A DNA stretch of 64,000 nt from an uncultured virus (IMG/VR IMGVR_UViG_3300018878_000121) (taxonomy: Duplodnaviria > Heunggongvirae > Uroviricota > Caudoviricetes): positions 1-64,000 of the IMG/VR virus record IMGVR_UViG_3300018878_000121, one strand, 5' to 3'. The position numbers were made by a program, and so were the translations under genes. Shown in pieces: positions 1 to 64,000 of the stretch. Positions within the stretch are counted from its first letter, which is position 1, and the number at the start of each line of letters is the position of its first letter. The notes beneath the pieces are model-generated. The model worked only from the letters and a program-made list of their open reading frames with translations, had not been told where the DNA came from and searched no databases.

Positions 1-196
1 CAGAAAAAAATAAAAAATGTGTAATAAAAATTTTTTCTACTTTTCTTACTCTGTAGTCGCTGTTACTTCAAATAAGTCTCGCACTACACTAAACCCGCCT
101 ACCATCAGAAAAGCCTTTTATTACACATTTCCCAATTTATTTACTTGTATTTTCTTGAAACTATTAAGATTTTTTTTAATAATAGCTCAGAATTTT

Positions 197-283
197 TGGT
201 GCGCCGAGTTGGACTTGAACCAACGAAGCCAAAACTGGCGGCGGGTTTACAGCCCGCAGCAATTGCCACTATGCGACCGACGC
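197..283 (-). tRNA. tRNA-Tyr(GTA)
   Basis: Cloverleaf; anticodon arm GCGGG-CTGTAAA-CCCGC, long variable arm, GTTCAAG T-loop, encoded CCA. Confidence 0.93.
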
Positions 284-339
284 ATATAAGATAATAGTTT
301 AGGGTTAAAGTCACGGCGAACTCTATCAAACATTGACTC

Positions 340-462
340 TGGTGGGGACTGAAGGATTCAAACCTTCAAACACGTGCTCCTAATGCAAAAAGAAAAATTG
401 CTGACAAGACTTAAACAAGACTCACTTATAAACGCGGCTATATCAATTTTGCCTAAGTCCCC
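340..462 (-). tRNA. tRNA-Leu(TAG)-like gene interrupted by a ~45-nt insert carrying the CAGCAA clamp
   Basis: Acceptor GGGGACT/AGTCCCC-ACCA, Leu-type D arm, T arm GAAGG/CCTTC; removing ~387-431 gives anticodon arm CGTGC-ATTAGGA-GCACG. Confidence 0.7.
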
Positions 463-562
463 ATAATAAAGTTTTTTATACTAGACTTTAAACTAGTCAG
501 TTTTAAAGAAAAACTATAACTTTATTGATAATTATACATACTCTACCCAGCGAATTACCAAA

Positions 563-637
563 TGGCTGCGGTGGTAGGATTCGGACCTACGAATGGAGGC
601 TTCAAAGACCTCAGTCTTACCACTTGACGACACCGCA
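563..637 (-). tRNA. tRNA-Gln(TTG)
   Basis: TGCGGTG/CACCGCA acceptor, G73, CCA; anticodon loop CTTTGAA. Confidence 0.93.
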
Positions 638-650
638 TTATTTAATTTAT

Positions 651-726
651 TGGTGGAGCTGATGGGAATTGAACCCATGACCTATAGCTTGCAAAGCTAT
701 TGCTCTCCCAACTGAGCTACAGCCCC
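651..726 (-). tRNA. tRNA-Ala(TGC)
   Basis: GGGGCTG/CAGCTCC-ACCA with G3:U70; loop TTTGCAA. Confidence 0.96.
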
Positions 727-731
727 ATATC

Positions 732-847
732 AAGACACATTTTTTTATATTGCTTCACCCATTAAGCTATTTATCAAATTAAGTGGCTGATAAAATCGGA
801 CTTGAACCGATACTACATATAATATGTATAATTGCTGAATGTGTCTT
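732..847 (-). ncRNA. Circularly permuted tRNA-like gene inside CAGCAA clamp (anticodon possibly CAT)
   Basis: Order on minus strand: AAGACACATT-CAGCAA, T arm ATCGG-TTCAAGT-CCGAT, TTTATCA-G-CCA, linker, TGATAAA, D arm, AATGTGTCTT. Confidence 0.75.
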
Positions 848-858
848 TATTTAAATTA

Positions 859-1068
859 TTAAATTTCTATATACGCAATCGCGCAATCACAATTACTTAC
901 ATACTCACGAATTTGTTCTGCTGGGTCTTCTGGGTCCAGCCCTTCCCAACATTTCTCTCTGCCTCTAAGATATTTACACAATGCCTCTGATGGATTATCA
1001 GCTACAATTTTTTGAATATCAAGAAGATAATCAAAAAAATCAATAAAACTAACTACATAAGTTTTCAT
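859..1068 (-). CDS. hypothetical protein
   Basis: ORF downstream of a TTGA..TATAAT promoter and purine-rich RBS. Confidence 0.6.
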   Translation of the reverse strand: MKTYVVSFIDFFDYLLDIQKIVADNPSEALCKYLRGREKCWEGLDPEDPAEQIREYVSNCDCAIAYIEI

Positions 1069-1147
1069 AAATCATAATCTCTCTTTCTTTATTTTCTATA
1101 TATATTATATCATATTTTTTTATAAAAATCAAATTAAGATTTTTAAC

Positions 1148-1274
1148 TAGACATTTTTAAAGAAAACATTTTCCAGATGTTCGCGTATACCAATACCGCC
1201 TGAAGCCCTACTTTTGACGGGCTACTTGGGATTTGAACCCAAATCTTCTAAGAAGAAATTGCTGTAAATATCTA
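1148..1274 (-). ncRNA. Circularly permuted tRNA-Ser(GGA) inside CAGCAA clamp, break in variable arm
   Basis: T arm TTGGG-TTCAAAT-CCCAA, GTAGCCC-G, linker, GGGCTTC, D arm, intact anticodon arm AACAT-CTGGAAA-ATGTT; clamp TAGATATTT/AAATGTCTA. Confidence 0.78.
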
Positions 1275-1319
1275 TAAGAAATAAACTTAATCAATTATAT
1301 AAGAAAGGAGTAATGAACC

Positions 1320-1482
1320 TAGACTTCAAAAAACTATAACGATTATGCCAGTAAATAACCTCGTTTGTTTTTCATTATATAATTATTTACTATAGGCTTA
1401 CATTTCTCTATTAAATTAAAAGAAAAATACCAGTATAAGAATTTAAAATTCTGTATCTTGTTTATATTGCTGAAGAAGTCTA
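1320..1482 (-). ncRNA. CAGCAA clamp element with non-tRNA cargo
   Basis: TAGACTTC-TTCAGCAA ... GAAGTCTA. Confidence 0.5.
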
Positions 1483-1485
1483 AAA

Positions 1486-1561
1486 TGGTCGGAGTGACAG
1501 GATTTGAACCTGCGGCATCTTGGTCCCAAACCAAGCGCTCTACCAACTGAGCCACACCCCG
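1486..1561 (-). tRNA. tRNA-Pro(TGG)
   Basis: CGGGGTG/CACTCCG-ACCA; loop TTTGGGA. Confidence 0.95.
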
Positions 1562-1679
1562 ATAAACGCAGGCTTAACGGGCTTTTTTGCGCAAACGCAT
1601 TATCCTTCCTGCTAACGTGGGTGAATTTTTATTTCTTTCACCTTAGAAAGAGAGTTTATTCTTAGCTACTCACAAACTT

Positions 1680-1756
1680 TGGTAGTCCAGCTGAGATTCG
1701 GACTCAGGACCTCCCGATTATCGGTCGGGTGCGCTAGCCAACTGCGCCACTGAACT
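1680..1756 (-). tRNA. tRNA-Ile(GAT)
   Basis: Cloverleaf; arm CCCGA-CCGATAA-TCGGG (C33), ACCA end. Confidence 0.88.
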
Positions 1757-1759
1757 AAA

Positions 1760-1834
1760 TGGCGGTCCTGCGGAGAATTGAACTCCGGTTACCAATGTGA
1801 CAGACTGGTGTAATAACCACTATACGACAAGACC
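1760..1834 (-). tRNA. tRNA-Asp(GTC)
   Basis: Loop CTGTCAC, G73, CCA. Confidence 0.93.
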
Positions 1835-1840
1835 ATTTAC

Positions 1841-1915
1841 AAGACGGAATTTTAATAGCTACTTTAATTCCCAAAATTAATGCTTCTAAAAAAATAAATT
1901 TGCTGAATCCGTCTT
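1841..1915 (-). ncRNA. CAGCAA clamp enclosing an isolated anticodon-arm-like hairpin (TGG)
   Basis: AAGACGGA-TTCAGCAA ... TTAAT-TTTGGGA-ATTAA ... TCCGTCTT; directly downstream of a promoter. Confidence 0.6.
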
Positions 1916-1959
1916 TTTTATTTTCTATATATATATTATATCATATTTTTTTTAAAATG

Positions 1960-2820
1960 TCAAATTGTAGTTATAAAAGCTTGATAACCTTTTGCTTTCA
2001 AATCATTTACAACTTTTCCAGCGTTATTCTTTATAGAATAAGCCCCAACTTGAATTTTATAATATCCATTAATTTTTCTAATGTATGCTCTTCCATAACC
2101 AGCATTTATTGTGTCTGGTAAAGAAATGATTTTTTCTAAAAATGCTTCTGCCAAATGTTTCTTTGAAAAAGCACCAAGTTGAACACGATAAATTGTTTTT
2201 GGTTTTAAATAGATTGCGACCACATTATCAACAGCTCTATTATACCAAGCTGATGTAATTGATTTACCATCGTGTAGAATCTTGGTACTACCTCCACCAT
2301 CAAGGTTGATAGCATAAGTTACCCCCAATTGTAATAAAAATGATTGAAGTTGAGCAAAATTCATTCCAGGAGACTCTACAGCTATAACATACACATTATC
2401 ATGATTATATGCTAAAACAGTACGTCTTGCTTTATAATTAATTTCAGCTCCGGCAGTAATTGAAACCTTTTTTCCATTTTCAATCAATACTGGATAAGCA
2501 CTAATAAAATCTGTAAAAGGTAATTTACCTAAAGTTCCATAAGTAAGAGAACCATTTACAATTCCCATACCTTCATTAAATTCTGAATTTGTACTAATTA
2601 TTTCACCATCATCTTGATAATTAAAACAAGTAGTTCCATCAGCCATAGAAAAAAATCCACCATTACAAATAATCGCAGGTTTTACTTCACAAGCATCATA
2701 ATACTTGCTTAAAGTTTGCCAAGGCTGGGCGCACAAATCCATATCAATTGTTTGAATTTCATCTTTTGGAATTTCAACAACTGTGATATACTTAAAATTG
2801 CTTGGATTATAAATTTTCAT
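1960..2820 (-). CDS. Phosphodiester glycosidase (NAGPA-like) with C-terminal SPOR peptidoglycan-binding domain
   Basis: NGGFF, RT, and AINLDGGGST motifs; C-terminal YRVQLGAFS...YKIQVGAYS repeats. Confidence 0.85.
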   Translation of the reverse strand: MKIYNPSNFKYITVVEIPKDEIQTIDMDLCAQPWQTLSKYYDACEVKPAIICNGGFFSMADGTTCFNYQDDGEIISTNSEFNEGMGIVNGSLTYGTLGKLPFTDFISAYPVLIENGKKVSITAGAEINYKARRTVLAYNHDNVYVIAVESPGMNFAQLQSFLLQLGVTYAINLDGGGSTKILHDGKSITSAWYNRAVDNVVAIYLKPKTIYRVQLGAFSKKHLAEAFLEKIISLPDTINAGYGRAYIRKINGYYKIQVGAYSIKNNAGKVVNDLKAKGYQAFITTI

Positions 2821-2875
2821 TTTAATAACACCTTTCTTTAAAATATTTTTTCATAAATTAAAGAAAATTATTTAA

Positions 2876-2920
2876 AGATGACTGTTGGATTTGAACCAAC
2901 ATAAAAACTCCTTTGTCACC
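2876..2920 (-). ncRNA. tRNA minihelix-like remnant (acceptor + T arm only)
   Basis: GGTGAC/GTCATC stem and GTTGG-TTCAAAT-CCAAC; no D or anticodon arm. Confidence 0.45.
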
Positions 2921-2932
2921 ATATAAAAAGAT

Positions 2933-3160
2933 TTAAGCAAATCTTTTAGCAAAATTTAAAAAACTCTTAGGGTCTGCGCCATCAGATACTACAAGATTAA
3001 CTTTATGTCCAATCAATGTAAATAAAGCAAGCAAACTTCTCGCATCTACAATCGTAGAATCTGCGCTGACTTTAATATCATAATTTTGTTTAATAGCAGC
3101 TTCATTTAAATCCTTAGCTAATGAAACTGTCATTATTGAAATAGGATAAACCATTTTCAT
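2933..3160 (-). CDS. HPr-family phosphocarrier-like protein lacking His15
   Basis: 75 aa; VDARSLLALFTL resembles the HPr Ser46 signature. Confidence 0.7.
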   Translation of the reverse strand: MKMVYPISIMTVSLAKDLNEAAIKQNYDIKVSADSTIVDARSLLALFTLIGHKVNLVVSDGADPKSFLNFAKRFA

Positions 3161-3185
3161 CTTCCTTTCTCTAATTAATAATTAC

Positions 3186-3279
3186 AAGACTCTAATTCAA
3201 TAATTCAAAAATACCACACAGGAGGAAACCTACGCAACACAATTCAGAATAAAAATTTATAAATTGCTGTTTGAGTCTT
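3186..3279 (-). ncRNA. CAGCAA clamp element with hairpin cargo
   Basis: AAGACTC-AAACAGCAA ... GAGTCTT. Confidence 0.55.
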
Positions 3280-3281
3280 TT

Positions 3282-3357
3282 TGGTTCTCCCAACAGGAGT
3301 TGAACCTGTATCTCGCCCTTATAAGGAGCTTCCTCTAACCATTGAGCATATGGGAGA
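3282..3357 (-). tRNA. tRNA-Ile(TAT)
   Basis: TCTCCCA/TGGGAGA-ACCA; GCTC-CTTATAA-GGGC. Confidence 0.82.
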
Positions 3358-3507
3358 ATATTTGGGGTAGTTTTTACTGTAGCCTGCGGTTTCACTACCA
3401 AACCCAACTGAAACTCCACTATTCACCGCCCCATTAATGGGGTCTACCCGGCTCTAATAGCTTCAACGTTACGATAACACTCATAGTTGTTATCTTTTAG
3501 CGATCGC

Positions 3508-3585
3508 TGGGGTATCCTATGAGATTTGAACTCATGATTTCTTGAACCACAATCAAGCGTCTTAACCAACTAGACCAAGGACACC
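3508..3585 (-). tRNA. tRNA-His(GTG)
   Basis: G-1:C73, loop TTGTGGT, CCA. Confidence 0.94.
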
Positions 3586-3607
3586 ATAAGGGGAAATTAA
3601 TCCCCAA

Positions 3608-4753
3608 TTAAACCGCTTTAAAAGTTTTATTTTCATAAGTATCGCAACGATTTAAAATTATATATTCAAACTCTCTTTTACTATCTTTTTCTTTTTCTCG
3701 TTTAGCAACTTCTTTATCCATTCCCCAATAGTCATCATCATCAACACAAGGACGGATATGACTACCATCAATGCGCAAGCCACCATTTTTTTCATGAGTA
3801 AAATCACTGATATCAATTTCTATATCAATATATCTCTTATTTTTAAATGAAGAGGTATCTGCTAAACCTCTACAATAAATAACAGATTTTTCAGCAAGTA
3901 AATCAATAGAATAATGATAACCGCAAAATACTTCTCCAGTAGTAGAATAGGCAACAATATCATAATATACATTACCATCTCTACGAATATTTAAAAACTG
4001 TAAGGCATCATTAAAAGTTTCACCTTGATTAAGTTCAAACGCAATAGCACGAAGCAAATCATAGGTTACATTAGAAATATTAGAAAATCTAATTACATCA
4101 TCAATATAATGATGATATTCTGCCGCAAGCTTATCAGTAAGATATTCTCTAATTTCATCTGCTTCTGGAGCATTAACTGTAAAATGATAATGAAATCTAC
4201 CCGGCCTGTTAAGAAGATATGAACTAAGAGAATTTACATTATTACAAGTAATTACAAATAATTTCTTACCATTATTCATGCCATCAAATAAAGAAAGCAT
4301 TGCTTCTTGCGGATTAAAATTATCATCTCTACTTGCGCTTTGAAAATTCTTTTCAAATTCATCAAAAATAATTACGACTTCCTGCTCAATCGCCGCAAGG
4401 AATCCTTCAATACCAGGGATATAATCATTTACAAGAATTACAGGATATCCGCATTTTTGCGCTTTTTCAGCCAAAAGTCTAGCAAATAAGGATTTACCTA
4501 CACCTTTTTGACCACTCAGAATAAGACCAAGATTGCGGTTAAAACTTGAAAAAGAAGCAAGAACTTTACAAACTTTCTGGTCATGAGAACCATAAATCTT
4601 TTCTTCATTAGGGATAAGATTAGGTCTCTTGGAAAGAAAGAAACCAGTTTCTTTAGAAAAAGAAACATTATAAGATAAAGCCGGAAGATTTGTATAAGTT
4701 TTTACATCTTCACCATAAATTTGATAATTATTACCAAAATTTACTACATTCAT
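3608..4753 (-). CDS. AAA+ family ATPase
   Basis: Walker A GQKGVGKS, Walker B IIFDEFEK, sensor TCN, arginine finger NRPGRF. Confidence 0.92.
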   Translation of the reverse strand: MNVVNFGNNYQIYGEDVKTYTNLPALSYNVSFSKETGFFLSKRPNLIPNEEKIYGSHDQKVCKVLASFSSFNRNLGLILSGQKGVGKSLFARLLAEKAQKCGYPVILVNDYIPGIEGFLAAIEQEVVIIFDEFEKNFQSASRDDNFNPQEAMLSLFDGMNNGKKLFVITCNNVNSLSSYLLNRPGRFHYHFTVNAPEADEIREYLTDKLAAEYHHYIDDVIRFSNISNVTYDLLRAIAFELNQGETFNDALQFLNIRRDGNVYYDIVAYSTTGEVFCGYHYSIDLLAEKSVIYCRGLADTSSFKNKRYIDIEIDISDFTHEKNGGLRIDGSHIRPCVDDDDYWGMDKEVAKREKEKDSKREFEYIILNRCDTYENKTFKAV

Positions 4754-4909
4754 TTGTTTTACCTCTTCATAATAATTAAAAAGTTATCACTCTTTAAGAC
4801 TCTCTGATAACTGAACTACGAGATGTTTACTTGTTATATTACTTGTGCACTTTCATATAATTCGTCTGATTATACACCAGCTATATTAAACTTTCTCACA
4901 CTTGGTGTC

Positions 4910-4998
4910 TGGCGGAGGGGGTGGGATTTGAACCCACGGGAGGTTGCCCTCCGACGGTTTAGTAGACCGTTGCTTTCAGCCAGCTCAGCCACCCCTCC
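4910..4998 (-). tRNA. tRNA-Ser(ACT)
   Basis: GGAGGGG/CCCCTCC-G-CCA, long variable arm, arm ACGGT-CTACTAA-ACCGT. Confidence 0.9.
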
Positions 4999-5191
4999 AT
5001 ATAAAATATAAGAAGCTAAAGAGTAAAAAACGAATTTCTTTATCCACCTTAAAGAAATTTGGATGTAAAAACTCTCCTTAGCCGAAATAGTTTTTGTTTC
5101 CATACATTTAAATATATGGAAAAGGTAGTTCCCCGCAGCCAAATTCACCATATATCATATAAATTTGGATCCCTGTTTGCGGTTCTTTAAA

Positions 5192-5264
5192 TGGGCCCGG
5201 TCGGACGATTTGAACGTCGTCTTCGCCTTATGAGGGCGATAAGCTACCATTGCTCCACCACCGG
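5192..5264 (-). tRNA. tRNA with CAT anticodon (Met or Ile2), imperfect acceptor/T stems
   Basis: TCGCC-CTCATAA-GGCGA; GTTCAAAT loop; CCA. Confidence 0.75.
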
Positions 5265-5358
5265 AATATAATGGGCTTTAACCTTTCAGCCCTGTAGGAC
5301 ACATTGGCTTTTGTTTTCTTTTCTTGGCGGTACCTAATTTGTTTTATCATCCGCCCAC

Positions 5359-5434
5359 TGGCTCCCGGTGCTGGGCTTGAACCAGCGACATCATGATTAA
5401 CAGTCATGCGCTCTACCAACTGAGCTAACCGGGA
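5359..5434 (-). tRNA. tRNA-Asn(GTT)
   Basis: TCCCGGT/ACCGGGA-G-CCA; loop CTGTTAA. Confidence 0.96.
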
Positions 5435-5442
5435 ATATAAAC

Positions 5443-5552
5443 AAGACACATTAATCGCAAAATATTGGACTTGAACCAATTACTTTCAGAGTATCAGTCT
5501 GACGCTCTACCAAATGAGCTAATCTCGCTATGAGGTTTGCTGAATGTGTCTT
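5443..5552 (-). tRNA. tRNA-Ile(GAT)-like body (5456-5528, no CCA) enclosed by CAGCAA clamp
   Basis: AAGACACATT-CAGCAA, complete cloverleaf with TCAGA-CTGATAC-TCTGA, AATGTGTCTT. Confidence 0.78.
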
Positions 5553-5560
5553 TAAAATTT

Positions 5561-5794
5561 TTACATTACTACTCTTTGAACAAAAGGCTTTTTTGATATT
5601 TTACTAAACCTAGTTTTTTGATAAGAAGTTGTTATTGTATATAACCTTTCTGGTTTTATATTTCCAAATCTTCTAATAATATAAGCACCTTGTTTCATAT
5701 GTGAAGTTTTATGATCTATTTGAAATTTTGCCCATTGCAAAATTTCTAAACCATTAAACTGAGTTCCAGGCACATAACTTAAAATATTTCGCAT
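5561..5794 (-). CDS. hypothetical protein
   Basis: ORF with GAAGG RBS. Confidence 0.55.
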   Translation of the reverse strand: MRNILSYVPGTQFNGLEILQWAKFQIDHKTSHMKQGAYIIRRFGNIKPERLYTITTSYQKTRFSKISKKPFVQRVVM

Positions 5795-5819
5795 ATATAC
5801 CTTCTATTATAATTTTTAA

Positions 5820-5892
5820 TGGTTGCGGAGGGTGGTGTTGATCCACCGGAGTCCAGTTTATGAGACTGGATTGAAGACCGCTTCTCCCCGCC
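5820..5892 (-). tRNA. Atypical tRNA-Met(CAT), initiator-like 1:72 mismatch
   Basis: CCAGT-CTCATAA-ACTGG; G1:A72 mismatch; reduced D arm; T-loop ATCAACA; ACCA. Confidence 0.7.
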
Positions 5893-5976
5893 AGAAAGAG
5901 AGAGCCTTTTTCAGACTTGCTCAGGTCTTGAAAGAAAGTAAAACAATGAATTTATGAAAGTTGCGAATTCATCGCG

Positions 5977-6053
5977 TGGTAGTCCCGGCGGGACTTGAAC
6001 CCGCATTGTCGGCTTGAAGGGCCGGTGTTACTGACCTGTTAGACGACGAGACC
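5977..6053 (-). tRNA. tRNA-Glu(TTC)
   Basis: Loop CCTTCAA; GGTCTCG/CGGGACT-ACCA. Confidence 0.85.
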
Positions 6054-6057
6054 AAAT

Positions 6058-6207
6058 TTATTCATCAAAATTTTTATATTTTGATTTTCGTTTATAAGAA
6101 CCTTTACCTTTGCGCGCAGGAACTATATGATGCTGCCGCATTGTTTGTAAATATTCTTGTAACTCTTCTGGATTCTTCTTAAAAATACGCTTATTAATTT
6201 TCTTCAT
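6058..6207 (-). CDS. Small basic protein with ArfA-like KGKGSYxRK motif
   Basis: 49 aa from ATG at 6207 (GAGAGG RBS); RQHHIVPARKGKGSYKRKSKY. Confidence 0.6.
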   Translation of the reverse strand: MKKINKRIFKKNPEELQEYLQTMRQHHIVPARKGKGSYKRKSKYKNFDE

Positions 6208-6367
6208 TTTCAACCTCTCGTTTCCACATTTCAATAAGAACTTCATACATTTCATCGGACTGAATCTGGACAGAAAAATCATTAAACATATTTTATTTTC
6301 CTCTTTTCTTATTTTCTATAAATATTATAACATATTTTTTTAAAAATGTCAAGAAAAATTTTTTAAT

Positions 6368-6442
6368 TGGTTTCAATGATGGGATTTGAACCCATGACTC
6401 TCAAATTAAAAGTTTGATACTCTTCCACTGAGTTACATTGAA
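6368..6442 (-). tRNA. tRNA-Lys(TTT)
   Basis: TCAAA-CTTTTAA-TTTGA; ACCA. Confidence 0.92.
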
Positions 6443-6507
6443 TTATTTCTTTTTGATTTTCTATATATATTATATCATATTTTTTATAAAAAATCAAATT
6501 AAGATTT

Positions 6508-6753
6508 CTAAATTAAATGTTCATCTTTTTCAATCATATTAAACCATTCTTCTTTGACATGAACAAATGGTCCTTCAAAAAGCTGAATCTCTGCTTTAAC
6601 CAAATCATTTCCATAATATTCTTCAATTTGGAACATAGCGTCTTTAAAATCTTTAATATTTGTAAGAACAATGTAATCTACATTCTCTTCATTATCAATA
6701 GAATTATACCAGCTTATTTTACCAAGAGCGAAAAATTCATTCATAAATTTCAC
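6508..6753 (-). CDS. hypothetical protein
   Basis: Acidic ORF with AAAAGGTG RBS; ends in TAG followed two codons later by TAA. Confidence 0.6.
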   Translation of the reverse strand: MKFMNEFFALGKISWYNSIDNEENVDYIVLTNIKDFKDAMFQIEEYYGNDLVKAEIQLFEGPFVHVKEEWFNMIEKDEHLI

Positions 6754-6769
6754 CTTTTCAATAAATTAC

Positions 6770-6871
6770 AAAACACATTTTTTTGATATGGGACTTGAAC
6801 CCATGTTCTCACTGTTGCTGAGTGATGTCTTAACCGCTTGACAAATCATTTTATATTGCTGTATGCGTTTT
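6770..6871 (-). ncRNA. tRNA-like body (loop CAGCAAC, nominal GCA) with truncated acceptor inside CAGCAA clamp
   Basis: AAAACGCAT-ACAGCAA, D arm GTC..GAC, TCACT-CAGCAAC-AGTGA, T arm ATGGG/CCCAT, ATGTGTTTT. Confidence 0.68.
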
Positions 6872-6873
6872 TA

Positions 6874-6958
6874 TGGTGCTCGGAATGGGACTTGAACCCA
6901 TACGCCTTGCGGCAGGAGTTTTTGAGACTCCCATGTCTGCCGATTCCATCATCTGAGC
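6874..6958 (-). tRNA. tRNA-Leu(CAA)
   Basis: GGAGT-CTCAAAA-ACTCC, long variable arm, ACCA. Confidence 0.94.
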
Positions 6959-7434
6959 ATGAGCGTTTGATTTTTAGGAAAACAAAGGGCAACAAACCGC
7001 AACTTATATATAGTAATTAAATATGAAAGTTTGCGAACATATTTAATAAATCGCACTTTGGGTCAGCGCTAACCCACGCGGCATCACGTATTACTTTTAT
7101 ATAATCACGCTCTTATCAAAAGTAACAAAAATTTTAAGCAAGTTCCAGTGAATTCGCCCTTCCTTTGAGCTTGGTGCCGCCACATCCATGTCCTCAGATG
7201 CTGAATTTTCTTGGTTTATTCAGAAACCATACAATTTTTGTCACCGTTAAAAATTGCCAAAAAACGGAAGTATTTTTTTCCCTCTTTGTAAAAGATACTT
7301 AAAAAAATCAGTCTATCACATTTCTGGGGGTTGATGGTTTAATTTAATTATAACTTTTAATAAATTAAATTCTATAACTCTTATACAACTTAACCCAACC
7401 TTAACCGTGATAAATTTTAAGGATTTTAATTTAA

Positions 7435-7510
7435 ATGCTGGACACAGGATTTGAACCTATACCACTCTGTTCCTTGAGAGGATGCTAACCAATTACACCA
7501 GTCACAGCAT
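7435..7510 (-). pseudogene. Degenerate tRNA-like sequence (8-nt anticodon loop, bulged acceptor, no CCA)
   Basis: D arm GGTGT-AATTGGTTA-GCATC, CTCT-CAAGGAAC-AGAG, T arm ATAGG-TTCAAAT-CCTGT. Confidence 0.6.
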
Positions 7511-8041
7511 ATGAAATAATCTTTTTTAATTTTCTATATATATTATAACATATATTTTTTAAAAAATCAAATAAAGAACTTTATAAGTACATTGCTTCAG
7601 AATCAAACACGAGATTTTCTTCTTTACATGGAGATAACTTACTTCTTTTTTATTTAATTAGCCGTAAGCTCGCTTAAACCTTCCCCGTTTACTTGCAGCA
7701 TCAACAAGCACTAATTAAATTAAGAGTGTAAAACTACTCTAATAAGAAATATTATCTTGGTTTTTCATCCGCAGAGAGGGAAACCTTGCAAAACCCTTGC
7801 GCGCAATCGGCTTTTATCCGGCACACCCAGCCCTAAACAGCCACAAAACGTCTGGGGTAAAAATCAACTTAGTTTTCTCTAAACTATTTGGCTATTACCA
7901 TCCTGCTGTAAAGTATTGATTTTAATTTATGTTTCGCAAGATTCACAACTGCGAAAAGGGTAATTCTTTCTCTTCGGACGCTACCCTGTAATGCCCAGCA
8001 CGGCAGTTTAATGACTCCATCCGCTGTCATTAAATTTTTTT

Positions 8042-8326
8042 TTATTCACGTTCAATAGAAGTAATACCAAAAATTAATTTAAAAGCTTTATACGCATAAT
8101 CATATTTACTAGCATAGATTTCATCAACAGCTTCTTCTGCCGCACATTCATCTTCTGCTTGCGCTTCAATCTCTTGAATTTCTTCTTCTATATTAGGATA
8201 AAGTTCAAAAAATAAAATATCACTAAAATCATCACTATTAATTGTTCTTTCCAATACTTTAATAAAAGCATTTCTCCATTTTTCTAAAGAAATTCCACCA
8301 ACAATTACATTAGTATTATTTGTCAT
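8042..8326 (-). CDS. hypothetical acidic protein
   Basis: Own promoter and AAGGA RBS. Confidence 0.7.
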   Translation of the reverse strand: MTNNTNVIVGGISLEKWRNAFIKVLERTINSDDFSDILFFELYPNIEEEIQEIEAQAEDECAAEEAVDEIYASKYDYAYKAFKLIFGITSIERE

Positions 8327-8397
8327 ATTTTATTTCCTTTCTTAATTTTCTATAAATATTATAACATATTTTTTATAAAAAATCAAATTAAGATTTT

Positions 8398-8474
8398 TGG
8401 TACAGGTGAAGGGACTTGAACCCTTACATTTTAGTTCCTAAGACTAACGCCTATGCCAATTCGGCTACACCTGC
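8398..8474 (-). tRNA. tRNA-Leu(TAG) with short variable loop
   Basis: TTAGT-CTTAGGA-ACTAA, Leu-type D arm, 5-nt variable loop, ACCA. Confidence 0.88.
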
Positions 8475-8865
8475 TTAAATGGTGGAGAAAGATGGATATC
8501 ACACCCGTGTGCTTAACCTCTCCACTGTTGGCATATATCACACTAGCCTTAAGGTCGGCTAACCACTTATTTGTTGATTACTGGAATTTTTGTTTTTCCA
8601 ATTAGACAGTTTTCTGATAGTGATGGGACCCCTGACAAAACCCATTTCCTGCCTTCCTTATGGAACGCCACGTCCGGAGTAGGACCTTGTAGCGAAACTG
8701 CTACACACGCTTGAGGGCGTTGGTGATGGTTATTGTTGTATGGGCTTACCATCATATCCCAGTTGATGCTTCTAACCACTACGCACCGGAACCGTCGGTT
8801 GTCTTTCCAACTGTCTAGCTTTTTTGATAGCACTAAGTCTATCTTACTCCTTCGCTAAGGGAGAT

Positions 8866-8948
8866 TGGTGCCGAATGACAGAATTGAACTGCCTCCTCCC
8901 GCAACGCATTCAGCGGGCCTGCAAGTGCTACCATTACACCAATACGGC
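8866..8948 (-). ncRNA. Aberrant tRNA-like RNA (extra 7-nt D/anticodon connector, 10-nt loop)
   Basis: GCCGTAT/ATTCGGC-ACCA, normal D and T arms, CCCGC-TGAATGCGTT-GCGGG. Confidence 0.65.
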
Positions 8949-9269
8949 ATACATGAACAAGCAAACGGACAAAATCTTGTTCTGAGAGATTACGCACTCT
9001 CTTTTAGCAAGGCTTTATGTACACTATCCTTTACTTTAACTTCCTCTTTTAGCGTTTTATAATAAGGCTGTTCATCTCACTCCATTTACTACAGCTGCTG
9101 TGGCTTTCAACCATATGGTCCTTCATTAAGTCCCTCCCGCATCCCTAATAACAAGCTGTATTGGTTCACTTAATGGCTTCGTAGCACCTTATTTATTATT
9201 ATTTTTTACATATATATTATATCATATTTTTTTATAAAAATCAAATTAAAATTTTTTATTTAATTTTAC

Positions 9270-9409
9270 AAGACGATTTAATATTTTCTTTTACCTGCTC
9301 TACCAACTGAGCTATTTCTATCTGCTAAGATAGAAAGTGGGACTTGAACCCACGACCCGGGTGTTGTCAGCACATAAAAATAATTAAAATAAATTGCTGT
9401 AATCGTCTT
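9270..9409 (-). ncRNA. Circularly permuted tRNA (anticodon GAC, Val) inside CAGCAA clamp
   Basis: AAGACGATT-ACAGCAA, GTG-CTGACAA-CACCC, T arm GTGGG/CCCAC, TTTCTAT, linker, ATAGAAA, D arm GCTC-AGTTGGTA-GAGC, AATCGTCTT. Confidence 0.78.
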
Positions 9410-9598
9410 TCTTATTTTCTATAAATATTATATCATATTTTTTTATTATTTTCAAATAATAATTTTTAATCAAAATAAAAGAAATGTATTATTAATCAAA
9501 AAAGTTTTAAATTTCTTAAAAACTCTTGTCCTAAAAATTTTTATTTTTTTATCTTTTTTGATTTTCTATATATATTATATCATATTTTTTTATAAAAA

Positions 9599-10474
9599 TC
9601 AAATTAAGATTTTATTATTTAATTCATTCATTTTTTGACGAATTTCATCCTAATATTCAGGTTTTACTAAATAATATAATAATATTTCTAATAAATTTTC
9701 TTCTGATGTTAATCTACCTTCAATTTTAAAATGTTTAAATCCCATAGGTATATAAATATTTTTTATAAAATCTCTACTTATAAATAAAGGATTATTTTTA
9801 GTATATTCAAAAATACGACAAGTAGCATTTTTACATTTAAAAGGTTTAATAGATGGATCTAATACTTGTAATGAAATATTTTCATAATGCTATTTGCGAT
9901 ATTGACATCTTGGGATACAAACTGGATTTATTAAAAATTCACATTTGTGTTTATTTGGGAGCTATTTTAAAAAATCAAAATTATTATTATGATTATAATC
10001 TAAAACTACAATGTCATAATTTTTATTTAATTCATTTAACTAATCTTCTTCATTATTTAAACATTTAGTTGTAGATGATATAATTTTATAATTGGGAAAA
10101 TTTTTTCTAATATAAATTTCTAATATATTAGAAGCAAGAACTATACTATTATTTTCATTATTAAATTTTTGCAATAATGAATTACAATACGTGTCTGATA
10201 AATGCTTTTCTTCTAATAAAGAATTAGAAAATATTAAACTACAAGAAATATTATTAATTTTTAAAAATTTTAATATAAAATCTTCTGAAATAGCCGTCTA
10301 ATTGTACTAATATCTTCCACCATTCCATAACGCATTTAATGGAGCTCCATATATAGAACTTATTTCAAAATCTGAATAAAATTTTTCTGAATTATTTTTT
10401 AGTATTTGAATAAAATTCTAATAAAAATAAAATTTTTCAAATAATCCGGGTAAATGAAATTGAATTTTATTCAT
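9599..10474 (-). CDS. hypothetical protein, possibly peptidase U32-like fold (TAG read-through)
   Basis: Long frame MNKIQFHLPGLF...SIYG...WNGGR interrupted by TAG; 3' end approximate. Confidence 0.55.
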
Positions 10475-11618
10475 TATTTATCTCCCTTATATTTTCAAAC
10501 TATGTTTTATAATAATTATGAGAAAATAATTTAATCATTGATTTAATATCATAATATTGTGTTGTTGATGGAAGCTCTAAAAAAGAATTAAATAAATTTT
10601 TATATTCTTTTAAATAAAAACTATTATTTAGATCATTTTTAATAGTATTATTTTTAATTAAAACAATATTATTATCTATTAATTTAAAATTATTTTTAAT
10701 TAATTCAATAAATTCTAAAATTATTATATCTCTATCGTTACGCAATAATGAAGAAGAAATTTTTAAATTAAAATTGTAATACTTTAAAATTCCATAAATC
10801 ATAATTAATATAAACTAAAAAGTTAAATTAAAATTATTTTTTATTATTTGCTCTGAATCAAATAAAATATCAAACAATAAAAAATAAATTTTTATAATTA
10901 TATCATTATTATTTAAACAACAATCTTTTATTTCATCTAAATAATAGAATAAACAGCTTAACCATATCATCTAATCTTTTATAGTAATAAGTTTTTGCTA
11001 ATAAAAATATTCCATCCATATACAATTACTTCTAGTAAAATTTGAATTAGTTCTATAAATTCGTTGATAAAACTAATAATTTTTACAAATATAATTTGAG
11101 CTCAAAAACATTGTTATAGTTTTAAAAACAGAATCTTCACATCCATCTGTCATATAAGTAGGAAAATTTAAATTATATCTTTTTAAAAAAGAATTATTAT
11201 AAACAATACCTTGTAAAGTATCACAAGGTTCTTTTGAAGATTCTATAATATTATCAGAAGAATTTTTCTATGTAATAATAAAATCATATTTATTATCAAG
11301 CAAACACAATATATCATTAATAATTATATCATCATCATCAATAAAGGTTGTAAAATCATCTTGATTATTTTTCAATAATTTTAATGCCATATTACGAGCA
11401 TTACCAGGCCCAGAATTTTTTTCTGTTTTTAAATATAAACAATTAAAATATTGCTTATATTTTTCAATTAAATAAAGATATTCTGTTGAATATTTAGAGC
11501 AATCATCAACAACATAAACAATAATTTCTGATAAATTTGAAATATTTAATTTAATTGACTATAAACATTTTTCTAAATATTGATGATGATTAAAACAAGG
11601 AATAATAATATTTAACAT
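10467..11618 (-). CDS. Glycosyltransferase family 2 (TAG read-through)
   Basis: MLNIIIPCFN, VVDDCS, NSGPGNARN, FIDDDD motifs. Confidence 0.85.
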
Positions 11619-11626
11619 ATTTTAAA

Positions 11627-12217
11627 TCACCAATCAAAATAAATAATTTTTGATTTAGATGAAATGCCAATATTATCTGTATTGGTTATATCTAAATGCA
11701 TCTATGAACCACTAACTAATTGCTAATATTTTTTTAATATATCAAAAAAGGATTCAAAATATGGCTATAAAACTATAGTATCTAAATTATAATAGGATAT
11801 TTTTGGATTTTTTCTTTTTGCTCTTTCTATCAAATCATTACTATAATTATAACTATTAAATAAATTAATTATATAAGAAGGAGCTAAATTAAAAATATGC
11901 TTCTAATTTAACTCTAATATTTTTTCTCTTTTCAATTTTAAAAAATTTTTATTAAGTTTATTTATAAATTTAATTACATAAGTATTATTTATTATAAATA
12001 CTTCTGCTTGAGAACCTTTATTTACTTTTTCATAATTACCATTAAAAAAACATGTATTAATTTCTTTTTCATTTTCTAAAAAATTAATTAGCTATGGATA
12101 AATATTATTTACAAAATCTTGCTAAATAAATTCATCAAACTAACAATTCTAACTCATATCATTAAAAGCTTCAAGAATCTAATCCTAATTATATTCTTTC
12201 CAAACATTAAATTCCAA
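11627..12217 (-). CDS. Minimal protein-kinase/APH-like phosphotransferase (TAG read-through)
   Basis: GSQAEVF..YVIKF N-lobe and HLDITNTDNI..IYFDW catalytic motifs; TTG start. Confidence 0.55.
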
Positions 12218-12541
12218 TTATAACCCCAACCTTTCCATTAAATTATCAATATTTTTCTTTTCTTCCTCAGAAATTTCTCTTGTTTCTTTAGCAAATTCAA
12301 TCGGTCCAGCAGACATATTCTCAAAATCTAAACTATTACCCGGTTCCGCATTATAATTTACTTTATTAGCTTCTCCAATAGGGGTTTTAGGACAAGTCAT
12401 GGAAATAGCAACTTGAACTTTTTCTCCACCATCATCAGCCCACACATATAATTTCTTATCAAATTCTCCGACAAAATTTTCACCAAATACTTCAGCAATT
12501 TTTCTTGCAATATTTTCTTTAGCAATACTACCCTTTGGCAT
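12218..12541 (-). CDS. hypothetical protein
   Basis: 107-aa ORF abutting its neighbours. Confidence 0.75.
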   Translation of the reverse strand: MPKGSIAKENIARKIAEVFGENFVGEFDKKLYVWADDGGEKVQVAISMTCPKTPIGEANKVNYNAEPGNSLDFENMSAGPIEFAKETREISEEEKKNIDNLMERLGL

Positions 12542-12543
12542 AA

Positions 12544-13719
12544 TTAATTCTTCCTTTCTCTCAAATCATAATTATATAAATAATCCCCAATACAGTCATC
12601 ACATACCATAACATCTGAATGATTAATAGCATTCTTGCCGCAAATCAAACAAGGTACAGAAGCTCCAATCACAAATCTAGTATTTTCACTTATCATAGGA
12701 ACAGAGCCAAAAGTTAAATATGAATATACTGGATCATAATAAGATGAATCTAAAATATCATTAAAATGATATGTCATAGAACCATTTTTAATTAAATCAT
12801 TTAAATCAATTAATTTACCTTGTCCTGCATAAATGTGCGGATTTATATCAAAAATATCACCATTGATATTAAATTTTGTAATTTTATCATCACACCATTC
12901 GCAATAATGACAGCTATGATTAGAATTTGAATAAAATCCAGCAGAAGATAATAAATTAGAAATAATAAAATCTAATGCTCGTTTACATCCATAAGGATAA
13001 GACCTTCCCGCAAATATCATACGCCAATCATTTGAAAAGAAAAGTAATGTTCGCCATTTCTTAGAATTCCAAGAGAACGAAAACGCAGGAAGAATTTCTT
13101 CTTTTTCAGATTTAATATAACAAACTATAGTAGAATAATCTACCATATAATTTAAATTGCCAGTGCGGTGCTCACCATCAAGCGCATGACAGGAACGCCA
13201 ATTATGAGTATTTTCACTTACAGATAAATAATCTAAAGGATGAACTGATAAACACATATATCCTTCAACTTTATCTAACTGAATAATTTGACTTGCTAAA
13301 TCTTGTAATTCAGCAAGAAATTCTTTATCATTAATAAAATATTTAAATGCTTTAATTAATTTTGTCCCTTTAGTAATAATTTCTCCGGTAGGCGTTTCAT
13401 AATCTTCTGATACAACATTACTAAAGAAACTTTTTTTCATTGTATATACAAAATCTGCCAAATCTTCTACTTCATAATAGTCATATAATTTACAAATGAA
13501 GTCTTCTAATTTCATCTTCTTTTGGCTTGCCTCAAGAGTAAATGAAACCTTTTCTGGATATTGATAAATTAAATTACCACCCATAACTTCAATAAAATCT
13601 CTTTTAGCATTTAACCAAATTTCAAACAGTTCATCAACTTGCGGATTTTCAATCCCTTGCGATACACGAATAGCAATTTTAAATTGCTCTTTAATTTCAT
13701 TAATATTAAAATTAGCCAT
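12544..13719 (-). CDS. Conserved phage protein (LSVHPLDY..SEN..WRSC family), C-terminal Zn ribbon
   Basis: Paralogous motif to 16203-17777; start taken at MANF. Confidence 0.75.
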   Translation of the reverse strand: MANFNINEIKEQFKIAIRVSQGIENPQVDELFEIWLNAKRDFIEVMGGNLIYQYPEKVSFTLEASQKKMKLEDFICKLYDYYEVEDLADFVYTMKKSFFSNVVSEDYETPTGEIITKGTKLIKAFKYFINDKEFLAELQDLASQIIQLDKVEGYMCLSVHPLDYLSVSENTHNWRSCHALDGEHRTGNLNYMVDYSTIVCYIKSEKEEILPAFSFSWNSKKWRTLLFFSNDWRMIFAGRSYPYGCKRALDFIISNLLSSAGFYSNSNHSCHYCEWCDDKITKFNINGDIFDINPHIYAGQGKLIDLNDLIKNGSMTYHFNDILDSSYYDPVYSYLTFGSVPMISENTRFVIGASVPCLICGKNAINHSDVMVCDDCIGDYLYNYDLRERKN

Positions 13720-14704
13720 TCTTTTTCTTCTCCTTGCGACAGATAAAGCATTTAATCTCATTCGGATTTTTTCCATCAATTTCAAAAGGTTCACCACACT
13801 CCGCACACCATCTCACATTATTAGAAACGCAATCAGGACAAAACATTTTTGTTTCAGTTTTTGATGTATGAATAGGAAACAATTCATATTCAAGAAATGT
13901 TTTCTTACATTTTGCGCAATTTACCCATTCATCAGCAAAATCAAAATTTTTAGTTGCCATAGCCAATGTTGCTAATTTGCCATAAGAATACTGATTTGGA
14001 ATATAATCATATGGGATAATTACATTATTAATATCTTTAAGCATATTAATAACACGATTAATAGTTTTATACATTGGATGAATGTGTAAAGTTTCACTAT
14101 AAGAATGTTCATCTTGATAACCGATAGAAAGATTTACACCAGCAATTTTCCAAGCAGGACAAATCTCACTAATATCAGAAAAACTTCCCCAAGCTTCTAC
14201 AAATCCAAAAGACTCAACATACTGGATAAATAACTGATTATCGCAATCATAAAATACGCAATCAACTACTCCTCTGCGGTCAAGCTCAATAATATATTTC
14301 ATTTCCGCAAAAGGCTTTGGATGTTCAGTAATTAAAGCCGTAGCACCTTTACCACCGACCTCTTCATCCATGGTAAAAATAACGTGCGGCTTGTAGCCTT
14401 GACGAACAATTTTTAAAATAGCAAATACACCAGCCCTATCATCGGCACCAAGTCCCTGCGGACTCCACAATACACCTTTGCGCGAATCATAATAAATATC
14501 AGAGGGCTGGGTGCTATAAACCGTATCTAAATGTGCTACCAGTGCGACCGGGATATCTCCAACCGCATATACATATTCTTTTGTCGCAATGACTTGTTTA
14601 TATTCTTTTTGAAGGAATGTCATCATAGTTTTCAATAGAACTTTATCAGACATTTTAAGTAAATGCGTAATTAAACGATAATCTTGTTTATTTAATACTT
14701 CCAT
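13712..14704 (-). CDS. Zn-dependent M28/M20-family peptidase with C-terminal Zn fingers
   Basis: AHLDTV, GLGADDRAGV, DEEVGG, ELDRRG, EH motifs. Confidence 0.85.
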   Translation of the reverse strand: MEVLNKQDYRLITHLLKMSDKVLLKTMMTFLQKEYKQVIATKEYVYAVGDIPVALVAHLDTVYSTQPSDIYYDSRKGVLWSPQGLGADDRAGVFAILKIVRQGYKPHVIFTMDEEVGGKGATALITEHPKPFAEMKYIIELDRRGVVDCVFYDCDNQLFIQYVESFGFVEAWGSFSDISEICPAWKIAGVNLSIGYQDEHSYSETLHIHPMYKTINRVINMLKDINNVIIPYDYIPNQYSYGKLATLAMATKNFDFADEWVNCAKCKKTFLEYELFPIHTSKTETKMFCPDCVSNNVRWCAECGEPFEIDGKNPNEIKCFICRKEKKKNG

Positions 14705-14770
14705 ATACTCACCATTTTCATTATTTTTATTTTATATAAATATTATATCATATTTTTTATATAAAATCAA

Positions 14771-15574
14771 TTAATTTTCTTTCATTTTCTCTATATCCAT
14801 ATTCACTTTAACATTATGAATTTTTTTAACCAATTCTGCGTATTTAAACACAGTTTCACAATGATGACAAGTATTATGCGACATACAGCGCTGGCCGCAA
14901 TTCATTCTTCTAATTGCCAAGTCTTCTGGAATTAATCTATTATCAATATTAAAGTTTAAATTTGTAAATAAAAGATTTAAATTTCCAGGATATGATTCAT
15001 TGTCTTTATAAATGTGGAATAATGTAGCTTCTTTTTCTATATCATCTCGTGTAAAAAATTCTAAAGTATCAACATATTTTTCATAATTCTTTACATCTTC
15101 TGGGCGTATCCAACTGCCATAAATACCATTTTCTTTTGGAATATAACTATCATAAGCAATGTTAGCAAATATTCTAATTGGGATATCAGTAATCTTTTTT
15201 ACATTTTCCAAATCAAAAGATAATGGCGCCTCAAGGATAATATAGCACGGTTTTTGTGCTATTAAGCTACGCAATTCATAATAAGTAAATACAGGATAAT
15301 CCCAATAGAAAGGAATATTGTAATTGCGGCAATATTCTGCTAAATACATATCTTTAATTGCTAACTTAAAATTAGCAGTGTCCGCATATTTTTGGAATAA
15401 TGACCATTCACAATCTCTATTGGAACAATTTTTTGGAATTTCTAATATAAAAGATTTATCTGGATAATCTTCAATATAATTCTTTAATCTTGCGATGTCA
15501 TTTAATCTTACTTTAATTTCATCGGCTTTTTCTAAAACCTGTCTTGACTATCTATTGGAAATACAATATTTCAT
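14771..15574 (-). CDS. hypothetical protein (TAG at codon 9)
   Basis: Extends in frame to ATG 15574 behind a GGAGAG RBS and promoter. Confidence 0.7.
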
Positions 15575-15674
15575 AGTTCTCACTCTCCTTTATTATATTA
15601 TACACTATATTTTTCTTTTTGTCAAATTTTATTATAAAACAAAAAAGCCCTTGCGGGCTTAATTGTTTTATTTA

Positions 15675-16112
15675 TTACTGCTCAGTGGGAGTTTCGCCTT
15701 CAACTGCGATACGATAAGCCATAATACGTCTGGACTTACCATCGCCATCCTTAACAGAAATTTCTTCCTTCTCAGCAAAACCTGCCTTAACAAGCTGGCT
15801 CAGACGATAAGAAACCTTGCTTACAGTAATATCCTCACCTTCAATGCGAGCTGCGATATCTGCGATAGCCTCAAACTCGTTAGTAAGAACTTCCTTAATT
15901 ACCGCAGTCAGCGGGTCCTCAGTCTTCTTCTTTGCCGCGGTCTCCTTAGCCTTGGCAGCCTTCTTATCAAGCAACGCAATCTCGTTATCGCAGAATTCAA
16001 CTACCATTTCATCGGTTACACCCTCTGCGAAATCCTCAATGTGCATGTTGCCATCCAGAGCCATAGCCTTGAAAGCCTCAAAGAAATCTCTCTTAACAAT
16101 CTTCTTTTCCAT
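15675..16112 (-). CDS. Putative winged-helix DNA-binding protein
   Basis: Paralog of 29448-29846 and 33558-33947 (KRD.F...E..LL.KK...KV...L.QLV..G). Confidence 0.65.
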   Translation of the reverse strand: MEKKIVKRDFFEAFKAMALDGNMHIEDFAEGVTDEMVVEFCDNEIALLDKKAAKAKETAAKKKTEDPLTAVIKEVLTNEFEAIADIAARIEGEDITVSKVSYRLSQLVKAGFAEKEEISVKDGDGKSRRIMAYRIAVEGETPTEQ

Positions 16113-16202
16113 AATTAAATACCTTAACCTTTCATAATTTATATTGTTTTTTTATTTTGTATATATATTATATAATATTTTTTTAAAAAAGTCAAATATG
16201 TT

Positions 16203-17777
16203 TTAATAGTTTACAATAAAATCTTTATTATATTTGATAAATTCTTCTTTATCATCATATCCAATTTCATTTAAAACAGCTAAACTCAAATCATCTAATA
16301 AAACATATTCAACACTACGCCAATGATTTATTTTCTTCTTATGAATTGTATATTTATCATAACAATTATAACAAAGAGTAACATACTGTGCAGTAAGTTT
16401 ATCATGGTCAATTGCGATTTTTACAACTACCATATTGTCAGAGAAATGACAATCGCCGCATTCATCACAACTACAAGTGTTATCATAGCAGCAACTACAA
16501 ACAATTTCTCCATCTACTTCATACCATTCATCATTTGAGTAAATTGTTTCTCCACAATGACTACAAATTCTAACATTATTACAGTCATCACAAAGTAAAT
16601 TGTAATTTTCAGAAAAATGTGCTACATCCTTGCCGCAACACATACAGATTAATTCACCAGAATAGGAAGTAGTAATATCTGTATCGTGAATATTTTTATT
16701 TAAATAAACATAATGCAGACAAGTGTAAAAATCATTATACATATTATTAGTATAAAAATGAAGATTTACTCTATGACCAGTTTCCGCAATAATATTATCA
16801 TCTTTCCATGAACTAAATTGACATTTTTTAGAAGAATATGCGTCTGCCCCAGCAATTTCTTTAAGCCAATCAAGACAAGTAAAAGTTAATGATTCATTCG
16901 CATAAGGATATGGTTTTACACTACAAATCATATTTTCATTAACAATGAAAAGTTCTCTCCACTTTTTATTAGACCAGAGATATTCATCAGAAGAATAGGT
17001 AAATGTCATAGGAGTACTTGCGGCAAGATATGCTACAACTACCATCGGAGAATTCATCATTTCAATGGTGCCGCATCTATAATCTCCCTTATTATCCCAG
17101 CTCATACAACTTTCCCAATTACTATCATTATCACTCATGGTCATATAATCAAGAGGATGAATAGAAAGACAAAGCTTTCCTTTAACTTCTTTCTGGTTAA
17201 GAATCATAGAGTGCGCAATACGGAATTCTTCATAATTAGGAAGATTATAAGCTGTCGCAATCTTACCAAGCATTTTACTAACTTTACAGCCAGGATTCAT
17301 CTGAATAAATCTTCCATCAGGAGTAGGAATATTAAAGTTTTTATCACCATTCCAAGTATTAACAGCAAGATTATCAGACCACATCAATTCACGCACAACA
17401 TCATACTCCTTAAGAGGACAAGTTGTTTCAAAATCAGAATAACGCCATTTATAAAATAATTCATTAAATGCTTGAGTAAAGTTTTTTATTTCTACAGTAG
17501 GATTCTCAAACATTACATTTTCAACTTCTTCAATAAGCATATCATAAGATTTCTCAAATTTAATTTCTTTTTCAAGAATTAATTTGTTACCAAATTTTTC
17601 AAATAGCCATTGTTTATTATGGTTCCAATAACGAAGAAGATGAACCATATCACAAATTTCTTTTACTTCATCATCAAAAGCATTTTCCTGAATGCGGAAA
17701 TACATCATATCAATTTCATTAGTTGTAAGTGATTCGTAAGGATAAGAATTCATATATCTCACACTTTCTTTTCTCAT
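16203..17777 (-). CDS. Conserved phage protein (LSIHPLDY..SDN..WESC family) with Cys-rich C-terminus
   Basis: 524-aa ORF with many CxxC motifs. Confidence 0.8.
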   Translation of the reverse strand: MRKESVRYMNSYPYESLTTNEIDMMYFRIQENAFDDEVKEICDMVHLLRYWNHNKQWLFEKFGNKLILEKEIKFEKSYDMLIEEVENVMFENPTVEIKNFTQAFNELFYKWRYSDFETTCPLKEYDVVRELMWSDNLAVNTWNGDKNFNIPTPDGRFIQMNPGCKVSKMLGKIATAYNLPNYEEFRIAHSMILNQKEVKGKLCLSIHPLDYMTMSDNDSNWESCMSWDNKGDYRCGTIEMMNSPMVVVAYLAASTPMTFTYSSDEYLWSNKKWRELFIVNENMICSVKPYPYANESLTFTCLDWLKEIAGADAYSSKKCQFSSWKDDNIIAETGHRVNLHFYTNNMYNDFYTCLHYVYLNKNIHDTDITTSYSGELICMCCGKDVAHFSENYNLLCDDCNNVRICSHCGETIYSNDEWYEVDGEIVCSCCYDNTCSCDECGDCHFSDNMVVVKIAIDHDKLTAQYVTLCYNCYDKYTIHKKKINHWRSVEYVLLDDLSLAVLNEIGYDDKEEFIKYNKDFIVNY

Positions 17778-17860
17778 TTTTTATTTTCTATAAATATTAT
17801 ATCATATTTTTTTATAAAAATCAAGTAAGCCCTTATGAATTACTCATAAGGGCTTATTTT

Positions 17861-19045
17861 TTAGTTATTGGAAGGAGGAGTCATTACATTAACAGGAATA
17901 GGAGTCCGATTCATCATTGCGAACAAAGGAAGCATATCCTTCATATCATTCTTACCACTCATAAACGCATACATAAACATGGGATTATTCGTAAGATTGA
18001 AATTACTATTCATCATCATCAGAGGGAATACCTTTTCTACGCTTGCGTCATCATCCATCAGAAGGAAAGGAAGCATATTACCAAACGGATTGTCTGCGGT
18101 TGCGGTGTTATTAAGATTAAACAGCGAGACTACCTGCGTTACGAAATCAAAACCGAACGGCGAGCGCACAGGCAGAATCATCTTTTCCTCACCGTTGATT
18201 ACATCAATAACAAGCAGCTTCTTGTTATTTTCAACAGCTTCCTTAACAAACATGGGCTTCCGCTGATGAATAATTACTGCGCCAGGAATTACATCCTTAA
18301 TCGCAACCGGCATCTTCCACATCCACTTGCCGCCATCAAAATTCAGAATATCCACATCCACAATATCACCAGTCTGCTGGTTATAAGAAACCCAATTACC
18401 AGCAGCATTCTTTACGGCAAGACCATAGAGAGACATACGGACATTATCATTTTCGCAAGAACCAAAATCAAAATTAAAACCCTTCATCATTGTTTTATTC
18501 TCCTTATCATTTTCTTTATCAAGATTATAATTATCTACATCAAGTTTTGTCGCATAAAGATTATCAATGTCATCTTTAACTACATCAATACGTTTACTCA
18601 AACAATCAATTGATTCACTTAAAGATTGTGCGGAAGTTCTATAATTTAGCATTTCATCAGTAGTCATTTTCATGCAATAATCAGTTAATTCCCCAAGAGC
18701 ATTAACAGCTCCACCAGTTATATTAACTTTTTCAGGTTCAGGCATATCTAATTTTATAGTTTTAAAATATTGGTCAAATAAAAATTCACCAAATGAATTA
18801 TCATCAATCCTAAAATAATATTCGTCAAGAAAATTTTCTTCATGGACACAAATTTCAGGACCAAGTAATTCAATATAAATTAAACCTTCAAATTCTGATA
18901 AATTACGCCATTTATTATAACCCAATTTATCATACTTTTTATCTTTTACTTCTTTGTTAAAAAGAGTTAATACAACATTAACCCACTCATTATTTGAAAA
19001 ACATTCTATCTTATTCTTTTGTGCTACAATAGTTTCATTTGACAT
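17861..19045 (-). CDS. hypothetical protein, Met-rich C-terminus
   Basis: 394-aa ORF followed by hairpin 17826-17856. Confidence 0.8.
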   Translation of the reverse strand: MSNETIVAQKNKIECFSNNEWVNVVLTLFNKEVKDKKYDKLGYNKWRNLSEFEGLIYIELLGPEICVHEENFLDEYYFRIDDNSFGEFLFDQYFKTIKLDMPEPEKVNITGGAVNALGELTDYCMKMTTDEMLNYRTSAQSLSESIDCLSKRIDVVKDDIDNLYATKLDVDNYNLDKENDKENKTMMKGFNFDFGSCENDNVRMSLYGLAVKNAAGNWVSYNQQTGDIVDVDILNFDGGKWMWKMPVAIKDVIPGAVIIHQRKPMFVKEAVENNKKLLVIDVINGEEKMILPVRSPFGFDFVTQVVSLFNLNNTATADNPFGNMLPFLLMDDDASVEKVFPLMMMNSNFNLTNNPMFMYAFMSGKNDMKDMLPLFAMMNRTPIPVNVMTPPSNN

Positions 19046-19201
19046 CGCTTACTTACTTCCTCTCTAATATAGTCCAATTCAGCAGGAGAAAAATCTTCTA
19101 TAATACTATAAGTACCATTTTCAATTATCTGCTGAACGACCATATCTAATTTTTCTTTTCTATCCATCAAAAAAAGAGGCAAATATAAATTATCAAACAT
19201 A

Positions 19202-19471
19202 TTATTTAGTTATATCAACGAGAATAAAATCTCTATCATAAAATGTATCTTCAAGAAAATTATAAATTATACGTCTTTGTTCATTATCATAATTTTCCGT
19301 ATAAAGACTTGTAATTGTGTTTTCATCAAACCATAACTGTTTATAAGGTGCTCTTGGGTCATCAAGATGGAAATCAAACAATTTACAAATATCTACTTCA
19401 AGATTACACTGAATTTTTAATTCTTTTTCAAGCGTACTCAAATTGACTACAAATTCAGTATGATATTCCAT
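19202..19471 (-). CDS. hypothetical protein
   Basis: Promoter + GAGGAG RBS. Confidence 0.7.
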   Translation of the reverse strand: MEYHTEFVVNLSTLEKELKIQCNLEVDICKLFDFHLDDPRAPYKQLWFDENTITSLYTENYDNEQRRIIYNFLEDTFYDRDFILVDITK

Positions 19472-19535
19472 ATTTTATTTTCTCCTCTTTTGATTTTCTA
19501 TATATATTATATCATATTTTTTATAAAAAATCAAA

Positions 19536-20276
19536 TTAAGATTTTATTTCAGAACATCTTGTAAGAATTGTCTGCGGCTTTCCTTTATAGGTAGAATGCG
19601 CTTTTACTGTTCCGCGGATTTTTCTAATTGTACCCGGTTCCCAGCTCTTCGCATTAGTCATCCAAGTATATTGATTGCCGCAAGCATCTTCAAAAGTATG
19701 TAATGTACCCACACCATAACTGTTTTCAAGTTTAATAGCACTAATTACAGTAAGAGTAAGGTCTAATCTTTCTCCAATAGAACCAACATGTGAGGATGAA
19801 TTGTCTGCGGGGTAGCGTGCCGCATCTACTGCCGCAATTACTTTGTCTTCTGGCTTTAATTTTCCATCATCATTACCAACTTCTTCCCATTTTAATTTAA
19901 TGACATTAACTTCTGTTGGAAGATTATCGGGGAGAGTTTCAGTGCCCGGAAAATACCACCCCCAAAAACGGGTACATCTGCGGCAATACATACGAAACCA
20001 ATCAAAAAGCTCATCTTCCTCATTAATATCTTTATCAAAGATATAGATAAATCCATTCGCAAATCCAAGAACATCTTTTTGCGGTTTGTAATAAATATCA
20101 TGAACTTTTACAGTTTCTTTCTCTTCTGGATAAAGTTTATAATATTCATCTTCTGAATACCAGCGCACTTGTCGTTCGGTCTTTGTTTTAGGATTGCGCA
20201 CGCGCACATACATCTTTTTACTGATTTCATAAGGTTCGCATAAAATTTCAAAATCTTTAAAACTTTTAGCCACCAT
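19536..20276 (-). CDS. hypothetical protein, possible C-terminal OB-fold
   Basis: HVGSIGERLDLTLTV...IRGTVKAH..YKG..QTILTR. Confidence 0.65.
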   Translation of the reverse strand: MVAKSFKDFEILCEPYEISKKMYVRVRNPKTKTERQVRWYSEDEYYKLYPEEKETVKVHDIYYKPQKDVLGFANGFIYIFDKDINEEDELFDWFRMYCRRCTRFWGWYFPGTETLPDNLPTEVNVIKLKWEEVGNDDGKLKPEDKVIAAVDAARYPADNSSSHVGSIGERLDLTLTVISAIKLENSYGVGTLHTFEDACGNQYTWMTNAKSWEPGTIRKIRGTVKAHSTYKGKPQTILTRCSEIKS

Positions 20277-22329
20277 TAAAAGATATCATCTCCCTTTGCT
20301 TCTTCTACTTTATCGGTAATGCTGGTGAAATTAAGATTATTCAGACAAACAGTTAAATGAACGCCATAATCATGATTGTATCCATTAACATAGAATTTAG
20401 TATCAGGAAATTCATTAAAAAGTGTAGATACTGCGCAATGAATTTCATAATAAAGCTGTTCTTTGCGTGCATCTTCACGAGATTCTAATTCATTCTGAAG
20501 AGCATCAATCATAACCTTTAAGTCTTCAGACTTATATTCAGCGATATTATTAAGGTTAATAGTATTCATATTATTCTCCTTTTTAATAATCAGTAAATTT
20601 AAATCTCATTAAATAGAAATTAAATTCAACATTTCCTTTAAAAATTCTATAAAAATCTTCTTTTAAATCTTTTTCATCTTCTGTAGATAAATTGGTATAA
20701 TTGCTCCAAGAAATTATATCATATTTATAGCTACATTCAAGTAAAATGCCGAAGAATACAGTACCATCATACATTTCATAACAAAATCTTTTACACGCAC
20801 GCATTTCTCGTTGTGTTTCAAGGCTTAATGATTCTATATCTTCAGCAGTAAAAATATATCCATATCCGATTCTTGCGTCTACATCATAAGTATTCATATT
20901 ATTTTCCTTTAGGCGCGCACAAGCCGCACAATATCATATTCTACATCGTAAGCAATTACAAGTCCAGTAGCATTGATACAGTTATCACCAGCTTTGAGAT
21001 ATACAATATCTTTAGCAATAGACATATGCGCGCACTCTTCTTCGCCCATAAATGACGAATGGATAATTGATTTTACGAACGCTACAGCAGACTCATAGTC
21101 ATCAAATTCAAGAATGGAATCACCCCATCGTAAAAGGTGGAAATTACTTGTATAAATATGCCATTTACGCATTTTTATCATTTCCTTTCTTTATTTTTCT
21201 ATAAATATTATATCATATTTTTTTATAAAAATCAAAAATCCCTCATACTTTCTTGTATGAGGGATTAATATTTAGATATCGGTCCATACGTCAAAGAACA
21301 TGAATGCTATAAGGATAGCCGCCACAACAGACATAGTTATGCCTCCGCAAATTAATCAAGTCCAATAGGCTTAATATCAAGAACACGTTCGGGGATAATA
21401 GAAAAGAAACCATACATTTTGCGTCTAGCCTGATAATCACACAGTTTTTTATTTGCGGATATTACATCTGCGACATTGTAAATGTCGGGGTACCAGTTAT
21501 CATTTTCCTGAATATTATGATATACTTCTTGCTGTAATTCAAAACTGGTTTCAAATAGATTATAATCAATACTGGTATCTGCCACACTAACAAGCGCAAT
21601 TACACCTGCCGCAGTTAAAATAAGACCAACTATCATGACAATATATTCCCCTTTAAAATCATTTTTAAAGCTGATTACAAGTAAAAAAATGCCAATTATA
21701 AGTCCAATAAAACCAAAAAGAAACCAAAAAGTCATTTATATTATCTCCTTTAATTGATTTTAAATAAATTTTATGTTATAATTATATTACTTAAATTAGA
21801 AAGGAATTTTTATGATTATATTTTTTCTACATGGTATTGTATTGTGGAGTATATTACTTCTCTGTAATAATTATCCACATCCTCATCAGTTATTTCTTCT
21901 TCGCCTGAATGAATTAATTCCTCACGACACTCTTCCCAAGATAGATAACCGTTGCCGCCGCAATTACTTTCATAATCCTCAATGGCTCGTTTCTCCGCGT
22001 AATCAAGTGCGGCGGCCGGTGTCTCAAATTCCAATTCCTCTTGGAATTCTGCCTAATGAGTTCCCGCATAATAGATGTTAAATTTACTCATTTAATTTCC
22101 TCGCTACTATTGGTTCAATATAAATATCTTTTTCCTCTAAGATTTGAATTAATTTTTGTAAATCTTCTTTGCCCATATTATATTCTGAAGTTTTTCCACT
22201 CCTATAATAGAATGTTACTGTAGGTCTTTTCTTACTATCACAAGCATTACTGATATTAACTTGTTCTACAAAATTAAGATTAATATAATCTACGCGGTCA
22301 GAAATTACAAGTTTAAAAAAATTATTCAT
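20276..22329 (-). CDS. Cluster of short hypothetical genes (20276-20569, 20583-20897, 20909-21181, 21352-21735 membrane, 21816-22034, 22084-22329)
   Basis: Co-directional ORFs, most with GGAG-type RBS. Confidence 0.65.
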
Positions 22330-22663
22330 TTTCTATTATCTCCTGTTTTACACAATCACGAATAATACGTTTGCTTAAAGAAGGGTCTTTCTTCCATAAG
22401 TCAGACCACGCAATCCAATCGTATTGATTGGTTACGATGCCGGTAATATCATAAATTTCATTATCAATTTTTGTGGCGAAATGATTTTCTACTTCGTCAT
22501 ACATAATTTCACATTGGACATTTGGTTCGGCAGAGAAACGTCCATGGAGAATATAAGCGAACCAGAAGCAATTGCCGCAAGTGAAGCATTCAATTACTTG
22601 TTTGCGGTCGCCAGCCTATGTGAAATGGTCAATGAAGTCTAAGACACGATTGGGGTCAATCAT
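22322..22663 (-). CDS. hypothetical protein (one in-frame TAG)
   Basis: MIDPNRVLDFIDHFT*AGDR..CGNCFWFA..YDITG in one frame. Confidence 0.7.
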
Positions 22664-23123
22664 TAGTTTCTTCCTCCTGGATAATAGATTTGTGGTTCTC
22701 ACATGAATTTAATTGTCTACGGCAACCATTTTCTTTATCGTAACAAGGACAACCTTTTTCACAGGTAATTTGGATGCGCAACGGGTTTTTTACTTGTTGT
22801 TGAATTACCATGTTTCCCTGACGGATTTGTTGTTGAATTACTTTCAGCACTGGAGATGGGTCGCTTTCAAAAAGACAAGTTGAAGAATTGCGGCAACCAG
22901 CGCAAGTAGATAAGGCTAGTCGGCATTCATCACAGATTGCGCCTCCAGGAGTTAGGAAAATTGGTAAAGTTAAAATGCGGTGACATTGCGCGCAGGTGAA
23001 AGGTTCGGCATTATGCCGAGAACAATAATCAATTTCTGGGTTTATCTAATGCCCGAGCAACTGACATACAGGTTGCTAGGGGTCTCGGAAACCGCAAGTT
23101 TTACAATATTTAATTTCTTTCAT
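22656..23123 (-). CDS. Cys-rich putative Zn-binding protein (two in-frame TAG)
   Basis: MKEIKYCKTCG...; same frame as the listed 22656-22850 ORF. Confidence 0.65.
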
Positions 23124-23135
23124 ATTACGATACTT

Positions 23136-23551
23136 TTATTCAATTACAACTTTAGCTATTACAGATTCTACAATTTCTCCAGTTTGAAAATGTCTTAATT
23201 CGCCGGTTTTAATATTTACAGCATTGGGTTCTTCACAATTAATTTTCATAAAACATTCATCGCCGCATCTAAAAACACTTCCGCAACGAACTCTATATAC
23301 AGTCGTCATAGGTTTTGTATTATTATAAACAATATTCATTATTTAACTACTACCTCCACATCTACTTTTTCTACTGCTTCATAAGTATTAATCCATAATG
23401 TATGGCCACTCTCAAGAGAAACTGCGTCGCCCGAATTTGAGCCTAACTTATATAATTTTAGATAAAGATTACCATGATAGAGGAAAGCATCTCCGGGGTT
23501 AAGTTCATTAAAAGACATGACGAAATATTTTTGACTATAAGTAATTTTCAT
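23136..23551 (-). CDS. Two tandem small paralogous genes (third paralog 32093-32329)
   Basis: Shared G..F......[ML]K....[ND]AV....G pattern. Confidence 0.65.
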
Positions 23552-23632
23552 TATTTTATCTCCTTTTTTTATTTTGTATATATATTATATCATATTTTTT
23601 TATAAATGTCAATAGAGTTATTGTTAATTAGA

Positions 23633-24625
23633 AAAGGGTAAAATTTAATAGTTAGTAAAATTTTAGGTAATTTTTCATAGTTAGTAAGTAATATTTTTAT
23701 TAATTTTTTAATAGAAATATTATTAGAATATTACTTTTAAAAAAGGTAAAATTACCTAAAAATATTGGACAAAAAAGGTAAAATATAAATAAATGAAATT
23801 GAAATAATTGTGCGACTAGAAAGGTAATTTTTCATAGTTAGTAAAATTTAGATTGGAGGTTTCCTTGTGGTAAAATCAAAAGATTAGATTGAAAAAAGGT
23901 TTCCTGCGGATACTACATTAGATTATGAAACTTTTTTAAATACAAATACATTAGATGGTGAATTGTATGGATTGTTATAGTCTATTTCAATAGCAGAAAA
24001 AGTTTGTAAAAAAGATGATAAGGGTGTGGCTTATGAAGTATATGAAACAGTAGTAAAGAAATCAATTATTCCAAAACAAATAGATATGTGTGAAAAATTA
24101 AAAATTAAAAGTCCAAAAACATTAAGAGCGCATTTGAAGTCATTAAAAGATTAGGGGTATTTAGTGGAAAAAGAGAATGGAGATTATTATTTGCCAGTAA
24201 AAGAAAATATTTATTTAGATATTCCTTTAGCAACTTTAGAATATTTATAGGATAACTGTCGGGAACATATTATTAAAATTTATATTTATTTAGTTTAGAA
24301 ATATAAATATAAAGAAGATTAGAATAAAAGATTAAAATAGTAGGAAAATTATATTTTTACTTTGAATGAAATAGCAGAACATATAGGTATATATATAAAA
24401 AATAATTAGAGAGCTTATGATATAATTAATCACGCTTTAGAATTATTATATAATTCAAAATTAATTGACTATGAAACCATTTATATTAATAAAGTACCAA
24501 AGAAAAAATTATTAAATGTATCTTTAGTATATAATAGTAAAAAGAAATAAAAGGGTAATTTTTAATAGTTAGTGAGGGCAATTTTTAATAGTTAGTAAAA
24601 AGGAAAAAAGGGTAATTTTTCATAT
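23633..24625 (+). repeat. Iteron-like direct repeats GGTAATTTTT(C/A)ATAGTTAGT flanking the wHTH gene
   Basis: Copies near 23637, 23666, 23823, 24554, 24577 and a partial copy near 24611. Confidence 0.8.
23867..24550 (+). CDS. Winged-helix protein, candidate replication initiator (TAG read-through)
   Basis: GGAGG RBS, GTG start; QIDMCEKLKIKSPKTLRAHLKSLKD*GYL HTH; interrupted by TAG. Confidence 0.65.
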
Positions 24626-24665
24626 TATATCTAAATAATACTAAAAACTAAATAATTAACAAAGC

Positions 24666-24704
24666 GAAATTTATGTTCCAGCTATCGCTTGGAACATAAA
24701 TTTC
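24666..24704. repeat. Perfect 15-bp inverted repeat
   Basis: gaaatttatgttcca-gctatcgct-tggaacataaatttc. Confidence 0.85.
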
Positions 24705-24766
24705 TTATAGAAAATTTTTTTCTGTTGATAGGGGCGGAAAACTGAAGTGAAAAAGGAGAATTCAAA

Positions 24767-25598
24767 ATGGAAGTCGGTTTTGTAAAATTAAGTGAAAATG
24801 ATTATCATTCAGGTTTATCAGAGGTTGCGAAGCAGCCTCATAGAAAAGTAAAAGAATTGTATATAGATGAAACAACTGGAAAAATTTTCTTTGTTTTAGA
24901 AAATAAAAGAAGAGTTGATAAAGATAAAAAAATATGCTATAATATATTTGAAAATAAAAATGAAAGAGAGGATAATCCTTTTTTATAGGGTATGAATTTT
25001 AATTTTGATGATGCGGATTCTATTTTATAGAATGTATTTGAAAAATGAAATGAAAAAGGGACCCTTTCAGAAAGGTGAATTGAAAACTCATGAGGCATTG
25101 TGGTACGTATGGTTATAAAAATGTTTATTTAATTGATAGAGATAATTATTTTTTGAATGAGAAGAATAAGGATAAAGAGAATTATTTTATTATTGAAGAT
25201 GATGATAGGTGGTTAGTTTTTAAAGGTAAAGTTGTTGGTAGAGTAGGATTAGATATGAAAGTTAAAGAGTTTGGGAGCAATAAATGTTGGGTATATGAAA
25301 AGTTAAAGAAAGAGAAAGAAAAGGAAAAAGATAATTATTTTAGTCAATATAGTACGGTAGTTGATAAGTTTTTTGCGGAATTGAAAGAGGTTAAGTTATG
25401 ATAGGGGTCGCGGCAGGTGTAGTAGTTGGCTTGGTGCTAGGCGCAGTTGTTAGGTATGTGTTGAAAAGAGTTTCTTTTTCTTCTGCTCTTGGATGTTGGT
25501 TGTTGAGAGGGTTTGAGGCGGAGGAGAGGAAGAGGTTTAAGGAGATTGGCAAGGAGAGAAGGAAGTTGTTGCGGCAGGGAGTTATTTGGGTGTTGTGA
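24767..25598 (+). CDS. Short plus-strand hypothetical genes (24767-, 25090-25401, 25398-25598)
   Basis: RBS-preceded ORFs, strongly C-depleted strand. Confidence 0.5.
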
Positions 25599-25975
25599 TA
25601 GTAGGTAGGTAACAATATAGATAATAGGTAGTAGGTAGTAAGTAATAGGTTGATAATGGATAACAACTGTATAGATAATAGATAATAATTATATAGATAA
25701 TAATAAGTAAATAAAGTAATAAGTAATAAAAATTGCGAAAATTGGAGAGGTGTCGTGCCGTTCGGCTCCACTAGACACTCATCACTTTTCCCTCGTCATC
25801 GTCATCCCTCATCCTTTCTTAATAAAAAATAAAGAGAGACATTTTCTTGTGTCTCTCTTTTTCTCATTTTATAGTTCAATTTGCCAATTTTCGCAATCTG
25901 TAGCCCTCTCAAAACATTTTTACGAACATCTTTTCACATCAAATAAAAAAGCCACGAAAATCGTGGCTTAAAATA

Positions 25976-26422
25976 TTAAATACCATTGTTCTTAAAGAAA
26001 GTATCAAAAACATTATCCAAATTAGACTTATCAGTCTTAATTGAGAGGGTAGCATTGCCAGGCTTCAGCATATGAGCAAAATTACCAAACATAGAGAATG
26101 CTTCGCGCATTTCCGCAACAGTTTCATCAACCAAATCAACAAGGTCTTCTGCGGTGATATCAATATCCTTATACTGGGCGGCAAGGTTGGGGTACCAGCG
26201 CTTAATGTAGGCTGCGATAGCATCCTTCATCTTGCCCATGTCCGCAATCTTATCTGCCCTCTCCTGGACCTTCTTTCTAGCCTCTTCTTCCTTAGCCTCT
26301 GCTCTCTTGGCTTCGTCAATCTTTTTTGCCTCGTTCAGTGCGGCGGTGAATTCCTTGGCAATATCATCTACAGATTTGCCCTCCTGAATCATCTTAAGAA
26401 TGTCATTAGAATTGTAATTCAT
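25976..26422 (-). CDS. hypothetical coiled-coil protein
   Basis: Promoter + GGAG RBS. Confidence 0.8.
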   Translation of the reverse strand: MNYNSNDILKMIQEGKSVDDIAKEFTAALNEAKKIDEAKRAEAKEEEARKKVQERADKIADMGKMKDAIAAYIKRWYPNLAAQYKDIDITAEDLVDLVDETVAEMREAFSMFGNFAHMLKPGNATLSIKTDKSNLDNVFDTFFKNNGI

Positions 26423-27401
26423 AATTTTATCTCCTTTTTTTATTTTGTATATATATTATATCATAAATTTTTAAAAAAGTCAAATTTCGGCATTTTAAGC
26501 CACGCAAAAAAATTTTTGAGTAAATGTGAGGGAGAGGGTCTTTATTTAAGCCGTAGCTCTCAATAGATAAGCACTGGCGTATCTCTGGAGAAATCGCGCG
26601 TTCATAAAAATTTTACAAAAATTTTTACAAAAATTTTACAATTCCGGTCGGCTGGCTGGGGTACTAGAATTATAGGAAAATGCGCATATAGGCTGAGGGT
26701 CGCTAGAAGTAGCAAAAAATTCGCATATGGGGGTCCGAACGGGAACTCGGTCCGCAGCGCCCGCGCCCGGACCGCTTGACAGGTGTAGAATATGGGAAAA
26801 TCTGGCTGGACTGGAAAATCCTGGAAATCGCCGCAAAATTTTGTAAATATGGTAAAAAATGGAAATCCCGCCCTGCGCGAGCGCAATCGGGCGGCGCAAA
26901 TGTGAACAAATCTATCATAATTTGTAAACAAATTATTTTTGTATAAAATAACGAAAAAGAAGTGGTCATTTGACCACTTCTTCAATAAATGAACCAAGGC
27001 AATTAACAATGGTTGTTAAATTGATATATTCATTCAAATCATCAGAATAATAATCGTCATCACCAAAAATGTTGTCATTGTTAATTTTTTCCAAAATAGC
27101 AAAAGCTGTTCGTAACTGCTCTTTAGCGCCCTGTCTTTGATGTGATTTAATAGCACTTTCAACGTTAGCAAGCTTCTGTTTCAAAGCATTGTATTCGTTC
27201 ATTAAATCAAGTAAAGTTTCTTCATTCGGCTTCATCTTCATCATCCTCCTCATCTTCTTCTTCTTCGTACTCTTCTTCCTGCTCACAAGGTGCCCAACCT
27301 TCCGGGCCTTCAAAGTGGCAATGGGCGTATTTCTCGCACTCTTCTTTCCAACAGTAGCCGCATTCTTTACAAGTCATTTTCTTTACCTCCATGAAGGGCG
27401 A

Positions 27402-27809
27402 TTACTCGCCCTTCCCCGCAAACAGTTGAAACATTTTCATCATTTCAGTAAGCCTGTTGAATTCTTCGTGCCAGTTTTCCCAAGTGTCAGAATTACGATT
27501 GAAATAAATCAACGTGGTATCAGTATCTTTGAAAACATGGCTAAGAGCAGGTAATTCACCATCAAAAATAAAATCATCCAGCTCCATATAACTTCCATCT
27601 TCGTAATTATCTTCTTTTACAAGAATATAATATACATCATCGGATTCAAAATGCTCGTCATTAGTGTCAAGAAGATGTCCATTGATATCATAACAGGAGA
27701 AAGGTTCAAACACCTGCTTAATGTGGAGTTCTTCTTCATACTGTACGCAGTCAAATTCATCTTCAAACTGCGTGCCATCTTCTGCGATAAAATACATTAC
27801 TTTTTCCAT
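27402..27809 (-). CDS. hypothetical acidic protein
   Basis: Promoter + RBS; YIAxDGTxFEDExDC-type N-terminus. Confidence 0.75.
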   Translation of the reverse strand: MEKVMYFIAEDGTQFEDEFDCVQYEEELHIKQVFEPFSCYDINGHLLDTNDEHFESDDVYYILVKEDNYEDGSYMELDDFIFDGELPALSHVFKDTDTTLIYFNRNSDTWENWHEEFNRLTEMMKMFQLFAGKGE

Positions 27810-28599
27810 TTTATTTTACTCTCTTTCTCCCCCCCTCTCTGGGGGGTACTATTATTATACCATACTTTGCGCGATTTGTCAAGGGGTTTTATAAAAGTTT
27901 TTCAAGTTTTTTTGTGTATGCTTCATAGTTTGCTTCAAGGAACAAATATTCAATACCAAGATACTGGCACAGAGTAGTCGCTCCAAGCATTCGCTGTTTT
28001 GCGTTATCTACGATTTCAAGGGGCGTGTAAAGATTGCGTTCAAGCGCTCTTTCTGCGTCTTTTACTTCCTGCTCAAAGTATTCAATCAACTTTTCGCTGA
28101 TTACAAGTGTATTCATTTTATTTATTCCTCCATGCGTCTTTAGAATGTTCTTCAATGCGTCCATCTGCGCGATACCATTTAATGTAAGTGAAGTAAGTAG
28201 TTTCAAATACAATGCCATCAACCGCAGGAAGGGCAGACTTGATACAGAAATTTTTTCCTTTATGTACTTTTACTCTTGCGGTAGCTTCTAAAAGGTCGCT
28301 CATCCACATATCCATTTTATTTGCTCTCTTTCTGTTGGTTCTTTACTGTATATATATTATATCATATTTTTATAAAAATGTCAATAGATATTCTTGTTTA
28401 TTTACAAAATGTTCATAATTGCGGGATTTGTGCGGTTTGTACAAAAATGTTAAAAAAATTTCTGAAAATTTGTATAGATTACCACTTGACAAAATAACGC
28501 CCGTGGCCTCCGGTCGCGGGCGTTTGAACAAATCAAGTATATTTTGTAAATAAATTATGAACACAGCATTTTCGTCATTATGCACAAAAGAAAATCCCT

Positions 28600-28947
28600 C
28601 TACATCAGTAGAGGGATTGTATAAGTTTTGCGGATGGTAATTTCTACCTGTGGTGGAATTTCATGGAGAACAAAGCGGTCGTTCCGCACATATTCACCAA
28701 TTCCCATTTCCTGCCACTTTTGGCGGTTTCTGTCCTCAAAACGCAGAGTATTATATTTTGAAAGGGGCAGCTTCCATAAATAGGTAAATTTGCCATCTGG
28801 CGGCATTGTGTGTTCAGGGCTTTTCCTATAATTGCGCGTGTGCTCTGCCTGTCTGCGCTTTAGGTCGTTAGTTGTTCCAATCTTTAGAACAAAATTTTTG
28901 TCGGTATCGTGGTAAAAACCCACATAAAGAAACTCTTTTTCTGCCAT
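28600..28947 (-). CDS. GIY-YIG-like nuclease
   Basis: FLYV...LKIGTTNDLKRRQAEH; ends at TAG within a hairpin. Confidence 0.65.
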   Translation of the reverse strand: MAEKEFLYVGFYHDTDKNFVLKIGTTNDLKRRQAEHTRNYRKSPEHTMPPDGKFTYLWKLPLSKYNTLRFEDRNRQKWQEMGIGEYVRNDRFVLHEIPPQVEITIRKTYTIPLLM

Positions 28948-29004
28948 TTTTGCATCTTTTTGACTAAAATTTAAGTGAAAAGTGGGAAAAATTCCCACTT
29001 TTCT

Positions 29005-29421
29005 TTACTTTTTGGGCTTTCGCTTCTGAACAAGCGTCAATTCAAAGGCATCTTCACCAATTTTGAACGCAATTTGCCGTTCTTTGTTGGTAATTTCCAC
29101 ATCTTCGGTCGCAAACTGACTGTTTTTTGTCAAAAACTCCGCCAATTCTGCGATTATTCCGCCCTTTGTGGGATTTGCCTTGCGCTCACGCTGGGAGAAA
29201 TTGTAAACAGTAGGCTTGCGGTCGCGGCAGTTAGCCATACGCATCGCTTCCTTCTCTGTCTCCTTGTCAAGGTCGTACGCCAGCCTGTCATTAGCGGAAG
29301 CCTTCTCAACTTCCTTGTCATAGGACAAAACCTCAAGAGCTTCTTCTTCGGTACAGCGCAAGCCCTCTTGAATTCGCTTGACTTGCGCTTTGTCGGCTCG
29401 GGTCAGTTCCATCTTCATCAC
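29005..29421 (-). CDS. hypothetical protein (paralog of 33170-33526)
   Basis: Shared ERK...K...I....I.N.ER...F....F.LTL...RK. Confidence 0.75.
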   Translation of the reverse strand: MMKMELTRADKAQVKRIQEGLRCTEEEALEVLSYDKEVEKASANDRLAYDLDKETEKEAMRMANCRDRKPTVYNFSQRERKANPTKGGIIAELAEFLTKNSQFATEDVEITNKERQIAFKIGEDAFELTLVQKRKPKK

Positions 29422-29447
29422 CTCTTTTGGTTAGGCGTGGCAGAGGA

Positions 29448-29846
29448 TTAAACCTCTGCCAGCTTGAAGTAGGAAACGCGCTTTTCAATCACCTTTTCCA
29501 TCTTGCCATCTTCTACCAGCTGACGGACAAGCGCAGTGATTCTCTGCTGGGACAGTCCAGCGCATTCGGGAACATTCTTGATGAAGTCAGTAACGGTGTG
29601 CTGACCGCCATCATTTGCGAGGTAGTCAAGCATTGCCTGCTTCAGCGCATCGTTTGCTTCCTTCTTTTCCATCTGCTTGCCAGACGGCTTAGCGTTCTTA
29701 CGAGCCAGTAGGTCAAGCTCATTTTCAATGAATTCAACGAGCGTGGGGTTAGATGCTACAGAGGGGATAGCGAGGAGGGCGTTGAAGTGGTCACGCTTGG
29801 TGAGCTTCTTTGCGGTAGCGTTGAGAGTAGAATTAGTGTTAGCCAT
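29448..29846 (-). CDS. Putative winged-helix DNA-binding protein
   Basis: Highly similar to 33558-33947. Confidence 0.75.
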   Translation of the reverse strand: MANTNSTLNATAKKLTKRDHFNALLAIPSVASNPTLVEFIENELDLLARKNAKPSGKQMEKKEANDALKQAMLDYLANDGGQHTVTDFIKNVPECAGLSQQRITALVRQLVEDGKMEKVIEKRVSYFKLAEV

Positions 29847-31612
29847 GGTATCAATCCTTTCAGCTGTTTAGGTTGCCAACCTTTTAATTTGTTTGCCGTG
29901 GTAGGTTTCCCTCACCCGGTATATATATTATACCATACTTTATGGTATTTGTCAAGGGGTTTTTGAAAAGTTTTTCAAAAATTTTTTGCGATACTATCAA
30001 GATTTGAAGTCAATTTATCGCATTTTGGACTTCACTTGATGAGGAGATTTTTTACGAGGTTTTACTCACCCTCGCCCCTGACATATATATTATACCATAC
30101 TTTGAGCGATTTGTCAAGGGGTTTTTGAAAAGTTTTTCAAATTTTTTTGAGTGGCTTTCGGCGTCCCCGCGCATCCTTTTGTTTGGTACATATATATTAT
30201 ACCACACAATCACGTTTTTGTCAAGAGGTTTTTCAAAATTTCTCAAAAAATTTTTTCAATATCCAAGAACAAGTCAGATTGTCAATTTTTGGTAATGGTA
30301 TAATATGTGAACGAGTCTATGTTCATTTGTTAATTTTTTATTACGGGAAAACGGCTAATTCACTTGATTGTTAATAAAATGTTTACAATTTTTTTATACG
30401 ATATCTCTTGACAAAATTTCGCCCGTGACCTCCGGCCGCGGGCGACTCAAAAGTCAAGTGTTTTTTATAAATAATTTGTAAATAAATTATGAATGCCAAA
30501 AGTAAAAGAAAGAGAGGGGCTTGCGCCCTCTCCTTATTAAAATTCAAGAATCGGAATATCATCTTCCGCCGCATACACGCCGATAATTTCTTCACCATTA
30601 TGAAGTTCACAGCGTGCCAGCAGTCTGTTTGTGATAATTTCTTTTGCTTCGGAATAATCTTCATCTTCTCCAAAAGTGGTAGGGTCTTTATGGATTTCAT
30701 GAAGTCTTTCAAAAACTTCTTCATTTACATCCATTTCAATCGTGCGATAAAGTGTAACAGCAACTTTCATTTTATTTTACCTCTTTCTCCCCCCTTTATT
30801 GGGGGTACTATTATTATATCACATTTCTTCGGATTTGTCAAGGGGTTTTACAAAATTTCTACATTTTCCCACCAATCTATAAGTTTTACTTCTGTATAAT
30901 AAGTATCCCACGATTCTTTTTTCTTTTTATCCCATTCTTCTTTTGCTTTAATAAATTTTTCCTGCATATCTGTTTCGCTGGTGTAAGCACCCGTATAAAA
31001 AATTGTCTCTTTTGTCCAGTTGCCACGAGAGCCTTGTCCACCATCAACATAACAAGCGGGAACATAAATTTTTGCCATTTTCATTTGCTTTACAATTCTT
31101 GTCATTTTATTTTACCTCTCTCTTTTAGTGCCCCCTGTATTGGGGTACTATTATTATACCACACTTTTGCTTATTTGTCAAGGGATTTAGTAAAATTTTT
31201 ATTCATTAAAAATATATTTCATTGTTTCATTTACCAAATCTTCATCATCATAAATAAATGCATAACCATCTGCTGTACAAGCAAAAATAACTGCTTCATC
31301 TGCTTTACAATATGGTTTAACAATTTCATCCAGTAAATCACACAATTTATCAAAAGTTTTTCTACGTGTCACAACATCTGTTTCTTTATAATGTTTATTT
31401 ATATATATTGATTTATCAATAATCTGTTTGAAATCATTATTGTTTGTTTCAATTTTAATGATGCGATGTCCAGTATCTTCTTCATCCATTTTACGTTTTG
31501 CTAAAATAATACCAAGTTTCATTTTGTTTTATTCCTTTCTATCCCCTGTATCGGGGATGTATATATTATACCACACTTTTTTGAATTTGTCAATAGGTTT
31601 TGCGAAAGTTTT

Positions 31613-32086
31613 TTAAAGAATTTTTGTTTCGCTCACAAAATACTTTGCTTTGTTGGCTTCAAGCAGTCCTTTTACAATAAGGCTTTGCGCTTGCGTTTCT
31701 GCGTAAATGTTGAAAATGGTATATTTACCAATGTTGGGAATATAATTACAAGAAATTCCATTTTCTCTTAAGTCATTATAAAGGCTTTCGGTGTAAGGCT
31801 CACACACAGATGCTTCAATCTTCCAGAGTTTATCTTTACGCGCCTTTTCCTCTACAAACTTAATAATCCATACGCAGATGAAATTTGCGATGGCAGTAAT
31901 TGCCATATTCACCAAAATGCCTACGGTGCCTTGCGCGGTCAGCATGACAATCAGAGGATAGAAACCATAACAAACCGCATTCATCACAGCGGACAGCCAT
32001 TTACCGCTTTTAATGGTGGTAATGGCGCGGATAGTGGAAAGTGATACGTTAATTACAGTAGCGATTGCAAAAATTAAAATATTCAT
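31613..32086 (-). CDS. Membrane protein, UPF0316/DUF5698-like
   Basis: Three hydrophobic helices, VSLSTIR motif, small soluble C-domain. Confidence 0.6.
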   Translation of the reverse strand: MNILIFAIATVINVSLSTIRAITTIKSGKWLSAVMNAVCYGFYPLIVMLTAQGTVGILVNMAITAIANFICVWIIKFVEEKARKDKLWKIEASVCEPYTESLYNDLRENGISCNYIPNIGKYTIFNIYAETQAQSLIVKGLLEANKAKYFVSETKIL

Positions 32087-33169
32087 TTTTTTTTATCCCT
32101 CCGATTCAATTACAATGTGCGTTTTTACTGGAGTTATAGGGCTATCTTCATCACAAGCCCACAGTTGACCAGTTAAAAGCACTACAGCATTAATAGATTC
32201 ATAATCAAAAGATTCAATATTTTTTATTTTCATATTTAAATCGCCATCACAGTCAATGAAGCATTCACCGACTTTAATGTCTTTAATTGTTACCTCTTTG
32301 TCCTTATTTCTCATGTCCTCAACTCTCATTTGTTTTACCTCTTTCTACCCTCTCTCTTGGAGGGTATATATATTATACCACATCCAAGAGAGAAAGTCAA
32401 TGTATAATTTGTATTTATTTTATGAATTCTTTTTGAACGGGCACTGCGTTTCGCCTGCGTGGTCTTTCCACCAGTCTGCAAAATCTTCTGCAGTTAATAC
32501 TTTCATCAAATCATTAATGGAAAGGTTATTAACTCTTTTACAGACCTTCTTGAAGCTAATAGGCTTCTTGAAATGCTTTTCATCATAATATTTGCCATAG
32601 CTATCCCAATCAGAACCCTGCACACGGATGTAAGGACTGCGCCGGAAAAAGGTATAATTTTCTTTGATACCGGGGAATCTGTCTACCTCTTCGCGCAGTT
32701 CCTCAAACGTGCGGCAGGTCGTGCGGAAAGTATCTTCAAAGGTTTTTGCTTCTTCGGGGGTGAGATACTCATAATTGTAATCCCACACAAAAATTTCTTC
32801 CCATTCATCATCAAAGCGGACGTAATTCTTAACAGCGTAAATATTTTTCATTGTTTTATCTCCTTTGCCTGTTGGCTCTTTGTTTTCTGTATATATATTA
32901 TATCATATTATAATAAAAAAGTCAATAGGTTTTCTTTATTGTTTACAAAATGTTCATAATTGCGGGATTTGTATGAATTGACTAAAAACGCCCAAAAATT
33001 TTCTGAAAATTTGTATACATTACCTATTGACAAAAAAAACGCGCGCCACCATCGGCGACGCGCGTTTGAACAAATCAAGTATATTTTGTAAACAATTTGT
33101 GAACTGGAAATTTTCGTCAAAATAAACAAAAATGCATATTACATTTGTAATATGCATTTTGGAAAATAT

Positions 33170-33526
33170 TTACTTTCGGGGAGCAGATAGAGTCAACTTG
33201 AATTTTCTACCATTGTAAAGAAACTCCATTTCACGTTCGGGATTGATAATGGTAAGATTTTCCACTTTGTCAAAAATTGCCATTTCAATGCCTTTGATTA
33301 GTGCTTGCTTGTCGTTGTCGCTTTTGCGTTCCTTGGTGCTTGCTTTGCCGTATGCGTCAACGACTTTGCGCGGTGCTCGCCGCAATTCTTTACTTGCGTT
33401 CTTTTCTTCGGCGGTCTGCTCAAATAGTTTTTCGCCCTTGTCAATGCGCTTATCTGCGTCCATTACGTCGGCGATTTCTTCATCTGTAAAGCCGAGCCGC
33501 CGCATTGCTTTTTCCTGTTCGCTCAT
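33170..33526 (-). CDS. hypothetical protein (paralog of 29005-29421)
   Basis: See paralog. Confidence 0.75.
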   Translation of the reverse strand: MSEQEKAMRRLGFTDEEIADVMDADKRIDKGEKLFEQTAEEKNASKELRRAPRKVVDAYGKASTKERKSDNDKQALIKGIEMAIFDKVENLTIINPEREMEFLYNGRKFKLTLSAPRK

Positions 33527-33557
33527 GGATTACGTCCCCCCTCTTGGGGGAGGGGGA

Positions 33558-33947
33558 TTAAACCCCCTCCGGAATGCGGAAGTAAGATACGCGCTTTACG
33601 ATTACCTTTTCAAGCTTGCCATCTTCTACCATCTGGCGAACCAGTGCGGTAATCTTCTGCGGAGAAAGTCCAGCGCACGCAGGCACGTTCTTGATGAAGT
33701 CGGTAACAGTGTGCTGTTCGCCGCTCGCGGTTGCGAATTCAAGAATCGCCGCCTTAAGCCCCTGATTTGCGATGTCCTTTTCAGTGAGCTTCTTGTTGTC
33801 GCTGTTGTTCTTGCGAGCCAGCAGGTCAAGTTCGTTGTTGATGAAATCAACGAGTGCGGGATTTGCGGCAACTTCGGGGAGCTGGAGCAGGGTGTTGAAG
33901 TGGTCGCGCTTAGTGAGCTTCTTGGAAGTAGAGTTAGTAGTAGCCAT
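33558..33947 (-). CDS. Putative winged-helix DNA-binding protein
   Basis: Paralog of 29448-29846. Confidence 0.75.
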   Translation of the reverse strand: MATTNSTSKKLTKRDHFNTLLQLPEVAANPALVDFINNELDLLARKNNSDNKKLTEKDIANQGLKAAILEFATASGEQHTVTDFIKNVPACAGLSPQKITALVRQMVEDGKLEKVIVKRVSYFRIPEGV

Positions 33948-34091
33948 GGTATCAATCCTTTCAGCGTAGGTCGCTACCCATTATTTTTATTTTACCGATT
34001 GGAGGTCGTGCCCTCTTGCTTCGGTATATATATTATATCATACTTTGAGCGATTTGTCAAGGGGTTTTGCAAAAGTTTTTGAAAAATTTTT

Positions 34092-34198
34092 TGGAGGCAG
34101 TGGTAGGAGTTGAACCTACGTTTTCCAATGGCGAACGTTTCCATTTGTTGTATCTCAAGCCATCTTTATGGAAATAGAGCCGCTTCTATCTCACTGCC
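34092..34198 (-). ncRNA. Stand-alone tRNA-like RNA with ~41-nt expanded anticodon region
   Basis: GGCAGTG/CACTGCC-T-CCA, T arm GTAGG-TTCAACT-CCTAC, TTCCA/TGGAA stem; own promoter at 34229-34266. Confidence 0.72.
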
Positions 34199-34316
34199 AT
34201 ATTATCGGGGAGGATTTGTTCCTCTCTTCTGTATATATATTATATCATACTTTTGCGGTTTTGTCAAGGGGTTTTGCGAAATTTCTTAAAGTTTTTTTTG
34301 CGGTAGTCATGGGGGA

Positions 34317-35021
34317 TTAATTCCCCCATAACTCTTTCTGCATTGCCTTGTGTTGTCTGAAACAGTACGCCATTATCTGCGCTTCAATTTCCACATCTTC
34401 AAGCCCTGTATGATTTTCAACAAAATCATTATTGCGGGAAATGAATCTGTAAAGATTTTCCGCTGTCATGGAAAGTCTGCCAGTTTTTGTCAGATAACCA
34501 TGTTCTTCACAAAATGCGCGGTAGGTGGGCATCTTTCCGATTACACTTTGCGCCATCTTCATACTGTCCCAAATTGTAATTCCATAAGGGAGAAAATAGC
34601 GGTACTTGCTTTTTGTAGTCCAGCGCTCTGTGCTGTTTAGGCTGTTGTAGTCAAAACGGGCGTTATGCGCGCAAATTGTATCAACTGCGAAATCTGCGAT
34701 ATCATTCAGCAGAGCCGAGCGCATTTGATAGGTATTAGCCACAATGCGCCTACCCGCTTCAATGTCTGCGAGATACTGCGGGATTTTATTTGCGTAGTAT
34801 GCCGACTTCATCAGTTCAGCTTCATGGAAGAAAATATCAGAATTTACAAAACTCTTTTTGCGGTAGATGTTTCCATGCTTATCAGTTACCGCCCACCCAA
34901 GGTCATACACAAGTGTACTACTTGTGTCAAGCTGTCCTCTTTCATCGCGGAAGGTGTTTGCGGTTTCCGTGTCAAGCACGATAATGTAATGTCTGCGGCG
35001 GTCAATCTTTTCTGTGTTCAT
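34317..35021 (-). CDS. DEDDh 3'-5' exonuclease
   Basis: LDTET, AHNARFD, HTGLED motifs. Confidence 0.88.
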   Translation of the reverse strand: MNTEKIDRRRHYIIVLDTETANTFRDERGQLDTSSTLVYDLGWAVTDKHGNIYRKKSFVNSDIFFHEAELMKSAYYANKIPQYLADIEAGRRIVANTYQMRSALLNDIADFAVDTICAHNARFDYNSLNSTERWTTKSKYRYFLPYGITIWDSMKMAQSVIGKMPTYRAFCEEHGYLTKTGRLSMTAENLYRFISRNNDFVENHTGLEDVEIEAQIMAYCFRQHKAMQKELWGN

Positions 35022-36291
35022 TGGTCTATCTCTCTTTCTACCCCCTGTATCGGGGGTATATATATTATATCATACTTTGAGCGATTTGTCAAGGGGTTTT
35101 GCGAAAGTTTTTTAAAGATTTTTAGCGGGGGAAAAAGCAAGCACTTCTGTCATTCCATACTACTATGTATTTGTCGCCATTGACTTCTTCTACTCTGTGA
35201 AGGGTGGCTTCGTAGAAACCGCATTCCATGAGCGCGTTATACTCATCACGGGCATCATTGAAATTATTGAATTGGGTTACTACGCCCTCAATTTCTACCT
35301 CAAAATAAATTTTAGTGTTAGTCATTTGTGATGTACCTCTCTTTCTTTTCTGTATATATATTATACCACATATCAAGCCAAAAGTCAATAGGTTTTTGAA
35401 AAAAATCTTTCGTCAAATTGCACAAACATTTTGGGAAAATTTCCCTTCACAATTTGTTTACAAAATGCTTACAAAAAAGTATTGAAATTCACAATTTGTT
35501 CAAAAACCGGCCGCTTGGAGCGCGGGCGGCCGGCCCAAAAGTCAAGTCAAAATTTGTAAATAAAATGAAAACAAAATATGAATTGAAATGAAAAAATGAA
35601 TCCAAAAAATGGAAACAAAAATTGAAATTGAAATAAAAAACCGCCCAAAGGCGGCTTTTATTTAATAGGTGATACGAATATTATTCAATCTATCTGTATA
35701 TGATTCTGGACCATCTTCTTCAAACAGTCTTGTTCCGTTAGCAACTCTTCCACGTTGAACGCAGAAGAAAATACCATCTTTTCTTGCCCGAGAAATTAAA
35801 TCATTAAATTCTTCCATATAATTATCGCGTGTAATTTCTTTTTTTCTTCTTTCAATGATAAGTTTAAGCTCTTCGGCGGTGACTTCCATCAGAACAACAT
35901 TCTCTTCAACTTCATTAAATCTACCAGTAGGCATTTTGTTTTCTCTCTTTCTTCCGTTCTTTTGGGCTTCCGGATTTCCTCTGTATATATATTATATCAT
36001 ACTTTGCGGTGTTTGTCAAGAGGTTTTGCGAAATTTTTTGAAAAAAATTTTTTATGCCAAGAATTCACCAGTTTGAATATAATGCCAGATAGCTTCTATG
36101 CAAGTATGCTCAAAATCATCTATGCGTTTTTCATCATGGCATTTATCATTTAATGGACATTCTTCACATTTAAAAATTGGGATATCAATAGATTTTGGGT
36201 CAATAATTGCTTGAAAACGTTTAAACTGAATATTTTCTTCCATGCTATTTCTTTCCTGTATTAAAACTTTTTTGAATTTACCTGTATGCGC

Positions 36292-36758
36292 TCAATCCAA
36301 GAGCGCATACAGTAATTCAAGAATATCAATCGCGGTCGGGTCAAACGCTTCGCCCATGTGCCAGCCCTTGCGAACCTTTTCATTGTCATCAAAGAGCAAG
36401 CGGTTTCGTCCTCTTCAAGGTATCTGCGGATGCTGTCAGCCTTAGTCGCGCCATACTTTACACCGTGGAAGTGAGTGTAAGGAATGCCGAGGGCTTCAAG
36501 CCATTCTCGCTTCGCTTCGCGTACCGCTTCATCATACTCGGGAGTGCTTTCCTTTGACAGCCAAGTGATAATGCGAATTTCAACGCCGTTATCAATCAGC
36601 GTATTCAGGATGCAAGCAAGCTCCTCTTCATCCCACATACATTCTGCTTCCCGATACGGGGCAGGGTCAAACGCACGAAGCTGTTCAAGCCAGTTGGGCA
36701 CGTTGTAAAGGTCTGCGAGGGTGCCGTCCATGTCAAAGCAAATCATCTTAGGTAACAT
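36292..36758 (-). CDS. HAD-family phosphatase/nucleotidase, apparent 1-nt frameshift near 36398
   Basis: FDMDGTLAD motif I; motif IV LFDD lies in the shifted frame. Confidence 0.75.
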
Positions 36759-37456
36759 AGTTTTTACTTCCTTTCTCTTGGAACCTCTTGGGTTCCTCTG
36801 TATATATATTATATCACATTTCCGGTCGTTTGTCAAGAGGTTTTGCGAAATTTTTTAAATTTTTTTTCGCAAGGTAGAGGTCACTTGACCTCTACCACAT
36901 CCACGATTTCCCATTCTTTGGCAGGATAATCGGTCTCGTTATCAAGGCGATACATACATTCTTTCTTCGCTTCACCTTTATTACTCGCTTTAACGAAGTA
37001 TTCATCCCATCCAAATTTCTTGTGATAAACAGAGCAAGCATAAGTTTTCATCTCCATGTGTCCTTTCTTTGGTCGCCTATTGGCTTTCCTTTACTGTATA
37101 TATATTATATCATATTTTAATAAAAATGTCAATGAATATTCTGTAAATAGATTGTGAAGTTTCTGTGAACTGGCCTATTGGTAGTTTCAGGAAATGGGAA
37201 ACATATGCGAATTATCCAGTTTTTGCCATAAAAAATGCGGAATTAGGTGGCCATTAGAAATACCGCTCGTTTCGGGTGGTAAACGCCCGGAAACGAGCGG
37301 GCGCCCACAATTGTAAATTTTTTAAAAAAATTTTATGAACAAATTGTGAACAAAATATGAACAAAAATGTATGAACAAATTGTGAACAGAATATGAACAA
37401 ATTGTTACCAAAGCGGCTGGATATTTTTTCCACCCAGCCGCTTTATTTTACATCTG

Positions 37457-37822
37457 TCACATAGGGATTCTATCAACCGCATCCGCCTGCGCGATTGCTT
37501 TTTCAATCAGTGTATCAAGCGCTTTTTCAATTCTCGCAAGCTCTGCTTTGTTCTTGACTATATAATGGTCATTCCCTTTACGTTCAACATCAAAGTTGTT
37601 TTCAAGAATCAAATGCGCGTTAGCCTCAATTACTCTGCGATATGCGATATTATCGTCGCACTCCCAATTTTTCATGATTAGGTCTTTGTCTCTGTAAAAT
37701 ACCTCTCTTGCTCTTCGGATAACGTTATTTGTTTCGCCGATTTTAATGACGTAGGTGCCGCGCTTTTTTTCTTGTAAAGCAAGCACCGTTTTTTCGTTCA
37801 TCGCATAGTAAACACAGCTCAT
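37457..37822 (-). CDS. GIY-YIG/T5orf172-like protein
   Basis: VYY...IKIGETNNVIRRARE...IE...H. Confidence 0.55.
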   Translation of the reverse strand: MSCVYYAMNEKTVLALQEKKRGTYVIKIGETNNVIRRAREVFYRDKDLIMKNWECDDNIAYRRVIEANAHLILENNFDVERKGNDHYIVKNKAELARIEKALDTLIEKAIAQADAVDRIPM

Positions 37823-39292
37823 TTTATATTACCTCTTTCTTTATTTTTTGTTGGAGTCAATCCCCGCTTTACGCGGGGATTTTTCTGACCAGCTTGCCGT
37901 GCTTCATTTCTTCCACCTTAAGCTCGCGCTTGCTGAATCCCTTCACTGCTGTTCTGTAGCCGTCTGCGAAAATAAACCACCAAAACATCTTTTTTATCCC
38001 CCTTTTATTATTCGTGTTCAGCTCTGTCAACGTACTTAACAACTTCAACGGGTACGTCACACATAATTGCGATTTCTTCAATGCCGTACAAGTAAACATC
38101 GCCGACGCATTCATCAAGCAGGTTTGCAATTTCTACATACTTTTCAAAAGTGATGCTTTCAATAGTCATTTTTTTAATCTCTCTTTCTTCCGTTCTTTGT
38201 GGCTTCCGGATTTCCTTTACTGTATCTATTATACCACACAATTGCGATTCTGTCAAGGGGGTTTTTGAAATTTCTTTAAAAAAAATGTATTTTGTACGTT
38301 TTGCACAAAAATGTATAAATATTCATTTTTGTATAATTTGACTAAAAATGTATATTATACATTTTTGTGCAATTTGACGAACGAACATTTGTTCGCGTAT
38401 AGTTTTGCGATTTTCTGCTTTTACCATTTTCTTCCAGCACTTACAAATTTTCCCATTTACCAGAAAATGGTAAAAAGACCGTTAAATTCTTAACAAGCGC
38501 ATCCAGTTTCTTCCATTACCAAATGGTGGATGAATTTCCAAAATTTACCGGGTAGGGAAAACGCGAAAACTGTTTTTTCCAAAAACTGGAATTTCGTGAA
38601 AATTTTAACAATCGCGCGGCCGCCCCTTATTTTAACACTTTATCACTTTACCATACTAAAGCGCGACTTCGGGGCCCCGCGACACTTGTCGTACAAAACG
38701 GAAGGCTGGCATTGTGAAATTTTTCACAAACACGAAAATCGTCAAAAAACTGTTTTTCACTTTCACGCTTTACCATACTAAAGTGTGTGAAATTTTTAAC
38801 AATCGGCGGGCCGCAGGGGAGAGGGTTTGTTAACAAAAAATTTACAATTTAAAAATTTACAATTTGTTTACATTCGGGAGAATTTGTTCACAATTTATTT
38901 ACAATTTATTTAAAAAAAAATATTGAAATTCACAGTTTGTTCACAAATTCGGGCCCTGGGGCCCGAGAACAGAGATAATTGTGAACAAATTGTAAATTTT
39001 TTGTTAACAATTCATAAATTGTTAACAAAAAATTTACAATTTGTTCACAATTTGTTCACATTCGGGAAATAAAAAGTTTACAATTTGTTCACAATTTGTT
39101 TACAAAAAATTCACAAATTGTTCACAATTTGTGAACTCCGGCCGCTTGGAACGCGAGCGGCCGGCTCAAAATCAAGCATATTTTGTAAATAATTTGTAAA
39201 TTAAAAATGAATTTTTTGTAAACAATTTATGAATTTTTTATTCATAGAAATTTTACAATTTGTTCATAAATTAAAAATGGTAAATGCTGGAA

Positions 39293-42200
39293 TTACCAGC
39301 ATTTACCAATCTTTGCGATTAATTTTTTTTGGTAATCTCTACCATGCGCAAACACCCACTTGCTTTTGATTTTGTGATTTGTTTCATTATAAATATTAGT
39401 GCTTCTGATTGCGCTCTCAAGCCATCTGACATTGTTTGCCATAAGCACTTCACCAGTAGTAAGATTGTAAGCGGCATGCGGTCTGTTGTTAGTAGTCATT
39501 TTATTTACTTCCTTTCTGTGAGGGTTTCTCCCTCTCTCTGTATATATTATACCACACTTTTGGTTTTTTGTCAATAGGTTTTTGAAAAGTTTTTTATTTT
39601 TTATTTTTTTTTTTTAATAGAAAGAGAGGGCTTTCGCCCTCTCTCTTTATCTCGGACAATAACCGACCCACATGCCCCATCCGGTAATCGTAAATCTTTT
39701 ATTGCTCATTCTCTTGATGTTTGCGTGAAGTGTCTCACTTGCTTCATCAAACATTTCAAAAGGCTTATACCCGAGCGGTTCGTCTGTTTCAAAAGTTCTT
39801 GACATAATGTATTCGGTATCCTTATAGCGGAATGCAATCGTAACAGTTCTCATTTTTTATCTCTCTTTCTACGGTTTTTATTGAGGTTGTCCGTTCCTCT
39901 GTTCTGTATATATTATACCACACTTTTGCGTATTTGTCAATACCTTTTTGAAAATTTATTTATGAATTTTTTGTTAAGAAAAAAAGCTGTTTATAAAACA
40001 GCTTTTAATCTATAACAACAAATTCCATCTTCATTTTTTCTTTCAACTGCGTTATGCTTTTCCAAATGCCACAGGAAATCATTAACAATACCAACATCAC
40101 TAAAGAATGTTGTACATCTTGCGATAAGATACATTTTTGACTTCCATTCATAAGACAATTCTTCTGCTACCTTTGCCATAATTTCACTCATGCGATTTTC
40201 CATTTTGTTTACCTCTTTCTACCGTTCTTTTGGGCTTCCGGTTTTCCTCTTGTCTATATATATTATACCATACTTTTACGCATTTGTCAATAGGTTTTTG
40301 AAAATTTCTTAAAAAAATTTTGAGAGGGTTTTCGGGAACCCTCTCGCTTTAATTAACTAAAATGTTGCTTCGTTCTGTAAAATGTGCCTGCGCTTTTGTA
40401 TATTCTTTTTGATTACGTTTGATAACCATTGCGGCGTATTGTTGTAAGTCACATAATTAGCCTGCTTATATTCTGCTATGTACATTGTGATTATCATGCC
40501 TTCTTCGTCCTTGACTATCAGAACGCCTGTGTCTGTCAAGCAAGATACTGTCGGTGTGGTGGATGAATGGCGTTTAAATACGATGTTGCCATATCCAATA
40601 GTAGTGGCGATGTAAGCCACGCGGTCAAGGCGGTCTGCGCGCAGATGGTGGGAGATGTTTACTCTTTCAGTCATTTTATTTACCTCTTTCTTTTGGAAGG
40701 TGTGTTGTTTTCTTTCTGTATATATTATACCACATTTTTGTGTATTTGTCAATAGTTTTTTGAAAATTTATTTATGAACTTTTTGTAAACAAAAGGTACT
40801 GCTTTTCAGCAGTACCCGCGTCTCATGATTTTCCTTTTTTCTGTTCCGATTATGCGGCAAGCTAACCGCACTGCGTGCCTGCGCTGGATTCTGATGCTTG
40901 CGCTTACCTCTTTGTCGTGCATCCAGTTGTCAAGGGCATCGCGCAATTCCATACGCTTATCTACCAATCTTCCCCAAATTTCATCATATCTTTCGTCGTA
41001 GGGGATGCGGTCAAGCGCATTGTTAATAAGGGTGATTCGGGTGATAGTGTTGATGATTTTCATTGTTTTATCTCTCTTTCTTTTGGAGGGTGGCTCATTG
41101 ACTCTCTCCCTCTCTCTGTATATATTATACCACATTTTAATAGATTTGTCAAGGGGTTTTTTAAACTTTTTTCAAGAAATTTTCTTGGGGAAAAGCACCT
41201 GCGCATTTGGGAGTTTACTAACCCTTTCCCCCTTGACATATATATTATACCATACTTTGATTGAAAAGTCAATAGGTTTTTGAAAATTTATTTGTAAACA
41301 AAATATGAACTAATTTCGGGATACTGCTACCGAACAAATGTTTGTGCCTTACTTTAACAATTTATCACTTTACCATACTAAAGCGCGAATTCGGGCCCCC
41401 ACTACACCTGTCGTATGGAACGGATTGTTAAAACTTTAACAAGCGCATCCAGTAGACAAAAGAAAGATGGAGATTACTCTCCATCTGTCAGATTCATTGC
41501 TATTACGAACATGTTCCAGTCTGCGTGCTGTGGTTCGCTCGTGTTGTTGTCTGCGATAATGTCAAGGTAGCTTACACCTGCCCAAATAGCAAGGGCGATT
41601 AAAATGGCGTTGATGGCTTTAAGAATTTTCATTGTCTTTGTATCCTTTCTTTGAGAGGGTTTGTTTTTTCTTTTCCCTTTCTCTATATATATTATATCAT
41701 ATTTTAATAGATTTGTCAATAGTTTTTCTTCAATTTAATTGTAAACGATTTATTAACATCGTTAAAACTTTAACAAGCGCAGGCATTAGATAAGCAAGCA
41801 TTTGTGATGCTTGCTTAATCTATTCACGCGAGACAAGCGTACAGAGTGAACTTCCTTTCTTCTACTTTGATGATGCCTTCATCAGCCATCTCGCGCAGTA
41901 CGTCAATCACGCGCAGACCATCGCCATTATAGCCCTTGATACCTGCTCTTGCCATAATGGTGTAGTAGGGAAGCCATTCAGCCATTACCGCATTTCTATT
42001 CTGAATCTTGTTTCTAATGTTCATCTTGCTTACGTTGATACCCATTTGTGTTACCTCTTTCTTTTGGTTGTTTTTGTTTTGTGCGCTCTCTGTCGCGCTC
42101 TTGTTTCTTTCTGTATATATTATACCACATTTTTGTGCATTTGTCAATAGGTTTTCGCAATATTTTTTTATTAACTTTTTATGAACATCGTTAAAACTTT

Positions 42201-42509
42201 AACAAACTCATACCACTGGACTACCAACAGCAGACAAAGAAAAGATGTGAGGTTTTACCCTCACATCCATCCAAGCTCTGCGCTTACTTCATTGAACTGC
42301 TCTTCATTGACATCGTACTCTACGTACTTTCTGCCATTCTCTTCGTAGAAGAAGAAGTTGCGCATCTCTACTCTGCCGCTTTCATAAATTTCATTAAACC
42401 ACGCTTCACTCGTTGCTACTGTAATCATCATTTTTTTAATCTCTCTTTCTGCCTTTCTTTTGGGCTTCAGGCTTTCCTCTGTTCTGTATATATTATACCA
42501 CACTTTCAT
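39293..42509 (-). CDS. Series of single-gene early units encoding short hypothetical proteins
   Basis: Each with promoter, AGAGG/AGAGAG RBS and ATG 20-30 codons inside the listed ORFs. Confidence 0.65.
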
Positions 42510-43355
42510 GGATTTGTCAAGGGGTTTCGCAAAATTTTTTTATATTTTTTTTGTAAACAGATTATGAACATTGTTAAAAACTTAACTTACAAAGTTGGGA
42601 GAACTTTGCACTTTAGTATGGTAAAGCGTTAATACATCGTTAAATCTTTAACAATCTCGCTGCCACCAAGCTCTACAAATGTATGTTAATTTTTTAACAA
42701 TCTCGCTGCCGCAGCTCTACAAATGTATGTCAATCCAATTGCAGAGATTCGCTGAACTATGCAAATACTTTAACGCTTTAGCACTTTACCATACTAAAGT
42801 ATTCGCTACATTAGAGCGAGAGGGTTTGTACATAGTTTGTTAATAGTTTATTCACAATTAAATGTTAACAAATTATTTACAATTTGTTCATAATTTGTTC
42901 ACAATTATAGGAAATAAATTGTTAACAGTTTGTTCACAATTTGTTCATAAAAAATTTACAAATTGTTTACAATTGCGAAAAACGGCTCGCTTCAGCCGCC
43001 AGCGAGCCGAGGAATGACAGGGTGCGATTATAGGGTTGCGCGTAGTCCTGGAAAAATCCGACAATAGGTTTTGTATAGTAGAGGGGGGTGGTTTTCGTGA
43101 AAAATTTTTTTTGAATTTGATAAAATGATTTGGTCTGGACAAAAATCCCCTAAAGTCATTTTTTAATTTCAAATTACGAGAAACCCTAAAGTCATTTTGT
43201 AATTTCAAATCACGAAAAATCAATCCTTCTTCTTCCTATTACGTTTAGGTTTTTCTCCCCAAATAGCCTCATAAATTAAACTTGTACCTTTATTAGTAGC
43301 TTTCTGTCTTCTACTTTTTGCCATACTTCCCAAAATTCCACTCGGTTTTTTCATT

Positions 43356-43790
43356 TTAATTCCTCCATCCACAACATCCTTCCGTACCGCAAGCGTCGCA
43401 TTGCGCTTCTACTTCACTTTTACAAGGTCTCCAATCTTCCACAGATTTCTTTGCGCTTTCTTCTTTCATATATTTATCCCTATACTCAACAAATTCATCC
43501 CAGCCGCATTCATTAAAAATTTTAGTTGCTATAAATAATTCCCGCATACTATTATAAAAATGATATTCCTCCGGAGGAGGTTTAATTTCATTAGTCCTTA
43601 CAAGTTTCCATCCTTTTACTTTCTTTCCAAATAATTCAGTTTCTGTTTCAACACCTTTAAACTCTTTATAACTATAAGGATTTTTAATTCCATTAGCTTG
43701 CGCGTACTCATTAAATTCCATTTCATAAATAAGTATTGCCGCACTCACACCACTTATAACAATAGGTTCGTTAAAATCTGTCATCATCAT
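43356..43790 (-). CDS. hypothetical protein
   Basis: 144-aa ORF. Confidence 0.65.
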   Translation of the reverse strand: MMMTDFNEPIVISGVSAAILIYEMEFNEYAQANGIKNPYSYKEFKGVETETELFGKKVKGWKLVRTNEIKPPPEEYHFYNSMRELFIATKIFNECGWDEFVEYRDKYMKEESAKKSVEDWRPCKSEVEAQCDACGTEGCCGWRN

Positions 43791-43976
43791 CCCATCCTTC
43801 CGGCATAAAAATATCTAAAATCTATACTAACAAATTATTAAAAACTAAAATGGGGCCGCCCAGTATAAAGACCGCATAAATAGCCCATTTAGCTCCTTCA
43901 TTTTCAATCTTCATAATTTCATCTAAATAATTACTAAACATTAAAAATGAGCAAATCATCCATCCAATAATAATAA

Positions 43977-44369
43977 TTAAAGCTCCCACACGAATGTACC
44001 ATCCTTTAATTTATAAACATTAGCATGTAAGTTAATAGCTTCTCCACCTTCAAAATCATATTCTTTTAAATTCTTTTCTTCCAAAACTTCTTTTAATACT
44101 AAACTATCTTTTGGTAAACATAATGTAACTCCAATAACATTATGGTCATCATACATAGAAGTATCAACTATATTATATTGCGCTTTTTCATTAATAACAT
44201 TTACTGAAGTTACTAAAGTAACATCATTATATTCTTCAACAATTAATTTTTTCATTCTATCTCTTAATGAGCGTGAGCTATCTTTTCTTTCAATAACAGC
44301 AATAATAATTGTTACAATTATCATACCCGCAGTTACAATTCCCAATAATAATAAAGCATCTAAAAACAT
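43977..44369 (-). CDS. hypothetical protein with N-terminal membrane anchor
   Basis: Hydrophobic first 27 aa; GAGG RBS. Confidence 0.7.
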   Translation of the reverse strand: MFLDALLLLGIVTAGMIIVTIIIAVIERKDSSRSLRDRMKKLIVEEYNDVTLVTSVNVINEKAQYNIVDTSMYDDHNVIGVTLCLPKDSLVLKEVLEEKNLKEYDFEGGEAINLHANVYKLKDGTFVWEL

Positions 44370-44450
44370 TTGCGCACCTCAATTTTTTTTATTTTCTATA
44401 TATATTATATAAAAAATTTTTAAAAAAGTCAATAAATGCCTTAATGAAAT

Positions 44451-44479
44451 TTGACAAAAGAAAAATTTTATGGTACAAT
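44451..44479 (+). promoter_or_regulatory. Sigma-70-type promoter for the plus-strand operon, divergent from a minus-strand promoter
   Basis: TTGACA-17 nt-TACAAT with TG extension. Confidence 0.75.
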
Positions 44480-44507
44480 ATAAGTATAAAATAACTGGAG
44501 GTAAAAA

Positions 44508-45566
44508 ATGGTTAAATTAGATTATTCTTTACAAACTCCAGAAGAAAGAGTTAAATTAGTAGAATAGATTTTAGCCGAGGACCCAAACCCCAGTGAAAAA
44601 TATTCAGAAGTATTGGCTGACTATTTAATTCTTTGTATGGAGAAACAAGAAAGAAAAGAAAAGAAAATTCTTACTGAAAACCGAATGGCGACAGTAAATA
44701 AAAGAGAAACTTCTTATGAAGGTCTTGTTTCCCAATTAGAAAATGGCGAAGATGGTATATATAATTTAATGTCAGATAATAAATAGTAGATTTTTCAACC
44801 AAAAGTAACAATAACAAAAAAAGATTTAGAAGAGATTCCTGATTTGCGCCAATTGCGCGACGCCATAGAAATCTGGGAGGCAAAACTAAAAACCGCCGAA
44901 GGAAAAGATGCTTTTACTATTAAAAAAGCTTTAATTGAATTGCGGAAAGACCAATATATTATTAAAAATGCGTTCAGATGCCCTGTTGAATTAAATAAGA
45001 TTACTCGCTCAAAATCTTATATTAAATTAGATGATACAACTTGCGAATTTGATGATGATGGATATCCTATTCCTTCTGGAATTTCATTAATGAATCCTGA
45101 AGTTGTTTCAGCAATTTTATGTAATTATTCAAAATTAAAGCAAGATAGTTGGGATTATTTTGAAGGAGATACTTGGTATCTTATGAATGATTTTGACCAT
45201 TTGAGTAATGTGGCTTTAAAAGAATATCCATTATATGAACGATTAGTTGATTTAAAAATTGATGGACTTTAGAATGCGGATATCCAAATAAAATTAGAAG
45301 AAGAATTTGGAATTAAACATAGTCTAGAATATATATCTAGTTTATGGCGTAATAAAATTCCTAAATTAATTGCGTCAACTGCGGAAGATGAATTTTTAGA
45401 TTGGTATTATTTAGAAGTTGAAAAAGGAAAATATAAAAAATGTAGTAGATGCGGACAGATTAAATTAGCTCATAATAAATATTTTAGCAAGAATAAAACA
45501 AGCCGAGATGGCTTTTACAGTATTTGTAAATGCTGCCGGAATGCTAAAACAAAGAAAGGAGAATAA
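44508..45566 (+). CDS. HTH + Zn-finger protein, possible transcription regulator (TAG read-through)
   Basis: Single frame with TAG interruptions; C-terminal CSRC...CKCC. Confidence 0.7.
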
Positions 45567-45569
45567 TTT

Positions 45570-46763
45570 ATGCCTGACCATTATTATTGTGAAAAATGTA
45601 ATAGAACATTAGCAGCTGAAGAATTTTATACTTCAAATAATTTAGAAAAATATCCTAATGATGGTAAGTTAAATCAATGTAAAAAATGTATTACAATGCA
45701 TGTAGATAATTGGAATCCAGACACTTATCTATGGATTTTACAAGAAGTTGATGTCCCATATGTTCCAGAAGAATGGGATAAACTTATGACATCATATATT
45801 AAAGACAATAAAAAAATTACAGGTATGACTATTTTAGGTAGATATCTATCTAAAATGAAATTAAAACAATTTAGAGAATATCGTTGGAAAGACAACGAAT
45901 TTATACAAAATTTAAAAAATAAAAAAATTGAAGAAACAATGAAACGTTAGGGATATAGTGCGGTTGAAATAGCAGAAGCTATTAATAAATCAACCTTTAC
46001 TATGCCTGTGGAAGAATTGCGCGAACCAGAACCTAAAGCAATTGGCTCTCAAGTGGAAGAAGAACCTGAAGATTATTTTGCTAAATAGTCTGGTGCTGAT
46101 GACTCTTTCTTTGATGATGATTTAACAGAAGAAGATAGAACATATTTAAGATTAAAATGGGGAAAAGCATATAAACCAGAAGAATGGATTAAACTAGAAC
46201 AACTTTATAATGAAATGATGGAATCTTATGATATCCAAACCGCAGGTCATATTGATACTTTAAAATTAATTTGTAAAACCTCATTAAAAGCAAATCAATT
46301 AATTGATATTGGTGATGTAGAAGGATTCCAAAAAATGAGTAAAGTTTATGATAACTTAATGAAGAGTGGTAGATTTACTGCGGCCTAGAATAAAGCAGAA
46401 TCTGGTGAGTTTGTTGACTCTATTGCTGAACTAGTTGAAATATGTGAAAAAGAAGGTTTTATTCCTAGATTTTATACAGATACACCAATGGATAAAGTTG
46501 ATGAAACTTTAGCTGATTTAAAAGGATATACACGCACATTAGTCACTGAAGAAATGAATTTAGGTAATTTAATTGAAAGTGCTGTTAAAGAAATGGCTAA
46601 GCAAGAAGCAAAAGAAGAAGATGAAGATGTTGAAGATGAACTTGATTTAGATGAAATTGAATAGTTAAAAGATGAAGATTTTGAAGATTATAATCAATTT
46701 TTAGATGAAGATATAGAAGCTGACGCGGATTTCTTAAAGCAATTAACTAATGAGGGTAATTAA
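45570..46763 (+). CDS. Zn-finger protein, candidate terminase small subunit (TAG read-through)
   Basis: CEKC...CKKC N-terminus, acidic tail, directly upstream of TerL. Confidence 0.6.
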
Positions 46764-46765
46764 TT

Positions 46766-48508
46766 ATGGCTTTATAGGATTTATTAAATTTATCTGAACA
46801 AAGAAAAAAAATTGGTTTATCTGAAGAAAGAGTAAATGCTATTATTCCAATAGTGCGTCAATACATTGCCTTTTGGAGAGAATATCCTGATATGTTTGTG
46901 GATTTTCTAGTTAGAGGTAATAGAACTGAAATAAAAGATGGCGAATTTAAATTTTATTTTTATTAGCGAGTATTTTTGCGTGCGGCAATGCGACATCAGT
47001 ATCTGTACGCAGTATTTCCTCGCGCCTATTCAAAATCATTCTTATCAGTAATGGTGTTAATGTGTAAATGTATTTTGTATCCTCGTTGCAAATTGTTTGT
47101 TACTTCTGGAGGTAAGGAACAAGCTGCTGGTATCATTAAAGAAAAAGTTCAAGAAATTTGTACTCTTATTCCTGCGTTTAAAAATGAAATAGACTGGACA
47201 AGAGGTAAAACTCTTGAAGGAAAAGATTATTGTAAATATGTTTTTACAAATGGTTCATATTTTGATAATATCGCAGCGAGAGAAAGCTCTCGTGGTAAAC
47301 GTCGTCATGGTGGTTTAATTGAGGAATGTGTTGGTGTTGATGGTACTATTCTTTCTGAAGTAATTATTCCTACAATGAACGTTTCTCGTATGTGTATGGA
47401 TGGTTCAACGCATCCAGAAGAATAGTTAAATAAGTCATAGATTTATGTAACTACAGCTGGATGGAAAAATACATTCCCTTATGATAAGCTCATTCAATTA
47501 CTAGTATGGCAAATTGTTAAACCAGAAAAATCTATGATACTTGGTGGTACATATCGTATTCCAGTATTAGTTAAATTACTTGATAAAAACTTTATCCGTG
47601 ATTTAAAAATGGATGGTACATTTAATGAGATGTCTTTTGACCGTGAATATGAAAGTAAATGGTCTGGTTCGGTTGAAGATGCTTTCTTTAATTCAGAAGT
47701 TTTTGATAGAAATAGAATTTTAAAATAGCCTGAATATGAAGCATCAGGGCGCTCAAGCAAATCTAGTTTTTATATATTATCTGCGGATGTTGGTCGTAAA
47801 GGTTGTGATACTGTAGTATGCGTATTTAAGGTAACACCATAGCCGCAAGGCTCTTCCATAAAAACTTTAGTAAATTTATTTACTTTATCAGATGCGCATT
47901 TTGAAGATTAGGCTATTAAATTAAAAAGATTATTTTATAAATTTAATGCTCGTAGATTAATAATTGATGCTAATGGTATGGGTATTGGTTTATTAGATTA
48001 TTTAGTAAAGCCTCAAATTGACCCAGATACTGGCGATACTTTCCCTGATTTTGGTGTTTATAATGATGAAGAAGGATATTATAAAAAATATAGAACAGTA
48101 AATTGCGAACAAGATGCTGTTTATCAAATAAAAGCAAATGCTCCTATAAATACTGAAGCTCATGCTAATGCGCGTTCTCAATTATCTTCTGGAAAAGTTA
48201 AAATGCTTATAGATGAACGTGTGGCAAAAGTTAAATTAATGGGAACAAAATTAGGTTAGAATATGAAGCCTGAAGAAAGGGCAGAATATTTAAAACCATT
48301 TACTTTAACTTCCATATTAAGAGAGGAATTAATGAACCTTCGTGAAGAAAATGAAGGTGTTAATATTATACTTAAATAGGTAAACCGAGGGGTTAGAAAA
48401 GATAAATTTTCTGCCTTTGAATATGGTCTATATTATATTAAACAAGAAGAAGATAATAAAAAGAAGAAAAAGAAATTTAATGCTAAAGAGTGGATGTTTT
48501 TAAGTTAA
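46766..48508 (+). CDS. terL: Terminase large subunit (TAG read-through)
   Basis: PRAYSKS Walker A variant, RGKRR..LIEE Walker B, ADVGR and KDKFSA nuclease motifs; at least 8 in-frame TAG. Confidence 0.9.
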
Positions 48509-48520
48509 GGGGGGAGATAA

Positions 48521-48877
48521 TTGCGGGCATCTCGTGGTGAAATCAAAATAGAAGAAATTTTGACAGAAGCAGAATTACATTTTAAAATGGAATATATTTT
48601 TCCAGATTTAAAAAGTCCAAATGGTCGTCCTTTGAGATTTGATTTTGTTGTTTTTGATGATGATGGAAATATTGATTTTATTATTGAATATTAGGGAAAA
48701 TAGCATTATGAAGCTAGTCAAAAATTTGGTGGTAAAAAAGGTCTTTATCAACAACAATATAATGATAATCAAAAAAGAAGATTTTGTGCTTTACATGATT
48801 TTAAATTAATTGAAATCCCTTATACAGATGAACATCTTATTACTTATGATTATTTAATGCATTTAGCAGGATATTAA
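48521..48877 (+). CDS. Vsr/DUF559-like PD-(D/E)XK endonuclease (TAG read-through)
   Basis: SRGE..I...LRFDF...IEY*GK*HY..D..KR.FC...LIEIPY. Confidence 0.8.
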
Positions 48878-48894
48878 GTAAAGGAGGTGGAATT

Positions 48895-50508
48895 TTGGAT
48901 AATAAAGAATTAACGCGAAATGAACAAATTCATGCTAAAGGTTTTAACATTGATGGCGGATATAGAGATTATGCTTGTATAGATAGTGAGACTGACTTTA
49001 AACGTATAAAAGTTGGAGTTAAGCAATTAGATGACGCAGTTTTAAATTTAGGTTCATTAAAATCTTGTTTGCCACCAAACCATAAATTCGCAGATAAAAA
49101 ATATATCTTTAAAATGATTATGGATAGAAATATAGAAGAATTGAGAAATATATCTAATTTCTATTATAATATGAATGGTATATATGAAAGAGTTTGTAAT
49201 TATTTCGCTTAGTTATATAGATATGACTGGTATGTTGTTCCAGAAGTAATTGATGATAGTATTAAAGAAGATAAAATATTGAAAGATTTTTCTAAAGTGC
49301 TGAATTATTTAGATAATTCATATGTTAGAAAAATTTGTCAAGATATTGCTTTAGAGATTATGAAAAATGGATGTTATTATGGATATCTTGTTCCAAGTTC
49401 AGATAGCATTATTCTACAACAATTGCCGATTGAATATTGCCGCTCTCGCTATAGCGTCGCAGGAATGCCAGCCATTGAATTTAATATGAAATTTTTTGAT
49501 ACGTTTAGAGATATGAATTATCGTTTAAAAGTATTAAATTTATTTCCCGATGAATTCAAAAAAGGTTATTTACTTTATAAGCAAGGAAAATTACCCGCTG
49601 AAGTGTAGGGAGATAGTAGTGGTGGATGGTATTTATTAGATACAGATAGTGCTGTTAAATTTAATTTTAATGGTAGTGATATTCCTCCATTTGTAAATGC
49701 TATTGGGGCTTTATTGGATTTAGATGCTGCTTAGGATTTAGACCGTCGTAAGTAGATGTAGAAATTGTTAAAAATTATTGTTCAAAAACTTCCATTAGAT
49801 AAAAATGGTGATTTAATTTTTGATGTAGATGAAGCAAGAGATATTCACAATAATGGTGTATAGATGTTAAGACGTGCTGTTGGTGTTGATGTTTTAACAA
49901 CTTTTACTGATGTTGATTCAATTGATTTATCTGATAAAAATACATCTACAACAACCGATGATTTGGAAAAAGTAGAAAGAGCATTATTTAATGCTTTAGG
50001 TATTTCTTAGAATTTATTTAATACTGATGGAAATTTATCATTGGAAAAATCTATTTTAAATGATGAATCAGTAGTGAGAAATCTATTATGTTAGTTTAGT
50101 ATTTTCTTTGACAAAGTTATTGATAAAAAATATTCAAATGGAAAAAAATATAAATTTAAATTTTATATGTTAGAAACCACTCAATATAATTATAAAGATT
50201 TAGCTAAATTATACAAAGAATAGACGCAAATTGGATATTCAAAAATGTTACCGCAAATAGCTTTAGGTCATTCTCAAAGCTTTATTTTAAATTCAGTACA
50301 TTTTGAAAATGAAGTATTACATTTAAGTGAAATTATGATTCCTCCTCTAATGAGTTCAACTATGAGTAGTGAAGATGTTTTAGGTAATAAAAAATCTACA
50401 ACTAGTTCCAATTCTAATTCTACTTCTGGAAATGCGGTTGGCCGACCGGAGAAAGCAGATTCAGAAAAAAGTGAAAAGACAATTCAAAATAAAGAGTCAA
50501 TGAATTAA
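48895..50508 (+). CDS. Portal protein (TAG read-through)
   Basis: 537-codon frame after TerL; C-terminal GRP motif; gene order. Confidence 0.75.
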
Positions 50509-50519
50509 GGAGGATAATA

Positions 50520-52151
50520 ATGAAACATAAAAGTATTAAATTAGATACAGGAGTTGAATTAATTAATATCACTCCTTTTAATCCATTAATTTCTAAATGT
50601 TAGATTAAGGTTTGTTATGTAAGTGATGAACCTAACAGAAATAAAAGTATAATTACTAAAGAAGTTGCTAAATAGATTGCTAATAGTCTTCCAGGCAGTC
50701 CTATTGTTGGTTATTATAACGAACACAAAGAAGACTTTGAAGAACATAATAGAATTATTGAAATTTCAAATGGATAGTTTAAAATTAAAGATACAACTAG
50801 ACCATATGGATTTGTTGATTTAGGAGCAAAAGTATGGTTTCAGAAATTTTTAGATGATGATACCACTGAAAGAGAATATTTAGTAACTGAAGGATGGCTG
50901 TGGACTGGTCAATATCCTGAATGCCAACGAGCAATTGATGAAGGAAATAATCATTCTATGGAATTAGATGAAGATTATTTAAATGCTTTTTGGACGAAAG
51001 ATAGTAATGGAAAACCTTAGTTTTTTATTATAAATGAAGCAATTATTTCAAAACTTTGTATGTTAGGCGAGGATAATGAACCTTGTTTTGAAGGTTCAAA
51101 TATTACCGCGCCAGATTTAACATTCTCATATGGAGATAATTTTAAAGAACAACTTTTCTCTATGATGAATGAAATAAAAGAATTATTAAATGAAGGAGGA
51201 AAAGAAGTGTTTACTAGATACGCTGTAGAAATCGGTGACGCTTTATGGAGCAGTCTTTATAGCTACCTTGAAAAAACATATCCAGATGGACAGTATTGTT
51301 CTGTATATCGTATTGAAGGTATTTATGAAGAGAATGGTCAAAAGTTTACTATTCTTCAACATCGTGCTGATTTAAAATATTTCCGTTTAAATTTCTCTTT
51401 GGATGAAAGTAATGGATTTGTTCCATCAGACACTTTTGTTGAGGTAACAAAGACTTATACTCCATCTGAACAGCCTCAGTTCGCTTTGGCTGATATTGAA
51501 GCTTATGAAGCTGAATATGCCTCAAATCAGAAAAATTCTTCTGAAGAAGAGGACAAAAATGATAAAGATGAAACAAACAATTCTGATAATAATTCAGAAG
51601 GTGAAAAAGCACCTGAAGATAATGAAACTTTCGCAAAGAAAGATGATGAAGAGGAAGAAAAATGTCCTAAATGCGGCAAACCTGTAAAGGAATGCGAGTG
51701 CGAGGATGAAGAAGAAGAGGATAAGAAAAAGAAATATTCTCTTGAAGAAATTCCTGAATATGTAGAACTTCAAAATACTTATGCTCAATTAAAGAGTGAT
51801 TATGATGCTCTTGTACTTGAAAAAGAAAATCTTGAAGCGCAAATTAAACCATTATCTGAATTTAAAGCTAATGCTGATAAAAAAGAAAAAGAAGCAATGA
51901 TTGCTAGTTTCTATATGCTTTCTGATGAAGATAAAGCTGATGTTATTACCAATATTGATACTTATTCTTTGGATGAAATTGAAGCAAAGCTTGCTATTAT
52001 TTGTGTTCGTAACAAGGTTAGTTTTAATCTTGAAGATGATAAAGGTGTTGAAACACCACCTACAACTTATGACCTAAACAGTGATGATAATAATGATAAT
52101 GTTCCTGCTTGGGTTAAACGTGCAATGTCTGTTGCAGAAAATATGAAATAA
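50520..52151 (+). CDS. Prohead protease / scaffold fusion (TAG in N-terminal part)
   Basis: HSMEL and LCMLG..EPCFEG motifs, acidic coiled-coil C-terminus. Confidence 0.72.
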
Positions 52152-52180
52152 TAATAAAAATTTAAAGGAGGACATATATA

Positions 52181-52998
52181 ATGTATTCACCTGGAATGGA
52201 AAAATGGTTCAAGAATAATTATGCTAGCCAGGCAAAATACGTTCAGTTTGGTTTTGGTCAGGTTGAACCTAACCATCTTTCTGCTCAACGTACCGGCCAG
52301 ATTTATGGCCAATTGCCTGCGGCTGCTGATATTGCTATTTTAGAGCAAGGCCAGTTGTAAAGTATGACTATGCGAAGGGTGTAGTTAATTTTGAGGGTGC
52401 TGGCGAATGGATGCTCGTTTATAATGAAATTAAGTTATATCGTGAAAATCAGGCAGATTGCGAATTCGCAATGTTAAAAGATAATTATCAGGCTCGTGTT
52501 TATAGCCCATTTGGTTACGGTCTTGATAAGGACGGCAATCAGGCTCCTGATATTGTCTGGGACAAACAGTCTCGTTATTATAATGGTGTTGATGCTGAAG
52601 GTAATGACTCCATTACTCTTAATGATAAGACTTATAAGTTTGATGATGTAACTGCTGATGGTACCACTATTACTGCTGCTGATGGTACTGAAAAGCATAT
52701 TTCTGCTGACCCTTATGAGATGAATCTCACTAGTGACCCTTATCATATTGAAGGTCCTTATAAGGAAGCTATGATGCCCGAAGGCACCACAATGGTTCCT
52801 CGCGTATTTAAGACTAATGTTGGTGATATTTTCACTACTAACACTGTAAATGCTGACACTCTTGCTGTTGGTGATATTCTTACTCCTGGTGCTAAGGGTA
52901 TCCTTGAGGTTGGCGAAGGCGATATGAAGTGGCAGGTTGTTAAAGTTTATACAATGCCTGATAGACAGCAAGGCGTTAAGATTATGCGTATTGCGTAA
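52181..52998 (+). CDS. Virion head protein (decoration-type), apparent 1-nt frameshift near 52355
   Basis: GGAGG RBS, ATG 52181; frame switches at CAG TT GTA AAG TAT into the 52411-52998 ORF. Confidence 0.65.
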
Positions 52999-53015
52999 GA
53001 AAGGAGTGAAGAATA

Positions 53016-54131
53016 ATGGCTTTAGATAGACAAAATTTAGTTGATTTGATGAAGCAGGTAGCAAAAGCTGACCCTTCCGCTCCTACTGCTTATGCGTATG
53101 GTGATAAGACTCTTAGCTATGATGCTTTAAATGAAACTTTGCGTCAAGAATTAAATGAACTTGCTGGTTCATATTCTGACTATCGTGAAAATAAAAATCT
53201 TATTTTCGCAGTAATTGAAGAAACTCTTGATGAAGTTCTTCCTAAGAAGGTTGAACAGAAATATGAGCAGTTTGCTGAAGTTAAGCAGTTTGCTCAAGGT
53301 GATAAGCCTGCGTTTCGCCGCAAGGTTGGTTCCAGCAAACGTGCTAAGCAGTTTATTACTCGTGTTGGTTTAAATGGTATTTATGAAGTATTTAAGCTTG
53401 CTCCTAATACCGATGAAGTAATTGAAGTTCGTACTTCTGCTGTCGGTGGAGCTGCTCAAATCGGATTTGAGGAGTTCCTTGATGGTCGTGTAGACTTCGC
53501 AGAAGTTACTCGCATCGTTATGGAGGGTATTGATGAACTTATTTATAAGGAAATCGCGCATGCTCTTAAAGCTTCTGTAAATCAGTTACCACCAGCAAAT
53601 AGAGTTGCTGCTCCTGGCTTTGATGAGGCTGCTTTTGACAAACTTCTTACTATTGCTAATGCTTATGGTACACCTACTATTTATTGTACTTATGAATTTG
53701 CTGTTCAGATGATTCCATAGGAAGCTTGGAGATATACTGAGGCAATGAAGACTGAGCTTTGGAATACTGGTCGTCTCGCTTCTTATAAGGGACATAAGGT
53801 AGTTATTCTTGAGCAAGGCTTTGAGGATGAAACTAATAGTCGCAAAGTTATTGACCCAGGTTATGTATGGATTATTCCTGCTGGCGCTGATAGCAAGCCT
53901 GTAAAGGTTGCTTTTGAAGGTCAGACTCTTGTTGATGAATAGGTTAATAAGGACCGTTCTCGTGAAATTCAGGTTTATAAGAAGGTTGGCGTTGTTGCTA
54001 TGTTGGCAAATAACATTTGCTGCTATGTTGATACTGCTCTTCTTGGTGACCTTGATACTTGGCATCTTGATGGTGTAACCGGTAAGGTTGCTACTTATGA
54101 TGGCCGTCTTGATGGTTCTTTAAAGGCGTAA
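53016..54131 (+). CDS. Major capsid protein (TAG at 53718 and 53940)
   Basis: 371-aa frame, highly biased codon usage, gene order, followed by terminator. Confidence 0.8.
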
Positions 54132-54167
54132 TTAATAATTTAAAATTAAATATATATAAATAAACAT

Positions 54168-54205
54168 GGGGGAGAATGGGGATGTTCCCCTTCTCCCTTA
54201 TATTT
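54168..54205 (+). terminator. Intrinsic terminator-like hairpin after capsid gene
   Basis: gggagaatgggga-tgt-tccccttctccc followed by T-rich tract. Confidence 0.65.
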
Positions 54206-54233
54206 ATTAATGGAGATAAAGGAGATAAATAAA

Positions 54234-54797
54234 ATGGCAAATAATAAAATATGTTTAGTAAAGAATAGAAGTGCTGGAATGGTTGTTTATAAAATTCCAG
54301 AAGATGGAGTTAGACGTGAATTTCAGCCCGGTGAAACAAAAAAGATTGCGTTTACAGAGTTGGAGAAATTAACTTATCAACCTGGTGGACGCACACTTAT
54401 TGCGAATTTTCTTCAAATTACTGATGAAAAAGTAACTAGTGATTTAAATGTTCATACAGAAGCTGAGTACTATATGTCTGAAGAACAAGTTGCTGAATTG
54501 ATTTTAAATGGTGAACTTGACGCTTTCCTTGATGCTTTAGATTATGCCCCTATTGGCGTAATTGATTTAATTAAGCAATATGCTATTTCTCTTCCAATGA
54601 ATGACTTACAGAAGAGAGATGCTTTATTGAAAAAGACTGGTTTTGATGTGACCAGAGCTCTTGAAAATTTGCGCAATGAACAGCAAGTTGATAATGCTAA
54701 TAAGGAAAATGATGCGGCTCCAGCTACTACTTCTAGACGTAGAACAACTACAAATTATAAAGTCGTTAATAAAACAGAAGAAAGTAAAAGTGAGTAA
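54234..54797 (+). CDS. hypothetical virion-module protein
   Basis: GGAG RBS before MANNK. Confidence 0.75.
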   Translation: MANNKICLVKNRSAGMVVYKIPEDGVRREFQPGETKKIAFTELEKLTYQPGGRTLIANFLQITDEKVTSDLNVHTEAEYYMSEEQVAELILNGELDAFLDALDYAPIGVIDLIKQYAISLPMNDLQKRDALLKKTGFDVTRALENLRNEQQVDNANKENDAAPATTSRRRTTTNYKVVNKTEESKSE

Positions 54798-54819
54798 TTA
54801 ATAGATAGGAGGCGAAGAG

Positions 54820-55488
54820 ATGGCAACACTTTTTGGAAGTGTTTATAATCGCTTTCTTGGAAAAATTACTGATGATTTGTATATGGAATTAACCCCAGAA
54901 GATACAATTAAGGATTTGTAGAATTTCTTAATTGACGCAATTCCTGGTTTTGAATTTCCACGCATTAATTTATTTGATTATAAAATTAATTTACAAATTG
55001 TTGATGCTGATTAGCTCGTAGATGATGATTTTATTTTAGGAGCTATTTGGGGAGATATTTCAAATACTGATAAATCATAGATTCCTAGTTTTGATGAATT
55101 TGCTTCATTACCAGCTAATTTATAGTTTCATGTAACTTGGGGCGAAATACCAGATACATCAAAACCAGATGTTCCAAAAGTTCTTGTTGATAGGTCTTAT
55201 TTTACAGCTGAATTAAGTTCTGAAGAAATCAATATTTTAGCAATATTGATGAAACAGGCTTGGGTTTAGCGTCAAGTTACTTCAATTGAGCATACTCGTA
55301 TGAAATATAGTGGGTCAGATTTTAAAATGACTTCACAAGCAAACCATTTACAAAAATTATTAAATTTATTGGAAGAATCTCGTAGAGATTCTCTCCATAT
55401 GTAGCGTTTATATAAACGAAGAAAAAATGTAAATGGAATTTATCAATCTAATTGGTCTATATTGAGGGATACGAGTGCTATTAACTAA
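54820..55488 (+). CDS. Putative head-tail adaptor (TAG read-through)
   Basis: Continuous frame with TAG; DFKMTSQANHL motif; gene order. Confidence 0.6.
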
Positions 55489-55783
55489 ATATGGCTATTA
55501 TGTGCCACAAGAAGTAATTGACAAAACTGTAAAAAGATTAACAAATTAGCTATGGAAATTAATTCCTATGCGTGAAAATAATGAAGACTGGCAAAAACAA
55601 TTGGAAACTGTAATAGTAGAAATTGCGGGTTTAAATGAAATTTTCATTTGCTCGCATTTTTTATAGCTTCTTAGTAAGCTAGAAGGAATAAAAGTCCAAG
55701 ATATAAATTTTGAGCTATATAGAAAAACTGTATTTGAATCAATCAGTTTACTTTAGGAGTTAAGCCGTGGAATCAGGTTATGA
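55475..55783 (+). CDS. hypothetical protein (TAG read-through)
   Basis: GTG start overlapping previous stop. Confidence 0.6.
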
Positions 55784-56840
55784 TTTTAGTGGACGACATT
55801 CCTATAGATTATTACAAGGAAGATTAGGAAGCTATGATAAAAGACCATATGACCCCACGCAAACAGACCCTAAGCTTGATGGTATTGAAAGCTAGTCTAT
55901 GCGATTGAGGGCACACGGTGGTAATAGATAGCAAGAAAGAATGATAAAAGATAAACGTCGTTCTTTAGATTAGGCAGTTTGGAATTCATATCAAGCTGCT
56001 GAAGTAGTACGTGTAGATGCGGAAAACCGCAAGCCTGTACGTGCTTTGATTAATCCTAATAAATTAAAACAGGATTATGATGATAAAATCATCTCTATTG
56101 GATTTGAATATAATTTTAAATGCGGTGATGTATTTGAATGGTTAGGAACTAAATCTCATTGGTTAATTTATTTACAAGATTTAACTGAATTAGCTTATTT
56201 CCGTGGAGATATTAGAAGATGTTCTTATGAAATTAATTGGACAGATGAAAATGGAGAACATTCTACATATGCTGCTATTAGAGGTCCAGTAGAAACAAAA
56301 ATAAATTATATACAAAAACATGGTATTAGTGTTGACACACCTAATTATTCATTAAATTTATTATTGCCGCAAACTAAAGAAACTTTAGAATATTTTAAAA
56401 GATATTCAAAATTTTATTTGTAGAGTGATGATGAAAATGCTTAGTAGGTATGTTGGAGAGTAGAGGCTATTGACTGGATTAGTACTCCTGGAATATTGGA
56501 GATTAATGCGGTTGAATATTATGCGAATGAGACTGAGGATGATATTGAAAATGGTGTTGTTGGAGGTTTGATTGTTAAACCAGAGAATCCTAACACTGAA
56601 GAGATTGAAGAAACAATTGTTGGTGAAACATTTATTAAACCTAAAAAAGAATATGAGTTTTAGTTTACTGGAACCGCAGAACTTAATTGGGTAATAGATA
56701 AAAAATATCCTATTATTTATGAAGTAAATGAGGATAATCCAAAATAGATTAAATTAAAATGGGATAGTGCTTATTCGGGTTAGTTTAATTTAAATTATGG
56801 AAATTATGTTAAAACAATTGTTGTTGAATCTTTGTTTTAA
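55767..56840 (+). CDS. Putative neck/head-closure protein (TAG read-through)
   Basis: Frame includes the 56046-56423 ORF; gene order. Confidence 0.6.
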
Positions 56841-56869
56841 TATTGTTTAGAGTAAAAGGAGAATTAATT

Positions 56870-57454
56870 ATGAAATTAGAAACATATACTTGTCCAAAAT
56901 CAAGTTTTTTGTCAGCAGAAAAAGATATGGCGATTATTACAAATACATTAATTAAAAATGATAATTTGAAACGTCTTTTATATTATAATACAAAAGATTG
57001 TTTAAATTAGCCAAAACTAACAGAAGATTAGACATTAGGACTTTTTAATAAAAATATTAAATTAGTTCCTAAACTATATGTTGATGGCTCTGTTTTAACT
57101 TATATAATTGTGAGTTTTGATAATTTTACTGCTAATGGTACTAATCCAGAATTTAGAGATAATATTGTTGAATTTGATATTATTTGTCATTTTGATTAGT
57201 GGCAGTTAAAAGATTTTTAGTTAAGACCATATCGTATCGCTGCTGAAATTGATTCAATGTTTGATGGTTAGCATTTAACTGGTATAGGCGAGTTAGAATT
57301 TTTAGGAGCAAATCAAATTATTTTAACTGATGAATATGCTGGATTATGTTTAATGTATCAAGCAATTCATGGAGAAGAAGATAAGAAATTCATGCCTAAC
57401 CCCAATAATGAGCAATAGATGATTGAAAATTTTAATAAAATTTTTAATGAATAA
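56870..57454 (+). CDS. Putative tail completion protein (TAG read-through)
   Basis: FDIICH...RPYRI..EID motif; AGGAG RBS. Confidence 0.6.
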
Positions 57455-58179
57455 TGGATAGACGATTATCTTTAATGTGCGGAACTGACATTCCAGTTCC
57501 CGAATGTTAGGTTACCGTTCATCAACCACTTATTAAAGAAATTGCTTTAATTGGAGAGAAAGATTTTTTTACAGGAGTACAAACTTTTTGTATAAGTAAA
57601 AAAATGTTCGCATAGGACAAAGGTCTTTTAGAAAATACCAATAATTTTTAGATATTTATGACAATAATGTCGGAAAAAGAAACAGCCGATAAAAAATTTT
57701 CTGTATAGCAAATGGTTCCTTTATTTTTTCCAAATTATAAAATTAATTTTACTCCACGTTCTATAATTCTATAGAATAATGGTAAAATAATTACAATTGA
57801 TGAAAAAAATTTTGAACCTTTGTAGGATGCTATTTCAGAAATTTGTTGTTTAAAGACTGGCCCAATGGATACGAATGGTTTTAATCCCGCAGATAAAAAA
57901 GCGCAAGAAATTGCGGATAAATTACTGCGTGGTCGGCAACGAGTTGCTGAACAAAAGGGTGAGTCTAATGCTAGTATATTTAGTCAATATCTTTCAACTT
58001 TGACTGTTGGATTAAATTCTATGAGTTTATAGGATTTAATGGAATTAACCATATTTCAAATATATGATTTGCTTGAAAGATATACACTATTTATTAATTG
58101 GGATATAGATGTTCGTTCTCGTTTAGCAGGAGCTTAGCCTGATTCTAAACCAGACAACTGGATGAAAAATATCCATTAA
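57454..58179 (+). CDS. hypothetical tail-module protein (TAG read-through)
   Basis: ATG overlaps previous TAA; TAG interruptions. Confidence 0.65.
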
Positions 58180-58212
58180 AAAATTAATTTTTTATTTAGG
58201 AGGTACCCAGAT

Positions 58213-59247
58213 ATGAAGTTCGGTGTACGCGAAATTTGTGATGTCGTACTAAAGGCTAAAGCGCCCCAGAAGATTGGTAATAAGGTTTTCTACAAGGGTG
58301 AGCCTGTTATTTATTTTGATACTTTAAAGACTTCCAGTATGGAAGGTGCTGCTACCACCGTATATGCTCAAGGTGGTCGTGGTAACTCTAGACTTGTAGC
58401 ATGGGAAGGTGAAAGAACTGTTACTTTCACAATGGAAGATGCTCTTATTTCTCCTGCTGGATTTATGATTCTTTCTGGTGCAGGACTTATTGAAGGTTCT
58501 AAAGATGTTAAGATTCAAGTCCATGTAGCAGAGCAGACTGACAAGACATATGTTACCAGTGAAGGTGATGCTTTAATTATTACTGAACAAGTAATTTCTA
58601 AAGACCCTGATGCTAGTATCTATGTAATGGTTATGAAAGATGGCGAGATTGAGACCGAGCCTTTTGTTGGAACTATTTTAGATGCTGAAGGAACTTTTGA
58701 AGCAGTTAATGTCACTGAAAAGGAACAGGCAGAAATCACAGCAGCTATTGCGGCAGGTAGAGCAATTGTAATTGAGGATATTGCTGACCCAGCTTATACT
58801 CCTAATCCTACTGATGTTACTACTGAGGATGTTGATAGTGGTTATACTGAAAAGATTCGTGGTTTCTACGATGGCGCAGTTGTAATGGTTGACTATTATA
58901 CTGAAAAGGGTAAGGGTGCTCAGCAAATTGAAATTACTCCTGATAAGTTCGGTGGTAACTATTATCTTGAGGCTTCTACTTTATTCCGTGATACTAATGG
59001 TGTAGATATGCCTGCTGAGTTTATTATTCCTAACTGTAAGATTCAGTCTAACTTTACCTTTACTATGGCTAGTTCCGGTGACCCATCTACATTTACATTT
59101 ACTATGGACGCATTCCCGGATTACACTCGTTTTGATAAGACCAAGAAAGTTTTGGCTGCTATCCAGATTATCAACGAGACTCAGAATGAGGAAGTATATC
59201 GTAGCAGAACTATTCATGACCCTGCTCACGATGCTATTTTAGGCTAA
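58213..59247 (+). CDS. Major tail (tube) protein
   Basis: QGGRGN..LVAW...TMEDAL and FTMASSGDPSTFTFTMD; no TAG; biased codons. Confidence 0.75.
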   Translation: MKFGVREICDVVLKAKAPQKIGNKVFYKGEPVIYFDTLKTSSMEGAATTVYAQGGRGNSRLVAWEGERTVTFTMEDALISPAGFMILSGAGLIEGSKDVKIQVHVAEQTDKTYVTSEGDALIITEQVISKDPDASIYVMVMKDGEIETEPFVGTILDAEGTFEAVNVTEKEQAEITAAIAAGRAIVIEDIADPAYTPNPTDVTTEDVDSGYTEKIRGFYDGAVVMVDYYTEKGKGAQQIEITPDKFGGNYYLEASTLFRDTNGVDMPAEFIIPNCKIQSNFTFTMASSGDPSTFTFTMDAFPDYTRFDKTKKVLAAIQIINETQNEEVYRSRTIHDPAHDAILG

Positions 59248-59252
59248 TTTAA

Positions 59253-59462
59253 ATGATTATCCATTCTAGTAGAGCTACCAAGCTTGCGCCAGTGGCTTCT
59301 CCCAAGCAGCCTGAGGCTCAGCCTAAAGTGGAGAAAAAGCCTGAACGCAGACGTAAAGAAAAACAAAATCATATTGAAGTAGCTGAACAGTTACCAGTAG
59401 CTGAAAAGGCGAAGAAGATTTTGGAAGAAATAGAAGAAGAAGTTAAAAGTGAAAATGAATAA
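59253..59462 (+). CDS. hypothetical protein
   Basis: Short charged ORF before terminator. Confidence 0.5.
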   Translation: MIIHSSRATKLAPVASPKQPEAQPKVEKKPERRRKEKQNHIEVAEQLPVAEKAKKILEEIEEEVKSENE

Positions 59463-59504
59463 AATAAGGGAAGAGATAGAAATATCTCTTCCCTTATTTT
59501 TATT
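59463..59504 (+). terminator. Intrinsic terminator
   Basis: aataagggaagagata-gaaa-tatctcttcccttatt + T tract. Confidence 0.8.
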
Positions 59505-59522
59505 TAAAAGGAGGTTTAAGGA

Positions 59523-60632
59523 ATGAAATTCAATTCATCAGATAATTTATTAAACAAATTAAAGGAAACTAGTGAAGGAGCAAAACTTGCTAACACCGTT
59601 GATGAAATACATAAGTTATTATCTCATATAGGTAATAAAGGGGATGAGACTATAGCTTAGAGGGCTTCTGATTTTTTAACTTGGCTTTTATTTAATAAAT
59701 CTATGAAGAATAAACTTTATCTTAGTGATGCAGTAAGAAATCAGTTATTAGAAAATCCTATAATTTTAGATGTAGTTAATTTTTTTAAGCAAAGCTCTTC
59801 AACAAGTCAAAATATTCAACAAAATCTTGCAAATTATAATGAAACCTTTTTGGGTGATTTCTACAATCAAAGAGGTATTACAACTGAACAAATGTTTGTA
59901 AAACTTATAAATAATTTTATTGTAAATGGTGAAAAAATTCAACATAGTGGAAATGATTAGGCTACTGTTTGGTTATCTTCATTAGCAAAATATCTTGTTC
60001 AAGAGGGTGCTAATGAATTAGATAACTCATTCAAAAATTTGGTTAATGAATCAAATTTAATTAAAGAAAATAGAAAATTACGTTTTGCTTATAGAGATGT
60101 AAAAATAGATACAAGGTCTAACAATCCAAATGCAACAATTTAGTTTGGAGTTGAAGATGAAAAATTATAGGGTGATTTACAAGCTGTATATTCAGTATTT
60201 TCTAGTGCAACAATTAAATCCAAAAATGATTTAAAAAATATTGATTTAGAGGAAGTAAATATTTTAAAAGCATATTCAGCTTTTATCAATTATGCTCGTG
60301 GTAAAATTCCGCAATCAGAAATTAAAAATTTATTTGTTAGATATTATAAAGATAATAATGATGATTTTGTACATAATCCATATATAACTTTACATATTAA
60401 TCATATTATTTCAGTATATGCATTAACTGGTATGGGAACCACATTACAATCAGATTTAAATAGTATGCTTAAAGGTGCTCGCTATATAGTTGTTGTTGAT
60501 AATATAAAATAGAAAGTAATTATTCATTCTACTCATGAAATCATTAATAAGATTTTATTAACAAAAAAATATAGCAAAAATATAGTGACAAATATTCAAT
60601 TGAATTTAACAAGCAAAAGCTTGACAAAATAA
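59523..60632 (+). CDS. hypothetical protein (TAG read-through)
   Basis: GGAGG RBS; continuous frame. Confidence 0.7.
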
Positions 60633-60649
60633 AAAATTTTTGGTATAAT
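60621..60649 (+). promoter_or_regulatory. Consensus sigma-70 promoter inside tail module
   Basis: TTGACA-17 nt-TATAAT with TG extension. Confidence 0.75.
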
Positions 60650-60678
60650 AATAAAAAAGAGTTAAAGGAGAAAATAAT

Positions 60679-61203
60679 ATGGCAAAATTAGCATTTTCAA
60701 AACTTGGTTTAAAAGCCAATCAAGAAACTACTGTTATTTAGATTGATGAATACGATGTAGAAATTAAAAATTATTTACCTATTAATGATAAGTTAGAATT
60801 AATTACGAATGTAATTAATAATTCAATTGATGAACATAATTATATGAATCCTGTTAAAGTAGATATGTATACTGAATTGGAAATTGTTGAGAAATATACT
60901 AATCTTACTTTTACTGATAAACAGAAAGAAGATATTGAAAAGTTATATGATTTACTTAAAGGAAATGGTATTATTTTCAAGGTGTGTAATGCTATTCCAA
61001 TAGAAGAGATTATGGAATTGCGCAACGCAATTAATCGGTCAGTAGATTCAGTTTATACATATCGTAATTCTGTGCTTGGTATTCTTGAGACAATTTCTAC
61101 TGATTATTCAAATTTAGATTTTAATGCTACTGAAATACAGAAGAAGTTGGCAGACCCGCAGAACATGGAGTTACTTAAGTCTGTATTAACCAAATTAGGC
61201 TAA
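60679..61203 (+). CDS. Putative tail assembly chaperone (one TAG)
   Basis: Position directly before tape measure. Confidence 0.55.
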
Positions 61204-61238
61204 TAATATAACCTATTTTTTTAAAAAGAAATAGGAAT

Positions 61239-61280
61239 AATCGGATGTGAGAGATTGTTCTCACATCCGATTTTTTATTT
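61239..61280 (+). terminator. Intrinsic terminator
   Basis: aatcggatgtgaga-gattgt-tctcacatccgatt + T tract. Confidence 0.75.
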
Positions 61281-61314
61281 TGAACGAAAAGAGTGAAAGG
61301 AGTAATTATATATT

Positions 61315-64000
61315 ATGGCTCAATAGAGATTTGATTTTACATTAGGTATAAAAGCTGATACAAGTCAAGCCGAATAGAAAATGAATGAGTTGGCTAATTC
61401 TTTGAAAAAAATTGCGTCAAATCCTCCATCTTTATTAGATGATTAGGATTTAAAAGATGCTACGAAATCAGCGCAAGAATTAGAAAAACATTTGTCTAAA
61501 GCTGTAAATGTAAATACTGGTAAATTAGATTTATCAAAATTTTCAAAAAGTTTATCCTCTGCTGGATAGGATTTAACATATTTTTAGAAAAATTTATCTA
61601 AACTTGGCGTAGAAGGTGAGTAGGCATTTTTAAAACTTGCTGAAAATATTGCTATGGCTGAAGTGCCAACAGTGCGTTTAAATAATCATTTAAAGAATTT
61701 TTTAGATGAATTAATTAAAGTCGGACGTTGGCAATTGAGTTCTAATATTATGCACGGACTGTAGGGAGCCATTTAGACTGCTTATGGTTATGCGCAAGAT
61801 TTAAATGAATCATTAACAAACATTAGAATTGTTACTGGTTAGACTACAGATGAAATGGCTAAATTTGCGTTAAGAGCAAATGATGCGGCAAAAGCTTTAA
61901 GTACAACTACTACTAACTATACAGATGCGGCATTAATCTTCTATCAGCAAGGTCTTGCGGAAGATTAGGTTGAAGAGCGCACAAACACAACAATTAAAAT
62001 GGCTAATGCTACTGGTGAAAATGTTACAAAGATATCTGACCAATTAACTGCGGTTTGGAATAACTTTGATAATGGTACCAAGCCATTGGAATATTATGCT
62101 GATGTTATGACTGCGTTAGGTGCGGCAACTGCTTCTAGTACTGATGAAATCGCTGAAGGTATTGAAAAGTTTGCTTCAATTTCTGAAATGATTGGTTTAA
62201 GTTATGAGTATGCGGCTTCCGCGCTTACGACCGTAACAGATGTCACTCGTCAAAGTGCCGATGTAGTAGGTACTGCATTTAAAACGATTTTCGCACGTAT
62301 TTAGGGTTTAAAACTTGGTGATACATTAGAAGATGGTACATCTTTAAATAAATACTCATAGGCTCTTGCTTCTGTTGGTATTTCTATTTTTGATTAGAAT
62401 CAACAATTAAAAGATATGGATGATATCCTTGATGAGATGGGCGCTAAATGGTCATTACTTAGTAGAGACTAGCAAGCTGCGCTCGCGCAAACTGTTGCTG
62501 GCGTAAGACAGTACAATCAGCTTGTATCTCTTATGAATAACTGGGATTTCTTTAAATAGAATGTAAATGTAGCAAAAGGTTCTGAAGGAACTTTAACTGA
62601 ACAATCAGCTATTTATGAAGAAAGCTGGGAAGCATCTTTAAAGAGAGTTAGAGCTTCTGCTGAAGGTATTTATGATAGTTTAATTGATGAAGAATTTTTT
62701 ATTAAGATTAATGATATTTTTGCTAAATTATTAGAAGGAATTAATGGAGCAATAGATGGTATTGGCGGATTTGAAGGAATTTTAAAAACTTTAGGTAGTG
62801 TATTTATGTCTTATTTTGCTTCTAAAATGCCGAAAGCATTATCAGGCATAAGCAATACTTTTAGTATTATTACTGGAAAAGCTTTAAGAGATACTTAGAA
62901 AATACAATAGGAAAGTATTAATAGTTTATCTAAAATGCGTCCTGATGCTACTAATGCTGAAAAAATTTAGCAAGAAGGATTGAAAAAAGTTGCTATTTTA
63001 AAGCGTGAATTAACTAATATTTCTAATAAATTAACTGAAGAAGAAAAAGAAGAAAATTAGAATAGAATATAGCAAACCGCAGATATTTATGCTAATGCTG
63101 CTGCCATTGAAAAAGAAGCGGCAGAATTAAGAAAACTTAATGAAGAAAAAATTAAAAGTTCTTCTAATCAAATTACAAACGAAGCTTTCGGATTTAGAGA
63201 AACTATTGCTGAAGATCAAAATCAAATAAATACATTAAGTTAGATATAGAATAGAACAAAATTAGATGATTCAAGATTAGATAAAGCTACTTCACGAGTT
63301 AATGAATTAACTGAGCAATTTTTTAAATTAAAAGATGCTATGGATGAAGTTATAGAATCTAAACAAATAGCTTTTGATAAAAAAGATTGGGAAGAATTTT
63401 CTAATATGGGAGAATTATTAGATTTTGATAGTAGAGAATCTAAAGAGTATTTCCAATATGTTGGAGAAGGAATTGATTAGTTAAAAGCAAAATATATTGA
63501 TTTTAGAAAACAAGAGTAGTAGTATGAATATTTAAAAAATAAAATAGATATTAATAAAGCAGCTTGGACTGCTCCTGATTTTAATTTATCTTTGGATGAA
63601 GCAAAAAATTCTATTTCACAATATTTAAGACAAATAGATGAATTAAAAAAATAGGGATTTGTTTAGTTAGATATAGATACAACAGAGTTGTAGTCAAAAT
63701 TGAAATCAACTGATGTAACTGTTGAGGATTTACAAAAATCATTTATTTCTTTTTTAAATAATTTATCAAATAAAGCTTCAAAAACTTCTACAAGTTTTTC
63801 AAAAGATGGCGATAAGATTCATAGTGCATTATTAAAAATTTTAACTCCTTTAATGGGTGATAAAAGTCAAGCTGAAAAAGCAATTGAAGGTCTGCGCACA
63901 AAATTAGCAGAATTAACAGAAGAAGAAATGGATTCTGTTTTACGCACAACTGGAATGTTATCGGAAAGAGTAGATGAACTTCCAAAACATGCTTATAAAG
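61315..64000 (+). CDS. Tail tape measure protein, N-terminal part (many TAG; runs off the window)
   Basis: TP901-type segment: TRQSADVVGTAFKTIFAR, LA.TVAGVRQYN. Confidence 0.88.

Follow-up and report, generated by a model that had tools for sequence, protein, structure and literature searches.

Clamp-bearing tRNA-like RNAs in a large phage genome: probable Y-RNA-like partners of a divergent Ro60-type protein

Introduction

The Y RNAs of bacteria, as described by Chen et al. (2014, PMC4201824), are encoded less than 4 kb from rsr and on the same strand, and their partner Ro60 contacts a 5'-strand motif, GNCGAAN0-1G. By the same account YrlA and other bacterial and phage Y RNAs have paired 5' and 3' ends with an adjacent conserved motif on the 5' strand, in a modular design whose other half, in YrlA, is a tRNA mimic ordered as T arm, closed acceptor-like hairpin and D arm; several may occur per genome, near a Ro60-type gene (PMC4201824). 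The RNA elements described below share this modular design, the several copies per genome and, in related phages, the nearby same-strand gene of a Ro60-type protein. They also recall the Thermus phage phiLo, for which PMC12135203 describes a phage Ro60 that binds two Y-like RNAs, Yrl1 and Yrl2, encoded just upstream of its gene, each built as stem-bulge-stem from a paired 5'-3' stem and a bulge carrying the short conserved motif CGAA.

The elements lie in a 64,000-nt stretch of an uncultured virus (IMGVR_UViG_3300018878_000121), hereafter the window, for which a preliminary description had proposed an undescribed tRNA-processing or circularisation system. We consider it probable, by analogy with YrlA, that the nine loci are instead genes for Y-RNA-like RNAs, which would partner a divergent phage Ro60 through a new putative binding-site motif.

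Results and discussion

Nine clamp elements in the window

All nine minus-strand loci of the preliminary description are present in the window (Table 1), and the stem pairs quoted there are correct, G.U pairs included. Its assignments of cargo also stand, as does its reading of one locus (W9) as a normally ordered tRNA with an intron-like insert. Eight loci consist of the pattern WARAY-N5-CAGCAA with a covarying partner strand of 7-10 bp ending in G, the ninth having the hairpin order inside a tRNA. The W9 hairpin has one U.U mismatch and a spacing of 9 nt as against 10 nt, and is therefore a slightly divergent copy of the closed hairpin, of which other phages have intact versions. The anticodon of the W3 tRNA duplicates that of a free tRNA-Ile(GAU) at 1680-1756. 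In W2 the anticodon-like loop itself reads CAGCAAC (6815-6820).

Table 1. Clamp elements in the window, with stem strands (5'/3') and enclosed sequence
Element	Form	Position	Strand	Stem	CAGCAA	Cargo	Remarks
W1	open	9269..9409	-	AAGACGATT/AATCGTCTT+G	9394-9399	permuted tRNA-like: small hairpin (loop CUGACAA), T arm, closed acceptor hairpin, D arm	promoter-like TTGATT-17-TATAAT site immediately before element
W2	open	6769..6871	-	AAAACGCAT/ATGTGTTTT+G (variant)	6856-6861	normal-order tRNA-like body, 4-bp acceptor	Rfam tRNA 36 bits, model positions 4-67
W3	open	5442..5552	-	AAGACACATT/AATGTGTCTT+G	5537-5542	whole tRNA-Ile(GAU), 5456-5528	ARAGORN; Rfam 66 bits
W4	open	3185..3279	-	AAGACTC/GAGTCTT+G	3264-3269	non-tRNA, about 70 nt	
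W5	open	1840..1915	-	AAGACGGA/TCCGTCTT+G	1900-1905	non-tRNA	promoter-like site immediately before element
W6	open	1319..1482	-	TAGACTTC/GAAGTCTA+G	1467-1472	non-tRNA, 139 nt, AT-rich	
W7	open	1147..1274	-	TAGATATTT/AAATGTCTA+G	1259-1264	permuted long-variable-arm tRNA-like; complete anticodon arm, loop CUGGAAA (GGA)	break between anticodon stem and variable arm; parsed by eye
W8	open	731..847	-	AAGACACATT/AATGTGTCTT+G	832-837	permuted tRNA-like: small hairpin, T arm, acceptor hairpin with GCCA, D arm; without canonical anticodon loop	
W9	closed hairpin	340..462	-	insert holds GAGTCTTG ... CAGCAA; GTCTTG 416-421 and 405-410	398-403	normal-order tRNA, 44-nt insert after position 28	tRNA by Rfam, 32 bits at 343-462

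The 16-nt composite pattern has ten matches in the 126,353-bp record, nine of them on the minus strand and eight of those within 731-9409; the reversed control pattern has none in the same record. At all eight sites the partner strand lies 40-260 nt downstream and pairs from the first base for 7-10 bp, followed by G. Since 7.7% of positions in the same 10 kb satisfy this pairing rule, eight out of eight would arise by chance with a probability of roughly 1e-9. CAGCAA on its own is not over-represented in the window (44 seen, 35 expected), so the signal resides in the composite.

A covarying RNA family restricted to phages

Clamp elements are a genuine, conserved and covarying RNA family with tRNA parts in several permutations. 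At the core of the handle, AAGAC/GUCUU and two covarying pairs form a 7-bp helix, which a G..A pair closes and which is followed on the 5' strand by single-stranded (N)UACAGCAA; immediately before CAGCAA, A (85%) and U (68%) predominate. The stem covariation claimed for the window is borne out in 60 distinct, independent IMG/VR elements chosen without reference to pairing, in which positions 6 and 7 are paired in 98% of cases each, with four Watson-Crick pair types each, against means of 61% and 56% (maxima 72% and 77%, respectively) in 1000 shuffles of the partner strands. Positions 9-10 pair at chance level in these 60 elements. Orthologues show G.U variants (AAGGC/GTCTT) that keep the pairing, which favours an RNA stem.

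Three topologies occur: open ends round permuted tRNAs, open ends round whole tRNAs or non-tRNA hairpins, and a closed hairpin of about 45 nt that interrupts tRNAs, normal in other respects, at 28|29 or 29|30. The 118 distinct elements comprise 48 permuted and 17 normal-order forms, 13 with a T arm only and 39 without a T arm. The module is widespread and phage-specific in IMG/VR, where the stem reaches 7 bp or more in 86 of 135 pattern matches, most of them with T arms; across 596 Gb of cellular genomes such stems accompany 22 of 120 matches, of which only three have a T loop, all in Clostridia MAG contigs. Unlike YrlA, the module reaches 8-9 copies per phage, inside tRNA arrays.

Its several copies per genome, their insertion at similar positions across different tRNA species and their variable cargo could also be read at the DNA level, as a small mobile hairpin or the boundary of a cassette, inserting into tRNA genes without any RNA function of its own. 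We regard this as extremely improbable, given that fixed sequence is confined to the outer 5 bp and the inner pairs covary, that the G.U variants preserve pairing, that copies are stably orthologous among relatives, that all 138 copies near the Ro60-like gene discussed below lie on its strand, and that no transposase or integrase is linked to the modules among the proteins scanned.

An Rfam search with the clamp returned no family at threshold. The preliminary description had considered a ribozyme cleavage signal. In such a small self-cleaving or self-ligating ribozyme the asymmetric CAGCAA loop would dock on the junction and catalyse cleavage, and host RtcB would join the ends; the short conserved core, in an asymmetric internal loop beside helices, would suit this, and theta (minimal HDV-like) ribozymes are described as small conserved RNAs in the tRNA arrays of recoded gut phages (PMC10879173), the same sort of phages often carrying DRB0094-type RNA ligases. 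Unlike theta ribozymes, the module encloses its cargo rather than trailing a tRNA 3' end. It also lacks the nested HDV-like order P1-P2-P3-P1-P4-P2 with a catalytic C in J4/2, since on our reading its strand order leaves no place for P1/P3 upstream of the hairpin, and no Rfam ribozyme family, HDV-like ones included, matches even at E up to 1-5. With conserved bases distant from any plausible cleavage site, and with tight linkage to a Ro60-like gene as the simpler reading, a ribozyme is very unlikely.

A putative Ro60-like partner gene on the same strand

Proteins of the DUF2828/DUF7788 family are encoded in 39 of 42 module-bearing records, including all 24 that are at least 90% complete (DUF7788 94-190 bits). 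Of 12 related large phages, six have a DUF7788 match of some kind and only one exceeds 90 bits, the sole one with the exact motif. In the complete 114-kb phage G454 a 477-aa ORF, with Pfam DUF2828 and DUF7788 matches and a DxSGS MIDAS motif, begins 95 nt past the only module and on the same strand.

An AlphaFold2 model of the G454 protein (pLDDT 81) was compared with the PDB using Foldseek, and the top 13 matches were all Ro60/TROVE structures (E 3e-8 to 7e-5; TM-scores 0.42-0.58 over about 500-570 aligned columns), among them Xenopus and human Ro60 and Deinococcus Rsr, with phiLo Ro60 (PDB 9KOP, 9L5Y) the best. The Pfam TROVE model matched in none of 37 records, and a profile search of PDB sequences with the partner protein gave no match. 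The protein is predicted to be a Ro60 homologue by its modelled fold (TROVE ring plus vWA), where sequence methods fail, and is most likely a previously unrecognised phage version of Ro60, a protein of RNA quality control, that has been annotated only as DUF2828/DUF7788.

The linkage holds in the reciprocal direction. Within 10 kb on either side of the gene in 79 loci selected by the protein alone (1.52 Mb), modules lie on the gene strand in 61 loci and on the opposite strand in none, a count of 138 modules versus 0. Of these, 129 are upstream and 38 are no more than 1 kb from the gene, and a module is found at most 4 kb from the gene in 45 of the 79 loci. The remaining 18 of 79 have no module at the thresholds used; at least the G454 group was missed among them because its stem is only 6 bp. 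In the genome under study, no Ro60-like gene is present in the 126,353-bp record; the record has a completeness of 71% and the array runs up to the beginning of the contig, so that the link to a nearby same-strand gene rests on the relatives, where it is found.

This strand-specific co-occurrence places the clamp module with Y RNAs of the YrlA type, and away from the circularisation or processing that headed the preliminary description.

Comparison with Y RNAs and a proposed mechanism

W1 matches the Rfam YrlA model (RF02553) over positions 1-114 with 34.5 bits (E 1.5e-4 in a 10-kb search), the best score of any locus; none reaches the gathering score of 69. A second match (507-618, 24.3 bits) lies outside the nine loci. 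W1, W7 and W8 have the tRNA-like domain of T arm, acceptor-like hairpin and D arm, as do 48 of the 118 distinct family members; the non-tRNA members lack it. The published Ro-site motif (GGUCCGA, GNCGAAN0-1G or CGAA) is absent; in its stead (N)UACAGCAA follows AAGAC-NN on the 5' strand at fixed spacing.

The elements differ from YrlA in this handle, AAGAC/GUCUU with UACAGCAA rather than GNCGAAN0-1G, in an Rfam score at half of threshold, and in a protein that has diverged beyond the reach of the TROVE Pfam model. Their bodies differ as well: there are complete tRNAs with anticodon arms, whole tRNAs joined through the acceptor end and non-tRNA hairpins, and the closed hairpin is inserted in normal-order tRNAs. 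From the phiLo system they are set apart by 13-14% protein identity in the structural alignment, by CAGCAA in place of CGAA, and by tRNA bodies, of which none is described for the phiLo RNAs in the passages of PMC12135203 drawn on here.

On the analogy with Y RNAs, each RNA would comprise two modules, a conserved handle and a variable body, mostly a tRNA or tRNA mimic and sometimes a small hairpin. The handle would be the docking site for a ring-shaped Ro60-type protein, putatively the DUF2828/DUF7788 protein whose gene adjoins the RNAs on the same strand in related phages. The tRNA-shaped body might then act as an effector arm that gates the Ro ring; alternatively, it may tether the ring to host PNPase, or to enzymes specific for tRNA shape or for particular tRNA species. 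Tethering of PNPase has been shown for other Ro/Y RNPs. In such a scheme folded shape would matter and strand connectivity would not, so that the same object could be encoded permuted with open ends, round a whole tRNA, or as a closed hairpin in the anticodon stem. The earlier suggestion of a stabilising handle on tRNA mimics or decoys comes close to this Y-RNA-like reading, a decoy handle as such being only near it.

Are the bodies spliced into working tRNAs?

Circularly permuted tRNA genes with BHB motifs (red and green algae, Thermofilum) likewise encode the 3' half ahead of the 5' half, have a short linker at the acceptor end and have termini that pair with each other. Permuted tRNA genes occur in red algae and in archaea, and with this precedent the hairpin could be a new tRNA intron and the open clamp its permuted form, the stem-held ends being joined and the hairpin excised to give working tRNAs, possibly with the Ro60-like protein as platform together with an RNA ligase of the phage or the host. 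Where the closed hairpin interrupts normal-order tRNAs at 28|29 or 29|30, these score 41-52 bits, full-length, against the Rfam tRNA model and have canonical anticodon loops that fit the tRNA body. Excision would leave a nick within a duplex, the kind of substrate that DraRnl/Rnl2-type ligases prefer; such ligases exceed the Pfam cut-off in 19 of 37 of these phages. Open-form flanks retain ..GUCUU-G-U and U-A-AAGAC.., resembling the two halves of the closed form's GUUA-type loop, and a CCA after the discriminator occurs in 14 of the 48 permuted forms as against only 1 of 17 normal-order forms.

We nonetheless regard such a maturation signal as unlikely. The conserved bases sit at the far end of the stem and on the CAGCAA strand, whereas the would-be splice junctions show no conservation; the spacing between CAGCAA and the tRNA body ranges from 8 to 26 nt; and the same module surrounds whole tRNAs, non-tRNA cargo and bodies without an anticodon loop, all of which also argues against the processing system first proposed. 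Complementarity of CAGCAA to the downstream junction is not in excess (13 of 75, 15 expected). No BHB is evident, in agreement with the preliminary description, on inspection of one hairpin-form example (L405), and unlike BHB-permuted tRNA genes the elements have a pairing stem with its own conserved sequence and a putative protein partner, and many bodies without a usable anticodon loop. Of the ligase and endonuclease genes that the preliminary description proposed to look for, the ligase is indeed frequent but just as common among related phages that lack the motif (6 of 12), RtcB occurs in 1 of 36 records, and neither an endonuclease candidate nor another RNA-processing nuclease appeared among the proteins scanned. 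No such splicing endonuclease is known in bacteria.

Redundancy and instability of the anticodons are signs against a plain decoder role of the bodies: in roughly 8 of about 19 cases the module tRNA shares its anticodon with a free tRNA of that genome, and anticodons and loop lengths vary between close orthologues. That the hairpin-bearing and permuted genes are true decoders, the Ro60-like ring holding the clamp while RNases and a nick-sealing ligase join or excise, we hold to be quite improbable. If true, bacterial viruses would here yield their first protein-assisted pathway of tRNA splicing and circular permutation, which might time the release of particular tRNAs, suppressors included, during infection.

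Against the Y-RNA-like reading we count the absence of a Ro60-like gene from the 126,353-bp record, the 18 protein-selected loci without a module, the small tRNA complement of G454, with only three tRNAs besides its hairpin-bearing tRNA-Thr, the departure of the CAGCAA handle from published Ro-site motifs, the half-threshold YrlA score, and decoder features that seem to exceed the apparent needs of a mimic. Many bodies retain U33 and, at position 37, a G next to G36 and an A in all other cases (about 17 loops, by eye); in many module tRNAs the anticodon fits the body type (Asn, Ile, Thr); and the anticodon stem would be perfect with the closed hairpin removed.

The stem-CAGCAA module and its distribution

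Inspection of the sequence confirmed that the nine minus-strand loci of the preliminary description exist as described, each with a stem whose 5' strand is followed by CAGCAA, and the cargo classes assigned there (permuted, whole or truncated tRNAs, a lone anticodon arm and non-tRNA sequence) are borne out by ARAGORN, Rfam and inspection. Eight of the nine loci have in common the 16-nt pattern WARAY-N5-CAGCAA, which matches the whole record 10 times, nine of them on the minus strand and eight inside 731-9409, with 0 matches for a reversed control pattern. At all eight sites the partner strand pairs from the first base over 7-10 bp and continues with G; of all positions in the 10 kb that holds them, only 7.7% pass this test. 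At the ninth locus (340-462), a tRNA of normal order, scoring 32 bits in Rfam, carries a 44-nt insert in which the order is ..GUCUUG .. CAGCAA.

The elements recur, on the gene strand, in relatives reached via the neighbouring AAA ATPase, and these copies include stem variants that preserve pairing through G.U, such as AAGGC/GTCTT. A pattern scan of IMG/VR returned at least 127 stretches; of the 135 matches listed, 86 form a stem of 7 bp or more, mostly with a T arm. Applied to 596 Gb of bacterial and archaeal genomes, the scan found such stems in 22/120, near the chance level, and a T loop accompanies only three of these 22, every one in Clostridia MAG contigs. Mimicry of a CRISPR or host repeat was rejected, the hairpin pattern being present in one of 401 Clostridia genomes, in single copy. 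A literature search found nothing on this module.

Covariation was assessed in 60 distinct elements picked without regard to pairing, with 1000 partner shuffles as control. Stem positions 6 and 7 are each paired in 98% of elements, using all four Watson-Crick types (shuffles: mean 61%, maximum 72%, and mean 56%, maximum 77%, respectively), position 8 is paired in 68% versus 48%, and positions 9-10 are at chance; this leaves a 7-bp helix as the module core, made up of AAGAC/GUCUU and two pairs that covary. After the core helix the 5' strand runs on as single-stranded (N)UACAGCAA, the bases just before CAGCAA being A in 85% and U in 68%. Only part of the family shows a second helix (P2) beyond CAGCAA, with runs of at least 6 bp in 45% of elements versus 25% in shuffles (maximum 36%).

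Counted over 118 distinct elements, 48 are permuted and tRNA-like, 17 are of normal order, 13 have the T arm only and 39 are without a T arm. The closed-hairpin form comprises normal-order tRNAs (41-52 bits, full-length, on the Rfam tRNA model) with an insert of ~45 nt after tRNA position 28 or 29, arranged as P2a, ..GUCUU, a GNNA-type loop, AAGAC.., UACAGCAA and P2b. In the open form, whose stem halves flank the cargo, the ends read 3' ..GUCUU-G-U and 5' U-A-AAGAC.., resembling a hairpin that has been opened within its loop. ARAGORN runs on tandemly doubled elements confirmed the permuted tRNAs; intron placement was inconsistent and was therefore not used to fix junctions.

A putative Ro60-like partner

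At a relaxed Rfam threshold, the element at 9269-9409 gave a full-length match to YrlA (Y RNA-like) of 34.5 bits, below the gathering score, which is 69. The TROVE Pfam model detected Ro60 neither in this genome (0/1) nor in the other module-bearing records (0/36), with hindsight a false negative, because the protein is too divergent for the model. The candidate partner gene was found by a screen for genes common to five module-bearing genomes. In the complete phage G454, a 477-aa ORF starts 95 nt past the single module on the same strand; DUF2828 and DUF7788 are its Pfam matches, and it contains a DxSGS MIDAS motif. When its AlphaFold2 model (built from 17 sequences, pLDDT 81) was compared with the PDB using Foldseek, the best 13 matches were all Ro60/TROVE structures (E 3e-8 to 7e-5, TM 0.42-0.58), namely Ro60 of Thermus phage phiLo, of Xenopus and of human, and Rsr of Deinococcus, with vWA/MIDAS domains lower down the list. 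The DUF2828/DUF7788 family counts no fewer than 2064 relatives at E <= 1e-10, and the titles and opening lines of abstracts mentioning DUF2828 include no apparent functional study of it.

Gene and module are closely linked. Of 42 records with modules, 39 contain DUF7788, as do 24/24 of those at least 90% complete; the three records without it are all incomplete, among them that of this phage (126,353 bp, linear class, 71% complete, the window being its first 64 kb), in which no Ro60-like gene was found. Relative G035 has its Ro-like gene about 25 kb past a tRNA-Tyr that is the counterpart of the first tRNA in the window. Across 12 related large phages there is one high-scoring DUF7788 copy only, in the sole phage with the exact motif. 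Lower-scoring DUF7788 subfamilies are represented by G443, G444, G446, G447 and G450. In the reciprocal direction, 79 loci chosen by the protein alone (1.52 Mb) have modules on the gene strand in 61 cases and on the opposite strand in none, that is, 138 modules versus 0; upstream of the Ro60-like gene lie 129 of the 138, and 38 are within 1 kb. The module thresholds miss at least the G454 group, which has a 6-bp stem, so these counts are conservative. We consider it probable that the elements, as putatively expressed RNAs that would be bound by this protein, belong to a large new branch of the Ro60/Y-RNA system present in phages of gut and rumen.

PMC4201824 places Y RNA genes on the same strand as rsr, within about 4 kb, and describes a GNCGAAN0-1G sequence near the Y RNA 5' end, contacted by Ro60, as well as a tRNA-like domain in the YrlA type. 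In phage phiLo, two Y-like RNAs whose genes lie upstream of that for Ro60 are bound by the protein; each has a 5'-3' stem and a CGAA-bearing bulge, and host PNPase joins the complex (PMC12135203). In jumbo phages, a survey records TROVE proteins for a small part of the set (PMC7824862). In architecture and in gene linkage the module family is the same as these Ro60/Y-RNA systems. Unlike them, however, it has a different handle sequence and a protein beyond the reach of TROVE models, it is found in many copies inside tRNA arrays, its bodies include complete tRNAs, and it has a closed-hairpin topology.

tRNA processing as an alternative

The preliminary description had proposed an undescribed tRNA-processing or circularisation system and suggested a search for co-occurring RNA ligases and endonucleases; specific splicing or circularisation machinery was not found. 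Neither a nuclease nor a ligase is among the 43 + 29 scanned proteins of this genome, and RtcB is in one of 36 module-bearing records. A DraRnl-type RNA ligase (PF09414) is frequent (30/37 records at E <= 1e-3, 19/37 over the cut-off), but it is also present in 6/12 related phages, 11 of those 12 being without the exact motif; equally common in motif-less phages, it is therefore not specific to the module. The genes around the ligase loci show nothing consistent. HDV-like/theta and other known ribozymes were rejected on zero Rfam matches. A role of CAGCAA as guide to a downstream junction was rejected on complementarity in 13/75, with 15 expected from shuffles.

It is conceivable, though we think it unlikely, that the same RNP has a role in maturing the permuted or interrupted tRNAs. 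Canonical anticodon loops that suit the tRNA body speak for real decoding, as does the small complement of phage G454, which has just three tRNAs besides its hairpin-bearing tRNA-Thr. However, a free tRNA of the same genome often shares the anticodon of the module tRNA, close orthologues differ in anticodon and in loop length, the conserved bases are far from the junctions, and many cargos are not tRNA at all.

If the elements are Y-RNA-like partners of a divergent Ro60, the large orphan family DUF2828/DUF7788 would, on the basis of the structural model, gain a likely function, so that Ro60 systems in gut and rumen phages may far exceed what TROVE-based surveys show. A new Ro-site-like RNA motif is thereby defined that is directly searchable. 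That complete, isoacceptor-specific tRNAs serve as bodies of Y-like RNAs, with three strand topologies and up to 8-9 per genome, points to Ro-type RNPs aimed at tRNA-specific processes, candidates being repair, anticodon-nuclease decoying and control of tRNA supply in recoded phages. 'Orphan' YrlA-like RNAs of phage tRNA arrays could likewise be explained, as their partner may have diverged beyond the reach of the TROVE model and so have gone unrecognised. Among the YrlA papers listed, none has phage tRNA arrays in its title.

The tRNA array and other features of the genome

The phage genome is AT-rich, and its late genes are open solely if TAG is a sense codon (see table); one 3306-aa ORF has 78 in-frame TAG. 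No tRNA with anticodon CUA was found within the 126 kb of the record, but such a tRNA is present in both G035 and G010, which are relatives. In a group of related loci an open clamp encloses a whole tRNA with a stop-reading anticodon, which varies among close relatives (UCA in L012, UUA in L013, L014, L015, L018 and L019). In INPHARED, blastn with 8 kb gave matches essentially at the level of tRNAs only, and no close cultured relative was found. The public sequencing runs listed for the window comprise 24 of DNA and none of RNA.

The minus-strand tRNA array spans 1-9.4 kb of the window, with 17 tRNAs (ARAGORN). A near-identical promoter-like cassette (TTGATT, 17 nt, TATAAT, then ATATATAGAAAAT) recurs in ~8 copies, dividing the array into many short transcription units. 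Between the tRNAs lie G+C-rich segments (genome ~30% G+C) that look like structured RNAs; Rfam assigned them to no family, giving just a weak drum match at 3362-3471 (29 bits versus 43), and blastn found no nucleotide-level conservation with relatives. As a trans partner of the module they were rejected, being unconserved by blastn and containing zero TTGCTG sites.

Coordinates of the modules and of other features of the genome
Feature	Position	Strand	Remark
Module loci	window 340-462, 731-847, 1147-1274, 1319-1482, 1840-1915, 3185-3279, 5442-5552, 6769-6871, 9269-9409	minus	
Promoter-like cassettes	window 1100-1140, 1925-1960, 6310-6350, 6460-6500, 7540-7570, 8350-8390, 9220-9250, 9440-9480	minus	by eye
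G+C-rich inter-tRNA segments	window 8480-9230, 7600-8030, 6960-7420, 3360-3500	minus	
TAG as sense codon	window 44500-64000, 9600-12200; G000 (record holding the window) 64-105 kb		late and structural genes
Clamp around stop-reading tRNA	L012:4501-4610		orthologues in L013, L014, L015, L018, L019
291-aa ORF	window 9599-10474	minus	7 in-frame TAG
Paralogue-looking ORFs	window 12544-13806, 16203-17777	minus	by eye
Raised G+C	window 26000-44500		~18 kb, G+C 0.33-0.42
Homing-endonuclease ORF	G000 115645-116427 (= L036:9295-10074)		GIY-YIG/NUMOD3, beyond the window

The raised-G+C stretch has no coherent ORF of at least 200 aa under table 11, table 4, TAG=Q or TAG=Q with TGA=W, and no credible Rfam match; it is apparently non-coding and unusually long for a phage. 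The 291-aa ORF, with no match in Pfam or PHROGs, is cysteine-rich in its C-terminal half, which may resemble peptidase U32 / RNA-hydroxylase proteins. The two paralogue-looking ORFs have in common an S(V/I)HPLDY..W.SC motif and cysteine-rich tails; neither has a Pfam match, and the first matches just an unknown-function family in PHROGs. The homing-endonuclease ORF sits between two ORFs that jointly make DNA polymerase III alpha, which suggests an intron or intein-like interruption of that gene.

Follow-up and report, generated by a model that had tools for sequence, protein, structure and literature searches.

A permuted class-II tRNA cloverleaf in a phage tRNA array as a putative tRNA mimic of a bracketed RNA family

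The minus-strand cassette at 1274-1148 of the window, by which we mean the whole stretch of 64,000 nucleotides analysed here, is, judging from its sequence and those of its relatives, a real and conserved small-RNA gene whose parts, in rotated order, make up a complete class-II tRNA cloverleaf. By the same comparison, it is a full-cloverleaf member, broken in the variable region, of an uncatalogued phage-borne family of bracketed RNAs with the layout of YrlA. As to its function, the best reading is that of a non-decoding tRNA mimic, to which we would give about an even chance.

Setting and anatomy of the cassette

The window makes up the first 64 kb of a 126,353-bp virus contig of IMG/VR, which is AT-rich and has a CheckV completeness of 71%. 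The late genes of the contig are open only when TAG is read as a sense codon, the longest ORF then being 3309 aa vs 836 aa. The stretch from 197 to 8474 carries 17 canonical tRNAs, all on the minus strand, and the window holds two anticodon-less sister cassettes and an odd tRNA-like RNA (Table 1). The small minus-strand ORF at 859-1068 (69 aa) is flanked by cassettes, and a search for loci related to it gave none. Among GenBank phages a near-identical record was not found, and the sole match was a 56-nt stretch of tRNA-Asn. The ARAGORN tmRNA search found no tmRNA in the contig, RF04321 (tmRNA_permuted) gave a single weak match (17.8 bits) at 625-678, away from 1148-1274, and ARAGORN run with introns made no call in 300-480.

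Upstream of the array segment that ends with the cassette lies a promoter-like site with a full consensus (Table 1). Between this site and the cassette, the minus strand showed no other promoter-like site of at least 10 matches and no terminator-like site, and the next strong promoter-like site (1132-1104, 10/12) serves ORF 1068-859. We infer co-transcription from this arrangement, and the site at 1963-1935 is probably the start of the transcript that ends with the permuted cassette.

Table 1. Coordinates of the parts of the permuted cassette and of associated features in the window
Feature	Position	Strand	Remarks
Promoter-like site (TTGACA, 17 nt, TATAAT)	1935..1963	-	12/12 consensus matches
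Terminal stem, 5' strand (9 nt)	1266..1274	-	pairs with 1148-1156 in the MFE fold
Single-stranded motif ACAGCAAU	1258..1265	-	invariant in 10/10 aligned class-A sequences
Variable region; hairpin 1256-1244 (5 bp, 3-nt loop)	1243..1257	-	MFE fold and inspection
T arm: 5-bp stem, loop TTCAAAT	1226..1242	-	3/5 pairs covary in relatives
Acceptor 3' strand (1225-1219) and discriminator G73 (1218)	1218..1225	-	5/6 scored acceptor pairs doubly changed in relatives
9-nt linker closing the acceptor stem	1209..1217	-	
Acceptor 5' strand	1202..1208	-	6/7 pairs with 1219-1225; U-U mismatch 6:67
A8, G9 and D arm (1199-1183: 3-bp stem, 11-nt loop with GG)	1183..1201	-	variants of relatives in the loop only
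G26 and anticodon arm (1181-1165: 5 bp, loop CTGGAAA; anticodon GGA 1174-1172)	1165..1182	-	
Pyrimidine-rich 8-nt tail	1157..1164	-	able to pair with the variable hairpin (3' strand)
Terminal stem, 3' strand (1156-1148) and conserved G (1147)	1147..1156	-	
Anticodon-less sister cassette: same bracket, T arm, closed 7-bp acceptor, D arm	732..847	-	R1 62.1 bits
YrlA-like anticodon-less sister cassette	9270..9409	-	Rfam YrlA 34.5 bits, E 1.5e-4; R1 45.4 bits
Bracket around canonical-order tRNA-Ile(GAT)	5443..5552	-	ARAGORN, R1, motif scan
Odd tRNA-like RNA in bracket	6770-6871		R1/motif scans
Bracketed non-tRNA hairpin RNAs (n=3)	1319-1483, 1841-1915, 3186-3279		R1/motif scans

The cassette contains all arms of a class-II tRNA in the rotated order of variable hairpin, T arm, acceptor 3' strand with G73, linker, acceptor 5' strand, D arm and anticodon arm. 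A 9-bp helix formed by the outermost RNA ends clamps the cassette and adjoins ACAGCAAU, with the open ends in the variable region. This flanking helix is uninterrupted and is connected with the tRNA body on each side by a single-stranded joint of 8 nt, and a bulge-helix-bulge (3-nt bulge, 4 bp, 3-nt bulge) was not seen in the flanks by inspection. The tail that follows the anticodon stem is a repeat of the 5' strand of the variable hairpin. The MFE fold recovers the clamp together with all of the arms (z = -2.3). The sequence departs from a textbook tRNA in the U-U mismatch of the acceptor at 6:67 and in position 8, which is A and not U. By inspection, the first base of the D loop is U at the place where A14 is expected, and the 8-14 tertiary pair is possibly swapped.

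A sequence-only reading of this DNA had described a permuted order broken within the variable region, G73, an extended variable arm and a GGA anticodon arm with perfect pairing, and all of these were confirmed in the sequence. It had also placed the clamp in a TTCT/AGAA pairing at the site of the variable arm. That pairing is available as an alternative and covaries in relatives, but the main clamp is the 9-bp end stem beside ACAGCAAU.

As encoded, the cassette receives no ARAGORN call, and 1000-1480 gives no Rfam tRNA match at E<=10. The 3' half alone gives a truncated Rfam tRNA match of 12.7 bits and the 5' half alone none, while the search of 1000-1480 for ribozymes and other Rfam families at E<=10 returned just two chance-level matches. 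When the halves were re-ordered in a script, which is the check that the sequence-only reading had proposed, ARAGORN at default thresholds called tRNA-Ser(gga) in 252 of 330 junction choices, and the 78 failures were those with the longest joined variable region. As a chance test, a T arm followed by an acceptor hairpin was sought across the whole 126-kb contig on both strands. Seven places gave any ARAGORN call and four gave at least 150 calls; three of these four lie off the canonical tRNAs, all on the minus strand inside the tRNA array and each with the same bracket. Only 1274-1148 gave a consistent anticodon (224/254 calls), and the false positives of the scan were chimeras of adjacent canonical tRNAs. 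Since contigs from four runs of four studies cover the feature without a break, it is not an artefact of assembly.

Relatives, covariation and the bracketed family

The anticodon is GGA in the window and in two of the run contigs, and UAA in two near-identical contigs with the same G73 scaffold. In three run contigs, a change at 1270 converts the U.G wobble of the clamp to C-G, a change at 1217 gives CCA at the start of the linker, right after G73, and the variable loop gains one base with its stem kept. D-loop variants among the run contigs fall at 1188 and 1192. Overall, the differences within the feature consist of two in the anticodon, two in the D loop, the linker CCA, one variable-loop base and one clamp pair; they affect loops or linkers or strengthen a pair, and none of them breaks a pair.

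More distant relatives were reached with the ATPase gene that lies within the tRNA array (3608-4753) as the lead, which gave 24 viral loci. A permuted class-II cloverleaf stands at the matching place in 11 of them (L001-L011, phages of 160-197 kb). These cassettes share ACAGCAAU and the T loop with that of the window and resemble it in the variable hairpin, while the sequences of the acceptor, anticodon stem and terminal stem are wholly different. Ten of them have the anticodon UGA and one has UAA. Further lineages were added through pattern scans; the exact junction pattern gave no locus in viral contigs. Polypyrimidine/polypurine hairpins akin to the variable hairpin are present in relatives, and the tail covaries with the variable hairpin in relatives of the L001 type. 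Within the window, ACAGCAAU also stands upstream of the sister cassettes.

For the analysis of covariation, nine relatives were aligned by sequence only with MAFFT, the window being left out, and the structure was taken as the majority vote of their own parses. With this structure, which was derived from the same sequences as were scored, 93.5% of the cells of the alignment were paired vs 33-50% when the partners were slid by 1-3 columns, double-sided changes were found in 20 of 33 pairs, and none of 500 shuffles reached the score. The terminal-stem helix shows double changes at four of its eight pairs among relatives, and four of the five pairs of the anticodon stem, plus the D arm, are conserved or covarying. 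C32, U33, A37 and A38 are invariant in all ten aligned class-A sequences, and the anticodon triplet is variable. A covariance model built from the nine relatives without the window (R1) matched 1145-1276 on the minus strand over its entire length (model positions 1-128 of 128) with 91.4 bits and E 7.5e-19. R1 gave 39 full-length matches at E<=1e-5 in 723 kb.

The terminal clamp and the ACAGCAA motif form a bracket that recurs around these RNAs, and a bracket scan yielded 227 brackets vs 32 in reversed-sequence controls. The bases that follow the bracket stem are most commonly GT (67/227). Canonical-order tRNAs are found inside 13 brackets, and therefore the bracket is no marker of non-decoding RNAs. 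A search pattern gave 42 matches in 26 records, and the backwards pattern gave none. In prokaryotes, with one genome per species, at least 121 pattern loci were found, of which 13 passed the arm filter and about one was convincing by eye.

When a strict hairpin parser that requires paired stems was run on 29 phage records or groups, 54 permuted cassettes were found in 28 of them. Fifteen cassettes have the anticodon arm after the D arm and a break in the variable region as in 1274-1148, eight have it before the T arm with a break at 26/27, and 31 have no tRNA-type anticodon hairpin. The majority calls of ARAGORN were dropped for the anticodon-before-T cassettes, in which poly-A tracts gave spurious Ser(aga). 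The position of the break thus varies across the family, with no common cut-site geometry, and the linker ranges from 0 to 30 nt over the whole family. The anticodon loop reads CU-NNN-AA in 17 of the 23 permuted members that have one. A CCA follows the discriminator in 13 of the 54 members vs about one by chance, and 11 of these 13 are anticodon-less; among the 23 members with an anticodon arm, two encode it. Against the Rfam YrlA model the anticodon-less members score 24-46 bits (34.5 and 24.3 for the sisters in the window, 30-46 for members in other phages), which is below the gathering score of 69. The sister at 732-847 has CCA after its discriminator and no tRNA-type anticodon loop, and its R1 alignment deletes the anticodon arm.

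Decoding, mimicry and comparison with known systems

Several features of the relatives make a plain Ser-decoding role doubtful. First, orthologues that share the UGA anticodon have A or U as discriminator, and all four bases (G, A, U, C) occur there across class A. Second, the class-II scaffold with its long variable arm also bears the anticodons GAA, GAT and AAC (Phe, Ile, Val), and Ser, Leu and Tyr anticodons are found on short-arm scaffolds. Third, a set of near-identical scaffolds with one shared anticodon stem carries GAA, ACG, ATG, TAG and GTA. Finally, 8 of the 23 permuted anticodons also occur on a canonical tRNA in their own record, vs a shuffle mean of 8.6 (P 0.49, 19 records). We read this as a loop that is kept tRNA-like while its triplet is free to vary on a scaffold that synthetases could not follow. 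Display or mimicry would fit this better than decoding, although decoding by the copy at 1274-1148 keeps some probability.

Two ideas on the use of the permuted anticodons were tried and rejected. In the contig and three close relatives no canonical tRNA shares the permuted anticodon, and the idea that the permuted anticodons fill canonical gaps was true for these four but failed over the 19 records. The idea that one of the permuted RNAs is the missing TAG suppressor was dropped as well: no permuted RNA has the CTA anticodon, and relatives have canonical CTA tRNAs.

Among the closest known layouts is that of YrlA (RF02553), which in the description of PMC4201824 consists of a V stem-loop, a T arm, an acceptor-like stem closed by a loop, a D arm and paired ends, with tRNA-like nucleotides in the T and D loops. 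According to the same source, the M. smegmatis YrlA, with a 7-bp acceptor, is cleaved by RNase P and gains CCA in vivo, and the proposed Ro60/Rsr site of YrlA is GNCGAAN0-1G near the 5' end (PMC4201824). The cassette at 1274-1148 likewise has the order of V, T, closed acceptor and D with paired 5' and 3' ends. It differs in that a complete anticodon arm with a 7-nt loop stands between the D arm and the terminal stem, which moves the ends from the anticodon stem to the variable region, and also in its position inside a tRNA array. RF02553 gave no match at E<=10 on 1000-1480 (gathering threshold 69 bits). GNCGAA is absent from 1258-1276, where ACAGCAAU stands in its place after a stem beginning N-A-G-A. 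Ro60/TROVE (PF05731) was found neither in the contig (71% complete) nor in any of five relatives (four of them complete), while control genomes were positive.

Some features of 1274-1148 speak against a mimic. It retains the full decoder kit, including the 7-bp acceptor and the 5-bp anticodon stem; GGA, G73 and the long arm make up a self-consistent Ser set; and no YrlA score, Ro60 motif or phage Ro60 gene was found.

It is possible, though we would rather doubt it, that the cassette gives a working two-piece tRNA-Ser that decodes UCC/UCU and is charged by SerRS, which ignores the anticodon. RNase P would cut before G1, RNase Z or exonucleases would trim after G73, the linker would be removed and CCA would be added or be already encoded, and pairing in the acceptor and terminal stems, along with tertiary contacts, would keep the two pieces together. 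Among bacteria, the two-piece permuted tmRNA of alpha-proteobacteria and cyanobacteria sets a precedent: its gene is a permuted tRNA-like one, and its product works as two base-paired chains once the acceptor-closing loop is removed. The tmRNA has a tag reading frame and no anticodon arm, and 1274-1148 differs from it by its anticodon arm. With bacterial class-II tRNA-Ser, the cassette shares the long variable hairpin, the 3-bp D stem, G73, GGA, G18 G19 and the T-loop consensus, of which the hairpin, D stem and G73 suit Ser, and the acceptance of the re-ordered halves as tRNA-Ser by ARAGORN and the invariant C32, U33, A37 and A38 point the same way. This reading is also favoured by the CCA after G73 in three contigs and its excess in the family, by the location in a tRNA operon behind a consensus promoter-like site, and by a bracket that is common to canonical tRNAs. 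In addition, the contig has no called canonical Ser(GGA) or other UCN reader, in agreement with the sequence-only reading, which had reported no conventional Ser(GGA) gene in the window.

On the other hand, UAA replaces GGA in near-identical contigs with the G73 scaffold, the discriminator varies among orthologues, anticodons for Phe, Ile and Val also occur on this class-II scaffold, and the 19 records show no complementarity to the canonical sets. Few of the members with an anticodon arm encode CCA. The acceptor has its U-U mismatch, position 8 is A with U at the place of A14, and, besides the rotated order, the bulky terminal stem and ACAGCAAU would remain on the variable region, all of which sets the RNA apart from a bacterial tRNA-Ser. 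G73 and the long arm, to which the sequence-only reading tied a Ser identity, are present in this copy. The Ser-charged decoder that it implied is weakened by the anticodon and discriminator changes of the relatives and by the anticodon-less, YrlA-like RNAs that the bracket encloses as well. For the family, we consider it unlikely that gut phages carry true permuted tRNA genes whose products are opened by RNase P/Z into chargeable, clamped, codon-reading two-piece tRNAs.

We find it improbable that the cassette is a module that serves to process or stabilise the polycistronic tRNA transcript. In such a module the bracket would define the ends of small RNAs of the array in general, and the tRNA-like cargo would mainly be a cleavage signal for RNase P/Z, of no further use once cut. 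In the window, the cargo of one bracket type does range from permuted tRNA-likes and canonical tRNAs to hairpins that are not tRNAs, the brackets outnumber those of the reversed-sequence controls (227 vs 32), and cassettes stand on both sides of ORF 859-1068. However, acceptor and T arms would suffice for such a module, and the anticodon stem, the D arm and loop positions 32, 33, 37 and 38 are conserved or covarying too, which argues for selection on the whole cloverleaf.

Permuted tRNA genes are known from the red alga Cyanidioschyzon merolae, from other algae and from the archaeon Thermofilum pendens. Their transcripts are cut at a bulge-helix-bulge and ligated to a circle, and RNase P and Z act afterwards. 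As in these genes, the T arm and the acceptor 3' strand of 1274-1148 (1242-1218) lie upstream of the acceptor 5' strand (1208-1202), a short linker of 9 nt joins the acceptor ends, and the re-ordered halves make a full cloverleaf. In maturation of this kind, the ends would be cut and then joined, to form either a circle or an uninterrupted variable arm, and the acceptor would be opened to give a one-piece tRNA-Ser. Such a route would agree with the gene order, the short linker and the pairing flanks, and the conserved junction motif could serve as a recognition site. We nevertheless hold it to be very improbable, for the flanks form a plain 9-bp helix in which no bulge-helix-bulge was seen, and the break lies at differing places across the family. 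Moreover, RtcB (PF01139), the one maturation enzyme sought, was not found in the contig or in five relatives, although an enzyme of the host could take its place, and no Rfam ribozyme matched 1000-1480 at E<=10. The cassette also differs from the algal and archaeal genes in its bacterial host, in the break in the variable region, and in the anticodon and discriminator that vary among its relatives.

We find it hardly credible that the cassette is a functionless remnant of a tRNA-Ser gene that was rearranged or duplicated in tandem and is now decaying. A duplication with overlapping break points would account for the tail, which repeats the 5' strand of the variable hairpin. However, the layout is kept in distant phages with compensatory changes in every helix, the loop positions are invariant, and independent contigs differ only in structure-neutral ways. 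The stem sequences of the relatives also differ completely, which contradicts the idea of recent copies of a single element.

Based on these comparisons, we suggest by analogy that 1274-1148 fits an RNA that is built like a permuted tRNA gene and would work like a YrlA-type mimic, and that lacks the defining marks of both.

Proposed working and meaning

In the proposed working as a non-decoding mimic, transcription would start at 1963-1935 and pass a first bracket cassette, the tRNAs for Asp, Ile and Pro and another cassette before it reaches 1274-1148, and the RNA would fold into a tRNA-like L shape. In a rotated gene the ends cannot be set by RNase P and RNase Z, and here the clamp may define and protect them. 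Because the acceptor has 7 bp, it would be a likely substrate of RNase P and of 3' processing, as extrapolated from the M. smegmatis YrlA. The product, cut or uncut, might then show its tRNA body and anticodon loop to some tRNA-binding factor, for which host Ro60, a tRNA-targeting nuclease, a modification enzyme and a synthetase are candidates, and would not be a Ser-decoding adaptor. One pure conjecture is a role as decoy or sponge towards a factor whose recognition of tRNAs goes through the anticodon loop; another is a Y-RNA-like tether that uses a host protein.

We found no paper whose title or opening of the abstract describes phage-encoded permuted tRNA genes. Standard tRNA finders and Rfam miss these cassettes, and therefore the tRNA repertoires of phages are undercounted or misread. 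The shared ACAGCAA bracket offers a simple handle to find and test such RNAs. If they are decoders, permuted two-piece tRNAs would exist in the bacterial world, with the anticodon swapped freely on one scaffold, and they would be, as far as the literature searched shows, the first permuted decoding tRNAs beyond algae and archaea. If they are mimics, phages would keep full-cloverleaf tRNA look-alikes with tRNA-type anticodon loops and many anticodons, without a Ro60 partner, and this would suggest that tRNA shape and the display of anticodons are put to a so far unexplored use in infection, for example against host factors that target tRNAs.

Probable recoding of TAG and a repeated promoter-like region

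The late and structural genes of the phage (9599-64000 and the remainder of the contig) are open only when TAG is treated as a sense codon. When TAG was translated as Q, the longest ORF in the contig encoded 3309 aa, compared with 836 aa under table 11, and read-through of TAG is also required by the portal, tape-measure and sigma-factor matches. The region of the tRNA array contains no in-frame TAG. No CTA suppressor tRNA was called in the 71%-complete contig; in relatives, this tRNA is present and adjoins tRNA-Tyr.

In each of the four metagenome runs, the promoter-like region at 1072-1135, upstream of the small ORF at 1068-859, showed a summed contig depth of thousands-fold together with numerous 'goes back' joints, indicating that the sequence is highly repeated within these communities or genomes.

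Variation in the anticodon region

The cassettes at five loci of other phages (L311, L314, L315, L318 and L319) form a sub-family with the T arm CTGGG/CCCAG and a near-identical scaffold, in which one anticodon stem is shared and the acceptor-closing loop is conserved (T+TGGTC), and their anticodon triplets differ (GAA, ACG, ATG, TAG and GTA).

Two RNAs of the tRNA array were picked up by Rfam (Table). In the first, the order of the acceptor, D and T arms is normal and CCA is encoded, and the place of its anticodon arm is occupied by about 66 nt containing a bracket-like GTCTTG followed by the CAGCAAT motif; ARAGORN made no call at this position, even with introns allowed. The second shows poor acceptor pairing and is enclosed by the stem and CAGCAA bracket, and its 'anticodon' loop, GCAACAG, echoes the CAGCAA motif.

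Two canonical tRNAs have unusual anticodons, tRNA-Ile(TAT) and tRNA-Ser(ACT), the latter carrying A at position 34. Between tRNA-Ile(TAT) and tRNA-His, at 3362-3471 (-), Rfam gave a weak match to drum RNA at 29 bits (E 0.03), against a gathering score of 43.

Features of the array and bracketed tRNAs of other phages
Feature	Positions	Strand	Basis
tRNA call with replaced anticodon arm	343-462	-	Rfam, 32 bits, just over the gathering score of 29
Bracketed tRNA-like RNA	6770-6871	-	Rfam only, 6784-6848, 36 bits
Canonical tRNA-Ser(ACT)	4910-4998	-	
Canonical tRNA-Ile(TAT)	3282-3357	-	
Bracket cassettes without tRNA-like cargo (three)	1319-1483, 1841-1915, 3186-3279	-	Terminal stem and CAGCAA motif
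Canonical-order tRNA-Ile(GAT) in stem and CAGCAA bracket	5443-5552	-	
Canonical-order tRNAs in stem and CAGCAA bracket, other phages	L003 3751-3865; L322 5278-5388; further loci		

The bracket around other cargo

The bracket, formed by a terminal stem and the adjoining motif, also encloses other cargo. Folding of two of the three cassettes without tRNA-like cargo gave z values of -1.8 and -0.6, no improvement over shuffled sequences. Canonical-order tRNAs are enclosed as well, both in this phage and in others, where they comprise Asn, Gly, Thr, Cys and Phe. Based on these enclosed canonical-order tRNAs, we conclude that the stem and CAGCAA bracket is a general module of these phage tRNA arrays.

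Follow-up and report, generated by a model that had tools for sequence, protein, structure and literature searches.

A 140-nt unit on the minus strand of a gut-phage record (9409->9270), here called U1, contains the parts of a complete tRNA in permuted order, enclosed by a terminal helix. On balance, we take U1 to be a stable, handle-bearing tRNA-mimic RNA of YrlA-like design and a member of a modular family of phage small RNAs. This reading builds on the observed sequence anatomy, promoter match and helix covariation, and on the observed family and its spread.

The phage record

The window, meaning the whole stretch of 64,000 nucleotides that was analysed, covers the opening 64 kb of a virus record of 126,353 b, for which CheckV gives a completeness of 71%, and starts inside a tRNA region. 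The record has a G+C content of 30.4%, and TAG is a sense codon in its late genes: stop-to-stop frames with a length of 150 aa or more total 17,562 aa under the standard code versus 35,029 aa with TAG open, when frames of 3309, 2075 and 1816 aa emerge. Pfam searches of 68 + 25 ORFs of the record identified NrdD/NrdG, DnaB and RecJ, as well as a split Pol III alpha; Ro60, RtcB, RNA ligase and CCA enzyme were not found among these ORFs. The stretch was present in animal faecal and gut metagenomes, with four runs containing at least half of the sampled words. ARAGORN called 17 tRNAs in the whole record. None is a tRNA-Val, either in the window, as had been noted earlier, or in the remainder; this absence is weak evidence because the record is incomplete. 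The canonical tRNAs of the phage encode CCA in 16 of 17 cases and have on average 4.8 G/C in the acceptor. U1 is unlike them, with A1, no CCA and an acceptor with one G/C of seven.

Anatomy of U1

Direct reading of the minus strand bore out every anatomical detail of a preliminary description of this DNA, which had placed the 3' half of a tRNA before its 5' half behind a promoter (Table 1). The promoter ends 18 nt before the terminal helix. The same promoter block stands again at 9602-9574 and 9244-9216, and the promoter block of this phage occurs in at least 144 viral-contig stretches. The limits of the unit, 9270 and 9409, are set by a terminal helix of 9 bp, whose two arms the preliminary description does not mention; as written, the handle of U1 reads AAGACGAUU-ACAGCAAU ... 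AAUCGUCUUG. In the predicted minimum-energy fold the leader pairs with the A-rich trailer.

The GAC anticodon-type loop, split stem and C discriminator described before were all found. The loop consists of C32, U33, GAC, A37 and A38; U33 is near-universal in tRNAs. The CC that follows the hairpin pairs with the GG at the far end of the body, so that GG+GTG faces CACCC in a split GGGTG/CACCC stem, and the two ends of U1 exit the body via the 5' strand of this anticodon stem, between tRNA positions 28 and 29. The positions engaged in tRNA tertiary pairs are kept (U8, A14, G18G19, G15-C48, T54 and C56). The acceptor stem is closed by a loop of 8 nt in which CCA is not encoded, C-UUA standing where N73-CCA would stand. 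The identity elements of ValRS are A35, C36 and A73; position 73 of U1 is C.

The 140-nt U1 RNA is predicted to fold at -36.9 kcal/mol (z = -3.77; 0/200 shuffles as stable), and the predicted fold retains the terminal helix, the T arm and the acceptor hairpin. Neither ARAGORN with default settings nor Rfam at the gathering threshold called a tRNA at the U1 locus. When the halves were rejoined in a script, reading ...GAGCAGG then GTGCTGAC... across 28|29, ARAGORN called a tRNA-Val(gac) of 73 nt. The split anticodon stem alone is weak evidence, since a 2+3-bp split stem with a 7-nt loop also formed in 21% of shuffled U1 leaders. Rejoining 25 units in 173,168 junction combinations was uninformative, almost any AU-rich leader yielding some ARAGORN call. 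An origin of U1 from a phage tRNA-Val was considered and rejected: once rejoined, U1 shares no more than 71% identity with any of the 567 tRNAs that ARAGORN or other calls gave in the DNA examined, the best being Ile and Ala, and the 22 Val genes among them are all UAC.

Table 1. Coordinates of U1, its promoter and parts, and of the other handle units of the record. Numbers in brackets after sequences are tRNA positions.
Feature	Position	Strand	Remarks
Sigma-70-type promoter, TTGAAA-17 nt-TATAAT, TG upstream of -10 box	9455->9427	minus	11/12 matches
5' arm of terminal helix (handle), AAGACGATT (RNA AAGACGAUU)	9409-9401	minus	9/9 pairs with 9278-9270
Single-stranded conserved motif ACAGCAAT (RNA ACAGCAAU), adjoining 5' arm	9400-9393	minus	in 8/8 units of the record
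Leader, 19 nt, AU-rich/U-rich, between motif and tRNA-like body	9392-9374	minus	direct reading
Anticodon-arm look-alike GTG-CTGACAA-CAC, then CC (29-43)	9373-9359	minus	GTG 9373-9371, CTGACAA 9370-9364, CAC-CC 9363-9359; direct reading
Variable loop GGGTC (44-48)	9358-9354	minus	C48 can pair with G15 (Levitt pair); direct reading
T arm GTGGG-TTCAAGT-CCCAC	9353-9337	minus	helix 1 of the A2 alignment, 98.8% of cells paired
Closed acceptor stem	9336-9315	minus	TTTCTAT (66-72) 9336-9330, C (73) 9329, linker TTAGCAG 9328-9322, ATAGAAA (1-7) 9321-9315; 7/7 pairs
TA, D arm GCTC-AGTTGGTA-GAGC (RNA loop AGUUGGUA) and A26	9314-9296 (D arm 9312-9297)	minus	
GG (27-28), 3'-side strand of split anticodon stem	9295-9294	minus	pairs with CC of the anticodon-arm look-alike
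Trailer TAAAAGAAAATATTA, 15 nt, A-rich	9293-9279	minus	
3' arm of terminal helix, AATCGTCTT (RNA AAUCGUCUU), then G	9278-9270	minus	
Permuted tRNA body U1	9409-9270	minus	
Permuted tRNA body U7	1274-1148	minus	
Permuted tRNA body U8	847-732	minus	
Normal-order tRNA-Ile(GAU)	5456-5528	minus-strand unit	inside unit 5552-5443
Normal-order tRNA, Rfam call only	6784-6848	minus-strand unit	inside unit 6871-6770
Non-tRNA hairpin unit	3279-3186	minus	
Non-tRNA hairpin unit	1915-1841	minus	
Non-tRNA hairpin unit	1482-1320	minus	

Eight units with a common terminal helix

Eight units on the minus strand of positions 1-9700 have in common the terminal helix AAGACnnnn/nnnnGUCUUG, with WCAGCAAW right after the 5' arm. 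The outer AAGAC/GUCUU pairs are conserved and the inner pairs covary among the units, whose helices are AAGACGAUU/AAUCGUCUU, AAAACGCAU/AUGUGUUUU, AAGACACAUU/AAUGUGUCUU (twice), AAGACUC/GAGUCUU, AAGACGGA/UCCGUCUU, UAGACUUC/GAAGUCUA and UAGAUAUUU/AAAUGUCUA. Since the cargo comprises three permuted tRNA bodies, two normal-order tRNAs and three non-tRNA hairpins, the handle is a module of general use rather than a signal for a tRNA junction. The handle and the non-tRNA units matched no family in Rfam searches at E <= 0.05 over 1-9700. For several units, the start lies 0-10 nt beyond the CCA with which an upstream tRNA ends.

A gene at 343-462 is normal-order and tRNA-shaped, has CCA and carries a 56-nt insert. 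The insert holds ..GUCUUG..UCAGCAAU.. exactly at the stem position where the ends of U1 leave. An antisense role of ACAGCAAU was also considered and discarded: AUUGCUGU is not enriched in the record, with 7 + 2 sites of which four are the units' own complements.

Spread and covariation of the family

The 5' handle pattern AAGRC-N3-6-CAGCAA gave 135 matches in 32 of 70 related records, versus 14 for the reversed control. The matches were clustered and almost always on one strand per record, with 16 in G005 and 11 each in G016 and G060. Seventeen permuted cores from 10 phage records were aligned (alignment A2). The T, acceptor and D helices were paired in 93.4% of the cells of A2 versus 62.1% in shuffles (0/500 reached the observed value), and in 31-47% when the helices were slid. 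Compensatory changes were present in 14 of the 16 pairs, and all seven acceptor pairs had changed on both sides. The half-to-half complementarity, for which the preliminary description had pointed to related phages as a check, is thus retained there with compensatory changes.

With R1, a covariance model built from the A2 core, 39 matches scored 50 bits or more; they lay in 22 of 70 records, and seed sequences account for 14 of the 39. Matches of lower score were mostly tandem tRNAs. The flanks of 17 further R1 hits were read. Twelve had the handle, and the other five were four tandem tRNAs and one unclear case. Among 51 distinct handle units, which contain 26 different inner 4-mers, the inner handle positions were paired in 74.7% versus 31-58% when slid. 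At these positions G-U stood in 15 cases and A-C in six, which speaks for base pairing in RNA made from this strand.

The position of the junction varies across the family (26/27, 28/29, 29/30 and 43/44), as does the loop that corresponds to the anticodon. Anticodon-type loops are kept as CUUGUAA (G002/G008/G009/G010 and G024), CUGAUUA (G012), CUGCCAA (G042) and CUGUCAC (G005_b). Others (UUAGGGA, UUUGGGA and UUGGGGU) recur as family motifs near the YrlA consensus and are not anticodons, and the anticodon loop is missing in U8, G021 and G002_a. The acceptor loop has 3-4 nt in G021 (ACA) and G012 (AAAT), and the acceptor of G024_a is degenerate. As judged from such sequences, with short acceptor loops, a degenerate acceptor or no anticodon loop, many family members would be unable to give a tRNA. 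In seven units (U8, G005_c, G005_d, G002_b, G010_b, G005_b and G005_g) we read N73-CCA inside the acceptor loop, a hint that this loop may be opened.

The complete record G002 contains an ordinary tRNA-Thr(tgt) at 158913-158988, about 80 nt from a permuted Thr(UGU)-like unit at 159072-159193; in the ortholog of this unit in G015, UAU replaces UGU. The closest core relative of U1 found, in G077, is 75% identical over the core. It retains the acceptor (7/7 pairs, with other letters) together with the GG/CC pairs and the handle, and has not kept the Val loop. A search of 31 further records gave no U1 ortholog whose body is the same, and a 'distant' blastn search of 8000-11000 of the window against the phage collection gave zero matches. 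Protein-guided relatives of the upstream ORF led to two loci (55% and 35% identity), and the family was in neither locus's examined DNA. In tblastn searches with 17 neighbouring ORFs against the loci examined, no gene was consistently beside the units.

Relation to YrlA and other permuted tRNA-like RNAs

U1 aligned with the YrlA model RF02553 from end to end (model positions 1-114) at 34.5 bits, with an E value of 7.6e-6 in a 501-b search, below the Rfam gathering cut-off of 69 bits. Of 24 related records, 15 contained full-length sub-threshold matches to the model, with 48.2 bits as the top score, and none of the 24 had a match over the cut-off. Some of these matches are ordinary tandem tRNAs, with weak scores; the genuine ones have the same handle and the same body order. 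We also read YrlA-consensus stretches such as GAUUGCUUGGGG and GCGUAUGU in the relatives.

According to the available text of Wang et al. (2018, 10.1101/312249), most YrlA RNAs look like tRNAs that are circularly permuted and have closed acceptor stems. U1 similarly has paired ends in a single transcript and the order T arm, loop-closed acceptor, D arm. It differs in carrying an anticodon-type hairpin, whereas the YrlA of S. Typhimurium 'lacks the anticodon loop' (same text). The available text of Chen et al. (2014, PMC4201824) places a Ro60 gene within about 4 kb of YrlA on the same strand, and reports YrlA beside Ro60 genes in 254 bacteria and 22 phages, the genomes searched being only those that encode TROVE. 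YrlA also occurs in phages, and that of Salmonella adjoins rtcB. Instead of the Ro60-binding motif GNCGAAN0-1G given there, the handle of U1 has AAGAC/GUCUU + ACAGCAAU. U1 matches the Ro60 motif at 5/6 positions (GACGAUU), and the other seven units differ there. No Ro60/TROVE gene was found in the record (71% complete), and 24 related records gave one weak partial match. U1 thereby departs from YrlA in three of five defining features, namely the score, the GNCGAAN0-1G motif and a nearby Ro60 gene. A further difference is that up to 16 handle units stand in one phage here, inside tRNA clusters and some with non-tRNA cargo.

One bacterial YrlA, that of Mycobacterium smegmatis, is cleaved by RNase P, tailed with CCA, bound by Ro60 and encoded beside rsr, as the same source describes (PMC4201824). 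U1 is like it in having a 7-bp acceptor with a loop that RNase P could open, and the seven relatives that retain CCA in this loop add to the likeness; unlike it, U1 has no CCA, an A1-U72 pair and an AU-rich stem.

The permuted tRNA genes of algae and archaea (Cyanidioschyzon merolae, green algae, Thermofilum pendens) share with U1 the order in which the 3' half comes first (PMC3978253, available text). In them, too, an intervening sequence closes the acceptor stem and the junction position varies, and the halves of U1 rejoin to a canonical cloverleaf. Their junctions are bulge-helix-bulge (BHB) motifs cut by the tRNA splicing endonuclease, and the circular intermediate and aminoacylated products have been shown, according to that 2014 review, which names such genes in algae and one archaeon only. 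U1 differs in its bacterial-type promoter and in lacking a BHB: by our reading only AAAA/UUUU pairs adjoin the junction, with no 3-4-3 geometry, and the conserved terminal helix is 27 nt and 15 nt away. Many members of the U1 family are also unlike these genes in having no anticodon loop or no acceptor loop that could be opened. The permuted ssrA gene of two-piece tmRNA is described in the same review as a bacterial gene with a permuted tRNA-like domain that works without religation. U1, unlike tmRNA, has neither a tag reading frame nor pseudoknots, and the Rfam tmRNA model gave just an 18-nt T-arm match to it at 14.5 bits.

Possible maturation to a tRNA and other alternatives

U1 could instead be a true permuted pre-tRNA-Val(GAC). 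Its ends would be cut at 28|29, RtcB or Rnl of the phage or host would seal the circle, RNase P and 3' processing would open the acceptor loop, and the product would decode GUY after addition of CCA. We regard this as possible, if unlikely. It accords with the 73-nt tRNA-Val(gac) obtained by rejoining in a record without another tRNA-Val, although the incompleteness of the record weakens the latter point. Split stems also form in 21% of shuffled leaders. The break after nucleotide 28 or 29 recurs with varied loops in unrelated units (G024_a, G012, G002_c type and G042), the insert-bearing tRNA at 343-462 has the motif in the same position, and the seven N73-CCA loops fit as well. The available text of Wang et al. 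(10.1101/312249) raises the conversion of YrlA-like RNAs into real tRNAs as conceivable, yet states that a bacterial splicing endonuclease is not known. RtcB was found in four of 25 records, in G002, G008 and G009 at some 1 kb downstream of the unit that is Thr-like, and ligase families are frequent (RNA_ligase over the cut-off in 16 of 34 records, Rnl1 in five of 34).

Against such maturation, no ligase was found in the present record, and among the 10 handle-positive records with a completeness of 90% or more, only two have RtcB. The tRNA splicing endonuclease (PF01974) was detected in 0/5 phage records, with control matches in four archaea, and U1 has no BHB, which the known permuted tRNA genes all need together with the endonuclease (PMC3978253, available text). 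The same handle surrounds normal-order tRNAs and non-tRNA hairpins, several of the family loops are YrlA-like motifs, and in many members the anticodon loop is missing or the acceptor loop has 3-4 nt. Further points against it are that G002 already has a tRNA-Thr(tgt), that UAU stands for UGU in G015, and that G077 keeps acceptor, GG/CC pairs and handle without the Val loop. In U1 itself the C73 discriminator and the weak, AU-rich acceptor are unfavourable. The permuted anatomy given in the preliminary description therefore stands, whereas the comparative evidence does not favour the maturation to a decoding tRNA-Val that it implied. Rather doubtful, too, is a bolder proposal, by which bacterial viruses would here show their first tRNA genes in circularly permuted form (with an interrupting insert at 343-462) and AAGAC/GUCUU + ACAGCAAU would be a new protein-dependent excision signal, RtcB/Rnl of phage or host would seal 28|29, and the supply of certain tRNAs would be gated by phage RNA repair in a TAG-recoded phage.

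An improbable variant is a chargeable tRNA-like RNA in two pieces, in which RNase P would cut the acceptor loop, the 3' strand would be trimmed and receive CCA, and 28|29 would never be sealed, the pieces being held together by acceptor and handle. RNase P cleavage and CCA tailing have their precedent in the M. smegmatis YrlA (PMC4201824, available text), and the 7-bp acceptor with its 8-nt loop in U1 would suit them, as would the N73-CCA of the seven relatives. U1 itself, however, has C-UUA in place of N73-CCA, A at position 1 and an AU-rich stem, and the acceptor loops of 3-4 nt in some members leave nothing to cut.

That U1 is a functionless, inert relic of two tandem tRNA genes, the 3' half of one and the 5' half of the next, is unlikely, and we give it a slim chance. 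Tandem tRNAs are common here and also match the YrlA and R1 models, and the missing ortholog in the 31 further records would be expected of a relic. Yet U1 has its own 11/12 promoter and every helix pairs perfectly, including the acceptor strands of the two supposedly different genes (7/7). The handle is conserved, compensatory changes occur across the family, and G077 preserves the acceptor with other letters, the GG/CC pairs and the handle.

The most unlikely alternative is a retron-like or DNA-level cassette, with the terminal repeat and the conserved G in AGC as a1/a2 stem and priming G or with a recombination site shuffling cassettes; the msr of retrons may resemble the units in layout (a terminal helix and then a ..CAGCAA..-like stretch) and the handle AAGACGATT-ACAGCAA has different bodies in G000, G002/G008/G010 and G060, but reverse transcriptase occurs in four of 25 records only, far from the units and not co-distributed with them (neither G000 nor the complete G005, with its 16 handle motifs, has a PF00078 match), the excess of G-U over A-C in the handle points to RNA pairing of this strand, and many units start 0-10 nt after a tRNA CCA, as parts of tRNA transcripts would.

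Discussion

On the tRNA-mimic reading that we favour, U1 would be the gene of a non-coding RNA of about 110-140 nt, expressed from its own strong promoter. The RNA would fold as a full tRNA look-alike with D arm, T arm, variable loop, anticodon-type hairpin and loop-sealed acceptor. The handle may be a maturation, stability or protein-docking module that these phages use in many of their small RNAs. The module with the tRNA shape would be neither charged nor used in decoding; it would bind or sequester a tRNA-recognising factor in infection, candidates for which include an anticodon nuclease of the host and an enzyme that modifies tRNAs or repairs RNA. We infer such a decoy or tether function, and likewise the expression, RNA ends and partner of U1, from the DNA and its comparison with relatives.

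Several observations count against a mimic. The YrlA score of U1 is half of the cut-off, and the model also matches tandem tRNAs weakly; no Ro60 gene was found in this record or in 23 of 24 related ones, and the handle does not conserve the Ro60 motif. U1 forms a perfect cloverleaf whose anticodon loop is canonical, and relatives keep canonical loops split at 28/29 or 29/30 (CUUGUAA, CUGCCAA, CUGUCAC). N73-CCA stands in seven acceptor loops, RNA ligases are common in these phages, and in the gene at 343-462 the insert with the motif sits at the corresponding place in the stem, as would be expected of an excisable element.

In the full-text literature outside subscription journals, neither a handle of this kind nor phage genes for permuted tRNAs turned up in any paper. 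What is new comprises a conserved handle that also encloses other cargo, a 28/29 exit that recurs together with anticodon-type hairpins, and the occurrence of the family in dozens of records from recoded gut phages. If U1 were a permuted pre-tRNA, its maturation would be the first instance of such a pathway beyond algae and archaea. If the mimic reading is true, large TAG-recoded gut and rumen phages carry modular small RNAs with one handle and exchangeable cargo, including full tRNA mimics with anticodon-type arms and no Ro60 partner. The Y-RNA/YrlA idea would then extend to a Ro-independent, multi-copy phage system, which would point to a protein that binds or cuts the handle, and tRNA mimicry would serve as a weapon where the cleavage and repair of tRNAs are contested.

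Handle-bearing units in the record and in a related phage

Besides U1, the permuted tRNA look-alike with a tRNA-Val(GAC)-type loop, the record contains seven further units bearing the handle, the conserved terminal helix accompanied by the WCAGCAAW motif. All seven (U2-U8) lie on the minus strand of the window. The tRNA-Ile(GAU) enclosed in U3 is the only canonical tRNA of the record that lacks CCA.

The 402-kb phage G005 carries two paralogous permuted units (in its stretches L182 and L180), in which the break is placed at 43/44 because a complete anticodon arm stands after the D arm. The arms read CTTGT-CTGATAA-ACAAG (GAU) and CTTGT-CTCCAAA-ACAAG (CCA), and each unit has an additional 5' hairpin with the loop TACTAAA or TATTAAA. 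In a further family member from G005 (L175), CCA immediately follows the acceptor strand.

Coordinates of handle-bearing units and other features
Feature	Location	Strand	Remarks
U8	window 732-847	-	Permuted tRNA look-alike; G-CCA retained inside acceptor loop
U7	window 1148-1274	-	Permuted tRNA look-alike
U6	window 1320-1482	-	Handle-bearing unit
U5	window 1841-1915	-	Handle-bearing unit
U4	window 3186-3279	-	Handle-bearing unit
U3	window 5443-5552	-	Handle around tRNA-Ile(GAU)
U2	window 6770-6871	-	Handle around Rfam-only tRNA (6784-6848, 36 bits)
Normal-order tRNA-shaped gene with CCA	window 340-462	-	GGGGACT...AGTCCCC-A-CCA; Rfam tRNA, 32 bits
tRNA shapes missed by ARAGORN	window 7435-7509, 8866-8948, about 34070-34190	-	
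Promoter block copies	window 9574-9602, 9216-9244, 8365-8395, 6470-6500, 1105-1135 and others	-	
74-aa ORF, tRNA region	window 6058-6282	-	Sub-threshold ArfA match, 23.6 bits vs cut-off 25.5
Split DNA polymerase III alpha	L006:5015-10075 (record 113015-118075)	-	Two ORFs
Permuted unit, G005	L182:2171-2311	-	
Permuted unit, G005	L180:2386-2522	-	
Family member, G005	L175:1509-1685	-	Structured acceptor-loop insert of ~60 nt
CUA suppressor tRNA, G002	100693-100768		

Promoters, neighboring genes and TAG recoding

Copies of a 45-nt promoter block (TTGATTTTTATAAAAAAATATGATATAATATATATAGAAAAT) recur almost unchanged throughout the tRNA region, and the core of this block matches at least 144 viral-contig stretches. 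ArfA, to which the 74-aa ORF in this region shows its sub-threshold match, is an alternative ribosome-rescue factor. Farther along the record, a GIY-YIG/NUMOD3 homing-endonuclease ORF sits between the two DNA polymerase III alpha ORFs.

The late genes (window 44500-64000 and further along the record, L003-L005) use TAG as a sense codon; reading frames 3309, 2075 and 1816 aa long are open there only if TAG is read through. No CUA suppressor tRNA was called across the 126-kb record; one such tRNA is present in G002, a complete record of a related phage.

tRNA-shaped genes of unusual form

Three further tRNA-shaped sequences escaped ARAGORN at default settings. One has an anticodon loop of 8 nt and was called 'agga' at a low threshold, another possesses CCA and an over-long anticodon region, and the mid-genome sequence (GGCAGTG...CACTGCC-T-CCA) contains a long internal insert.

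In the normal-order gene at 340-462, the anticodon stem is broken after CGU by a 56-nt insert that holds the handle motifs, GAGTCTTG and AAGTCTTG-TCAGCAAT, followed by a GC-ATTAGGA-GC hairpin. This gene looks like an unpermuted counterpart of U1.
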